From Catajapyx aquilonaris (Eukaryota): a stretch of 64,000 nucleotides of DNA. The first letter of the stretch is position 1; every line of letters starts with the position of its first letter. The notes beneath the pieces were generated by a model. It was not told the origin of the DNA and made no database searches. It worked only from the letters and a program-made list of their open reading frames with translations. The DNA lies in assembly GCA_000934665.2 (NCBI GenBank), contig KZ538148.1, forward strand, positions 62,001-126,000, read 5' to 3'. Positions 1 to 64,000 of this stretch are shown piece by piece. The position numbers and the translations under genes are program-made.

Positions 1-82
1 ATGCGCTGGTTGTGTGGAGTTTGAGCTGCCTAGGCGAGCTCCCAAAAACAATGTTCTGACTGGGCCTTCTCTTCCTTTGCAG

Positions 83-146
83 CCCCCCAAGCTGAACGTC
101 TACAGAAATGACACGGAGAGCTGGGACTTTACAAACCCCAACCTAG
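83..146 (+). CDS. HNRNPL: hnRNP L (smooth-like) internal exon, end of RRM2 region (PPKLNVYRNDTESWDFTNPNL)
   Basis: Pyrimidine tract plus CAG acceptor and GTGAGT donor at 147; peptide resembles the hnRNP L motif RLNV.KND..TWDYTNPNL. Confidence 0.9.
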
Positions 147-499
147 GTGAGTGCCCATTTACCAATTGGTTAATATTTTTTTTTTTGCTCATTTTTATCT
201 CCCCAACCTGTACCTCTCCCAGTGAACGTAAAGGTCTCTTTGCACGAGGTGATTTATAAACACATTCGTCATTTGGTGGAAACCAAATGCGAATTGTTAC
301 CCTAGCCAAATGAAGTGTACAGGCAAATCAGTCTGCCTGAGAAAACAAATCACCTCGTGTAAAGTGGGCTCGGTAAGGGATGACAGGATGACGTGGTTCT
401 GAAATGACATGTCCGCCCTTGGGAGTCTGTCAAGTCCAGTTGGTGCTGCTAACCTTGTGATCGCCATTCCTTTGTGTGATGAGCACGGAACCCCGGCTC

Positions 500-3400
500 G
501 AACCACCACCACCACCGCCACCAGCATCACCACCACCACCACCATCACATTGCCTCACAAGACACTTTTCGACACGACAAGTGGCCCTCCCTCTTCCACC
601 ACCACTACCACTACCACCACCACCACTACCTGGTCCAACACTCAAAATTATTGCTCAGATAAATAGCCTACCCAACACTCCTTGATGACGTAGCAAGGTG
701 CGTGCATTTCTTTCCCGTCCAAATTGATCAGGGGCCCATCAATCGCAGCCGAATTGCAGGCCCTGACCGGAAAAGAATCGTTTCATCACAATTACGGTAC
801 ATTTGATGCAGAATTACTCCGGGGGTGGTTTTGTACAGCTTGTGATTGATCAATCACAGCGCGACAAACTATTAATTACGTGCGCTCCATTTCAGGCACT
901 CATTGCAGCCCCCGTTTTAGGTGCCAAAGTATTGGGTGGCGAGACACACTCGCAACAATTGCAGACAAAAGGCCGGTATGACCGGATGGCAATAATTGCA
1001 AATTGCGGCTTTTAGATCGGGTTGATTGGATTGCAGAAATTGCACTGCTGCTCGCTGGTACGTTTCCAGCCCATTTGCAGGGCAGACCTTCGGACAACCA
1101 GCCGCGTAACTGTGCTTTCTGGCCACAGTTTTAGGAGAGATTGCAAACAACAACAAAAAGAGACAAAATAAAAATAAAAAAAACATCCAGGGATACTGCC
1201 TGTCAGAGAGATACCAGCGTAAATTTCAACGACAGGAGAGGCCTTTATGCGACCTGTTAGACGTTTCGCGCCGACTACAACAAGGGACATGGAGTGGCCG
1301 TAATAGTCCGCGAATGGCCTACACAAAGATCCAATTAACTCAATTATGGACATAAATGCCAGTTACATGGCCGCCGAGGCATCCAAGTTTTGTCCTGAAT
1401 GTCTTCGGCAGCGTCGAGAGGGGGGGAAAAAAAGAGGGGGTGCCGATATGCCGGGGGAACCGGAAGGAAGCGATGAAAATTTGCAATGTTCCGCTTTTCC
1501 CTTGTAGCATTTTCCGGGAGTGCTCAGCACTGGCCAGGGTAGATTAAGTCCAAACCCGAGTCGATTAGCCATGGAGGAGAGTCCTCCCGATGCAGGCGCC
1601 GCCGGAAAAAATCAATAGGGAAGCAGCATTACCCTCTACTCTCGCTGTGCGCTCCGAAAGGATAGGTATAATCCAAATACACGCGCCATTATGCGACCCA
1701 CGGGTGTATACATATAAGGGAGGCTTGTAAATCCAACATTTTTTTCCCTGTGTGACCCTCTGGCCGCTTTGTAGCATACCCCGTTCTGCCAACACAGGAC
1801 TGGCCCAGCGACTCGTCTATACGCGACTGTGACACCCGCACAAGAAACTTGAGTAGGACATGGGGAGGTTGCAGATACATCACATTGTCATCCAGAAGCG
1901 AAATTTTTCACGAAATAGGACACAAAACAGTGACACGTGGATCTCACTTTTCGGGGACAAATGTCGTCTCTTTTTCCTCCTCTCCCATCCACCCTTTTCG
2001 CGACTCCCTCCCCTTTTTAGCTGCATTCAGACAGGATCGATATTGATGCTTTAAAAATGCGACGGACATGCATATCCAAATTTACTAATTATTTACAATT
2101 ATTTTGTTGCGCACGTGATGATGCGTGCGGAGGCGAGATTCGGTCGTGTCCAGCTTTGGATTCGGTGCTAGGATCTGGACAACCCTCCTTTTTTCATGTT
2201 GTGAGTTGCATCAAGTTCATTGGTGCATGATTCTTGTGAAGGACTGGCACAAAAGGCGGTAATTTAAACCTTCCTGGGAAGGGTTTTACTTCCGTTATCG
2301 CAACAATTAAAACAGCGGGGGGGACAAATAATAACTGCTTCCAAACCGGATGGTGCGACCGAAATGGGCACTATTTCACCCGGCACGAGTGTTAGTGTAG
2401 GAATGTTGAATTACTCGTTTGACGTGACTGAGTAAATGATTTTTGGGAATTGGGGACCGTGCATAAATTTCGATTGCTGAGCCTGCCCCACTTGGTAGCC
2501 ATTTTTTATAAATAAATTATAGCGTTATTAGTAGATTGCCTTTCTGTATATACAGGGTTGTTCCGAAGGTTGTGGGAAAACTTCATAACGTCACTTGTAA
2601 CAGACGGGATATGATCAAGCAATATTACCAATCCGCAATCACACAATCACGTCAGTAATGCAGGCTTGGATTTTCATGCTGGCATATCCTGCAAATATCA
2701 CTTTCATGCAGGTTGGGCGATCTGCTGATTCATTGAACTATTGCGAAGCCAACGATATAGCTATCAATCACAGCAGTACGGGTTATACAGTAACATAGAT
2801 ATGCCCATATGAGGAAATTACGTCAATAATGTTCCTTCATTCACAGGCCCGTAGTGACTCAGGATTACTTGGGAGGACACGGGTATACCAAAGTTGCTCT
2901 ATTCTGCCCCCTCCATTCTCGTTTTCCCACAACCTTTGGAATAACCCTGCATAGGTCTGCTGCGGTTCGTCGTGCAGTACTTACCAAATAACTATAGCTT
3001 TTGAGATGAAAATGCATGGAAGCGAATTTATTCAGCAGTTGCAAATACCGCTCTGGAGTGAAAGATTTCTTTGGTCATTACAATGATTAGTAGTCCTACT
3101 TAATGTGCAGTAAGGGATTTCAGGATATACTAATTTATGAGCCATTTGTTTCAGTTTTAGGTGATGGGCACTTGTAGGCAGGATAGCTGTAAAAGGGCGA
3201 CACTTGCAGGATATAATTTCTATGGGATGTGTTTTTATTTGTTAGTTTTTTTTAATGCAAGGCGAGGTTCTCCTATATGTCGTAGTATTTTTCTGGTATG
3301 AAAAGTGTTGATGGATTTTTTGTTATACTGTATCAGAAATTAATCATTTGTGTCGTATGCTTGAAAAATCTGCAAGTAACTGACTAGATGTTCCTCGTGA

Positions 3401-6400
3401 TATAATCCAAGTGGCCCATTATGATGGAAATGGAGAAGAGGTACTCCTCTGGTCCTTGCCTATATATATATGGCTGGCACACTGTATGTGAACGGCAGGT
3501 TCTCCACCGTGGATGCACGCATTACCAATTTGATTGTTAGCCCTCGAGGGTTGCCGCTCATTAATCCCGGAATGTTTTTTCCCCCCCCTTACCCCCCAAT
3601 GTATGTGTATTTACCTGCGTGGAAAATACCCTCCAGTGCCCAAACTCGGCTTGATGGGCGGGTCCGTTGATCTGCAATCATTTCCCAAATGGAGTAATTG
3701 AGAGGTAGTAATTAGTAACCAGCATGTTCTGCAAGTGACTAGTTTTTTTATTTAAAAAAATATTGCTCTGATGCATGAAAGGAAATGTGCAACTTGACCA
3801 CCAGATTCGATTGGTGCTTGCATTTTGTACTTGGTTTGGGAATGCGGGCGTTGTCGCTAGCATAGCTAGGAAATAATCTTCTCTAATGAGGCCCCCTAGC
3901 AGTACACTTGCTGTGCACAGCACGGTCATGGCCTGCAGGATCGGTATAGCTGTAGGCTGCTGTCATTAACGTCTGACTGCACATTGGGAACGCCAGCGCA
4001 GTGTATACGCCAACGAACGACGCCGCTTTTGCAGGGTCAAAAAAATATTCCTTTTGCAAAGTTATTGAACAGGCCTGGCCGCCTATTGAGAAATGTCACC
4101 AGTCAGCTGTCGTCGGGACCGTTTCTGTTTAGTAATAGCTGTTAATTAGCCTCCTGACTCTCTTTGCACCAACTCAGTGGCCCCCAGAATCGATAGGAGG
4201 GGGGAGTCCTCGCCTTGTAATTTGCAATTTCCCTTCTCCCCCTCCCCTCCCCGTCCCCCCCCCTTCCCCCAGCCTGTTCTTTCTGTGAATTATTATTCCA
4301 TGCACGAGGCCGGCTGGTAGGAAATAAACGGCAGGAGTATAGGCAAAGAGCAGTGGCGCTGATGGCCCTGGCTGGCTATGACTTCATCTAGTTCGGAAGA
4401 GATTCCATTCTAGCAGAATTGCAATCCCCGGCTGGAACGAAAGTCTTGATGTTTCTCGGCACCGAAATTCTTGCGAGTAGTACTACTCTTTGCCCCTCAT
4501 CATCATCTCCAGCTGCTGCTCCCACTTTAATCTGCGAATCCTCTCCCTAAGCAAGCCCCTCGGTTCCTTTCTTTGGGTAGGCCGCAGAATTACGCGGAGG
4601 ATTGTGCACTTTGGTGCGGCATAACTGCTCGGGACTTGGGAATTGCATGTCAGGAGCAAGTTGGAGGACACGCCGTCGGGTTCATTCGCCTACATTTAGC
4701 GTTTTATTCGCATTGTGTGCATTGCACATCGGGGGATGTAGCTAGCAGCCGTCTACTCTTCTGCGAGTTGCGTTTCTCTGGCCATGGCCTGACTCCGCAC
4801 CTTTCTGGGGTTGACACAAAAATTGCCGGTAGTTATCCAGTGGGGTTCGGTGGCCGTTGTGTGCGGGATTACAAACAGTATATGCAGGCAGAATGGTCCC
4901 TTTGAAAGGCCGACTGTAAGGAAACAAGTTGACCGCCTTTTGTACCAGGATAAATCCCCCGATTCTGGGTCGTGCAGGCTCCCAACTTGGACTTAATCCG
5001 ATGGAATCCGTAGAACCGCCGCCGGGGGGTTTGCGACATTGTGTCGTTGCAAAGAGGGGCGCACTTGACCCAGTCTGGCGACAGTTTGCGCCAATACAAG
5101 TGCGCAGGACATTGTTAATAGCCTGGCCCAAAGTGGGGGTCGCTATGATAGGCAGGGTTAAACAGTCGGCGTGTAGTTGTAGGGCCAGATATTCATCTTG
5201 GACCTTTGTGCCAACGTCCTCATTTGACATTCAGCAGTGGCAGCCAACCCGGCCTTAAGAAAACAGCGCGTGAGTTCCCCGGGACACTCGAGCTTCTCCT
5301 TCTCCAACAAGTGGAGTGGAATATCAACAGATGAGATCTTTCCGGGAAAGTTATTGCTAGGATACAACTGGGTGTTTGCTTTGACTTTAGGCAAATTGAC
5401 TCGCTATTGGCGCTTTTATTGCGGAGAGATGAAGAGAGCAGCGCATCGATTCCCGCCACCTACCTGCCTGCCTTTGCCTTACCTTGCAGGAAGCTGCAGG
5501 AACAAAAGACAGGCTTCCTGTTAACCGCCGCTTGTTTCAGCCCCCTCTCGGAAAATAATGAGCAACTTGATCTGCTTGTGCCGGATCGAAAAAGACGGCA
5601 GCAGCTTTTTCCCCCCTCAACCCACCCACCCTCGCCCGTGTTTTCCCGGGAGAGCAGGAGAGCCCATCTTCATTCATGCCGACGAATAAACGAATTCGGC
5701 AGTTGATGAAATCTCCATCGTGTTCCTCCTGTCGACGCCCGACTTACTTAAAAGCCTCCGGATCAGCTTTGCAAATGGCGAGTCCTATTCCCCGGATGCG
5801 CTCAACCATTTTCCGGGACGCATTATCTTACGGGGGAGGCTGAGAGAGAGAAGGGAAGAGGGGGGGTGGGAGGCTCTTTTAGTCATTCGAAACCAAAGCG
5901 CGGCGAGGAAAATCGGGGTTCGGGGTGCACACAACTAGTGTTGTTTCCAGCCGAAAATACGGCAGCCGCTTCTGATCTTTGTTTGCTAATCCATAACTTG
6001 ATTTGTGTTCCTCACCCGCCCTGTGACTTGTGCGACAAGAGCTTCCCGTCGACGCTTTGCTCACGAAGGGTGCTAGTCCCAACTTCATCTAACTGCATGC
6101 CATTTTCTATCACTCATTTGTTCGTACTCTAAAGGTGCACTCAAAGTACAGTACAGCTGATGTCAGAAGTTGAATGGCCTTGTCAGTGTTCTTTATTTTA
6201 CCGGATATTTTAAATTAAAAAATTGCTGGAGCTGCCCACCATCGTGATTTTGAAGTCAACAACCGGATTTTTTCCCCCGGATTTTGAGTGTAGGCAAACT
6301 CCACGTCACTTTTTTGCCACCGCAGCTCCTTTCAGAGTAATTGGCGTCACATAATATCGTGGCACTTTCATCATGGTAAGGTTTTTCATCGCCACCTTTC

Positions 6401-9400
6401 AAAATGCACATTTAGTGCTGCTTCAGGCACGTGAGCATCTGCCAGCGTCCTCGCCGAACAGTAAAAAATTTCCGAGGTAGCTGTCGACCTGATTTTTATA
6501 GGCGGGTCCACATGATAAGTGTCCTAAAGTAACCTCCTAATAATCCATCCTTTCATAATGGAAAGTGTATTTGTGTAACTATAGACAGCAGCTTCCTGCA
6601 CGAAACTCGTTGAAGGTTCTAGAAAGCCTTGCTGCTTTTTTTTTGACACAAGCAAGTTGATTAGTTGCTGATCAATATCGAATTCTTGAAAGTTTGCAAC
6701 ATCGTGGAATTTTTCCTGGGATCCCTTGAGGGGGAAGCACAGTTGAGAGTTGACCCTGGGCCCAGAACTTTCTTTGTACCTTAACAAGTTTGCTAATAAA
6801 TAGCGGGTTCTTTGACAGCTTTGAATCTATTACGTCCTGATGCCCGCCAGCCTTCAACTGAGGTCGAGGGAAGGGTCAGAAGAATGCATATTAATGGCGT
6901 GTCATTCGCAACGCCTTGGGTTCTAATGGAGGCATCAGGGAGACATTTGACCTGTCAGAGTGCGCCAACATTTTACAAATTCATATCGCCTACTGAATGG
7001 GCCCACCATCTGTCGGGACATTTAGACTGTGAAAAAGAGGAAGGAGGTGGAAAAAGGAAGGAAAGGAAAGAAATTGTGGGTCCTGATTGTCAGGATAGGG
7101 CGAATCTAGGATAAGTGTCGATTCAGCATGTCTTTTACAAGCCAGATGTTAGATTTGGTAACAGGTGGAGTTCAGTTTCCACGTGATGGGATGAGATTNN
7201 NNNNNNNCCCCCCCCCCCCCTCCCTATACGATGGAATTACGTGTGGGGGATCCTGAAAATTACTTTGATGTACGGGTCTGATTATGGGAATAAATGTGTG
7301 CCGCAGTCACGTGGCCAAGTTTGGAAATCTTATTTAGCCCGGCCGCGTCGGGTTGATTACTTGTCGAGAGCGCTTTTTTAGCTGATGCCGCTCCATGTAG
7401 CTCAGGCTTCCTTTTACTGTGTGCAGAGTGCGTCAACCGTGTGAAATTGATTAATTGCTGATATGTTTGTTTTCATGGTTCAAGTTATTCAGGTGGAAAA
7501 TGTGCGGTTAAGTTTTATTTATTGCCATTTTGAGTCGTACATGGAATAGCGCTTTATTGTTCAACCACGAAAAACACGTCCTCGTCGCGACACACAACTA
7601 TCGATCAGCAAAACGTAGTAGTGGAGGCATATGTTTTCATTTCATTAGCAGTGTTGGCATCGCTAAAGTACATGTTGTGACGTAGACTAGATTTATAGCT
7701 AGCTCTCCTTCAGTTGCTAAAGTGGCACCAGAAACAGTTTTACAGTATAGTAAGCTGCATGAAACGTGTAACTTTTTAAACCGTACAGTGCTCAGCTTGT
7801 TATAAAAGCGACTCTCTGGAACCAAGCGGTTAGGTCAGTGTTTCAGACTCTAAAATTAGTTTCTTGAACTGGTGTAGTAAGCAAATTAGAGTGGGAGGGA
7901 GGGAAGGGAAATTAGTCTGCTGATGTGATGTGTGACTCTGAGAGGTGGCACAAGTCACAAGGTCGAGAAGTGACGACAGTAATTTTTTTTTTCTGAATTT
8001 GTTCAACATGTACGTCTACACCCTCGTTTTATTTGTCTAATATTTCAAGCTGTTTTTGCCGCTGCGGTGAGCTCATGGAAATTGCCTGTACCTACTGTGC
8101 GAGATATAAATCTCTCAACTAGGTGCAGTTTTGAGAATTTATTTTTAAGTGGAAGCAAGCAGGTAATTTGTACCAGTCGTCGTTAGGGCTTAAATTACAG
8201 ATCAGGAGATATTTATCGATTAAACGGATATTGCCGAACGGTTAACGATTGCACATGGCAGATAGGAACTCGAAGGGCAAGTTTAAAAACGCATAATTCT
8301 CCAGGGAGTAAAAAAGATGGGACAGGGCAATGTAAACAGCACAGTTTCGTCTTGGTCAGGTTTGTTGCCAACGCACTTGGGAAGGTTGATGACTAATGGT
8401 CCAGCTTTGTAAATACTGCAACAGCAGTGTGGTTCTACTCCATCCAGTTTTCCCTGGAGTAGCCTATGGCACAGTGGCTAGGATGTCGGGGAGGGGGCGC
8501 TCAAATGCCGGATTCATATAAGGCGGGAGCAAGTTGATTGGAATTCCCATCTGCGAAGAGTTAGGGCGACAGTGAAAGCGGCGGGGAGTAAATATAGGAC
8601 GCTTGTAAAGGGTTAATTGCAGAATTCCATTTGTCCGGGGGGGTGGTCGGGGGAGGGGTTGGATGGAAGTCATCCTGCTGGCAAGAGTGGCCATCCTTTT
8701 CTTTTGCTCGGTATCTCGGCCGTTTTGCCAGGGAACGAGCCGGGGGGACGCGGCCCAGGCTCACAATGCGACTATAAATTTGAAATAACGCATCCGATGG
8801 AGGTAATAGCCTACTGCCCCACCTTCACCTCGGATACGAATAACCCTTGTTTATGGCCAGCTCGGGGGGAAAGTTGGACGCCCCCCTCCCCTTCCCTCTC
8901 TCCCCGGCCAGACAACATCTTAGGGATGCTGCTTTTAATCGGACAGGCACGAGGAGAATTTTGAGACGTGTATCTCTGTCGGTGACGCTTTGTCTCGCTG
9001 TCGTTCGAGCTCATTTCTCGCAGTCGGCATCCGGAAGGGTGTCGAAACGGCTTCAAGCGGTGCACTCATGTAGTGGCGAATCAGGCATCTCTAATTACGA
9101 TTTTTTTTTCTTCGTTTCGTTCCACCCTCTTCTACTTCTTCTCGCCCACTGCATGGCTCCTTTGTTTTCTCGGGGGCCAACCCTCCGTGACCAACCATGC
9201 CCCCTTGAGAGCCTTCCAGAACAGGATTTATTGGCTGAATTCTTGCGCTTTGTGTCCCGAGGTGGAGAGGCCGAGCTCATCACCATGTAATGGCCGCCTC
9301 GCCAAAATAAGGCCGGGTTGGAGGTGATTCATCCCGTCCCAGAATAAACTCCTGGCCAGTCAATCGGGGGAAATGCGGCCTTGTGCCCTGGCCCAGCTTG

Positions 9401-10830
9401 TACAAAACGGCCCCCGCATTGCTTCCGTATGGAATGCAGGCGCAGTTTCTGCTGGTTGTTTACTAGCGGTCAGCCAGGAAATGCACAAACCCTGTGGGCT
9501 GCTGTGTTCTTTTCGGCACTCTCGGAAGGAGACAAAAAAAAGAAAGAAAAAAAACAGGGGTTGGGGAAACTTGTGGAGAAGTTCGATGAAGCGGTTCCAT
9601 AACAAGCTGACGGCATGACGAGCCGGCAGATGGGACAAGGAAGGAAAGTGGAGAAAGGCCCGGGAGCCTTGCCAACCAAACTCGCATGTATTCTTCCTGC
9701 TCTTTTTTGCCCACACTTTCTGGAGACAAGGCTTGCCCTAAATTTTTCTACAGTATGCAAATAGTATGCAAGTGGGAAGAGGACTTGTTTGCCTCTTGTT
9801 GAGCCAGGGATTGTGAATCTCCTGGGATGCGCACAGGTCATCTAACCCGGCCCCCTTTTTTTGCGCTGGAGATTTTCGGGCCTATTAATAGGGACGAGCA
9901 GTTAAGTAGGATGTAAACATAACCTAATTCCTGTCGCGATTTTAGTGCCCTGTTTTCCCCCTGCATTCTCACATAACTTGTCGAGGGCGTGCCTGTAGTT
10001 GGCTTTTTTATATAATAGGTTTTTTTGCGCCAGAGGTCACAACCTGTACCTTAGGGAAAGAGCACTGTGCACAGCGGGCTTCTCCGTCGCGCCCGGTTTG
10101 CAAATTAATTGCTCGTGCAGCTCCCAGAACACTGACGGGGGCCAAAGCATATTACACTCATAACTCAACTTCAGCGCCTTAATTTGAGGCCCTTAATCAC
10201 TACCTATTGACAGGCAGTACTGCGTGTTACCCCGAGAAAGCCGCGAAAACAATCCAGACCTGGAGAATTCCAGGACTGTGGAAGTCGAACCACTTGGACA
10301 AATTCTGGCGGTCGGGGCATTGTCTTTATTAAAACGAGGGGATATGATTGTGGAGGACGCGTGCCTTGGCGTGCCTTAGCGGAGGGTTGCATGGGTCGTC
10401 ATCAAAACGACAAGGGGGATGCTCTTGAGCCACAAGACGGTCCTGCTGGCGTCTTCCCAAGGAAGGAAACGGAGGGGGGTGTGTGTTAAAGGGGGGGAAA
10501 TGCGGCTGTCATTTTTGGAGGGAATTATGCCGTCTTTTTCTGCTCCTAGAGTGGCGCGCCAGTCCTGTCGCGGGATAATTTGCTTCACTAGGCAAGTTAC
10601 ATGGGGAAGTGGTGGTGATTTAAGTTGGGTGCAGGCGGTTCGAAGGGATTCCGATGAATACAGTCGGAGGTCAAGTTCCGGTCGAAGCACAAATGAATGA
10701 GGATAGACGAGGAACAGAGGCCGACATTTGGAATGATAATGATAATAATTGGGGGAAATTTTTGAGTCTGTATGATGGTGGGCGGAAGGTTTGGAACCAG
10801 TGAATTCGTTTGGTGGCGGTCTTTTTGGTG
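500..10830 (+). other. Giant intronic RNA hairpin I (arms ~500-2050 + 3500-5070 versus 5110-7150 + 8500-10830)
   Basis: Colinear antiparallel helices, e.g. 514-523/10811-10820, 682-690/10397-10405, 908-915/10135-10142, 1214-1223/9860-9869, 1384-1394/9725-9735, 1798-1805/9354-9361, 4511-4519/5598-5606, 4906-4912/5250-5256. Confidence 0.75.
2553..2949. mobile_element. Tc1/mariner-type MITE
   Basis: ~29-bp TIRs cagggttgttccgaaggttgtgggaaaac / gttttcccacaacctttggaataaccctg, with TA/CA flanks. Confidence 0.75.
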
Positions 10831-11519
10831 TGGAAATGAAAGGAAAGTTTAAAAAGAAAACAGTGAGCACAAAGATAGCTTGATTTTCTAATTGTGGTTC
10901 AAGGAAGTCGTGGCCAGATGATTAAGAGCCCAGCGGGGACGGCCTGAAATCCGTGAACCTGAATTATTACTCGTACTCATTTTGCATCAGAAAGTAACGC
11001 AGTAAAGTAACGATTGTAACGTTGGACGTATTTTCTTCTTTTGACTTAGTGGTGATGATCTTTTAGCCCACTTTTTTGCGGGGTGCCTTTCATTCCGCCG
11101 CCAAAAGACTTGCCGCCAAAAGATGCATCGGTTCCAACCCTCTAGTCTCTCAGCTTTTCGTCTTGCACAGGAATATTAGATGGGTTTGACAGCCGTGGGC
11201 TTGAGGTGGTGGTGCTACATTTTTCAAAATGCACCTTGGTCATGCATGGTAGCTGTAAAATCATAACATAATTCCAACTGCTGTAGGTCGTTGTTGTTTG
11301 TACCAATGCAGCCTGTAGAACTACGCATAGTATTCCTGGTTGTCGTGCCTGGATGATTAAAATTGTTGTGGGGTTGGCCACCGAAACCAGCGGTTGTAGG
11401 TGACTGATTTGTGAGAGTTTGTGTGTGTTGTTGTGCGTTTTTGCTGTTATTATTATTTTGTACTAATAATAATTCACTATTCTGTTCCTCATTTTTGAAC
11501 GCAAGGTCGAAAGGAATGT

Positions 11520-12356
11520 TTGTGTGCCCCCTCCCTGCTGCACTATTTTTGCGAGGTTTAGGAGCATCTGTGTTATTTGCGGAATTGTTTTGATTGGCCA
11601 AGGGCTCTATTCCACGTGCCGTTTGCGTGTGGACCTTCCACTACAGCATAGGGGGAATACTTTTCTCGTAGACGCGATTACTGGAGTACCAGCCATTTCG
11701 TGACAGGTACAAGAACGGCACCTGTGGGAAGCTCGTTTGAAACTGGCTCTCTCTTTTATGTTGTGGACTTTTTAGGGGTTAGTCCTTCTGCGAAGATGTG
11801 AAGACACAGAAGAGGGTGTGCGTACCGTTGCGACGTCGGCATGGCCCACCCACAAACCTGGAAACCTTTCTTTTTCATGATTTCAACTAACCTTCTCCGC
11901 CGGTATATATAGCTCGGTTCAGGTTGCAAAGAGCAGAAAAAAAACCATGTGAGATGAGACACTACACAGAGGTGATACCGTAGTTCCCACTCACAGACCC
12001 GCCACACTTCCAAGGGACATGAACCACAGAACAAGGAAGACAATTCGGAACACCACAAGCACATTGAAGAGTCACCAGGGAGCTGACAATGGACACGAGC
12101 CTCAACAACTCTTGGGGGAACTAACCTTCAACAGTCCACAACAAGACGCAACCAACAAACCAATCAAATAAATAGATAAATAAATAAAATAAAACCGCCA
12201 CAAGCGCCGGAAGCACAAAGGAATGGGGTTCAGAGCTCACTTATATCCCCCCTGTGGACTGTATAAGAGCATGCTCGTGTGTGAAGTCTGCAAAAAAATA
12301 TATATATTAAAAAATCGAAAGAGAAAAATTTAACTCGGGGGTGAGCAAGAGAGGCA
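11520..12356 (+). other. Intronic RNA hairpin II enclosing CA-rich tracts
   Basis: Nested helices 11544-11567/12271-12296, 11642-11655/12248-12263, 11760-11783/12120-12142. Confidence 0.7.
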
Positions 12357-12591
12357 ACTTTGTGCCAATTGTTGAGTAAAGATTCCGCTCCCCAACCTGA
12401 TGTTGTGCTGCTGCAGCTGCTGCCGCACACGGCTGTGATGTGTATTTATACATGTGACTTTCCATTTGCACAGGCCCGGCCGAGTTGAAGTTAGGCCATT
12501 GTTTGATGAATCTGATGGGCGGATAAAACCCCGGAGGCATTTGCGGCTGTGGAAGTTGCGGCCCCCTGCTGGCTGCATGCTTTTTCCTCAG

Positions 12592-12683
12592 GTTCCCAAA
12601 AGCACTGCGCAATTTTTCACTCCTTCAAACGGGGTGAAGACGGCCAGTGTCCCTCATTTCCTCTAACTCGTGTGGTGCTACAG
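12592..12683 (+). other. Candidate 92-nt frameshifting (poison) cassette exon of hnRNP L
   Basis: gctttttcctcag acceptor, CAG|GTAATA donor, length not divisible by 3; lies between hairpins II and III. Confidence 0.45.
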
Positions 12684-12754
12684 GTAATAATCACCTCCTG
12701 TGTAGCTCTCATCTCAATGGGGATTAGTGTATAGGGGGATGTGCTGTTTGCTTT

Positions 12755-15700
12755 TGAGTTTCCAGGTGGCTACTTGAGGGCCGCGGTTGTTTAAACCGTA
12801 TATCGCAATGAATCCATGACCTGCACGAAGCCTGTCTCGCAAGTTGTCCCCCCAGCAAAACTGCTGCTGGCTTTTGACTATTTCCTCTTAAAAGCTAGGG
12901 CGACCCCATGTCAAGCAGGTCCTGTGTTTGACAGGGTTGAGTTTGGGGACGTTAGCTTTGGCCTGCACAAAGCGAGAAAACAGGGGGTCTGCGGCTGTGG
13001 TCGACGCCTCCTCTGCCACTGCCTCCCTCTCTCCCTCCCTGCCTCCCTCCCACTCCCACCCCCGCCATCCCCCCCCCTCCCTTTTTCCCTGCAGTTGGGA
13101 GACGTCGTCGCCCTTTTCTCTCCGCATCGGTGTGAATGATAGGATATTGTCTCAGCTCCACCCCTAGCCAGCAGCTCAAGGATTTGGGTCTTTTTTTCTA
13201 GTGTCATCCCTGGTTGAGAGTGGTCCCTTTGCGTTTTCATTCGGGCAAATTAGCTTTGGAAGCATTGTCCAAGTCCGCTTTGTGTGGATTAGGCTTTAGA
13301 CAGTGAATGATTGCGCAGGAATATTGTGATAATTTGTCACTTTTTATGTAGCATTACAGGGCGGGTTTTGGGAGTGCGAATCTCCTCTTTGGCTTTTAAA
13401 AAAATGGCGATGCTAGAGGCGATGTTGGCTGTTTAGGGACAGCCACGTAAAGGCGCCCTATGGAACGCCTGCTAGGTGGGCATGATCTGAAGGCGAGCAA
13501 AGAGTGTTGGCAAGTTGCGAGTAAGTTAACCGCCATCACGGGGCGTGGGTGGAAGCGGTGCAGGCCCCTTTTATAACCCATTAGGCAGGTCCCAAACGCT
13601 CTTGGTAGTCGCATTGCAGCCCCCGTAATCGAATATGAATATAAATGAAGCTTTCCTGCGCTATTGATTTGCCGGCGATAGGCAGTGGAGCAATTTCCGA
13701 AACGCTCCTGTTGGCAGGCAGCGAGGAGGTGGCGCGTTTCCTTCACTCTGATCCCCAATTAAAGCTTCCACAAGAGAAATGAGTTATAGTGGGCAGGTCA
13801 GCAGATGCAGTTCAACTTGAGCGCCATTATACTACCTCCTGTAACATGTTGTTACGGCCCGGACTATAGGATGCTTTTGCCGGGCTTTTTTTTTTTTGCG
13901 TGCCGTTATTCCTACGGCCGTATTTACAATCATGTAATATGGCTAGGGGTAGTGACAGGAGTACGTCTGCCACAAAACCGAATGGGATGAAAAATGGAAA
14001 TGAACCACTGTTTGATGATGAAAATATTAGCACGTGTTCACATATTCCCGGGAGCAAATATTGTGGCCGGCAAAACGCCCCCAACCTCACCCGCTGTCCA
14101 TGTGAGCTCGCCCACCTCCCATTTCATTAGTTTTAGTTAGTTATGAATTTATCACCGCGGATAAAATCTCGGCACGATTAGGTTCAGTAGATTTAACGCT
14201 ATTTCCAGGCTGTTCACTGGCCGTGAAATAAGCCGGTTCAAAACTGGGAGTATGCATTGTGTGGGATTGTGTAACTGGATTTGGGTGATGATTGATCTCA
14301 GACGTCATGTCGGTAGGGCGATTACTTAATTGTGTGTTTTTTTCAACAACCCCCCCCCCCCCCACCCCCCTGCGTGTGGGTACAGGTTGGCTGTCGTGTA
14401 GTCGACCTGCCTGGGCTCCAGGTTTTTGACTGCCGGAGAATGTTTTCATTTGTAGCGCGATTACTTAAAATGCCAGGCGACGACTGGATCGGTGCCAAGC
14501 AGTTTGTGGGAAAATAAGAAAAATGTGTCGGAAAAAAGTTGGACGGTCGTAACTGGACGGGGTGAAAACTAAGAATTCTTCTTTTTTTTTAAGGGGGCGG
14601 TAAGGGCGGGATTCTTGAAAGGAAAAGTGGATGGCTTGAGGGCCAGTTTCAATCACCCGGGGATTCCTTGGCGGAGTAGTAAAATCTGAGAGTGCAACTG
14701 AACTTTGCCAATAAAAGCCAAAATAAGGCTTTAAGGGAGTGGGTTTTATTGACGCCTAGGCTGTACACTAGGTGCCATCAAGGGAGAGAAAAAGTAAGAG
14801 CTTTATCGGGTTTCCCTGGAGTTCGGAACTTTTTTCCTGAGCCTAGATCTATAGGCTGGTAGCCCCCACATGGCAGGATTTGAAAATACGTTTGAAGGAA
14901 GGGGAGAGAAAGGTGAAGGGGATTGCTTGTAAGCACGAGTCGGCAGAAAAGTTTTCGGCACTGATAATTTATTTACCTTGACGGTAATTAGCAGAGACGC
15001 TGGGGAAGGATGTGGGGGTGCTCTCAAGAGAGGATTTGTCTCTCGTCTGTTGTTTCTGTCGGTCGCCGACTGCACACTTTTCTGTGGGCTTCCAAAAAGC
15101 CTGTCCGTTAAGCCTGTCTTCAGCCCCCCCACCAAACTTTTCAGTCTAAACCAGTCCAAAGACCTGGCCCCTCAATACTTTGCTACCAGAGTCTTATCTA
15201 TTCAGTGCTGCCTGCCCCTTTTTGTTTCTGTTACACCATCTCTTGAAAAGCAGCGGTGTCGTTTAGAAATAGTGGTGCTCCATAGCATGTTCTGGTACAA
15301 TATGGATTTGGGCAAACAAAAAAAAATGCCCAGGCTTTATTATTCCGAGTTAATTAACCGGACTGGCAACATGATCCACCAGTGGGCCATGAAACAATCA
15401 TCAAACGTTTTTAGTGTCCACATGACAGCAATGTTCCAGCCAGGTTATTGTACTCCGTTGCCGCACCTCCTCCGTCATTAAAATAATAGTTTTAACGCTT
15501 TAGGAGCCGTGATCCTTTAAGAGGCACCCCGCAGGTGGGCGAATACTGGCGGTACGCTGCTGTGTTCTTCCTGCCAGCAAAAATGTGGATTCCGGTGGCA
15601 GTGTAATCGTGTCGTCGTTTCATTACAAGTGCAGCAGTGTAATTGCGGCCGGTTCATTAAAGAGCCGTGCAGGGATAAGGGAGAGTTTGTTGTGTGTACC

Positions 15701-18700
15701 GCGAGGTGACGTGGGAAGGCAGTGCGATCGATAGCTGAATGAAACACGGGAGAGGATTGGACGGCGCAAGTTTGGGAGAGAGCTAGGGAGAAGGAGGGAG
15801 GGAGAGGGAGAGAGAGAGAGATGGTTTCCCCAACTTCTGGAATGGAAATATTTCCCGCAAAGTTGATACGACTGGGTGTGCCCTAACTCAAATTGGAAGG
15901 TGTGCGAGTAAGGGATGAATGGCGTTAGCCATTGCAGATTAGAGAATGGATGTTAGCCGTGTCATGTGCACGTGTGACTGAACAGTCCAAAGTCGTAACT
16001 AGGGCAGTTTAATTCACACATGTAAGCCGGCGGTTTCCGTCTTGACACCTGCAGGGTCGTGTTGGCAGCGCACCGAAAATATCGGATTTGTAATCGCCGG
16101 CTTTCACGCCATAACCTTGTATAAATAGTCCTGCCTGAACAGGTTTCCACCATTGTGGCCGGCACCACATACACGCCTGATGGAATAATCTGCAGAGTGA
16201 AATGATATGTAATCATTGGACGTGAGTGGAGCGGAAAGGACTTGCTTGCTTCCCCCCTACCCCCTGGTTCCCCCACCGTCACTCTCCTCTTTCCTCCTCC
16301 TCTCCCCCCTAAAAGATAGAAAATGAGATTCCAAAGCATATTGGCAAGTACAGTAGGCTAGAGGCCCCTGCAGCCTTCATCGAGATTAGGTTTGGTTCAG
16401 TGAATGGCTTTGGTGGGGGAAGTAGGAAGCGCGCCGACTCCGCCATTGATGTGCACCAAGCCATGGAAATTAAACAGGGAGCCTCCCTGCTTGATTCCTT
16501 AGACAAACACACACGGGGAATGGCGGCAGCTTGCAGAGCGCGTGCAAGACCCGGGGACAGATCGGTTGGGGGCTCGGCAAATACCCGCCAGGCAATCACC
16601 AATACCACTTATTGGGCTTCGGGGAGGACGAACAGCCGGCCGGGATGGGTGCTGCCAGCTTTTTTACCCACGCTATATTCACCAATCCGCTACCCAATTC
16701 ATTTTCACAGGCTCATTTTTACCGCTGCGGGCTTTGTCGGCTTTGTCATTTTCACGTGCAATAAAGAGGGTGGGTGTGCGGTGCACTTGTAGCGATTATT
16801 GTCGAATCCTTCCATTTGGACGCTTTGGTTGGGACGGGGGTGCTTCAAAATTGGAGCTTGCGCGCACCTCTGCACGGGGAGGGGGCCACTGAATTTCGGA
16901 GGGTGCTCGTGGAAATCATTGCGGGCTGTTGCCCATGGAGGGAGGGAGGGAGGGTGGGTGGGTAGGGAGGTTTTACCAATATCTGCTGCCCTGTTATAAC
17001 ATTTCAACTTGCAGTTTGATGTCAGGGCCTCATTTGTTCCCATTAACATGAGGAGGCTTGTACGCAGGGTGTGAAGTGTGGATCATCAATGGCGTCCGGT
17101 AACCATGTTGGATCTCTCTGGACTGTTTTAGCATCAAAAGTTATGCTGAAAGTGAATTATTACAAACTGGACATCTTCCATCAGCGTTCCATCTCGAGAC
17201 TCAGATGATTGGTCGGTCTTCGGCACTACTGTATAGTAAACGAATTGGGTGCATTCAATTGGGTGCATTCAAGTTCAGAGAGACATTATTTTAATCTTGG
17301 ACAGTATATACGCATACCTACTTCAGCAAAAGCGATAAATAGCTGACCAACACCATTGTGCATGCAGTGTTTTGAATCTGCAATAAAGGCAATAGTTATT
17401 GAAACCATTAAACAGGTTCGTAAAATAGATTAACAACCATAAATGGGCAGGATATGCGTTGGAAGGTTTGGGATAGCAGGAAAGGGTGGATCGGAAGTTC
17501 TCTCCAATAACTTAGAAATAAATGGCTTTATTGAGGTTCATCGGGTAGAGTTTCGCATGTCTGAGGCAGCACGGTGGTTTAGTGGTTAGCGCCACAATCT
17601 TGCACGTCTGAGATCCCGCATTCGATCTCCGGATGGAACTTAGAAAGGAATTTATCATGTGGAAATAGTTTCGATAGATTTTCTCCGGAGTCGCGTGTTT
17701 TCTTGGGGTTTTCCCGTGTCATGCCACAATATAAAAAAATCCATCACCATTGAGTATGAGCGATTAGAGTCGGGATTCAAAGGAGGATCCCACAGGCCTC
17801 TCAGGGGATACAATGGAATTGTAAGTGGGGAAATAAATGAAGTTGAAGAAGTATAGAATTCATTGATAATTACGAAGCCTACAGTTTCTTTTCCTGAAGT
17901 GTCACTTATGTGTATAGACGATTATTTGCAACATGGGGTCGAAAACTAGTACTGTCCAGGCATTTTTGTCCTGTGCAGCATGCTCTACAACCAGGTTGCT
18001 GAAACAATTTGCGAAGAACATAAGGCTAGCCTAAGAAACTGGCCCACATAAGGCGGCTTAATATAGGGAGTCAGTTTCGCCTATTGAGTGTGTCACCCTG
18101 GTCTGTAATATGGTAGATGGATTTTAATAAGTTTTAAGAAAACAGCGAACTTCATGATCAGCTCTCCCCACAGCCCCTCACGCACGTCATTAAACTTCTT
18201 CCATTCCGTTCCCGTGGTGCAAAGTGAGAAAAGTGCAAAAGTGTGTGAATAATGGACTGCGTGAAAAAGTAAAGAGCATGAACCGAGTACGTGACTTCTT
18301 TGCCATCCTATGTCCTTTTTTGCTCGTAATCCTGGCGAGGGGTGGCTTGAGAGCCTCCAGTGACGCCCCTGAAAACATAAACATAAATTAAAACTGTTTG
18401 CAAACTCAGAGAGGTTACGGCATAGGCCTACTCGAAAATGCCGCGCATTTTGTTTTTTTTTTTGCGAACTGACTCTCTTTTTTTGTTGCCGTACTTCTAG
18501 CCTCCACACTTCACATCCATTTTTTACTCGACAGGGAATGTGATTTCCTTTAATTTTGAGAATGTTGGTTTAGGAATGAGCCATTCGACAGGGCAAAGAA
18601 TGACACGAGTCCCGGAAATTAGCAGGCGAGTAGGAATGGAAGTTGGAAAAGAAAGTAATCGGCAGGAGGCCTATTCCCCCCAAGAAGTGTGAAAGTGGTA

Positions 18701-21700
18701 CCGGCGCCTATCCCTGAAGACAGTTTTGATGCGCGGGTTGCAGTATTCCCTTCACCCCCTTCGTAACCCCCCCCCCCCCTCTTTCCAAGCACACCCAACC
18801 CACCCACCCTCCCCTTACCAACCCATCTGCGGTGGGGCCCCCATTTATTACGCCCCAGCTCGAAAACTCCGGATCCCCAAAGGCCACTGCAAATCGATGT
18901 CCTATTGATTTCAGTTGGGGGGAAGCGCTACCGAGCGGGCCTTGCCGAGGAGGCTTCATTTTCGGCTGTTACGGAGGCAGGCCCATTGGAATGGGCAAAT
19001 GTCAGGACATAACAGGTGACATTCAGCACTGCAGCACGTTCTTCTTCGGGGTTTTTTTTTTCCACCCCTCAAAAAATTGGAAATGAGCCCGGTCGTAAGA
19101 AGTTTTATAGGGGGTATCATCAGGCGAGTGTCCCCTTCCAAATGGCTTCCAGAATGTCCGTAGCAGGCCGACAAGTTGGTGAAAGAAATATGCCGTGACC
19201 ACCCATAAGTGGCGGGAGGCATGTCCCCTAGAATAAGAGGCTTCGGACCACACTCCTTACGAATCGCTCATTAGCTTGGGCGGAGACTTGATGGGGCCAT
19301 CTGTAACAGACGGTGCCCGGTGACGCAGATGTGACACGGGGAGTCCTGAGGTGACATTTCCTCTTCAGCGGGGCAATGCATGACCGGCCTTTTCAAGTGG
19401 GCACCACTTGGCGACACCCTTTTGTTTCCCCGGGCACGAATTTTCAAAACTGCGATGGCTCTCGTTTTAAGAGCGGTATTAAGGGGAGGTGGCGATGGAT
19501 CATTTTGGGTGCGGCGAGGTGAAAGAGTAGATAATTAGTCGTACAAATGACCAGAGTGTACACGGTGTGATTGGGGGTATGGGTGCTCGTTTGCCTAAGT
19601 CAACAGCGTCCGAGTGTGTGACGTTTAGGGGCATTTTGAACTAATTATGGCCTAAAGGATGGGGGGTTGGGAGTATGCACCTTGAGCTGACTCTTCTGCC
19701 ACATCTTTTATGGTTCGTGACTTAATTGCGTCTTCATCACGTCGATGGAATGGGCTGTCCTTCCGACCCTAGGGCTTTTTACCACTCTTATCTAAAATTG
19801 GAGCCATGAATACTTTTATCGTGTCATTTAGGTTTCAGAGAGTAAATGAGTTGTTCTGGAATTGTCTATGGGAAAACCTGCCGTCTGAATTTTTTCCCCC
19901 CTTTTCCTCGGTTGCTTGTTCCCCAAAACTTGTGGAGCGCATTTTCTCCACTTTTAATTTCCTCCGCGTTCATGATTTGTGCATCAGCATACAAGCGCTA
20001 GCGTGCCTTGTGATTGCGGGAAATTTATACCCAGAACTCGTCCTTCAGGAGAGATTACGGAAATGGTGACAGGTCAAAGGTAAGCCAGCTCGCTTGTGGG
20101 GGTCTAAGGAATTTGGCTGTCGAAACGGAAGCGGAAGGCCGCGAAAAGAATCGCATTCCCCATGCAGAAGGGAAGCAAGCTCTTGTCATAAATCACCGAG
20201 GTCGCCTTTTGTAGCCTGTAATAGACCCCGGGTGATGGAGAACACAAAGTGAGGACCATTGGATTCTCCTTTGCCCTTCTCCCGAGTTTTGCATGCCACG
20301 ACACTTTACACTAGGCGGCAAGACCAGACGAGTTCATTTTGAAGGGGAAAGCTGGTTGGAAAAGGGGTCCAAGGCTGGAAGGAAAATGCATTACGGCATT
20401 GGTGTCGCCTAGCACTGGAGCCTTGGACTGGACCAAACCCAGGGGGAATTACCTCTCCTTCTTTTGGCCTGCCGTAAGAGGAACGCAATCTAGCCGTCAC
20501 TGTATGTCCGACGAGGGGTGTAGCATGTCTGGAATGCCAACAGATTGCCTCGCCCGCGACAGAAAACCTGCCGCCCTTTTCTCTCTTTTTTTCTCTCTCT
20601 CTCCCTATTTTTTTCGCCTTCTCTTGTGCCCTTCTTTTATATCCCCCAAGCTTCCCCACTACACGCGATGTAGACCAATTTTAGGAGTTTGCACCACGTC
20701 CCAACTCGTAACACTTTTTTGCCTCCCTTTTTTGGACCTATAGATTTAAACCGCTCAAGACGAAGCGTTACGGACACTTGGAATACATGAAGGTTATCCC
20801 TTCTCCAGCGGGGGGGTTTTCTCTCTTTTTTTGGGTCGGGATTTGGCTTATCTACGCCTGGTTCTTGCAGTCGTGGCAGCCCTCCCGATTAGGAAATGGA
20901 CGGGGATTATTGGATTTAGAGCGCGGCGTCTGAGGGGTTTCTCGCATATTAGCCCATTAGGCGCCCGCCAAGAACATACCTGAGAAACTCGAGGCAGCTC
21001 AGTATACTAGTCGAGGTTTCCCATTTAGTATATACGGCGTGTTGGACTGGTGCGCTTAGGCGAGAAATGTAGTTAGGACAGGTTAAAATATGCTCCGGTT
21101 TCGGAACTAGCCGTTACGGGTCGCTTGTTGTTGCTTCTAATTTGTGGGGCATGGTTTGTAGTGTCATGGTTTAGTGGAGGGTAGGCGGGGGAGGGACCAT
21201 GGAGGGAGGGAGGGAGGGAGGGTAAGCGCGTGATGTTGGACGACCCGGTTGGGTTAGCAGAGATGGGGAGTGCGTGAGAGGGAGACAACCAGCTATGAAA
21301 TACAACACTGCGGGCGGTACTTAGCGGGAGATAATCCGATTTCAACCGGCGTCCAATAACCAGCCATGTGGCACTTTCCACTTGCATGGGCTTTGGTGCT
21401 TATGGCCTCGACTGTGTCCGGTCCGCTCTTTTTTGTTGTAGTCAAACTGGCCGTGACCGGAGCGGCCGGGAGGGGGGGNGGGGGGAAATTTAGTGGCGGA
21501 TACTATGTCTTGAGCGTGTAGTTTCCTTCCGAGTCGATGCTTAAATTAACGGGTGTTTCCAAGTGTGATGTTTGTGTGGATTAGCGGTTTTAACGAGTGG
21601 CGGCTGTGATCAATGGCTGAGGTTTCCTTTGCTCGGCAAGTGAGGTTCCTTTATCCTGGCTCTCAGCTAACTTGTGCACCTCTCTTGTCGTGCAGGAAAG

Positions 21701-24700
21701 TCTGGTTAAAGGGGCAAGGCGAGGGGGGTGTACCTCAGCAGGATTACTGCTACTCATGCCTGGTCCTATCCCGCAGCAAAACAGGCAGGAGCGCACTGTC
21801 ATGCCATAATTATGCCGGCTATCAAATATGCAGTAATATTGTGCACAACTGCATTCCACTCTCGATGCCGTTTATTTATTTATTTATTTACGTATGAATG
21901 CCTGGTGCAGCAAATTGCGGAGCGGTTGTTGTCATAACGTTAGGATAAATAAACAGAAGGTGTTCGCGCCAATTGCGGTTTGCAGTTCCGTGATGTGAGA
22001 GGTTTGCACGGCCAAGGTGGGAAAGGGAAGCGAGAAAAAAAAATGGGAAAGAAGCCATTTGTCTCGTGTGACACTCGGATGCCAGCTCTAGGCACACCAT
22101 GGCAATATCTATGCTGTGCATCTGCAAAGATTGTGCGAGTCGGAAAGGAGTAGCTTCCGCTTCGCGTCAGGATCAAAGAGAAGCTGCATAAGCGCCTCCA
22201 AGTGGAGATTAAACTTGGTTCCCTGCTTCCACAGAAAAGAGCCGTTATGTAGTCAAAAGTGCGCTTTTTTGAGCACTCTTGCGTGCTGGTTCCAATTTTG
22301 ACTGAGTAGTTCTACCTTTGCAGTCGAGCATTTTTTTTTCTTCTTTTTTTTGTACCAGAGTCGTAGCATATCTCTGAAAGTAGTCAGCAGCATCTCTTCG
22401 GGCTTCCTTTTTTCGAGTGGCTTCAAACCAGAGTAGCGTGCGAGAGTGCAATTGGGGCCGGAATTTATTCATGCGAGGCATGATTAAAGAGTTTTACTGA
22501 TGTGCAGGAAAGCGCCACTCCAAGGCGGTCACTCGTTTTGTCGGCAACATAAAGTAACGAGTCAATGGCGTGTTTAAACAAGAAATCATGATGCAGATCG
22601 ACACGATCCGGAAAGAAAAAACAAGGTGTTAACACCACCTGCTGCGAAGTTTCACATCGAGTCGCATCTTGTTACCATTCTTTGCCACTAAATTCCCATC
22701 AGAGCGCGACCAAGTTTGTGTGGCTCTAATCCTCTTAGGTCCTGTAGTTGTTGATTACTGGTGTGTTCGGAAGCGCACTACTCTCTGTATAAGCATGAAG
22801 CTAAAGTGGAACCTCCAAAGTCCCGTCTTGAGAAACCAATCTCTGGCACCTGGGTTGTAAAGTTGAGTTCCGTAATGCAGTGAACTATCAGAATGATGCT
22901 CCTTCGCCAAATGCCTGATTTCGCATGCTCCCTGCCAGAAACGAGCCACAAAATCGTTTCTGCGATTTTTCATACACATCCAGCCGCGTTTTCTAGCTGC
23001 TGGTGTATGCAAGGCGCAACCCAAGCTATAAGAGAGATTTGGGGTGTGTGTAAGTGAAAAAAGAGGAAATATAGGAAGGAGAGGAGGGGAAACCCGAGGA
23101 CTATTGACAGTGCGGGTGGGGGGATTATTGGTTTCCCAGTAGGAGAGACGGCGTTGATTGTGTTGCGCGCCCTCGGAAGAAGTTGTGGCCGGACTCCTCG
23201 GGGACCACTGCCGGAGGCCCTTCTTGCTACCAACCTCTATCTAGGCAACTTTCTCAAGAGGACTTGTACCCTCCCTGTCACTTTGTAAGAAACGATCCCC
23301 TACGGAACCCAGTTTGAGGAGGGGGGGGGGGGGGGNGGGGGGAATTAAATAGGCTGGGATGTGCAGCTAGGCTTTTTCGGAGAAGTTTCTTGGGTTAGAG
23401 CTGGTGTTGCCTGTCATTTGAAAACCTGTTGATGAATGCCAACTGGCTTTGTTCAGTGCTGGGCAGCAGTAGCAGCACCAGAGAGGGAGAGAAAGAGAGA
23501 TGAAACGTATAGGTTTGGGGCGAGGTGGCCTATAGATCCCGACGGAGACTGGGGGGGAAAAGAAATGAGAAAGGATGGCAGGCTCACTTTTTCCCTCGTC
23601 GTCTAAAGGATGTGTGGGCTTACCCAGATGAAAACCCCATTTCCCTCTGGTTTCATTTGGATTGTCACTGTGATCCGGGTATTTGATTGCGTCCTATCTC
23701 GGTACCAAATGCTTTCCTCAATCCCCGGCGTACTGTTGAATGGCCAAATAAAGCTCTTTCATTTGCATATCAAAGTTGGAATGGTTGGCAGAAGCTTTTG
23801 CAAGTCCGTGCGACTAGCGGGGGGTGGGGCCTGGTTTTACTCGCATGGTTTGGTTGGAGGAAAAGGGAAGGAAGGAAGGAAGGAAGGAAGGAAGGAAGGA
23901 AGGAAGTGCAAGTAGGAATCAATACTAAAGATAGTGGAGTCCAGTAGTAAGGAGTGGGAGGGAGGGAGGGAGGCTTGTTTCGTGCAGCTGCGGTTGCTTC
24001 GTTCATTCCCTGTGCGACGGTGACAAATATCCTCCCCGATTCTTAATGAGGCGAGGCACCCAGTAGCAGAGTCGTCCTGGCAGCAACAACCCCTTTTTCG
24101 TAAATTTCCTCCCTGGAATTTCATTATTTTGGTACTAAAGTTTGCTCCTGGCGGGTGGGTGCTGCTGGCAAATGGCGCCCCGAGCAGTAGCAGCAGTAGT
24201 CTTAGGCTCGTCATGCTGAATGTGCTGTCACCTTCCTTCTGGGTGGGTTTCCTAGGAAAGATAGGCCTTTGCCAGCATCTGGTTCCACGGGCAAATGGCT
24301 GCCGACTTGTTGCTGCCGAATTACACGGGTATAGCGTCATTCACACATCTGCAGAAGCATGCCAAGGGCTCTTCCGTTTGTCTTGTTATCGGGAGTAATT
24401 TCCGTCCCCTCAAAAGCAGTTAGTCGCGTGGAAATGACATTGACGTAGGTTATTTTGACCAGTGTAAGAAGATCGAGCCCGGCTGATGTTTGATTTGCTA
24501 TGGACCGCAAATTTAATGTTTGCTATATTCGTCAAGGCGGCAGAGCGCGAGCGATGCTTTCCGCCCCATAGTTTATGAATAATTATGTCATACCGAATTG
24601 CATGTCGATAGCTTTCATTTCGCTCTGCGGCGACACCAGGCCACAAAATGCAATGCACATTAAAGTGGAGGCAATTAGTTGTGCGATGGCGTTGTTGTTA

Positions 24701-27700
24701 TCGGTATTTGCGCAACTTCCACCCTGGCGTCACAATGTTCTGCAGTGTAGGAATATTTTGGGCCGATCCACAAGTGGCTGGCTGGCTGGCTGGCTGGAAA
24801 GATTTGGCTAATGAAGCCTTGCTCCCTGTGCTTTTGATATCGACTGCGCGTCATGTTCGAAGTTAGACACATAAGCTGCCGGATTCTGTCATGGAATGCA
24901 ACGCGCATCAGTTTCCAATTTTGTTACCCGGAGGGGCGGATTGGCCCGGGCGACTGGATGGCCACCGGGGGCCAGCGCGTTTTGAGGGCCCAACTGGGGA
25001 GGGAGGCTTGGAGTTAGGATGTATGTGGCACCGGGGGCCAAACCAGGCCATCACAAAAGGAAAAATAGGTTGGGAAATGTGGCATGGGGGCTAAAATAAG
25101 GTTGGGGGCCGTCCATAAATCATGTAACGCTACGCGCCCGTGCGGTGATGGAAAGAAACGAGGCTTGAAAACAATTTGGAGAGGTGGCTCCAGGATGGCC
25201 TGGCCGACCGGCCTGGTCCTCCGCCCCCTGGCAATGTCTCCCATAACAATAAATTAGCCGGAAAAAGCATTTTATTGAAGAAGGATGTATGCGCATCAGT
25301 TGCCCGGGAGTTCTAATTGGGATCGACGAGCTATACGCCCGGGCCAGTACATCAGTGGCAAGCGCACATCTCCATGGAATTCACTTCCTCTTAGCCCGGG
25401 AGAAGAAATTGCTGATTCTTCCCAAAGGGCTCGTAAAAGGCCCTGCTAGCGCCCGTCTGGGGAAATACGCGCAGTCCGGCTGGATTTGGGAAAAGGTGGG
25501 GAAGAGCTTACATTCGAATGTGGAAAAGAAAATCGGAAAAGGGAGCCATAGTTGGGCGCGTGATGTGCCTGTCTGCCTGCCGGTGGTCAATCGTCGTGTG
25601 TAATATTGCGAGGGTGACATCGTGCGGAGATGTACTGGCCCACAATTCATGTCACGTTGTCCTGCACCTGGACTAGAATAAATCGGAATCAAGTGTAGTG
25701 TAGTGTATGGAGAGACCATTTGCAATCGAGTCGGAAGCTGAATCGCGCGGGCATAACTGAACATGACGTTTGACGCAAAAGCACGGTCGGGCAGGGAGGA
25801 AATGACACCAAATTGTTTGTGTGACGCGCTGCATAATTCCTAACCCCGCGGCTTTCAGTCCGGCGCGCTGGGGGCAGGGGGTGGGGTGGGGGAGTGCTTT
25901 TAGTGACGTGGCTGATGCGAATATTAGATTATGGCGCTGTGATTGAGAGCTGAAGCGGGCGTAATGGAGAGATGGCCAGTGTGGGTGTGGATGGGTGGGT
26001 GAGTTAGGTGGTGGGCCCGCCGAGTGATGATTCATCCAGTCACACTATTTATCGAGCAGACCACGTAGAAAATGGTGGGGGTCCAAACCATAGCTGGACG
26101 ACCTAATTAATAAGGTGCAGCGGGCCGGTTGGGTTGCGTCGCTCATTAGCGACCAGGTTCTGCGGCGGGGGTCGTTGCCAAGACGGCAGCCGCGACGCGA
26201 CGGGCGTTAAATCCATCGCCGTGCCTCACCAGCTTGTATGCCTTCGTTATACAGGAACGAGGAAGGTCTTTTCAGGGTGCCAGGAACATTCCCGCTGTTC
26301 TCTGGCCGGAATCTCCCAATGTGTTGGCCTTGCCGGGTGCGTAACAGACGCGTAGACGGCATATTTCGGGGGCTAAACCAGGTTTCAGCCGCTGACGAGG
26401 TGAGAAACGTCGTTTTCCTGCTGGCAACCATCCGGACAGCTGGGTTTCAGACAATCAGGCCTAATTTGTCGTCCGGCTGCTGCCGCTGGCTTCTCCCGCC
26501 GCTGACAAATGGCCATGTTTTTGTGTGTTTGCTCAAGTGCATAGGTTGACACAATAATGAAAACACTCGTAAAGAGGCATTCGGCGATGCCAACCTGCCA
26601 ATAGAATGGGACTACTAAGGGGTACTACTCCTGGGAATAAGACATTCATTTGGACCCGTTTTCCTTTTTTTTACAGTGTACCGCACATTGAAAGGCTAAC
26701 CATTCCGGGCATTCAGTGGCGAATGAACTGCCTCTTCCGCCATGTAAGAGCCAAGATAGGATTGCTGTTCAGACCTAAAATGATTGCGTCGTTTTAGTGC
26801 GCGCGATAACGTTGCAGGAGCTGCAATAGTATTCTTGTAATGACCGTGATATGTTCCCCTTTCGGGCGCAGGAAAATTATAACCAACGCTTTCGGGACAG
26901 TTATTCCGCCCCTGCGTGAATCACTCGTGCTTCACGAGGCCTCTGATCAGTGACAATCGCTTTTTTCCCCTCTTCCCTCCCTACCCCCTCCAGCCCACAT
27001 GTCCAGGGATAATGGGTGAGAAAATCTGTCAGAAATGGCTTAGTTCGTGAGGGTATAGGAGGTTAAAGTTGGGCGGAAAAGTTTTACGACTTCAGTAGCG
27101 CTTGTTGAATCCGTGCAAGATCTGCCATAAGGGGAGTTGAAATTTGGATCCAGAACGAAGAGAATGCGCAAGAGCCCGGCAATTTTGACCTTTATGACCA
27201 GCTCTTCTATTTTAGTCACGAAATTGCTGTTTTAGCGCTTTCTTTATGGTTTGCCCTTAAACTCGTTATAGTTCAGAAATTTCCCTGCTCTCTCGCTCTC
27301 TTCTCGAGGCATATGGCAAATGTGCGAGTTACGAGAGGCCTCATCATCTCGGTGTTGGGGATTTGAAGGGTATTCGACTTTATGTATAAATATGAGCGAG
27401 ATCGTGGGAGAGAGGATGGGAAAAAATGCTGAACGGCATGACTCTCGCGTGGTGCATTTCCTGAGCGTTTGCGAGATCTCAGGGATGCGCCAACAGTCGG
27501 CTCCGGTTAGAGAGACTCACTTGCTACCCAAGACATGATGACTCCGGTTTGTGCAACACGGGAAGGCTTTGCCTGGAGCCCCATTTTTCATCCAGCGACA
27601 GTTAACTAATGGCGGCTCCTCCCCTCTTTGCCATCCCCGAGGCTGCAGTGGCATTTTCTTGGGGAGTAGGTCGATGTGGCGTCCTTGCCCTGGCCTCAGC

Positions 27701-30700
27701 TGCCCTTTTGCGGGGCTGCGGGGCAATCCTAGCACGCCCTATGCAAGCATTACGTGCAGACGCTTTTCATCTGCTTCCCCGGGTTTTTGGGGGGAACTGG
27801 GTCGGGTGACCGCGTTTTGGATTCTTCAGATTGGCCACTAATCTTTCCCCGAACCTTGCTAACTTGCTAGTTTGGTTTATGTAAAATGTTCATATTTATT
27901 TTCATTTATGGAGTGTCTGCTTTGGACTATATTTATCTATTTATTTATTATTCGTTGTTAGTTATTTGTTTGTTGTTAGTTGTTGTTATTTTGTATTGTG
28001 TTGTGTTCCGAGATACTTGTCCGATTGCTGTTGCGGTTTTTCGTACTAATATATTTTCGTACTAATATATGCTTATTATTAAGCTGAATTTCCTTTGGCG
28101 TGGTTACTTTTATTGGCCATCAAAAATGAGCTTCTAATATTAGATCTAATTGAATCGCTTATGCCAGCTCTGAATTGCAATGAATTTATGATTGGGGATG
28201 CCGATTGAAACAATATTGGCATCGAACGTCAATAAAAAATAACACTCAATAAAACCCATTTTGCTCCGGATGGAGCCCCTCGCTGGTGTTAAATAGCATG
28301 GTTCATACAGTCTAATAATAAGCAGCTTAGTGCGAACAAATTTCAACAGTTATCGGACAAGTATTCCTGACCACCCTGTTTTATTTTATAGGTCAGGATG
28401 AAATGCAGGATATTATAAGCTTGCTGTCGCATGCCTCCCTGCTCTTCATCCCAGGCAAATCCATTATATATGCTTAACTGTGGTGGGTCTGAATGCATGT
28501 ATTCTTGGTTCAGATTTGCATGTGCACTGATATAATTTCCACATTTTTGTTACTTACAGTTTCTTTGACAGATATTACCATCTGCTCTTGTAACTCTGTA
28601 TGTTGTCAGTGGTTATGGCTTGCATGTGGAGCTGTTAGTAGTTATTCGGCGTTTTATTGGTTTTCGCATCACGTCGTACTTGCATCTGCTGTTCCTCACA
28701 TTGACCAACTTTCGCTTGGAGTTTGTTTGCCACGTCGCGTCGTGTGGTAAGATATTGACCGCTCTTGTATCTGTCTGCTGTATGTATCTTGTTGTTACTT
28801 CACTGGTAATAGTATAGTAGTCTTTTTGTTGCTTTCTGCATCACATCGCACTTCTTTCTGATGCTCATCACCTTGAGCAACTTTTTGATTACGACGACAA
28901 TAGGTTTTTTCTGTATAACTTCCGTCCTGTTAAAGTTATAATTGATTTCTCAGGGGCAAAAGATTCTTTCATTATGTTATCTAAAAACCATCTATGTCAG
29001 AATCCGTGTAAGTATAAAAATCCAAGTAAAGGGCATTACGAAAGTGTTAAAAATTTTGATTTTGAAAAAGTGCTCCAGTCGGACACCTTTCCCTCTAATT
29101 TGGACCTCAAAGTATTTATTTAGAGGTAATTGAAAACAAACATATAGGTTATGTAGTTGAGTGACTTATTGAAACCCAATTATAGGAGGCTTAGGATAAA
29201 AATATTAATTCCAAAACATTGACCTATATGTTCTAATGAAGACTCGGATTGTACTTGGTAAATAGAAAATAGTAAATGGGACCAGGATATTTTCTTTCTA
29301 CTTCTTCCATCATTTATCACCTAAAAATTAACGAATATTAGCCCGTGTAATAATATTTGGTTAGAAGTGCGGGTCCGAATTTGGAACGCTTATGCAGGTA
29401 TGCAGGGTAAAGGAATTGTTTTGAAAACATAGCGTCGTTTATTATTATATCTGTAATTGGCAGTTTCATAGAGCAGGTTATATTATAAATCCGAGTTTCT
29501 TTCCGAAAAATCCTTACTTTTGATTGTTGCCAACAATGGTTATTATGGCAATTCTTGTTATAGCCAAGGTTCTAAATTTTAACCAGGTTGGTGAAACCCG
29601 ACCTAAGAAATAGTTAAATAACCACATATAGAGTGTTACTTCTCTATTTTTAGGAATCAGTATTTATTATTTATATTTATTTATATTATACCCCATTTTC
29701 GAAGGCCTATGGCCTTTTTAGTGGGGAACACTCTGATACAGGACTACGTACAAAATACCATTGTTCTGTGGCTGTAAATAAAGTAAGTATATAAATTGAA
29801 ATCAGTAGTGAAATACGAACTCGGACCATTGTCGAACTATGCCAAAGAAACGTTGAAACAATTTTACAGATCACGATAATAGAAACAATTAACACACCAC
29901 CACGAATGCACAATACTAAATAATGGCGATTCCATTACTTCACGCAGTCTGTCTGAATTAGTCATTCCCCTCTTCACTAATATGTATCACTTGGTTGACA
30001 AAATTTAAATAATTCTTGGTGACTTTCTATTACTATTTTCTGGTGTGCAGGTGCAATGTGTTGTTGCGCTAATATTCGTTCAGCGTATTTGTTGCTTTTC
30101 GCATCACATCGCATTCCCTGCTGCCCCTTCCCCTAAGCTTTATTTTTGGTTGTGGATATTTTCTGTTCTAACCTGAGGCGTGGGTTTGGTCCTGGTGTGC
30201 GAGTACAGGAGTACAATATTTTCCCTGTTGATATTATGTGCGACGTGTTCCATGACATAACCTACACTTTGAGCCAAGTTGTGACAGGAGCTTATTGGGT
30301 CCTGGTCTGGGTAAAAATGCGCCACCTCCGCCAACTCTGCAAACATATACGGCCAGAGAGAGAAACAGGCTCCGGAGTGGTGATCAAAAGGGCGCAGGTA
30401 TAGCGAGGGAGCCATGTTGCGGCCGTATTTGAGTAATTGTGTTCTGAATGCAGGCGCGCAAACAAGAGAAGGTCGTCCCTTCCGGGTTGCGAGCCCCCTC
30501 CTTGGTACTTTGGCAAGTTCCATTTAGTCGGGGGAGAATTGGATTGCTTTGTAACAGCGGTTGCCCATTGCCGGGTTGTGCATCTTCAAAGCTCGTGGCT
30601 CATCCTCTTAGTATCCGGGCGCCGGCTGCCAAATTGCTGCAGGTCTCGCTCCGGGATGCCGCCGACGTCGAAGGGCGCGCACCACAGAGCAGAATTAAAT

Positions 30701-33560
30701 TCATTTCTGCAGGGGAGGGAGGGAGGAGGAGTGTGGCTGAATCACCTCCCCTTCCTTCTTCCTGTCTTTTGCCGCACCGTTTTGTCCCCCGGGGCACTCC
30801 GGGCCCTCGTTGGAACTAATGGATGTCTTTGGCACCATCAGAGGCCATGGTTGGCGCTTGATGGAGCTAAATGGAGGAGGGGCGGGGGGGGGGGGGNTGG
30901 GGGGGGGGGGGTGGGTTGAGAGAGCATATATGGTGGTGTTGAGTGATGACGCAACCTGGCTGCTGACTCCGACGTGGGGTACCATGACTTACCATGGCCG
31001 TCTTCTTTGATAGGCAAACCCGAACCTCCCAGTGGACGTCCGGGGCCGTTGCTGAAAGAGCCCATCTTCCCCAACGCCCCAGCTCCCTACAGTAAGTACG
31101 GTAGAATGGAGCCCGATACTTCTTTCCCCTGTATTTTCTATTATCTGTTGTGGTCCTGAAGGTACCGAACAAACGGTCACACTAGTCGCGTCCCACTTTC
31201 CTGGATGCACCAGAATGCTGGCAGTCGAATGGGTCGGCTCCTGGGCGGTATACGTTGTTGTGTTTGGGCGCCCCCATGCTGCTTGCCATTTGGGCACTTT
31301 CCGGTCGGGACTAATTGCGCACTAAGGCACCGTCTTAAAAAGAAAGTGCTGTTCCTCCAACTGGATTGCAAGTAGTTTTTTTTCCCCCTCGTCCTTCTTC
31401 GTCTTCCTCTTGGTGGCAGTTTTTTTTTCTCCGGTTGGTTAGTTCTTCCACCTGCCTGCTAAAACGACAGGAAACGGGTTTGTGCTAGTTAAAGAGGGCC
31501 CTCTGCCGAAGCGGAATATGGACGCATTCCGTGTGAAAGGAGAGGAGGAGCAAAGAAAAGGGATTTAAAAAAGGTGTGGACTTGACAAGGCTCTTTCGGT
31601 AAGTCGGAAAGAAAAACAGTGTTCGGCAAAAGCTCAGCGGGGGATGCTGCTACTGCGGCGAAAGTGGCCTTCAGCAGTAGCGTGACCCCTTGAACCAAGG
31701 TGCAGCCGACGGAAAAGGGCTGGCGGAAAACAATGCAGCTGGGCCGTGGCGAATGTCAATTGGTCGGGCCAGAGGGAAAATTGCACACTCGAATGGCAGC
31801 GACAATTAGGCCAGCGCGCAGTTGAATACTGGCCACACCGATGCCATTTCGGGAAAAAGTTGCGACAGGCTGCTGCCACCGCTGCCATGTGTCCTGACCG
31901 ACGCATTCACAGCCACTTCATTAAAATTGATGCACAACCCCTCTGGAATCAAAATAGCGTGCGTGTCATATTGTGAGTGTGCCCAATGCACTTGGCCCTC
32001 GATGTCACTGCCGCATAAAAGGTTCATTCATGGCGGATTTTGGTTTGTACTCGACGAAGAGAGTTGGTCAACAAGCTCGACAACAACCAACATGGCGTGC
32101 GGTTGCAGGACCACCGGAGGGCGCGGGACACTTCTTGACAACGTGTTCAGTGGGCAGCTGCAGGAGAAGGATGGTCCTTGCCCGGAAGAAGACTGGATGT
32201 CACGGCGGACTTGGTGCTGGCGCCCTAGACGACGGGTGATGGACTGATGGCCCCGGCGTGCCATTCCAACTCGGATGAGGACAAAGGCAGCCCGCCAAAC
32301 CGAATCCCCGAGAAAAGGGGTTGTCCATTCCAACGCCGTCGCCAGCGCCCCCGCCCCATTGATTTTTTTTCTCCTTTTTTTATACCGTCACCCCCCATCT
32401 TAGCCTGATGGTGGAAAGAAGCCCAGTTGCTTCTGAGGAAAACCCGGGCACCTCTTCTGTAATGGGACTCCTTTTCGTTAATCCATTTCTGGGATTATGT
32501 CCCAGCCCGGAGTTGTGCGGGCTAGAGGGATTTTGCCCTCGGCGGGCGGGCATTGCGAGTACCTCATCCTCTGCAGTCATCCATCTACATCTCGTACAAC
32601 CAACGCCTAATTAGTCTCGAGGTCTCTCCTGCCATTTCAAATTACCCTCTCGCTTTATTTCTTCAGCCTATAGTAGGACACGGCTTTACCCTGCGTTCGA
32701 GCACGCACAACTGCCGATGCCGGTCCACAAGGTTACGAGAAAAGAGGCCTCCAAAAATGGTTGGGATGAGACGAGAGCGATCCACTCTGAATCCCGGATT
32801 GATCGGCCTTGTGGTCGCAGGCCAAATGAATTCCGGCTAGAAAATGGCTTCATTAATAAGCAAGAATGAGAGAGAGGGGGAGAGAGAGACCGGGATTTCT
32901 TGGTTCCGACCAACCGGAAGTTGTAGAGTAGCCCTGGCAGCCAGAGGCAAGTGCAGAGGACCCGAGTGTCAAGTGCCTTCTGCGGCCGGCTCCCAGATGC
33001 ATCCAACGTTAGTTGGGCCTGCTAGAAGCGTCCTGAAATATTCAGGCGGCCGTTGGTAAAGGGGAATAATGGCCGGATAAAGCACCCAACACCACTTCAC
33101 CTAAGGGGGAACATGATTCCCTTCCAGTTCCGCCTCCCAGCATTTAATTAGCTACCTTGTGTGGATAAGTTTCTGCGATGCAAAATGGATGACGTTGGGA
33201 ACCTGGGAACTGCATTGAACATTTTCGGGTGAATTTATGTCCTCTGGAGTCTGGCTCCAAAAGTAAAGGAAAGGGGAGGGAGGGGGTAGAGCAGGGAAGT
33301 CTTCGCCCGCCCGCTCGTCCTCGCCTTGGATTGGATTCGTGTTCTGGAGGAGAAACTTTGTGCATGGAGCTCAAGTAGCAAAGGGAGGAGGAACTTGCGC
33401 GCTGGCGGGTAGGCTTCTGCTATCGAGTTGCGGCTTTCATATGGCCCAGCAACACAAGTGGGTTGGATTATGGAATGAGCTGTCCTGGAAATACAGCGTT
33501 TCCGGGTTGTGGTTAATATTTAAAGACGGAACCGCCCGACTCAAGGTTCAAACACCTCGA
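12755..33560 (+). other. Giant intronic RNA hairpin III (~20.8 kb, apex ~23.0-23.3 kb)
   Basis: Dozens of nested helices, e.g. 12773-12788/33530-33545, 13195-13209/33187-33201, 15053-15062/31706-31715, 16990-17000/30278-30288, 18333-18342/27624-27633, 21045-21055/25291-25301, 22053-22063/24290-24300. Confidence 0.78.
17565..17850 (+). mobile_element. tRNA-derived SINE, diverged copy
   Basis: A/B-box head and central core similar to the copies at 52826 and 53534. Confidence 0.7.
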
Positions 33561-33594
33561 GTGACGTGCATGCTTGTTTAGATCTTCTGGCATG

Positions 33595-33601
33595 TACTAA
33601 C
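33595..33601 (+). promoter_or_regulatory. Consensus branch point (TACTAAC) of the giant intron
   Basis: Perfect TACTAAC 76 nt upstream of the acceptor at 33677, followed by a U-rich tract. Confidence 0.6.
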
Positions 33602-33677
33602 CAACTTTCTTAGTACTGGTTCGTGACAGTTATATGTATTTATTTATATATTTTTTTGCTTCTGTTCCTTCCTACAG

Positions 33678-33810
33678 GGAATGAATCCCTTCGGGGTGGA
33701 CCACAGCACTTCAGCGGGGGCAACGATCGCTATGAAGATGGTTATGGGATGCCTCATAATGGACCAGCTCCATACAACAATCACTACGGTGATCGATTCG
33801 CCCCTGAAAG
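33678..33810 (+). CDS. HNRNPL: hnRNP L exon, Gly/Tyr-rich linker (GNESLRGGPQHF...FAPE)
   Basis: ttccttcctacag acceptor, GTAAGA donor; phase 1 matches exon 83-146 and phase 2 matches the next exon. Confidence 0.8.
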
Positions 33811-34315
33811 GTAAGAGATATGCAGAGCCTTGATGGATGCTTACAAGATCCAGTTTTAATATTCGTGGCAAGTTACTATTTTTAGTGCTTTTTATTGCTT
33901 CACATTGAAGGCTATGTTTTCGAGTGTCAACTCCGCGAATTTTTAAATAAGTTATAACAGTTACAGTTACAGCAGCCGTTTATCAGGGGGCTCTAATGCG
34001 TTTCCCACACAGGATTATGCATATTGTGAGCATAAATTATAGCAAAACAGGTCATAATATGCTGCATGCTAAATGCTATATGACCACAATACACATTATG
34101 TTCCAACTGAATTGTCCATATTAGCGAAATTGCTACTGAGCTGCTAGTTTTGAAGAACTTGAACAGTTATTATTATGGACTAGCAAAAAATGTTAACTAG
34201 TAACATTAGGTTGAATGGTCATCTTGCTGACTACCACAGGGGAAAGTTTAAGCTGTTAAAAAGTACGTAACACGTGACCTCGTATGCCAGTGGTTCCAAG
34301 TGGGTTGTTTTTAAT

Positions 34316-34561
34316 GGGTGGAATTTTCGTCGTACTACTAGTCACTTACCCTGTAATGCCCACTGGGTCATATTTGGCACACACCTTAGTGCAATTTTTG
34401 CAATTCTTGCAATTTTTATATTTTCTGTAAGTGCCAAATTGCTCTAAATGGTGTGCCAGATATGACCCAAGGGGCATTACAGGGTTAACTTAGCAGTACC
34501 AGTGTAATGCAATGGTACTGCTAAGGTAGCAGTAACTAGTAGAGCGACGAAAATTCCACCC
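34316..34561. mobile_element. Short MITE (TIR gggtggaattttcgtcg, AAT duplication) containing a nested piggyBac-like palindromic MITE at 34349-34484
   Basis: Two nested inverted-repeat pairs; inner ends ccctgtaatgccc / gggcattacaggg+TTAA; related fragments at ~61580 and ~62882. Confidence 0.7.
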
Positions 34562-35116
34562 AATGCCTTTTAATCGCGGAAGTATATTTCAATTCGGGGT
34601 TGCAACAGATTAGTATCAGTCATTATTTTTTTACAGTTTCTTGGGGACAGCAGACTTTTGAATTTATCAAAATATTAGCTTGTATTATTATGGCAAATTG
34701 GAGTATTCTTGTAAACTGCTGCAGATGCATCTCGACTCTGAAAGATGGTTCAGATATTTACCTCAGTGCCAGTGTGTCAAAATGAGACACTGACAATGTC
34801 ATGAGCTGGGAAATTATTTGCAATTCAAGGCCTAGGGGCCATAATTAACTAAAAGTAACTGCTTAATCATAAGCAACTTAGTTTTTTTAATAAAATTGCT
34901 TACCACTAGGGACATTTCAATTGGAACATTGCATAGTTGGGAGAGCATTTGAAAACTGCATTGAGATGGGAACAGCACAGCATGTGCACCTCCTGCTAGT
35001 CATGTGGTTCAGTTCAAGTTAGCTGTTGCACATTGAATTCTCTTGGACCACTGCCAGAACTTTACTGGTGTCGTACCTTCTTGGTCCACAACATACATGT
35101 GTTCTGAATCTTGCAG

Positions 35117-35393
35117 GGCTGAACCAAGAGGTTTGCTGGCCCGTTACGGTGGCGGAGGTGGTGGGGGAGGAGGTGGGGGAGGGGGAGGGAAAGAAGAGTT
35201 CCGCAATGGGCCCTTACGTTCATCTCCCCCTCGGCCCGCGGGCTATGGCGGGGCCTTGGCAGGCCCGGCCCCTGCAGGCACCCCTGGAGTCCCTCAGCAA
35301 GGTGCCGTCATGATGGTGTATGGACTCAATGCCGACAAGATGAATTCTGACCGCCTCTTCAATCTCTTCTGCCTGTATGGCAATGTGGTCCGG
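35117..35393 (+). CDS. HNRNPL: hnRNP L exon, Gly/Pro linker and start of RRM3 (VMMVYGLN..MNSDRLFNLFCLYGNVVR)
   Basis: Diagnostic hnRNP L RRM3 sequence; ttgcag acceptor, GTCAGT donor. Confidence 0.95.
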
Positions 35394-36444
35394 GTCAGTA
35401 TGCCACTGCCTCTAACCCCCTTGGATTTTACAGATGTGAAAGCCACACGCATTATATTGAGCAAGTGAATCAATGGTCCGAGCCCCCTCCAAGTCCTGTA
35501 AGTGTCACGGAGGCGTAATGTTCACCGCGACAGGCGTAATTTGTCAGCATTACCCCCCTTCCCTTCTTTGGAAAGGGGGTAGGTGTGTTCTTCCAACTCC
35601 CTGTCAGTGCCCGGTCTTGGCCGCATTAATTAGCAGCATTTATTTCCGGGCCTCTTCATGCCACCCCGACTCCTCCCTATTGTATTGCTTCATTGATTAA
35701 TGCAATATTCACTCAAGTGGCGTCGAGAGGCCCTTGTCTCGGTGTAGAAGGACCAGGCACATACCAGGACAGAAAGATTAATTGCTGACGGGCAAGGATT
35801 GATGTGTTCATTAGCACCGGGGCCCTCTTTTGTCCCGCCACCAGAAAGCCCTTCTCCTCCTATATAAGAAAATCTCCAGTCAAGACCATAGGAGCTTTTC
35901 CCCCCAAAGACTTGTGTCGCGGTTGTCGCCCACCACCAACGAAGCTTCGGAAGGAGACACATTCCTCTCCCATTATGCCCAGAAATTTCTCCTTCGGATT
36001 CCCCACCCATTAGTTAGCTGAGCCTGGAACCTTGACAAATTAGTGTCACCTGGATAACAAAGGGACTTCTCAGCACTTTCCATTAAGCACTTTTTAAACC
36101 GAGGAGTACAAGTTGGGCAAGGAATGGAAGCGATGGTGATGGATGAACCTGAACGGCCGGAACTTGAAATTCGTACAGTATACATTGACAAGGTTGCTTG
36201 TATGCATGCAGCGTCTCTACACAGAAGCTAAAATTAATGCGTGGTCCTTTCTTGGAAGGAAACCAGGGGCATACATCATTACTGTCACTTGCTGCTGGAC
36301 TAGGTCAAGTCAAAAAATAAAAGCATTGGAAAAGCTCTCACTTGCCAGTATATTTGTGATTCAACAACCTAGACCTAGAGAAATGGTAGACATCTGGGAA
36401 TCTCAACTAATGTTTTTTTTTTGTTTGTTTGTTTTTGACAACAG

Positions 36445-36566
36445 ATCAAATTCCTGAAGACCAAGGAGGGATGCGCCATGGTGCAGTTGGGCGATGGCAT
36501 AGCTGTAGAACGATCTGTGCAGAACTTGAACAACACAATTTTCTTTAACGCCAAAATGCAGCTGGG
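36445..36566 (+). CDS. HNRNPL: hnRNP L exon, RRM3 (IKFLKTKEGCAMVQLGD...KMQL)
   Basis: Own translation, in frame with flanking exons; canonical AG/GT. Confidence 0.95.
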
Positions 36567-36859
36567 GTATGTATCTGGTCAATTATTTTTTTTGTGCTAC
36601 TTTTTCGCTTCACCTTGATTGCCTCTGAAGCTGTCACGTAGATTCCAAGCCCGAGATTTCTTCCCGGTCAAAATATTGCTGATGGGTGCCTGGAAGCATA
36701 GAATGTGGCAGTCACTGCTGGATGTTGGGGTGCAATTGACAAGTTTTGTGGGTATGGTGAGCCTCCACTAGTGACTGCATCATTCGAGTAGTAGATTTAG
36801 CCTTTTTCAAGGTGCAGGGCACACAACATCATGCAACATTACCAATCTCTCATTCGTAG

Positions 36860-37010
36860 ATATTCCAAACAAGCATTCCTTAGTGATGTCCAGCAACCAT
36901 ACACTCTTCCTGATGGAAGTCCATCCTTCAAAGACTACATGGGCAACAAAAACAACAGATTCATAAACCCTGAAATGGCAAGCAAAAACAGAATACAACC
37001 TCCATCCAAG
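36860..37010 (+). CDS. HNRNPL: hnRNP L exon (YSKQAFLSDVQQPYTLPDGSPSFKDY...KNRIQPPSK)
   Basis: Conserved RRM3-RRM4 linker; canonical splice sites. Confidence 0.95.
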
Positions 37011-37772
37011 GTAGGCCCCATTTGTGTGAGATGAATACACTTGGGTTGTTGGTTAGTTATGGGGGGGTCGGGGTGGGAGGAAGGGAATGAGGGAGGGAGG
37101 GAGGGAGGGAGGGAGGGAGGAAAGAACTGAAAGAAAATGGGGGAGAATTGATTGATTGAGGAGGTCAGAGGTTCGACCAAAGTTGGCACAACCTGGCAAA
37201 ATGTAGTGACATACACCCACCCACCCACCCTCGTATAATTTGGGAAATGGATGGAAAAAGTCAACCACACCTGCCGCACGCACACAAGAAAATCTTTTTG
37301 GCACAGCCAAGACTTCATTATAAACATGAACTTGGGAGTAGTGGCCTGAGAGGAGAGGGAAAAATGTTGAGAAAAGGGACAAGAAGGGGGAGATTATGAA
37401 AGGGAAATACAGTATGTGGGAGTAGGGACCACCTGCAGGGTGTTTCCAGAGTTTGTGGTTGGTGAGAATGGCTGAGTTGTTGGAAACATTGACATCTGTG
37501 CACAACTTGACTTGGCTTTGTGGCATCTGGCCTGGGTTCTTGTGGTGCCTTCCTGATGTGTGGAGAAGCGTGGGGCTTTTGGGACAGAATTGCTGGTGAC
37601 TTGCACAACTTTTGAAACACCCTATGTGTTGGGATACCTGAAGATCACTTGTAACCAGCTAGTTGACCTTAGTGTGTGTCTGGGTGTGTTTGTGTGTGTG
37701 TAACCACCAAGAACCAAGCTTGCCCTACTTAGCAAAGAAAGGAGCTTACGGAATCGTTTCTGTCCCCGACAG

Positions 37773-37884
37773 GTGCTGCACTTCTTCAACACGCCCCCTG
37801 GACTGGATGAGGACAATCTGTGCAGCGTGTTTGACACTGCTGGTGTGAAGCCGCCCAAGACAGTCAGGCTGTTTCCTTCCAAAA
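37773..37884 (+). CDS. HNRNPL: hnRNP L exon, RRM4 (VLHFFNTPPGLDED...LFPSK)
   Basis: LHFFN motif of RRM4; CAG acceptor, GTGAGT donor. Confidence 0.95.
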
Positions 37885-37947
37885 GTGAGTGATTTTTTTT
37901 GAGGAAGTAAACCACAGTTTTTCATACATCTATCTTGCTCCTTTCAG

Positions 37948-38043
37948 CTGAGCGAAGCTCATCTGGTTTGCTGGAGTTCGAGAGCATTTCCGAGGCCCTT
38001 GAAGCACTGGTGATGTGCAACCACAATCCAATACCCAATCCAA
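37948..38043 (+). CDS. HNRNPL: hnRNP L exon, RRM4 (ERSSSGLLEFESISEALEALVMCNHNPIPNP)
   Basis: SSSGLLE motif; tttcag acceptor, GTAAGT donor. Confidence 0.95.
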
Positions 38044-38322
38044 GTAAGTTTTCTGGGGTAGATGGGAGGGGCATCTTGAAGGGGGGAAGAGTGTGAATAG
38101 ATTGGCATGGGATGGGTGGAGAAGGGTTTTGATAGTAATATCCAGTTTGGTGATTAATGGCAGCTGCTGGCAGCAAAAAGAGGGGTGGAAGGGACGGGCT
38201 TAAGGAAACTATTCCTAGATGAGGAAGGGAGACTGGAATTTCAATCACGTCTGTTTCATCAACGTAAAGCTTTTATGGCTTCTCTCAACTCAACGGCCTG
38301 TTTTCCACTTGCTTTTTTGCAG

Positions 38323-38396
38323 ATGGAAAGTTCCCCTACATCATGAAGCTTTGCTTCTCGTCCTTCCGTCACATCCCACCTCCAACTCAACAGTAA
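38323..38396 (+). CDS. HNRNPL: hnRNP L terminal coding exon (GKFPYIMKLCFSSFRHIPPPTQQ*)
   Basis: PY.MKLCFS C-terminal motif; TAA at 38394-38396. Confidence 0.92.
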
Positions 38397-39996
38397 GCAA
38401 GAGGTGGCGTGGAAGGAATGGGAGGCAGAGAGAAAGCTGCACGGGAGGAAGAGGAAGAGGAGGGGCTATGCGGCACAACATTTCATCACTTAGGGGTGAA
38501 CTTCGAGAGGCTGCCATCAGTTCTTGCCTGGCCAAAGCATCCTAACAGGAAGAAGAGTCACAAAACTTGGGACACTCTGTCCAACCCATCCATTTCCTCA
38601 GCGCAACATGTAAAAGCGAACTGATGGCAACTACTCTACTTCTCCCATATATTGTACCCTTATTAAACAGATTCAGTAGTTTCGAATTAAGTCCAATTCT
38701 GCCGTCCCAAGTAAGAACGCAGTCACCGCCCTTTACTTGTACGGCAGTTACTGTGTTCTTGCTTGGGACGGCAGAATTCTGCATGCAAACTGGGGGGATT
38801 CAGACAGTTACTCACCAACAGTAATAATTAATGATTACTATTATATTCTCCAAGGGGTATAAATTTAGGGCTATCAATTTAGTCAGGTTAAGAAAGAGCA
38901 AAAAAAAAGGTAAGCAGAGGTGGAAAAAAAGAAGAGATAAAGGCCATTTCCCCTTTGCACTCAGGTAAAATGAAGAAAAAAACACGCACTGACTCACACT
39001 CACAACTTACATACATGATCAGAATGGGGGCTAGGAAAAACAAAAATCGTGAGGCAAGCGAGTCAAGTACAATCATTTCAATCAGCTCGGGAGAGCAAGA
39101 GAGAGAGAAAGTGAAAAAGAGTGAGAGAGAGAGAGAGAGAGAAAGTGAAGAGGAGAAGAGAAGGCCAGGGACTAACAAGTGAGTATACAAACAAGAAAGG
39201 AAAGTGATGGCTGGAAAAGATGAAGCACCCACAAACCAACATAAAACATAAAAAACACAAAAAAAAATCAAGGCAAGCGGAGTGGAAGGGAGGTAAGACA
39301 AGGCCCTGCAAAGGACCTGCAACTATACATATCAAGAGAGTGCTGTATCTCTTTGAATACTTTTAGGTGTTAACTTGAATGTGAACCCTTTCGTGGTCGT
39401 AGTTGATGAAGAAAAAAAAAATACATAAGTAACTTTCGTAGAGCACTGTGTAGGAACTCGCATCGTTCCCTCACGTCCTTTTTCATTCTTATCATGTTTT
39501 GCGTTCCTGGTCTTCCTTTGTGTTTGTCACATGAGTCTCCTCATCATCATTACGTTCCTAACACACTTTTTTCTTCTTTAACCCCATTTTTGCTTACCCT
39601 GCACCCTGTTTATCTGTCACCCTTACCCTATTCAAATATTGAGACTATTCAAACAGAAAGTGCCAATTGACTCCCGACACGAGATTTCTTTAGTAGGAAT
39701 ACGGCTTGACTGCTCGACATGAACGTCCACAAATCAAAAGAGCGCGACTTGCATCCTAGAGTCAGCAGGCCAGCCTGTAGAGAAATTCCTTGTAAGGTAC
39801 TCGACCATTTTATCCTGCCTTGACTTATTTTTAGCTTGTGTCTCCCCAAAAATCTGCCCCTCCCTGCCCCCTCCCCCGAGGATGTTGCTTGTTCGCCCAT
39901 AGGGTTTGTGTCTTTAGTGGACCTTGTGAAATCTTCATTGCTTATCTTAGCTTAGCAACTTGTACGGTTTCTTTTGTAGTTTCATTATCATTATTA

Positions 39997-40028
<32 letters not shown>

Positions 40029-40456
40029 TTAGAGTCCTAGACCATTCCACAGACACTCAAGGATTGTAAAAAGCAAAACATTAAGACACATAACACAAAC
40101 ATAACTGCAGAAGACAAATATTCAGTTAATGCAATGGTGTCTTCTTTTTTTAAAAGTGTTTTTTTTTTTTAATCCCACCCCAGACCCATGTCCACATGTC
40201 AATAACCTCAGATGGGAGATTTGGTTGTGAAAGGAGTGATTGAAAGGTTGGAGGTACTCCTTTATATCATAGATGTCCGTAAATAATCTTCCCATCTAGG
40301 GCATAAATTACAATCACAACAAGTTTGTATGGTTCACTGCAACCACAACTTATTATTACTATTATTATCATTATCGTTAGGGTTATTTTGTGCAGTAGCC
40401 ATATTTGATGAAAAAAAAAGGTAGATTTCTTACAAGTTGTTGATCTTATGTTTGAA

Positions 40457-40462
40457 AATAAA
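40457..40462 (+). terminator. Probable polyadenylation signal of hnRNP L (3'UTR ~38397-40480)
   Basis: AATAAA followed by a GT/T-rich element at ~40482-40494, just before the convergent gene. Confidence 0.55.
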
Positions 40463-40600
40463 AAGGATGAGCTGCCACGACTGTAGTTTCGTTTCCACCC
40501 TCTGCTGGTGTGAGAGTAATCCTTGGAGTAACCGCAAATACAAGACGGGGGGGAAAAAATAGTTTATGTCAGAGAGAAGGTTTATTGTCAGAAAGGCAAT

Positions 40601-40770
40601 CTAAGAGGCTTGGGCTGGTGGGTGTGGAGCAGCAGCAGCAGCAACTGCAGCAACAGCAGAGACATTATTGGCAGCCAATCCCCAAGAGTTGTTTATGGGA
40701 GGAGGAAAGCCATAAGGGGGCCTTCTTTTGCCTCTTCTGGTGGCTGTCTTTTTCAGCTCACGGTGCTTCC
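40601..40770 (-). CDS. stum: stum-like gene terminal exon (KHRELKKTATRR...AQAS*)
   Basis: ctttttag acceptor, phase-compatible with the upstream exon; TAG at 40601-40603. Confidence 0.7.
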
Positions 40771-41135
40771 CTAAAAAGGTAAGGTGTGACAATTTTTTCC
40801 CCTCCCCCATACCCACAACCATATTAACGCAGCTGTGCAAACTTTTGGCCACTGCCATCATAATACGCATTTAGCTGGCACTCATTGGCAAGTTTATTTG
40901 TGGGCATTGACCACAGCAGGTGGCCTACATTGGCCGGCTTGGTTGTAATTAGGCCACAACGGGAGGTTCGCTCAGTATTTATAGGGTGACGTGCGCAGCC
41001 GATTCGTCTTCATTATGCGCACGGTTGGATCTCCAACAGCAGCAGCACAATATCACTTTTTTTTTCTTTTTTTGCAAACACCATCCCATACCCCATCCCC
41101 GCCCTATCCGGACAGGAAGGAAAAATGCAGCTTAC

Positions 41136-41330
41136 ATGCGACCCGCAGCATAATGACGCCCCAGCCGATGCTCCATCCCCAGCCCACTAGGCAGAAGAGC
41201 ACGGTGAACAGCTGCATGGATCCGGTGATGAGGTTGACGCAGAGGGAACCGAACCGGGTTGCGAACCGGTCATGTTCGGTGAATCGGGCTTTCCCGAAGC
41301 AAAGGCACAGCAGTCCACTGGTGACCGTTC
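41136..41330 (-). CDS. stum: stum/SPEC3 transmembrane exon (TVTSGLLCLCFGKARF...QLFTVLFCLVGWGWSIGWGVIMLRVA)
   Basis: Own translation shows the SPEC3/stum VGW.WSI.WG motif; canonical splice sites. Confidence 0.92.
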
Positions 41331-41816
41331 CTGTGAAAGCCCAAAAAGCCAGCAGACAGGGAGGTTAAAAATGGAGTAGGGAGTCGAGGACAGGCCGTGG
41401 GAATCATCTGTCTAGCTGTCATACGGAATTTATTTCCGTCGCTGCAACTTTCAAGAGTTGTGGGCTCGGCCCATTTGACTCTGCGGACTTTTTCCGGGTT
41501 TCCCCCACCACTTCGGAGCCACTTGGAGTCCCTAACCCGCAATGCCGCCTGTGATTAACGAGCGTCGGAGGGAACGCCATTGGCTGCTGGGACACAAACC
41601 GGGAGATGATGACTCTCCCATCTCTCTTTCTCTCCCCCAAACCCTGCTCCTTTTTTTTTGGTTGGAACTCCCCCCATTTCTTTTTTTGTTTCGGGACAAT
41701 GCCAGCTTCCCTCCTACGAACAAAAGGATGGATCTGCACTAACCACCCTGCAGCCTTTGCCCCTTGCACTCCATGCATTCTACATAAATCCCTCCTGGGC
41801 CATGAGCTCAGCTTAC

Positions 41817-41940
41817 CTAATCCGGGTACCAAGACGTTTAAGAATAGGCACAAGTAGGCCAGCGGTACGGGCATGACCGGTATGGCTCCTCTCATGACGG
41901 AATGTCGTTCTACCAAGGACGCGTCTAGGACCACCTCCTC
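41817..41940 (-). CDS. stum: stum/SPEC3 exon (EEVVLDASL...RGAIPVMPVPLAYLCLFLNVLVPGL)
   Basis: AIP.MP..LA..C...N...PGLG motif; tag acceptor, GTAAGC donor. Confidence 0.92.
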
Positions 41941-41997
41941 CTACAATGAAGATGATATCTGAATGCCACGTGCCTAAGAAGAGTCAGAGGCACGCAC

Positions 41998-42323
41998 CTC
42001 TTTGTCGTCCTCGCTGTCTTTTGGTGCGAACAGCATTTGGAGCTGCTGTTGTTGAGCTGCCCTTCGAGCCAAAGCCTGCTGCTGCAGAAGGAGGGCTCGG
42101 GTACCGATGTTTCCCAGGCTGGTCCGTTTCGCCGGCTTCCCGGATGATGTCCGTGACCCTTGGCCCTCTTCTTGATCCTCTTCGTCCTCGTCTTCGTCTC
42201 CATCCCCACCGTCCCCCTCTTTTCCAGCACCAGATCCGCCCACCTTGGATGACCTGCGAAACGGTGATATCTTGTTCTTTCTATCGATTTTTGTGTCCCT
42301 TGCGAACTTTAAATGGCCCACGG
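41998..42323 (-). CDS. stum: stum-like exon, low-complexity acidic/Gln-rich region
   Basis: Open frame, GAG|GTGCGT donor, 57-nt intron in phase with the next exon. Confidence 0.7.
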
Positions 42324-42939
42324 CTGTAACTGGCTAATTGCGCAGCTGCACCCATACAACTCGATAATGCAGAAATAGATTTGGGAGGGCCTCGGGGCCA
42401 CGCGGCCCAATGTGCGCCTCTTGCTGTTCCTGTTACCTAATTAAAAGCCAGGCTTTACGGCACAAAGTCGACTGCATGCACCAGGAAAAAAAACGACGCG
42501 TTTTTTTCTCTCCGAATGACATGGACAAAGGGGATGCCTCATCACTGGGACATCAGGGCACAGTATCAAAAATGGGGGTCGTCAAATATTACGATGGGAA
42601 ACACTTTGTACAATGATAACATCGCATCGAGTACTTTTTATATACGCGTGTTACGGCCGTAAACTCTGCGGATTTAAGGAAATTATCAGATGATTGTAAC
42701 CTACAATCTGAGCGGTGGCGTAAGCAGGGGGAATGTGGGGTGGATGGCGTGCACAGGCCCAAAATAATTTTAAATCACATGTAGATAAATTGTCGTCGAG
42801 GGTATTCAAGTAGACAGGGAGTCATGGCCACTTTGCTCTTGTATACCAACAGTGACGGACACATGCCGATACACTCCACAATGGTGTCTCCATTGGGCGA
42901 TTCATTTTCTTGATAAAAGAGTCAGGGGCGCACTGTCAC

Positions 42940-43064
42940 CGACAACTGCTTTTAGCAGGCCCAGTGTGCATGAGAGCCTATCATATGCCTCTTTCCCCCT
43001 TTGAAAGTGGCTCTGGAGTGTGGTACGATGGCGTAGGTTTTGTTCATCCTGAAACGTTCTCTGC
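42940..43064 (-). CDS. stum: Probable stum-like exon (QRTFQDEQ...KEAYDRLSCTLG...)
   Basis: Phase-compatible with both neighbours and carries a YDRL motif; donor GTGACA is weak. Confidence 0.45.
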
Positions 43065-43387
43065 CTGCATGGCAAATGTTTGTCAGGCAGGAAGCACAGC
43101 CGGCAGGGGCAAGGAAACTGCCATGGTCCGCATTGGCTTGGAACAGGTGGTATGATGAATGGGTATGGGAGGAGAGGGTCGGAAGTCAATTCACTCATAT
43201 TAGGCACTTGCATTGATTCCTTGTGTAGACCAAGACAGCCGAGTCTATTTTATGGGTTTCAGACACTGAAGAAAATGTTCATGTGCAGCCAGCCCATGAT
43301 CTGGCAATGACCAGTGAGGAATATATGACGTAAACATATCAAATAAGCACATTCCTATCAGCTAGCACTTTTAGACTTTTTCGAGAG

Positions 43388-43683
43388 AAAACAGTCTTAT
43401 AGAACGGCTCTGTCTGTCTGTTTGTGGACAGGTATCAGACAGACACAGCCGTGCTATAAGACTTTTTTTCGATTTTCGGGTTCCGGGTTCACTCTATCCG
43501 CCCCTTCCCCCTGGCTGCCCCCTACCCCTGACCGCCCATTTCCCCCAGAGCGGCCCTTTCCCCTGACCTCTCAGTCCCCCCGCCTCCAGATCACCCTTTT
43601 CCCCCTCCCTCCTCCTACCCCATGATACATGATACCTGTCCACAGACAGACGGACGGACAGAGCCGTGCTATAAGACTTTTTC
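43388..43683. mobile_element. Inverted-repeat element with (CTGT)n, MITE or Helentron-associated-like
   Basis: agtcttatagaacggctctgtc at the left end versus gacagagccgtgctataagact at the right end, plus an internal partial copy. Confidence 0.55.
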
Positions 43684-44073
43684 CGAAAGATGGGTTTGCT
43701 AGGAGATATTTTTTAAAGGGGAAAGGGGCGGTCTTGGGGTAGGAGGACGGAAGGGAAAAAGGGTAAGTCCACTTTTGGCCGAAAATGAGTTATGGGTGGT
43801 TTCAGTCCCAGTCCCGTGACGGACGTTGAGGACAATAGCAGTAAACATGGAATAGTCTACTCTAGTCACGCTCACGTGATTTTCCTATCTTGTTTCTCAT
43901 TGAGTACAGTATTTATGTTCGGAAAATTGTTCTGGCATTATATCTGGGGGAAATGCATTCAAGATCATCCCACCTTTAATGGTTAAGGTTTCTCAGCTTG
44001 ATGATGGTTGTGGCGCCTTCAACACCACCATTGAATCTCCATTTTGGAATTCATTTTGGCGTTTGTTGAGTTT

Positions 44074-44325
44074 GGATTAGTGACTCATGGATACCTTTTA
44101 AGTCAATCATAATGATTTATGTCAGCATAAATTTCACGTTTATTTGCAATATTGAAGCTTCGAGTTTTGATTTTTGAGATTTTCTAACGGTATACGCTTC
44201 AGTATGAGCCGTAACCTCTCTTTTTACGGCTCATACTGTAACGTATTACAAATAAACATACGAAATTTATGCCGACATAAATCATTATGATTGACTTTAA
44301 AGGCATCCGTGGAGTCACTAATCGG
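44074..44325. mobile_element. Palindromic MITE
   Basis: Near-complete inverted repeat centred at ~44220. Confidence 0.65.
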
Positions 44326-45023
44326 ATTACAAACTCGCTCGTGAAGGATGTGATCCCGCTCTAATCCTTTGCGATATTAGAAACTAACTTTAAACGCCTT
44401 ATTTTAAAACACTATTTACACGTCTACTATACCAGCCTTTCCATTGCGCTAGTGTCGGAATTACTAGCAAGTGCACAGTATTTCAACGTGGTTTCTAGGG
44501 GCCACGTCTTAGGAAGCAAATGATATTTCTTGCACTTTCAGTTAAGCTGCCTTAGTGCCAGGCTCGAGGGTACTTTCCTGGAATGTGCAGTAGCCTACTT
44601 TACTAGGTTTCTATAGGATGCTGCAGTGGCGTTATTTTAAGAGCTGAAATACTCGTGTCAACAAATCTTTCCATTCTGATTAGCTCGTGTCTAATTGCGC
44701 ATAGTTAATACCTCTTTACACAGTGGAATGATACACCTCGGAGATTAACTCTTTATTGAAGTTGAGAGAGTAGTATTTACATTGAGACTGTAATGCTTCA
44801 CTTTCAGATCTACGTCTCTCTAATATATATTTAGCCGTGCCCGTAATTTGCAAATTATTAAAGAGAGCTGTGGTCTCAAATTCATGAGAGAGGTAGAAGG
44901 ATGCTTTAAGACTTTATGTGATGTATTATTGTGCAAAATAACGTGTATTGGCAAAATTGAACGTTAGCAGTTTTAGGATTTCACCTGAAGTTACTTTTGT
45001 GTAGCTTGTTGCGCCCCGAAATA

Positions 45024-45602
45024 CAGGGGTTGAGCAAAATAATAGGGCCCCCTGCAAAACGCGGTTGAAAATTCACGTCTGTTTTATTCGAACTAAAAGT
45101 TACAAAGATTACTTTTAACGACTTTTGAAGCCCTGTCGATGTACATTTGTCGAGGTATGCAGATTGAACTTTACTGGGTTTTGAAGCTCTATCGATGTCA
45201 CTTTGTGTGGTACCGGTATACATATTGACCAAAATTGCGGACAGGAGGAGGGGGTGGGGATGGGGGAATAGAAGCGACACCCCCCTTCCCCGGCACTGGT
45301 TTAAAGAATAGGATGAGTCTACAGTGGGTTGGTCAAAATAATTGATTTTTGAGCCATCTGTATACCACATTGTGACATCGATAGAGCTACAAAACCCAGT
45401 GAAGATAATTTCAGCAACTGGTTTTTTTATTAAATATTATTCCTATTCTTTCAGTAAAGCAGTGCCAGGGAGGGGAGTGTCGTTTCTCTTTTTCACCCGC
45501 CCCCACGCGTGATTATTGGTCCATCTGTACACCACACAAGGTGCTGGCATAGATAGAGCTTCAAAACCCAAGTTCATATCTCTGTATTTTGTACAACCCC
45601 TG
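45024..45602. mobile_element. Tc1/mariner-type MITE
   Basis: TA|caggggttgagcaaaat ... attttgtacaacccctg|TA with internal inverted subrepeats. Confidence 0.7.
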
Positions 45603-46806
45603 TATGTGCCCTATCGTATACTACTGTAGCAGGTGCTATATTTCGACCACACCTGGGAATAATTGGGCTGCGCTGGCTGATGGTGTTAGTGGTTTATTTT
45701 GCTTTTAGTGGTCAGCTGTCATGAATTGTGACATAAAATGACTATACGATTTGCAAAAGTGCTTATGATGTCGAAGCGCCTAGGTGACAAGAGACGGTGT
45801 TTCGCTATTGATTTATTATTATTATTATTTTACAGGTTTTGGTTTTGAATGTTTTCTAGACCATTTTTATAATTTTACCGTACAGACGCAATGCAAGCTT
45901 CAGTTCGCGTGAGTCTGTGTGTGAAATGCCTTATGTTAAAATAACCCTCCTGAATAAACTTCTCGTTTAGCTCGACACTTTTAGGTAAATGTTTTTTCTT
46001 AATAAATTACGGTACACTTCCAACGTGTCGTTATCAGTTACTTTAGTATAGTTACTTTTAGTAGTTATAAAAAGTATGAACTGCTAATATTAGGTCGAAT
46101 TGAATCACTATTTAAGCTCTGAATAATCAAACGTAACTGATACTGTAGAACCCATTTTTGCAGGCTTCAAAAGTAATATACATTTGATAAGACCTAAACG
46201 ATGCTTAAAAAGCAGCTTATTGCCAAAAATGTGCTAACCACCTGATTCATCCATTACTGTAGTGAGCTTTTACCACCACCCATCCTTATTAGCCGATTCA
46301 ACCGATTGTACCACCTTCCTTCCCCTCAAGGCCTAAATAGACAACCCCGATGTTTAAAATCAGTGCCGTAAAAGCAACGTAGAACCATCACTCTTTCCGT
46401 AAATAAATATGGGAAACATTAGCCATATGACACCACCGGAAATGCAAGTTCGAACCACAAACGTGGCGAAAAAAAGAAGTACATTATAGTCTAGTTACTG
46501 ATGCACATCAGCAACGCCCATCCCCATTGTGAACAACCTGCATATCAAGTCATCATAAGTCGAGCATGGCTTTAGCACCGTGAAATTCAAAGCTGGTTTT
46601 TCCCCGCCGCGGCAGCTGCCAGGAACAGGTGCGGCCAGGAAATGAATGGACAGCCTTCCCGGTTGATGTATGCAGCTTCTTGTAGCCCGAGACGGATGTT
46701 TCTAAACACGCGCTATCGATGAGACAGCTCAGGCCTCCAGGGTATTATTAATGGATAATGCACACCTCATTCACTCGGTACTGGATTAATATTGTAGTCA
46801 CCACAC

Positions 46807-47019
46807 CTTGATTCATGGCCGACGTTGCGTGCATTCTCGTCCCGGTGGTGCTCCAAATGACTGCCATCTAAAAGGTGGTCCCGGTCCTTCTTCTTGCCCT
46901 TCTTGCCCTTCTTCTTACTCTTGTCTTCCTTGATTGGTCGACGTGGAGGATTCCTAGCGTTGCTTCTGCCGACGTTGTGGTACAGACGGTCGTACACCGA
47001 CATGCGTGTGGATGTTGAC
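46807..47019 (-). CDS. stum: Probable stum-like exon (STSTRMSVYDRLYHNVGR...)
   Basis: cag acceptor, 56-nt upstream intron in phase; repeats the SVYDRLYHNV motif. Confidence 0.65.
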
Positions 47020-47075
47020 CTGCGTTACAAGCACATGGCAGTATATAATTGGGTCCAAATTAACAGCGAGCGAAC

Positions 47076-47722
47076 CTTTCTTCTTCCTCTTCGGCCACAT
47101 CCACGTCGTCGTCGTCGTCATCTTCCTCGTCATCCTCTTTGGACGGTCGAGGACGAGGTGCGGGGGTGACGTTATGGTACAGGCGGTCGTACACTGACAT
47201 CCGGCTCTTCTTGGTCGTTTCTTCCGTGTCGGATACGTCCCCTGGCTTCTTCTTGCTGGTGTGGTGTCTAGGAGTGGCGCTCTTGTTGCCTTCCAAGTCG
47301 CCCACGGCCAAGGTCACCTTCTTCTTTGGTTTGCTTCCGGCCTCCTCGCCAGGTTGATGAGCCGAGTCCTCCACCACAACCATGACCCCGATGGCCTCGG
47401 CCGGGTACACTTTATGGTGCTTCCGATGACTAGCGTCGGAGTAGAGCCTGTCAAACACGCTGGTGCGGGGTTTCTCCGTCTGCTGAGCCGGTTCTGGAGG
47501 TACAGACTGCTCTGGTTCGGAACTCTGCTGGCGACAGTCGGTGACAACATCATCATCTGAATCGTGGCTTCCTGGCGAATCCGGAGGTTCAGAAGGAGCT
47601 TCTTTGGAAGAACTGCTGACTTGTGCTAAGGGCGCTTTTGGTTCCGCCACTTGGTCCTGCACCTCCTCAGAAGCGTCCTCTTCAGTCCTTAGCTCCATCC
47701 CGACCTCTACGTCTGATTCAGA
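47076..47722 (-). CDS. stum: Probable stum-like N-terminal exon, acidic/disordered, with SVFDRLY and SVYDRLY repeats
   Basis: 212-aa ORF with coding-like composition; 5' boundary uncertain (ATG at 47698 or acceptor near 47722); linkage to stum is inferred from splice phases. Confidence 0.65.
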
Positions 47723-50697
47723 CTACACCAGGCCTGTTTGTGTGCCAATACGCGATTAATCTGGCTCTTGTGGCAGAGTGGAAGCAGCACAAGAGCGGAA
47801 CGAAGGCCCCGTGACGGCCCCATCATGCAAGCACTGTACTTGCATCCAGCTGCGGCGAAGGGATCCAACTGCATGGATGATGGATGGGAGTTTTGGAAAC
47901 AAGGGTTTAAACTGGCACTACCAGGCCAAAAGCCAGACCAGCCCACATTCCGAAGGCCGTTGCTTACCTGGCTGGGCTCACCTGGATGGATGGAGATTGG
48001 CCCTTCCTGCCCCCCAGCACTTCCGGTGCACGTCAATCGCTCTCCTTCATTTCCCCCTCCTCTTCACCTCACACCTTTCTATCGTGCTAGGTTATTTGCG
48101 CCAAAGTTCATTCCCAATCATGGCAGAGAAAAAAAAAGAGGTCAGCATGGTTGTTGCATTGGCTGGATTCTAAGTCGCGGTGGTGCGCAAAGTCCCGGGG
48201 CGACCATTTTGTGACGGGAAGCGCGACAAATGTTATACAGAAAATTACACGGAGAACTCGCCGCCGGCTCTTGCAGGCAACGAGAAAACTTTGCCCATTC
48301 CCCCCCATCTCGTTTTTTTTTTTTTTATTCGTACTGGAGACATATCGAATGGTGTCCCCGGGCTTGACGTCGTTAAACGGGTGCACTTTCCCAGGGTTTT
48401 ACCCAGTTTATTCAACAATGCAACTTTTGCGTGGGATGATAGGATTGCTTTAACTGCTTTTGTGCATATTTGGACTGCTAACTTGCCAACGGCTTTGAAT
48501 AAGTGGGGTTCAAAATAATGTTGTGCTGTGCTGAGCAGGTTGATATGCCTCAGGCGTCAGGTATGCAGCATGCGTAGAGTAGCCGAGTTCTGTACTGTAC
48601 AATCCAGCTTCCAACAACAATATAGTGTATTATTTTAATACTGCACCAAAATTAAAGTGAAGCTCGTAGGTTTCAGCCTATTTTATAAAATCAACTGGAG
48701 AATGGTTATGGAAATGTTACCCGCCAAAAAAAAAAGGTACTGGTACATCCCTGGAATTTGTCATGTTCACTGATAAAAGGTATTTGCGTGTTTTGAACCC
48801 CCTTCACATCTCGTATAGTTATGTGGGGGATTAATTAAAATGCCCCCGATCCCAGCAGCGGGGTATAAAGCGTAATTAGGGCAGGCCAATCGAATATCCC
48901 GCACATTGTCACGAGCCTGCTCTCGTCTTTCCTTTCCATTTGGAGGGTACTCAAGATATGCATGCACTATAGTACAGTGTAGGTTTTATCAATACATATA
49001 TATAGTGTATGAATATAATGCACTGGGTGGGATTTTGAAAAGAAACCACAACAAAGAGTGCGGTGTATCAGGCTTATTATGTATGTGCGGCTGACATACC
49101 CACCAGAGGACTAATGGCCAACATGAGTAATTGGTACTGACATAATATGCATAATATGTTAGTGGGTAAGAGAGTGTATTATAGGATATTGCGTTGTAGT
49201 TGATAAAAATCCGATAATTTCAGGCGTGCTTTTCAAAGTAATTGCTTAAAATACAGAGGGTATTATAGCCTGCATCGAAAGAAAATCTGCGCTTATGGTG
49301 TACAAAGGGGTTACTATGACATATTAGCTATCTTCAAAGCATATTTCTGGATGTTTTTTTCCCCCTTTGATGTCGGTCGGGACGTAAACCGGATACATAA
49401 TCGGCGAGCAGGGGGGAAGCTTTTTGATCCCGAAAAGCTGCTGCCCCTAGGGCACAACCATGCATCAGCATATGTGTGCAATGTAATGAGTGCTGTGAAG
49501 TCAAGTCCCGGCACAAAGGCTTCACTTATGGACGAACAGACGCGGTCAGGAATGGATCGACCTTCACTCGGTCGCCTTTGCAATTGATTGATTGCCTCTC
49601 AACCTTTCATTAACATGCCTATCTCCGCCCTAGATCGGTGTATACCCAAACTTTGCTCCAAGTCTATAGACTTTGCCAAGTACCTTCCGTAAAAAGTTCC
49701 TTATTTTTTCAAATACCTTGATGTTGAAGGTACATTATTATTATGTAATATTGTTGTTGGTGGTGTCGTTGTTGACTCCAGATATAGCATCCTCTGGTAT
49801 AACAAACTCACTGTTATAACAGACTCGAAGACCAGTGAAGTAGGTAAAATATTATCTGCAAATACGAGACAAGAAATTATGCGATTACTGCGTCATCCAT
49901 TAGTCGCATCTGTAAAATTTTGAAATATTAGGTTACATCTCAGTCATATACGTAAGTTGGCGAGTAATGTAACACATTCCTGTAGCGAAAGTCTCGCCAT
50001 TGCGAGAAAATTCTCCGCGCCAAACTGCTCAAGTCCACACAACAATATGTAGATTGTTACTTCAGCCACCAGTTTAAATATAGAGACAACAATGACTACA
50101 AGTGCATGCAGTCTTGATAAGTGCAATAAAGCAACATATTAAATTGGTTGCTGCAGTAAGCAATCCATTCCCCCCCCCTNCCCCCCCAATCTCTCTTATT
50201 ATCATGAACCTCAGATGCAGGACAGAGCTCCTGTTCACATAAACCGCCTGGAGGAGGAGCAAGAAATACAGAGAAGAACGCTCGAAGGAATATTGCAACA
50301 CCATCATCACCGCCATATACCTAGCAGAATCTACTCTCTACATCTCGTATGTGCGATTATGCAGATTAACTTTTTTCATATAATGCGTGTTGTGCCCGTA
50401 TCTGTGGATCGGAAAAAACAAAAACAAGCTTGCTAATAAAGAACCTTAATTATCCCTCAATAAATTCTTCCTTGTTGAGATTCCAGGTCAATTACGAGTA
50501 ATTACGGTGTGCAGAAGGGAAGTTGGCCAGGTCTTCAGTATATTATGAAGGAAATTTAGAATGAAAAAGGCTTCAATTTTATAGCATGTGATTGCCTCTA
50601 AACATTAAAATACGTTACTCAAGTATTCGTTCGAGTTAAACATTTTAACTTGACTGTCATGGAGTTTTATGCAGAGAAAAACATGTCAAAATTGTCG

Positions 50698-51895
50698 AAT
50701 TTTTTTTGGAAATTTTTAAGACACCTGCTTAATGGGAGGGGGCGGTACCTTTTTTCGAAGAAAAAAGTCAAAGAAATAAAAAGTCAATAAAATGATCAAG
50801 TGGCTTCGCTTGTGTTGTCCATCCCGGCAGCCCCCACCCTACACACCCCATTGTCCCTACATTTGTCTTATACCAGGGAGTTCCATTCTCAAACCTATCA
50901 CCCCTCCAAATATTTAAACCTACAATTTAAACTATAGATCCAATAAATTCACCAGCACATGCAAATTAATCAGCACACTTTTTAGGGCATTTCCAATGGT
51001 TTGTTGCAGCCTAACCTTTGACCTGAAAGGCCCTAATATTAGGTTTTTGGTCTCTGGCCAGGCCCTACCTCGGTCTCCATCTGTCGGGTCTCTCGTAATG
51101 AGACTGTACAGAGCACAGTACATATATATACAGTCAAGAGCTAATGATACAGTATATCTCTCCATGTGACCAAGGATGCCCCAGTATGAATGTGACGTAG
51201 GCGAGTGGTCACCTCTTGGGGTCATCAGGACGGACATTCGGCATCGCCGTTTCGTGGCATTGCTCTATGGATTAATAAAATAATAAATCCCCATCCGCTT
51301 CTGCTGTGGGTGGAGATGCGCAGATCGTTCGACGCGGTTTTAGATAGGCAAATTCTCGTGTCGGCCTGGTCACCTTCCTGTCTCTTTCACCTTACATATT
51401 CCCCCCTTTCCACCCCCGCCCCGCTAGTATGCTAGTATAGGTTAGGGGCATCCTTGTTCACATGGAGATATATACTGTATATCTATGTACTGTGCTCTGT
51501 ACAGTCTCATTACGAGAGACCCGACAGATGGAGACCGAGGTAGGGCCTGGCCCGAGACCAAAAACCTAATATTAGGGCCTTTCAGGTCAAAGGTCAGGCT
51601 GCAACAAACCATTGGAAATGCCCTAAAAAGTGTGCTGATTAATTTGCATGTGCTGGTGAATTTATTGGATCTATAATTTAAATTGTAGGTTTAAATATTT
51701 GGAAGGGTGATAGGTTTGAGAATGGAACTCCCTGGTATAAGACAAATGTATAGGGACAATGGGCGTGTGTAGGGTGGGGGCTGCCGGGATGGACAACACA
51801 AGCGAAGCCACTTGATCATTTTATTGACTTTTTTCTTCGAAAAAAGTTACCGCCCCCTCCCATTAAGCAGGTGTCTTAAAAATTTCCAAAAAATT
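50698..51895. mobile_element. Foldback element with ~470-bp near-identical inverted arms
   Basis: 50698-51182 is the reverse complement of 51445-51895; explains the mirrored ORFs 50932-51237 and 51485-51676. Confidence 0.85.
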
Positions 51896-52090
51896 TCCCC
51901 TCCCCCCCCCCCTTTCCTCCCCCTCCACCCCGAGAGTGGGATGTCACAACTGTACCTTGTTTTTAAACCTATGTGCTAAACCAATTTTCTGTTTCAAAAG
52001 AACGGGCATTACTCTTCTAGCAATCTAGCATGATGAGCAAAAACTGCTTATTCCATACAATCATTCAAGGATGTCATTGCTATGAACATT

Positions 52091-52754
52091 TTGCATTATT
52101 TTATTAGTCACAATTCTATTCCAACAGCTGCACATAAAGTCATAAACCATAACAGCATGTGCAATAATGCAACTATAGCCTACCCACTTGGATAGAGTTG
52201 TTGTTGATAGTATTATTGTTTGTGTTTTTAAAAATTTGCTCTCTACTATGTCTATTGTTACTGCCATTGCCATGCTTGGCACCACTACTAGTAGCCGTTG
52301 TAAATTCGAGTCATCTGTGATATTTTTGCCTGGTAAGCTTAATGTGCTATTTGAGTATGATTTTTCTATGCAATATGGCATTGTGGCTTCCTGTACCATT
52401 CGTTGATTCTAGACCACCCTGTAATGTGGGCTGAGTAATATGCCAATGCTATAAAGCCACAATGTCGAGTAAGGGTATTGCGCAGAAAAATCCCACTTCA
52501 ATCGCACGATAAGCTTACCAGGCAAAAATATCACAGATGACTCGAATTTACAACGGCTACTAGTAGTGGTGCCAAGCATGGCAATGGCAGTAACAATAGA
52601 CATAGTAGTGAGCAGATTTTTAAAAACACAATCAATAATACAATCAACAACAACTCTATCCAAGTGGGTAGGCTATAGTTGCATTATTGCACATGATGTT
52701 ATGGTTTATGTGCGCTTGTTGGAATAGAATTATTGTGACTAATAAAATAATGCA
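52091..52754. mobile_element. Foldback element with ~250-280-bp inverted arms
   Basis: 52091-52341 versus 52510-52754; mirrored ORFs in the track. Confidence 0.8.
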
Positions 52755-52825
52755 GTTAACAGGTATAACAGGTTAACAGTAGAATCAGGTTAACCTCGAA
52801 GTTAACAATCAATAATATACAATAA

Positions 52826-53082
52826 GTGGTTAGCGCCGCAGCCTTCCACCTCTAAGGTCCAGAGTTCGATCCCCGGGTCAGACGGAGGATACTTATGTGG
52901 AGAGAGTTTCGATGGGTTCTCTCCGTGTTCGCGTGAGTTTTCTCGGGGTTCTCCCGTTTCCTCCCACTATCAAAATCCATCACAGCGCAGCCAATGATTA
53001 AAGTTGGGTATTTAAAAGAAGATCCCTAAGAGGCCCAAGGAGGTCTGTCATGGGGTATTCATTATTATTTATTTATTTTATT
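52826..53082 (+). mobile_element. tRNA-derived SINE with (ATT)n tail
   Basis: agtggttagcg A box, gagttcgatccc B box, conserved core. Confidence 0.75.
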
Positions 53083-53533
53083 ACTGGACAGGTTCCATTA
53101 TGTAAGACAAACGTATGTAAACGTTAACGTTAACGTATGTAAGATAAACGGAATATCATCTGCTGCGACCAAACAATTTTTTTGTAATGAATAGGTTTCC
53201 ACTATCCAGGGTGTAGATCTATTACAGGCCGGTTTCACAGTATTACCGAGAGTAAATTCCCAATTGGTACTAGGTGGCTATCAAAAGTTTATATGTCCAC
53301 TATGTTTCAAGCGAAAATGCTGAATAAGTTAATAACATTGAGTGTTAGAGCACAACTGCAAGGGCCTTTTTAAACATCTGACAATAATACAAGCACACTC
53401 AACAGTGCAACTCACAAAGACTACAGCTGGTGTGAAATGCTCTTTGCCTGCACAATATTGTAGTGGTATTATGTCAAATTAAAAAAATTATATCAGCAAT
53501 AAAGTAAATGTTAATCAACATCGTCATTGTCAT

Positions 53534-53792
53534 TAATAATGGATACCCCGTGATAAGCCTCCTTGGGCTTTTTAGGGGATCATCTTTTAATTGACCGTCT
53601 TTAATCATTGCCTTTGCTATGATGGATTTTGATAGTGGGAGGAAAGGGGAGAACCCGAGAAAACCCACGCTAACACGGAGAGAACCCATCAAAACTCTAT
53701 CCACATAAGTATCCTCTGTCCGACCCGGGGATCGAACTCGGGACCTTAGAGGTGGAAGGCTGTGGCGCGAACCACTTCGCCTCAGTGCCGCC
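53534..53792 (-). mobile_element. tRNA-derived SINE, same family, inverted orientation
   Basis: Reverse complement aligns with 52826-53060. Confidence 0.75.
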
Positions 53793-53963
53793 CTCATCAT
53801 TGTCATTTTTGTCGTTATAATCACTGTTAAAGGGATTTACATAATTGTACATAGCCCTAACTATACAACATTCAAGCTGAGTAAATGGGTGGATTATCGA
53901 AAAAATCAGATAGTGTAAAAGCAGATGGAGCAAGAGGAATGAAAGAAATCAGAAATTAAGTAG

Positions 53964-53997
53964 TGTGACATTAGTGTGGTGGGGGCAGAATTATCCA

Positions 53998-54036
<39 letters not shown>

Positions 54037-56156
54037 NCCCGTAATGTCCCAAATAAGCAAGAAACATCATGGGTAATGGAGTCAGTGACCGAAAGCCCTG
54101 AGAATGGGAAAAGGAAGGAGAAAGTAGGACTGATCTGGGCCATATACAGACCCCAACACAAGGAACCATACAGGGAGGGCTACAAAAACTAACCCAGACG
54201 GCCAAAAAGAGGTTATTTCATCAAGCAGTCAGTTAGTCTGGAGCAGACTTGAGAGAGGAAACAGAAGAGGCCAGATGGGGCCATGGGCCAAGATGGGACC
54301 AGAGGAGGAGCAGTCAGCAGTCCGGAGTCCAGAGTAAGGAGTAAGCAGCCGTTAGTCAGTCAGAGCAGTCAAGAGTCGTCAGTCGATCAGTCAGTCATCT
54401 GGATCAGTGCGGAGACCAGAGAGAAGAGTAGTTAAGAGTCCTGAGCTAACCCTGCAGCCCGAGATGATGCCACCGCCGAGTCAGCAGTGAGTATGACAGG
54501 AACAATCTTGTAGAGTGTGCTGCCAATTGAGGCCCAACCCCATGTCCGGCCATAGCAGGGGTGGTCACCCTATGTAGTGTCTGTGTAGTCTATGTTGTCT
54601 ATGTAACTTGTAACGCCCATTGTTATGCCATTAATAAAATAATATTGTGCCTGTTAATAAATACTGTGTCTGGATCAAATCGCCTTGATTAGAGTGCCCC
54701 TAACCCCCATCATCAGAGTCGTCTTAACTGCACGACAGGCTCCCGGGCAAAGCAGGGCACTGGGCCCCCCCCACCCCCTTGCTACATAATCCCTCACAAG
54801 AAAAAAATGTAGTAAATGGTCGATAAAATAAAAAATGTGTATTTTAAATATACTGCTGAATTTATTTGTATCAGTGGTTAATCAATATGAACAAATAGTC
54901 TACTAGTAGTAGTTGAAATTGGAACAGAAAATAAGTAGTGTCATGGAGGGCACGTGGCCTATGGGGCTATGGCTCACCCATAATATGGTGACCACATGCC
55001 TCCCATTATTAGGTATACCACAGTTCATTTAAATGGGTGAATAGCTAATATGTATATCTGGGGCCATTCTGCTGGGTTTTCTGATTTTCCGGGCACACCG
55101 GTGAATTCATTAGCATGGATAATTCTCGGAAGTAAAGTACGTATTTTTTTCGTGATATCTTTATATCGTATATCACTTGGAGATTCTTTGCGCAGCTCGG
55201 GGACAGCCCTACTAATGTAATAATATTGATAAAACAGCACAAAACAATGCAATCCTGACCTTTACTCGCCGCCACATTGTCCCATTTTTTCCAAAGTCTC
55301 ATCAAATGATCTCACATCACAGCAATATATTGATCTTCAACGCGCATAGTTCATATCCCAAGTTCCAACTGACCCAAAGGGTCATAATAATTATGTCCTT
55401 TATTTTCTAGCAGCGCTGTTTTAAGTCGTTAGAGGAACAGGAAGGATTCTATTTGTCAAGTGTCACTGCTACATTGTAAATCACAAAACATTAAAAGAGC
55501 ATCACTGATTAGTCTCTCATGGAGCGTCAATTTTTAATGCGCTTTTGATACTTTTTTGTTGCTAAAAAGCACCAAGAGAGCATTAGAAGATAATTAAAAA
55601 TTGATGCTCCATAGGAAACTCACCAATGATGCTCTTGGTTTGAAATTTACAGTATAGCCATGTAGGCAAAGAATTCTTTCGAGCAGGCTGACCTCCCGCT
55701 GTAACTGGCTCCAAAAATTATTGCAGGTCCCAGCTTTGAGCTTTCCCAGATGGGATGCATCTGTGAACCCATCCCAACCTTCTCAGAAGGGCCCATGGCA
55801 AAAGTGAAAGCGGCGGTACAGTGCAGTTTTCCAAGAAGTCCTCCTACTATCCTTCTTTACTCTTAGGTCTGGTCCTAATGATGAGGTGAATAAAATGACT
55901 CTTAATTTTCTAATTTTAGAGTACAAGTTCTCTAGTATATAGGATCGTACGGTTTTTTAATTTAAAAAAAAAAAATTTTAATTTTTTTTTACAGCTTGTC
56001 GCCTGAGGCCCCTAAACGCCTGGGGCCCCCGGGCAAGTGCCCATCGTGCCCATACGGTAAGACGGCACTGCCCATCATAGGGTCCGGCAATGAACTTATC
56101 CCCCAATCCCAGTCCCCAATCCTAATCCCAATTAATCGCCAATCAAGCTCGTAACA
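53964..56156 (+). mobile_element. Solo LTR (Gypsy-like) interrupted by a hAT element
   Basis: TGTGAC...GTAACA termini, gtag/ttag flanks, internal CAGT-rich repeats and AATAAA. Confidence 0.6.
54714..56070. mobile_element. Non-autonomous hAT element (contains a palindromic MITE at ~55469-55654)
   Basis: TIRs cagagtcgtctta / taagacggcactg and exact 8-bp TSD cccatcat. Confidence 0.8.
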
Positions 56157-56533
56157 TTAGTAAGTGTGAAATAAGGACTCGTAAGAGTTATTATTTGGGA
56201 AGGCGTGGTGGCCGAGATGGTAACCACTCAGCTTTCTGTGTGAAAGGTCTCGGGTTTGAACCTCGCCCTGGAGTTCCCTTTTGCCTGGTCAGGAGGGTCT
56301 CTCACCCGCACATTGGAGGCGTCTGGCAACCTAACCTCCAGGGAGACTGCGCATGACCCAGTTTCAGACATTGCACTTGCGCCCGTGTCTCCTCCCCAAA
56401 AATCCCCATTCCTACCCCATGTCATTTCTTCCCTGCCCAGAGTTGAAGAAAAACTAGAAAAACGACAAATATGGTGGTGTTCCACTCTCCTAAAAGAGCG
56501 ATACCCTCTCAATGGGGTTAATAAAATAAAGTA

Positions 56534-57716
56534 CCGTCCAACGGGGTTACTTAGGACGGGTGGGTAACTTAAGCCATTTTGCTGCGTAAATTTCGGACAC
56601 TGATTTTGGCAACATTGTTTTGAGTTGAATTGTTATTTTTCGTGACATAAGTTCCATATTTTAGTGTAGTTTTGGACTGCATATTTGAATATTGTGTTTG
56701 TGTCAAAGGTAACTTTGTAAAATCTTAATTATGTTTAGGATAATTGCATCATAAATTTATACCCTACGTAACTTTCATCGCCAACATCATCTGTTTGAAT
56801 TTAATTCGCTATAAAGATGATGAAACATAACCTGCAACAGTCCTTTTAAGGTAGTTATACTGCATAGCTTAAAGTTTCATTTTGGTGTCAATATATACTT
56901 AAAAATTAATTGTTGCGTCATGTACGGGGACAACGGGGTAACATAGGCCACTTGTTCCAAGCCTGGCAAGAAGTGCGGGGATTAGCTTCTGGGGGTCAGG
57001 AGAGTATAGTTGCTAGGGCTGTGCGATATTTCGATACATCGACTGTCGATGTGATATTTTCCTAATATCGAAGTTGCGATATCCGACGCTTGGCATGTGC
57101 GATGTATCGAATATCGCGATGTCGGTTCGATGTCGATTTGCGATATTTTTCGATGTCGGTTCGGTGTCGGTTTGCGATATTTTACGGTTTTCGATGTCGG
57201 TTTTTCGATTTTCGATATATCGACTTCGATTCGATATTTTTTCGGATATCGCACAGCCCTAGTAGTTGCCTAGTTGGGAACATTGTTGATGATGAAATGT
57301 ATGTTCACATATCAGAAATATTTTTTGTTCTGTACAGCCGGTGAGCATATAAAGAGAGGCCGCCATACTTTCCCTTATATGAACTGAAATTTCGAACAAT
57401 AAATTTCTGGAGCAATATGCAAATGTTTATTTTCGCCCTGTGAACGGACTTTGTTACCGTGTCAACGTCTAACATAAGCGAAACACTGAATTCTTCCTGC
57501 GGGCTTAAGTTACCCCATATCAGGGGGTAACTTAAGCCACCCCTTCTTTTTTTTGTTGTTTTTATCATACATGTTGTAGGAAACTTTCATCCATGTATAC
57601 GTCGACCGTAACTGTAGACCCATGTTTTACAACAATAAGTTAATCTCTAAAGTCAATGCTCTTGAATTGGCAGATGTCTGAAATTGAAAAGTGGCTTAAG
57701 TAACCCCGCTTGACGG
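56534..57716. mobile_element. Non-autonomous TA-flanked DNA transposon
   Basis: TA|ccgtccaacggggttactta ... taagtaaccccgcttgacgg|TA with internal ggggtaacttaagcca repeats. Confidence 0.75.
57014..57261. mobile_element. Nested hAT-type MITE built of CGATAT/CGATGT repeats
   Basis: TIR tagggctgtgcgatat; TSD atagttgc/gtagttgc. Confidence 0.8.
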
Positions 57717-57980
57717 TATGTGAAACTATTGGCCATCACTCACTTCATAGAGACAGACACATTAAATACGACGTATGAAATCGTAGATTCGGTTATGATG
57801 CAGTAAAAAATTTATTAGTATAATATTGTGTATTGTACACAGCCTATACAGAGCATCTATGCCCTTCTTTTTGGAGATTCGGAAATGGTGTCACCCTACA
57901 TGCAATTATGTTTAAAATGATGTGTTAAGAACATGTTCATAGGTCCCCTCGTAATGAAGCAATAATAACTCCTGCGAAGT

Positions 57981-58051
57981 AGGGGTGTAGCTCAGTGATA
58001 GAGCGTTTGCTTTGCATGTGAAGGTCCCAGGTTCGATACCCGGCACCTCCA
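57981..58051 (+). tRNA. tRNA-Ala(TGC), degenerate, possibly a pseudogene
   Basis: Cloverleaf with TGC anticodon, A/B boxes and downstream TTTT; A1:C72 mismatch, D-loop GG changed to GA, T-stem mismatch, short variable loop. Confidence 0.75.
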
Positions 58052-58364
58052 TGATTTTCTTCTATTTTCGAGTGTCTTTTTTTCCCCTTCCTGCGCTACC
58101 TCTTACAGGTTATTCAACTTGTCATTTCTATGTTGTAATTTAAAAAGTGAAAATAATGTCGTGTAGGCTACGTAGTTTAGTAACCAACTGCTGGTAATAC
58201 AGTATTTGAGGTGTGGGGAACTACCAATAATATTATTTTGAAAGTACTCGTAAATATTGCATGAGAAACGCCGGTAAAAAAATTTCCCATTGAATTTCAT
58301 TCTTGATGAATGTTATAGCCAAATCACCACTTTTGCAGCGAAAACTCAAGTTTTCTGACTTGCA

Positions 58365-58595
58365 CAGGGTTCGGAAATTTAAACTACCATCGCTTTGGGA
58401 AATGATAGAGGAGTTCTAGGCGATCACTTTGAGTATGTGCAACATGGGTCACCAACGCAGTTACCCAGATAATGTGCTTCAAACACAAGGCAATCTCGGT
58501 AACTATGCATCGGAGACCCATGTTGCATACTCAACGTGATCGCCTGGAACCCATCTATCATTTCCCAAAGCGACGGTAGGTTTTTCCGAACCCTG
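58365..58595. mobile_element. Tc1/mariner-type MITE
   Basis: cagggttcggaaa...tttccgaaccctg|TA, ~45-bp TIRs. Confidence 0.75.
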
Positions 58596-60550
58596 TATAT
58601 GCTTATAATGCACACTGATTAATGAAATTATCCACAAACATGACAAATTAACTCACCCGTAACTTAGGCTGGACCACCAAAAAATCCGTCATTTTTATGG
58701 CATCTCGTCCTTGTCAACTATACCAGAAAAGGTCTGAATTTGACCTTTTCGGCAAGTGTTAGCTAGATCAGTGACAGGTGGGAAAATCACCCCTGCTCCA
58801 TTATGCAGTGCTTTCCTCGCTTGGGAAAGGTACCGTAGTTAAATAATCAAAAACAGCATATTTTTCCACCAAGGAGCAAAAAAAAATAAAGGTTTGTTAT
58901 AGTTGAGATGAGGTGTATTAGTCTCTTATATCGGGAGTAAAATACACAGGGCCTTATGGAAGTATGGAGGGACCAGCCTTTCCAGTCTGTTATAACCGAA
59001 AGTCTGTTACAGCCGAGGCTGTTATATCCGGATTCAACTATCATCATCATCATCATCATATAGTTGAATCCGGATATAACAACCTCGTCTATAACAGATC
59101 TTGATAAAAGCAGACTTTAAAAGCTGGTCCCGGCACACTTCCACATAATAATAATAGCCTGTGTTTCTGCCAACACTACATTCAACTGCGTGTAAATTCA
59201 TATTCCCCGCGCCTGCCTGTGGTGTGCCTAATGACATCACGCAAGGGAAGTAGGTAGTGCGCTCCCTCTGGCCAACAGCTTTTCGTCACCACAGTATGCA
59301 ACTTGTACAGTCCTGATATTCGGTATGCTAATGCATATACGTGGCTGAATATAAACTGAAAGTGCTCTAAGGCGTTCATTGATGCTCCTGGGTAGGTCTA
59401 CTCCTTGCTACTCCCAGGTACTCCTTAGGTACTCCCAAGTACTCCTTGAATTTGGTACTCCGGTATAAACTTTACAGTCGAGTGAGTACCACCTCGGACT
59501 TAACCTTCCTTCCTGCTGGATACATGCCTATCCTTCAGCCAATACAGTAGGTAAAAGTCAGTATGGGGTCCCAACAGCGGCCTGCATCCACACATCCTTG
59601 CCAGCAACCAAAATAAAACCTGCCCCAGCATTGGCAAGCTGCTGCTCTCCCTTCCGATGGCATACGGAAGGAAAGAATAGCCAACAAGGGTACAAGGCTT
59701 ACACGCTTACTCTACCACATACTGTACAATTGCATTTGGGAAAAAGCAGAACCAGTGAACTAGTTGGAGCTCTTCAGGGATTCAACAGGTCCCAGTAACA
59801 TGCTCCCACCCCTGCCAGTTGAATGTTCTTGTCCTAGAACAGCTGAAAACTGAAAATGTCACAATTGACAGACATTGATAGGGGTGCATGAAGGCCATGC
59901 AGATGTCTCCAACAGCCAAGCCACTTATGCCAAGAGGTCTCCTCACATGCTGCTGCCAGAACTCGACTCCAGACACATTATGCAGGAGACTGGAGGTCAA
60001 GCTATGTTTCAGTATTTAGATTACATACCAATGTGAACATGCTGCCTCACTCGTGTCATTGAATAACTACAAGAACTGAACAAATGCGGGTGTTTGTCCT
60101 CAGCATAATTTAATGATAAATGTGAGATTTACACAGGCACTCCTCCACATAAAGGGTGGGGGTACAACATAAAAGTAATACTGTCGCTGGTTCTGACTAG
60201 AACCAAGTTATTTTCTTTTCGCCATGGTGGGATAGGTCCATAAAACATACAATACATATAAACTGTAGAAATTGTATCCCCCAACAGAGTGAGAGTGCAA
60301 CAATCAGTCTTGTCTCTAGATGGATGTCTAACAAGAGGAAGACAGTGGGTATTTTTCATGTAAGAAAGAGGATGTGGAAGACAGGGAACAAAGGATTTTA
60401 CAGGTTGGGGAAAGAAACCAGTGTGTGCCAATTTGTCAAGTTCACAATTGACTTGCAAGAAGCATTTTAAACAAGAGATTCACTTGTCATATCAACCTTT
60501 GGTAATAAGGCGATTATAGGAACAGTCCACACTCCCTTACTCAAAACATT

Positions 60551-61074
60551 TTAAATTTCAGTCTCTGTACTAGTGACAGATCCAGTGCGATTCCATCTTC
60601 TGTTGTTGTGGCGAGGAGGTGATGCAGATGCACTGACTGGCTGTGAGTCACTGCTGGAGGAAGCAGATGCTGTCCTACTTCTGGGCATCTGAACTGCTCC
60701 GTTGTGCACGGTAGGAGTCCCTGTGCTCTTTCCTCTAAGCTGCATTCTACCCTTCTCACTCTTAACCCCACTGCAATAGATGCAACGTGACATACTCCGT
60801 TCACCCACATAGGATGGGAGAGTTTGTGTCCCTTTGTCCACCACAGCAGGAGGGGGCAGGGGTGGAAGGGGGTGGGTCCTATTTGGAAAGTGTCTGATTC
60901 CTCCTCCAGTTGCCACCCACCCTCCACCACCCCATCCTCCCCCTATGCTACAGCATTTGCATGTCCCGCAGTGCCTCTGCATGCCCCGTTCCTTCTCCCT
61001 CTCCTCCAGCACCTTTGCCATTATCGCAGCTGACACAATGTCAACAGCCTTCGTATTCCTTTCTTCTTCTCTTT
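60551..61074 (-). CDS. Terminal coding exon of an unidentified gene (ERNTKAVDIVSAAIMAKVLEEREKER...CGTCKC...VDKGTQT...STETEI*); tentatively TJAP1-like
   Basis: tttcctcag acceptor, long open frame to TAA, helical segment and short linear motifs; family assignment is from recollection only. Confidence 0.6.
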
Positions 61075-62319
61075 CTGAGGAAATATGAACACAAGGTGTT
61101 AGTCTAAACTGAACAGCATTGCACATTACATTGTGAGAAGCACTGTGCAAAAAAATAAAGTGTCATGCCTCCCCATAACCTTTGTTCAAGAAATTTCACA
61201 TCACTGATCTTAAACTTGAAAACATTCTCACAACCATTATACACATTGAGCTGAGTGTCAGTAGTTTCAGAGAGTACTAGCAAGAGCTAATAACTTAGCT
61301 CTTGGTACTAGCCAAGTTCCATGATGTCTACTGTAACATTTTGCTAGGAAACTTCGATATATCTAGAGTGAATTCAAAGGCTCCCTCCGAAAGCAGCAGG
61401 ATCCCAAACGGTTCCCATGGAAAGAAGTCATTGTCTGGTTGACAGAACTCTCGGCCCTTCATTAAGAAAGTTTTAATCTGACTTTACACCTGATGCCAAG
61501 TACCATGCATACAAGCAGGCAGAACATACATGCTTCTGCTACAAGTCCCAAGCAGTGATTCTCAACTTCCTACTTTTTACCCTGTAATGCCTTATATTGG
61601 CATGCTGATAGGGCTACCCTACATTTTCTAAAATCTGGTCAACGACGTTTAACCAGGATGAAGCAGGTTGTGGGGGTAATACAGTAGCTACCACAGTACC
61701 TCCCCAACTCCAGAAAACCACTGTTCAATAAATCAGGCATTCGATTGCAGTCAGCCCTTAACTCTCCCTTTAGACTTCACCTCTGACTCCTACCACCCAG
61801 TAACCCAAAATGCTGAACTTTGCTCTTCATTACAGCTAGCAGTTGCTGGCCATCCTTTCCTCATCTCTTCCTCATCCTCATCCTAGCACTGGTTCAATCC
61901 AAACTATCAGGCTTCTGGTTCATGCCAGATGTAAATACATTGCCAAAATTTAACTACACACTAATGTGCTGAGTAGGTCTCCACACCTATAGATTTGAAA
62001 GTAGAGTGAAGTGTTCTCATCTACCAAACCCTGTTGGGGAAAACCCGAACTTTATGCAATCTAATGCTATTCAGCCTTAGCCAGAGGTTAGCATTACACT
62101 ACTGGTGTGGGTGATTTGAAACGACCAGTGTAGGGTACTATAATTATTTTAGTGTGGTACAATTTTTTGAAGTTTTGGATAACAACTGGAGAACAAAAAT
62201 ATAGAACAATTAGCACAGACAAATCAAAAAGAGTAGTGATATCATATATGGTTTCATGTCATAGGAAACAGTTGAAACCAGCCCACGGACACTACCCCTA
62301 CACTCTTATCTTATCACCT

Positions 62320-62603
62320 CCCGGGGTGTTTTGCATGAGGTGCTCACCTGAGAGCGCCATGAGACAGCTTTTCACTGCTGAATTATGTGGCGATCCTACT
62401 GGACTACGCTGAACTTAGGTAGAAGGGAAGCCACTACATGGCCGCCCAATATGGCCGCCGGCGACCATGTTGGGTCCCCCAATGTAGCGCTTCCCTTTGT
62501 GCCTATAAAGTTCAGCGTAGTCCAGTAGGGTCGCCACATAATTCGGCAGTGAAAAGCTGTCTCATGGCACTCTCAGGTGAGCACCTCATGCAAAACGCCC
62601 TGG
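62320..62603. mobile_element. Palindromic MITE
   Basis: ~95-bp near-perfect inverted arms plus an inner palindrome. Confidence 0.75.
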
Positions 62604-63564
62604 CAAGGGGTAGGTGGGAGTGACCAGACCTGAGTATCTAAGATCATGGTTGAAACTGATGTTGATACCAGTGAATACATTTTACTCCATCTGTAGTTTC
62701 CCCATCAACTCATTAAAATACCCCAACAAAAAAGTATTATAATATTGTGGGCATGCAAGAAATATCCACTGCCATCAAAGGGTTAACACCAAATTTGTAG
62801 GCCTGCCATCATATTTCTACCAATGAGCCAGATTTTTCTTGTCTGCATGCTGTTCACGTCAGTTTTTCACCTCCAGTTCTGGGGTGGAATTTTCGTCCCT
62901 AGCAGTACCAGTGTTGGCAATGGTACTGATAAGTTAGCAGTCACTATCAGTGAGACAAGAATTCCAACCCTAGTTCACAGAAGTTGTCAAACATCTGTTA
63001 ATTACTTAATTCCACTAGACTTTAACAGGGAAGTAAAAATGCAGATCATTTCTGTGTTCCACAGGTTCTGCTACAGTCAGGTTTCACTACTTGTTTGAAG
63101 TCAGTCTACGCATACTTTACTTGAAAGGGATACTTGAAATAGTTACGGCGTTTATTTGTTCACAAGTAAATTTCCCATACAGAGTGCAAAGCTGCCTTCT
63201 GGCAATGAGCCTTGCTTTTACTATAGGCCCAACCCGAAGTGGTACTGCGGTAACGTATGCGCCCATGGATGTTAAGGTCCCGGGATCAAATCCTGCCTGG
63301 GGACACCCCCTTCATCTCGTGCAGAGTTTAAGGCCATCTCTGACTTTATCTCAGGTGGTATTTCCAATTGACTAAACCACCTGGGGGAGTTCACAAAATG
63401 ACCTAAGCAACTGTACTGCACTGCACCTTGCACATCCCCTCCTGTCACTTTCCCTATCGCTCGTGGTACCCAGGCGTTATGGTAAAAGGACCATCTTATA
63501 CTAGCTGTACTACAAAGCAAAAAAAGGTACTGTGCCGGATGCCCATTGGGTGGAGCACTAAACC

Positions 63565-63599
<35 letters not shown>

Positions 63600-64000
63600 T
63601 ATACTAACCAGCCATAAGTTGGCATTTTCATATGGAAGGGTAAAACAAGTGACCTCGATCTGCAAGCTGATTGGTCGATAGGAGGCAGGAGCCCCTCCCC
63701 TTTTGCTGTAGAATGCCAGTCGGATTCCTGCCCGGAATGCTACAAGTGTATTGTGCTGTCAGAGTTTTTGCCCACTGTAGCATTCCCAACTCCTGCAATT
63801 GACCCCTCCCAGCTGCAGCAAGGTAGTGCTGTCACAGCACAATTTTTTGTAAAAAAAAGGTGCTTTGAGAACAGACCTTTAGGCCTGCCACAAACAGGGA
63901 AATGTGGGAGGGAGGCAACTTACATGCACATATCCAACTATTCATGTTGCCCGCTAGAGGGTACAGTACCGGGCATAATAGCATATCATCAATGTAAATA

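What the first reader, a model, noticed from the sequence alone, without database searches (positions are those of the whole stretch)
11300..12356. Hairpin II displays CA-rich tracts and has mutually exclusive alternative pairings
Seen: CA-rich sequence at ~11940-12100 and 12140-12210 lies inside nested helices, ~400 nt upstream of the candidate exon. A GU-rich tract (11400-11460) and 11589-11597 (tttgattgg, exact complement of 12160-12168) could pair with the CA tract in a register incompatible with 11642-11655/12248-12263. Established: hnRNP L binds CA-rich single-stranded RNA. Inference: a protein-sensing conformational switch.
Basis: partly seen in the sequence, partly recalled or inferred. 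Interest (0 to 1): 0.7.

Follow-up and report, generated by a model that had tools for sequence, protein, structure and literature searches.

The report
CA-rich tract in hnRNP L intron
The CA-rich stretch is real and lies inside a huge intron of the gene for hnRNP L, a protein that binds CA-rich RNA, so it is probably a self-regulation site like the one known in humans; the proposed hairpin switch is no better than chance.

Summary
The sequence facts are correct: the CA-rich tracts, the GU-rich tract, the exact 9-nt complement and the imperfect 11642-55/12248-63 pairing all exist. The structural reading fails every test I ran. Both named helices have pair probability <0.01 in a partition-function fold. 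The region folds worse than its shuffles (z +1.4 to +2.2) and worse than 33 of 37 other same-size windows. Complementary 9-mers, GU×CA duplex energy and the longest inverted repeat (11 nt) all match chance.

The window carries an invertebrate hnRNP L gene on the + strand. The finding lies 11.7 kb into a 30.9-kb intron (147-31013), after the 64-nt exon ending …TNPNLG. The tract at 11850-12210 has the highest CACA/ACAC density in the 64 kb and is predicted to be open in local folds.

In 6 of 7 informative hnRNP L loci from other invertebrates, the most C+A-rich sense-strand window of the whole locus lies in an intron flanking this same exon. The G+T control gives 1-2 of 7.

Best reading (about 0.42): an accessible hnRNP L-binding cluster for autoregulation, as in human HNRNPL intron 6, and not a switch. 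The candidate 92-nt exon shifts the frame but is one of 29 equally good pseudo-exons. No RNA data were available.

The parts
83..146 (+). hnRNP L coding exon (64 nt), PPKLNVYRNDTESWDFTNPNL(G). It ends the RRM that corresponds to the end of human RRM2 (correspondence recalled). 5' splice site CTAG|GTGAGT.
   Evidence: tblastn of eight hnRNP L proteins gives 62-78% identity. Junction and reading frame were checked.
147..31013 (+). 30,867-nt intron of the hnRNP L gene. It contains the finding.
   Evidence: Splicing 146 to 31014 restores …TNPNLGKPEPPSGRPGPLLKEP in frame. No other hnRNP L exon was found in between by relaxed tblastn.
480..650 (+). (CCA)n-rich cluster about 330 nt downstream of the exon. 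It is the most C+A-rich place in the window.
   Evidence: C+A is 0.725-0.745 and there are 35 CA dinucleotides per 200 nt, rank 1 in the window. Sequence read.
11250..11460 (+).
   Evidence: TG dinucleotides rank 2 in the window (31 per 200 nt at 11261). TGTG|GTGT rank 2 (13 at 11401). C+A is 0.335.
11589..11597 (+). 9-mer tttgattgg, exact complement of 12160-12168.
   Evidence: Present. Pair probability <0.01. 9-mer complements are at the chance level.
11642..11655 (+).
   Evidence: An imperfect duplex of -20.1 kcal/mol is possible. Pair probability <0.01 in the ensemble.
11850..12210 (+). CA-rich cluster (core 11940-12210). Candidate hnRNP L binding platform.
   Evidence: Highest CACA|ACAC density in the 64 kb and second-highest C+A and CA-dinucleotide density. 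Local unpaired probability is 0.63-0.68 (0.82 for 12140-12210) against a mean of 0.45. No other copy in the window. No Pfam hit on overlapping ORFs.
12166..12193 (+). (AAAT)n simple repeat that ends the CA cluster. It carries AATAAA hexamers.
   Evidence: Tandem Repeats Finder: period 4, 6.8 copies.
12260..12450 (+). Second UG-rich tract, downstream of the CA cluster.
   Evidence: TG dinucleotides rank 3 in the window (29 at 12381). TGTG|GTGT rank 4 (10 at 12261).
12592..12683 (+). Candidate 92-nt cassette ('poison') exon, ctttttcctcag|…CTACAG|gtaata.
   Evidence: Inclusion shifts the frame and gives TGA 14 codons into the next exon. It is only 1 of 29 acceptor/donor pairs of equal quality in the intron. 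No RNA evidence was available.
31014..31091 (+). Next hnRNP L coding exon, (G)KPEPPSGRPGPLLKEPIFPNAPAPY.
   Evidence: tblastn matches to the RP.LL.EP motif. Splice sites read. Frame checked.

Best explanation
The finding sits deep in a 30.9-kb intron of an invertebrate hnRNP L gene, on the sense strand.

The 350-nt CA-rich tract (11850-12210) is most likely an open, single-stranded cluster of hnRNP L binding sites in the protein's own pre-mRNA. A (CCA)n-rich cluster at 480-650 lies in the same intron. When hnRNP L is abundant it would load onto these clusters and divert splicing of this intron to an unproductive outcome, lowering its own synthesis. Inclusion of a frame-shifting cassette exon such as 12592-12683 is one candidate outcome.

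Shown here: gene identity, strand, intron position, extreme CA density, predicted accessibility, and recurrence of sense-strand CA clusters beside the same exon in other invertebrates.

Inferred: binding by hnRNP L, any effect on splicing, and which exon is used.

The hairpin and alternative-register pairing play no demonstrable part.
For: Gene and position:
- RRM-coding exons on the + strand match proteins that sources name hnRNP L; 262 proteins had E<=0.001 among 478 candidates.
- The exons hit Pfam RRM_5.
- Splicing 146 to 31014 is in frame.

CA density and openness:
- 11941 has the top CACA|ACAC count of the window, and 12001 the second-highest C+A.
- The tract is the most accessible 200 nt of 10500-13500 under local folding.

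Recurrence in other species (43 metagenome loci with the homologous exon; 7 were informative because the flanking introns make up less than half of the locus):
- The single most C+A-rich sense-strand window of the whole locus lies in an intron flanking this exon in 6 of 7 loci (L014, L018, L025, L028, L031, L032; not L033). Expected 1.1-1.3, P about 2e-5 to 5e-5. The result is stable for 100-200-nt windows and is 5 of 7 at 300 nt.
- The G+T control gives 1-2 of 7, P 0.23-0.73.
- L018 and L033 share a 137-nt intronic block at 86% identity. It is the CA-rich cluster and ends in CAG|GTGCGC.
- Contig L016 equals transcript L007 up to a CAG|GTGGGC site and then continues into sequence with C+A 0.68.

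Literature (passages read):
- The Drosophila homologue Smooth is linked to CA-rich motifs (PMC5694756).
Against: - The cluster is 11.7 kb from the nearest coding exon in an intron that makes up 48% of the window, so its location there is not significant by itself.
- UG-type clusters of similar strength occur at five places on the same strand, so low-complexity islands are common here.
- No close relative was available. blastn of window 1-34000 against the 43 loci aligns only the exon, so conservation of 11850-12700 is untested.
- The candidate exon is 1 of 29 equal-quality acceptor/donor pairs on the + strand of the intron, against 16 on the - strand.
- Strict ACACACA-like sites are few: 5 in 11800-12210.
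- The cross-species region 'both flanking introns' was widened after I saw L031 and L032. The a-priori downstream-only test is weaker: 9 of 14 against 6.0 expected, P 0.047; 3-4 of 7 informative loci, P 0.004-0.047.
- The organisms behind the loci are unknown, so their independence is judged only from unalignable introns.
Confidence: 0.42

Rival explanations
1. Neutral low-complexity sequence. The UG-rich / CA-rich / UG-rich layout would be a decayed simple-repeat or compositional island in a very large intron. hnRNP L might bind it incidentally, but with no regulatory consequence.
For: - Large intron. UG-type clusters of equal strength occur at five other places, and G+T-rich windows are as extreme as the C+A-rich ones.
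- The tract ends in an (AAAT)n repeat.
- No detectable conservation or extra copies.
- The pseudo-exon is not unique.
Against: - On the sense strand of the gene, CACA|ACAC is otherwise depleted (260 against 455 TGTG|GTGT in 1-38400), yet the densest CA cluster of the whole 64 kb lies here.
- The gene encodes the CA-binding protein itself.
- Sense-strand CA clusters recur beside the same exon in 6 of 7 other informative loci, while G+T clusters do not.
Confidence: 0.38
2. GU-rich 11400-11460 and 11589-11597 pair with the CA tracts in a register that excludes helix 11642-55/12248-63. hnRNP L binding to the CA tracts would shift the equilibrium, giving a protein-sensing conformational switch.
For: - The complementary segments exist.
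- The ensemble does contain two competing GU/CA registers: 11410-32 with 12085-12107 (p about 0.58) or with 12138-49 (p about 0.30).
- UG-rich tracts flank the CA cluster on both sides.
- hnRNP L is known to remodel stem-loops in MALT1 pre-mRNA (PMC9348792 abstract).
- In one other species (L028), perfect 15-, 8- and 11-bp long-range helices enclose the CA cluster (z -3.25; 0 of 200 shuffles reach a 15-nt inverted repeat).
Against: - Both named helices have p<0.01.
- 9-mer complements, duplex energy and the longest inverted repeat are all at chance.
- z is +2.23 and +1.40 against shuffles, and the region folds weaker than 33 of 37 genomic windows.
- The CA tracts are open in local folds.
- Structure around the CA cluster is not a shared theme. 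Only 1 of 8 other introns has a significant inverted repeat, and L025, L031 and L032 have z between -1.1 and +0.2.
Confidence: 0.04
3. An intronic transcript end or start. One form is an alternative terminal exon with intronic polyadenylation at the AATAAA-rich (AAAT)n repeat (12166-12193), with the UG-rich 12260-12290 as the downstream element. The other is an internal promoter, given a TATATATAG at about 11906-11914 ahead of the CA tract.
For: - The sequence motifs were read.
- A reading from a hypothetical acceptor at 11914|11915 stops after 12 codons, as expected for a truncating terminal exon.
- hnRNP L is reported to affect alternative poly(A) site choice (PMC7547044 section 25).
Against: - The motifs are short and common in A-rich sequence.
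- The putative acceptor has a weak pyrimidine tract.
- No RNA data.
- Nothing comparable was looked for in the other loci.
Confidence: 0.08

Closest known systems
Human HNRNPL intron 6 CA-rich cluster with poison exon 6A (Rossbach et al. 2009, Mol Cell Biol 29:1442). The paper itself is not held; it is known here from passages in PMC7547044, PMC8652244 and PMC5175361.
   Same: - An extended CA-rich cluster on the sense strand of an intron of the hnRNP L gene itself.
- It lies upstream of a short exon-like segment whose inclusion would create a premature stop.
- By the flanking protein sequence, the intron follows the end of the RRM2-equivalent.
   Different: - The intron here is 30.9 kb.
- The cluster lies about 380 nt from the candidate exon, not immediately upstream.
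- The exon is not distinguishable from 28 other pseudo-exons.
- No conservation, binding, splicing or NMD data exist.
- Homology of the intron to human intron 6 was not tested.
- A second cluster sits near the 5' splice site.
MALT1 exon 7 stem-loops remodelled by hnRNP L and hnRNP U (PMC9348792, abstract read).
   Different: - In MALT1, short stable stem-loops contain the splice sites.
- Here the proposed helices span 500-600 nt, are absent from the predicted ensemble, and do not involve splice sites.
- The region is less structured than chance.
PTB (hnRNP I) autoregulation by skipping of exon 11 (as described in PMC7547044 section 14 and PMC5175361).
   Same: - In loci L031 and L032 the CA-rich tract fills the intron directly upstream of the homologous short exon, up to its 3' splice site.
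- The window's exon is 64 nt, so skipping it would shift the frame. That is the same logic of self-repression by exon skipping.
   Different: Only 82 nt upstream of the window's exon are in the window, and they are not CA-rich. This route was neither shown nor tested.

Membership tests
hnRNP L autoregulatory CA cluster / poison exon (human HNRNPL intron 6 type) | Lies in the pre-mRNA of the hnRNP L gene itself, on the sense strand | tested here: met
   Exons at 83-146, 31014-31091, 35190-35402, 36442-36591, 36861-37013, 37737-38045 and 38322-38378 match hnRNP L proteins on the + strand. They hit Pfam RRM_5. The junction is in frame.
hnRNP L autoregulatory CA cluster / poison exon (human HNRNPL intron 6 type) | Extended CA-rich cluster (hundreds of nt) | tested here: met
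   11850-12210: C+A up to 0.705 (z about 4). 12 CACA|ACAC per 200 nt, the maximum of the window. It is CA-rich rather than a CA repeat.
hnRNP L autoregulatory CA cluster / poison exon (human HNRNPL intron 6 type) | Same intron as human intron 6 | not testable with these tools
   No human gene structure could be consulted and the primary paper is not held. That the flanking peptide (…NPNLG | …RP.LL.EP) resembles the human linker is recalled, not tested.
hnRNP L autoregulatory CA cluster / poison exon (human HNRNPL intron 6 type) | Nearby short exon whose inclusion gives a premature stop | tested here: inconclusive
   12592-12683 (92 nt) shifts the frame and gives a stop 14 codons into the next exon. 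It is 1 of 29 equal-quality acceptor/donor pairs in the intron. No RNA run was listed.
hnRNP L autoregulatory CA cluster / poison exon (human HNRNPL intron 6 type) | Conservation of the cluster and exon across species | tested here: inconclusive
   No alignable relative of the window's intron was found. At the level of composition, 6 of 7 informative loci have their top C+A window in a flanking intron. At the level of sequence, L018 and L033 share the CA-rich block at 86% identity.
hnRNP L autoregulatory CA cluster / poison exon (human HNRNPL intron 6 type) | Direct hnRNP L binding and NMD of the included isoform | not testable with these tools
   Needs CLIP or EMSA, and RNA analysis with NMD blocked.
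RBP-remodelled RNA structure switch (MALT1 exon 7 type) | Stable helices populated in the ensemble | tested here: not met
   Named helices have p<0.01. z is +2.23 and +1.40. The region folds weaker than 33 of 37 genomic windows.
RBP-remodelled RNA structure switch (MALT1 exon 7 type) | Complementarity beyond what composition gives | tested here: not met
   9-mers: 2 against 1.8 expected. Duplex: -46.0 against -46.0 +/- 3.9. Longest inverted repeat is 11 nt, reached by 19% of shuffles and 23 of 46 windows.
RBP-remodelled RNA structure switch (MALT1 exon 7 type) | Binding sites masked by structure in the protein-free state | tested here: not met
   With local folding (span up to 150 nt), unpaired probability is 0.54 for 11940-12100 and 0.82 for 12140-12210, against a mean of 0.45. 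With global folding, 11940-12100 is 0.38 against 0.40 overall.
RBP-remodelled RNA structure switch (MALT1 exon 7 type) | Covariation supporting the helices | not testable with these tools
   No homologous intron sequence is available for the window.

The most novel reading that the evidence does not exclude
hnRNP L self-regulation through sense-strand CA-rich clusters beside the short exon that ends the RRM2-equivalent could be ancient and shared across invertebrate lineages. In some lineages the cluster would be gated by RNA structure: perfect long-range helices in L028, and a register-free UG-rich/CA-rich/UG-rich 'fuzzy duplex' in this window. The pre-mRNA would then sense hnRNP L concentration through competition between protein and self-pairing.
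Probability: 0.07. Interest if true: 0.75.

Novelty: new member of a known kind. Interest (0 to 1): 0.4.

Why it matters
hnRNP L keeps its own level constant in mammals by binding a CA-rich cluster in its own intron and switching on a poison exon. If the clusters seen here and in other invertebrate hnRNP L loci work the same way, this feedback loop is far older than the vertebrate sequences in which it was found. It would also be maintained at the level of composition and position rather than sequence, which is useful for understanding how autoregulatory splicing circuits evolve. Two searches of the held library found no paper describing this for invertebrates. The hairpin-switch idea would have been the more novel claim, but the evidence does not support it.

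Tried and rejected
- RNA evidence: the look-up of sequencing runs on 11000-13000 (kind rna) listed no RNA holder.
- Whole genome: none is held.
- Earlier findings: none by place, words or relatives.
- Rfam at gathering thresholds finds only a tRNA at 57981-58051 and nothing in the finding.
- Coding or transposable-element origin: six ORFs around the finding have no Pfam family. One has a sub-threshold hit of 14 bits against a cut-off of 40.
- A self-blast of 11000-13000 against the window finds only AAAT-type low complexity.
- Inverted-duplication origin is rejected. The best inverted repeats are 19 nt at 84% and 11 nt perfect.
- The primary paper (Rossbach 2009) and the iCLIP paper are not held.
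- L028 against L036 for covariation: L036 is 93% identical with many single-base indels. One paired A/T deletion keeps a helix and other changes break pairs, so I drew no inference.
- My first reading of the exon boundary (83-147, with an in-frame TGA inside the candidate exon; notebook entry 1) was wrong. It was corrected and notebook entry 3.
- Adjacency of the top G+T and top C+A windows in other loci (L018, L025, L039 by eye) was considered as a shared layout. I did not test it formally and do not rely on it.
Full report
WHAT THE WINDOW IS

The window has almost no long ORFs; only 2 of at least 150 aa overlap its first 30 kb. No whole genome is held for it.

One stop-to-stop frame at 35037-35468 contains an RRM. 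A protein search with it returned 262 proteins with E<=0.001 among 478 candidates. The named ones are annotated by their sources as heterogeneous nuclear ribonucleoprotein L or L-like, from arthropods and molluscs.

tblastn of eight of these proteins places exons on the + strand at these positions:
- 80-157
- about 30986-31102 (weak)
- about 33719-33811 (weak)
- 35190-35402
- 36442-36591
- 36861-37013
- 37737-38045
- 38322-38378

Three of the exons hit Pfam RRM_5.

Reading the junctions gives exon 83-146 (64 nt, CTAG|GTGAGT) and a next exon starting at 31014 (gatag|GCAAACC). Joined, they read …TNPNLGKPEPPSGRPGPLLKEP in frame. The finding therefore lies 11.2-12.2 kb inside a 30,867-nt intron of an invertebrate hnRNP L gene, on the transcribed strand. 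My first boundary (83-147, notebook entry 1) was off by one base and is corrected here.

CHECKING THE OBSERVATION

Every literal statement about the sequence is right:
- the C/A-rich stretches
- the G/T-rich 11400-11460
- the exact 9-mer complement 11589-97/12160-68
- the imperfect complement 11642-55/12248-63 (-20.1 kcal/mol with a bulge)
- an exon-like segment about 380 nt downstream, 12592-12683

The CA-richness is extreme for this window:
- C+A is 0.705 at 12001 against 0.481 +/- 0.056. Only 451-700 is higher among 1,277 windows.
- The CACA|ACAC count at 11941 is 12 per 200 nt, the highest anywhere (mean 1.45, sd 1.57; next 8).

It is CA-rich rather than a CA repeat. Only 5 + strand matches to ACACACA (up to 1 mismatch) fall in 11800-12210.

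The cluster is flanked on both sides by some of the most UG-rich places in the window. TG dinucleotides rank 2 and 3 at 11261 and 12381. TGTG|GTGT rank 2 and 4 at 11401 and 12261.

THE STRUCTURE CLAIMS

- No base pair of either named helix reaches probability 0.01.
- The GU tract 11410-11432 is predicted to pair with 12085-12107 (p about 0.58) or with 12138-12149 (p about 0.30). Competing registers therefore exist in the model.

The controls show nothing beyond composition:
- WC-complementary 9-mers between the two arms: 2 against 1.8 in 500 dinucleotide shuffles (46% reach 2).
- Best GU x CA duplex: -46.0 kcal/mol against -46.0 +/- 3.9 and -46.7 +/- 3.8 when either tract is shuffled.
- Longest perfect inverted repeat in 11240-12460: 11 nt (11759-69/12133-43). 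It is reached by 19% of 200 shuffles and by 23 of 46 other windows of the same size.

Overall stability is below expectation:
- z = +2.23 for 11360-12270 on the + strand, with 20 of 20 shuffles folding at least as well.
- z = +0.39 for the - strand.
- z = +1.40 for 11240-12460.
- 33 of 37 other 1,057-nt windows have a lower MFE; the GC-corrected z is +1.07.

With local folding (span up to 150 nt), 12000-12199 is the most open part of 10500-13500. Unpaired probability there is 0.63-0.68, and 0.82 for 12140-12210, against a mean of 0.45.

One predicted 15-bp interrupted helix (11311-26/12670-85, p about 0.95, -21.2 kcal/mol) overlaps the 5' splice site of the candidate exon.

THE CANDIDATE EXON

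12592-12683 is 92 nt, with a good pyrimidine tract and CAG|gtaata. In the correct phase it has no stop of its own. It shifts the frame, so a TGA appears 14 codons into exon 31014-31091, which is what a poison exon needs.

A scan of the intron at the same stringency finds 94 acceptors, 57 donors and 29 acceptor/donor pairs on the + strand, and 16 pairs on the - strand. Splice signals alone do not single it out. No RNA run could be listed.

RELATED SEQUENCES

A scan of metagenome contigs with an alignment of the exon peptide (A1) gave 43 loci. About half are intron-less, transcript-like contigs, and 22 looked genomic. None aligns to the window outside the exon, so conservation of the finding itself cannot be tested.

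I therefore asked a compositional question: where in each locus is the most C+A-rich sense-strand window?

Loci dropped before the count:
- near-duplicates: L011 and L012 (same junction as L013), L027 (= L024), L019 (like L020), L036 (93% identical to L028)
- L002, which has no intron at this site
- L030, L040 and L043, which carry little or no intron

A-priori target (downstream intron only): the top window fell in it in 9 of 14 loci against 6.0 expected (P 0.047). The G+T control gave 7 of 14 (P 0.38).

In L031 and L032 the top window of a 19-20-kb locus (C+A 0.785 and 0.74) lies in the 437-541-nt intron immediately upstream of the same exon, running up to its 3' splice site. I then widened the target to both flanking introns. 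I also restricted the count to loci where these introns make up less than half of the locus. That choice was made after seeing the data.
- Result: 6 of 7 loci (L014, L018, L025, L028, L031, L032; not L033) against 1.1-1.3 expected, P 2e-5 to 5e-5 for 100-200-nt windows.
- At 300 nt: 5 of 7 (P 7e-4).
- G+T control: 1-2 of 7 (P 0.23-0.73).
- Downstream-only on the same seven loci: 3-4 of 7 (P 0.004-0.047).

The introns of these loci do not align with one another, with one exception. L018 and L033 share a 137-nt intronic block at 86% identity that is itself the CA-rich cluster and ends in CAG|GTGCGC. Their second shared block is the RGAPLLADPR coding exon.

Contig L016 is 99.4% identical to transcript L007 up to a CAG|GTGGGC site. 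It then continues into sequence with C+A 0.68 and 35 CA per 200 nt.

IS STRUCTURE A SHARED THEME?

No.
- Of the introns tested, L028 is clearly structured. Its z is -3.25, with perfect helices of 15, 8 and 11 bp (3685-99/4077-91, 3775-82/4067-74, 3784-94/4055-65) that enclose its CA cluster. 0 of 200 shuffles reach a 15-nt inverted repeat.
- L018 1000-1700 has z = -2.79.
- L025, L031 and L032 have z of -0.34, +0.20 and -1.07.
- Only 1 of 8 introns has a significant inverted repeat; L015 is borderline at 7 of 200.

It is not what the window shows.

COMPARISON WITH WHAT IS KNOWN

The primary paper is not held.
[quoted passage not shown] This activates the poison exon and leads to NMD (PMC7547044 section 14; PMC8652244; PMC5175361).
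- PMC7547044 section 25 summarises iCLIP work: CA-rich sites upstream of cassette exons repress them and downstream sites activate them.
- PMC5694756 links CA-rich motifs to the Drosophila homologue Smooth.
- PMC9348792 (abstract) shows hnRNP L opening stem-loops that hide the MALT1 exon 7 splice sites. This is the nearest precedent for a switch.

The window shares the defining layout of the human case: own gene, sense strand, extended CA cluster, and a frame-shifting exon-like segment downstream. It lacks evidence on binding, splicing, NMD, conservation, and homology of the intron to human intron 6. The last point rests only on recalled similarity of the flanking peptide.

Two searches found no paper on CA clusters in invertebrate hnRNP L genes. 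Most subscription journals are not in the library.

VERDICT

| Reading | Probability |
|---|---|
| Accessible CA-rich hnRNP L binding cluster in the protein's own pre-mRNA, part of an autoregulatory circuit of the known mammalian kind | about 0.42 |
| Neutral low-complexity island in a very large intron | about 0.38 |
| Intronic polyadenylation site or internal promoter | about 0.08 |
| Conformational switch | about 0.04 |

Interest is moderate. The value lies in the cross-species recurrence of sense-strand CA clusters beside this exon, not in Hairpin II.

Noticed in passing
window 480-650 (+): (CCA)n-rich cluster about 330 nt downstream of hnRNP L exon 83-146. It is the most C+A-rich place of the whole 64 kb (0.725-0.745; 35 CA per 200 nt). 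It sits much as the CA clusters of L025 and L028 do, 130-190 nt after the homologous exon.
   Followed up: partly
L028:3685-4091 (and the related L036): Perfect long-range helices of 15, 8 and 11 bp enclose the CA-rich cluster and a following UG-rich tract in the hnRNP L intron of another organism. Intron z is -3.25, and 0 of 200 shuffles reach a 15-nt inverted repeat. L036 differs mainly by single-base indels, so covariation could not be judged.
   Followed up: partly
L018:1081-1216 and L033:7694-7825: A 137-nt intronic block at 86% identity inside otherwise unalignable introns of two hnRNP L loci. It is CA-rich and ends in CAG|GTGCGC, so it may be a conserved cassette exon or enhancer. In one possible reading it carries an in-frame TGA.
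   Followed up: partly
L031:8880-9112 and L032:9780-9997: The intron directly upstream of the homologous exon is almost pure C/A up to the 3' splice site and has no ordinary pyrimidine tract. These are the most C+A-rich windows of 19-20-kb loci (0.785 and 0.74). This suggests self-repression by skipping of the short frame-shifting exon.
   Followed up: no
L016:841-1106: The contig is 99.4% identical to transcript-like L007 up to a CAG|GTGGGC site. It then continues into sequence with C+A 0.68, as if an intron were retained. Its first 300 nt are also CA-rich (13 CACA|ACAC per 200 nt).
   Followed up: partly
window 11311-11326 with 12670-12685 (+): A predicted 8+7-bp helix (-21.2 kcal/mol, p about 0.95 in the fold of 11100-12700) covers the 5' splice site of the candidate exon 12592-12683. 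GTGGTGCTACA also occurs as a direct repeat at 11209-11219 and 12672-12682. Significance and dependence on the fold boundaries were not tested.
   Followed up: no
window 37500-37700 (+): A GT-rich microsatellite-like tract (22 TGTG|GTGT per 200 nt, the highest in the window) lies in the hnRNP L intron between exons 36861-37013 and 37737-38045. The sense strand of the gene is generally UG-biased: 455 TGTG|GTGT against 260 CACA|ACAC in 1-38400.
   Followed up: no
window 57980-58052 (+): tRNA-Ala (anticodon TGC), found by both ARAGORN and Rfam.
   Followed up: no
window 47060-47722 (-): A 220-aa open frame rich in Ser, Glu and Asp. It is probably a coding exon of a different gene on the opposite strand, downstream of hnRNP L.
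   Followed up: no
window 11906-11914 and 12166-12193 (+): A TATATATAG motif lies just ahead of the CA tract. AATAAA-bearing (AAAT)n lies at its end, followed by a UG-rich stretch. This is compatible with an internal promoter or an intronic polyadenylation site.
   Followed up: no
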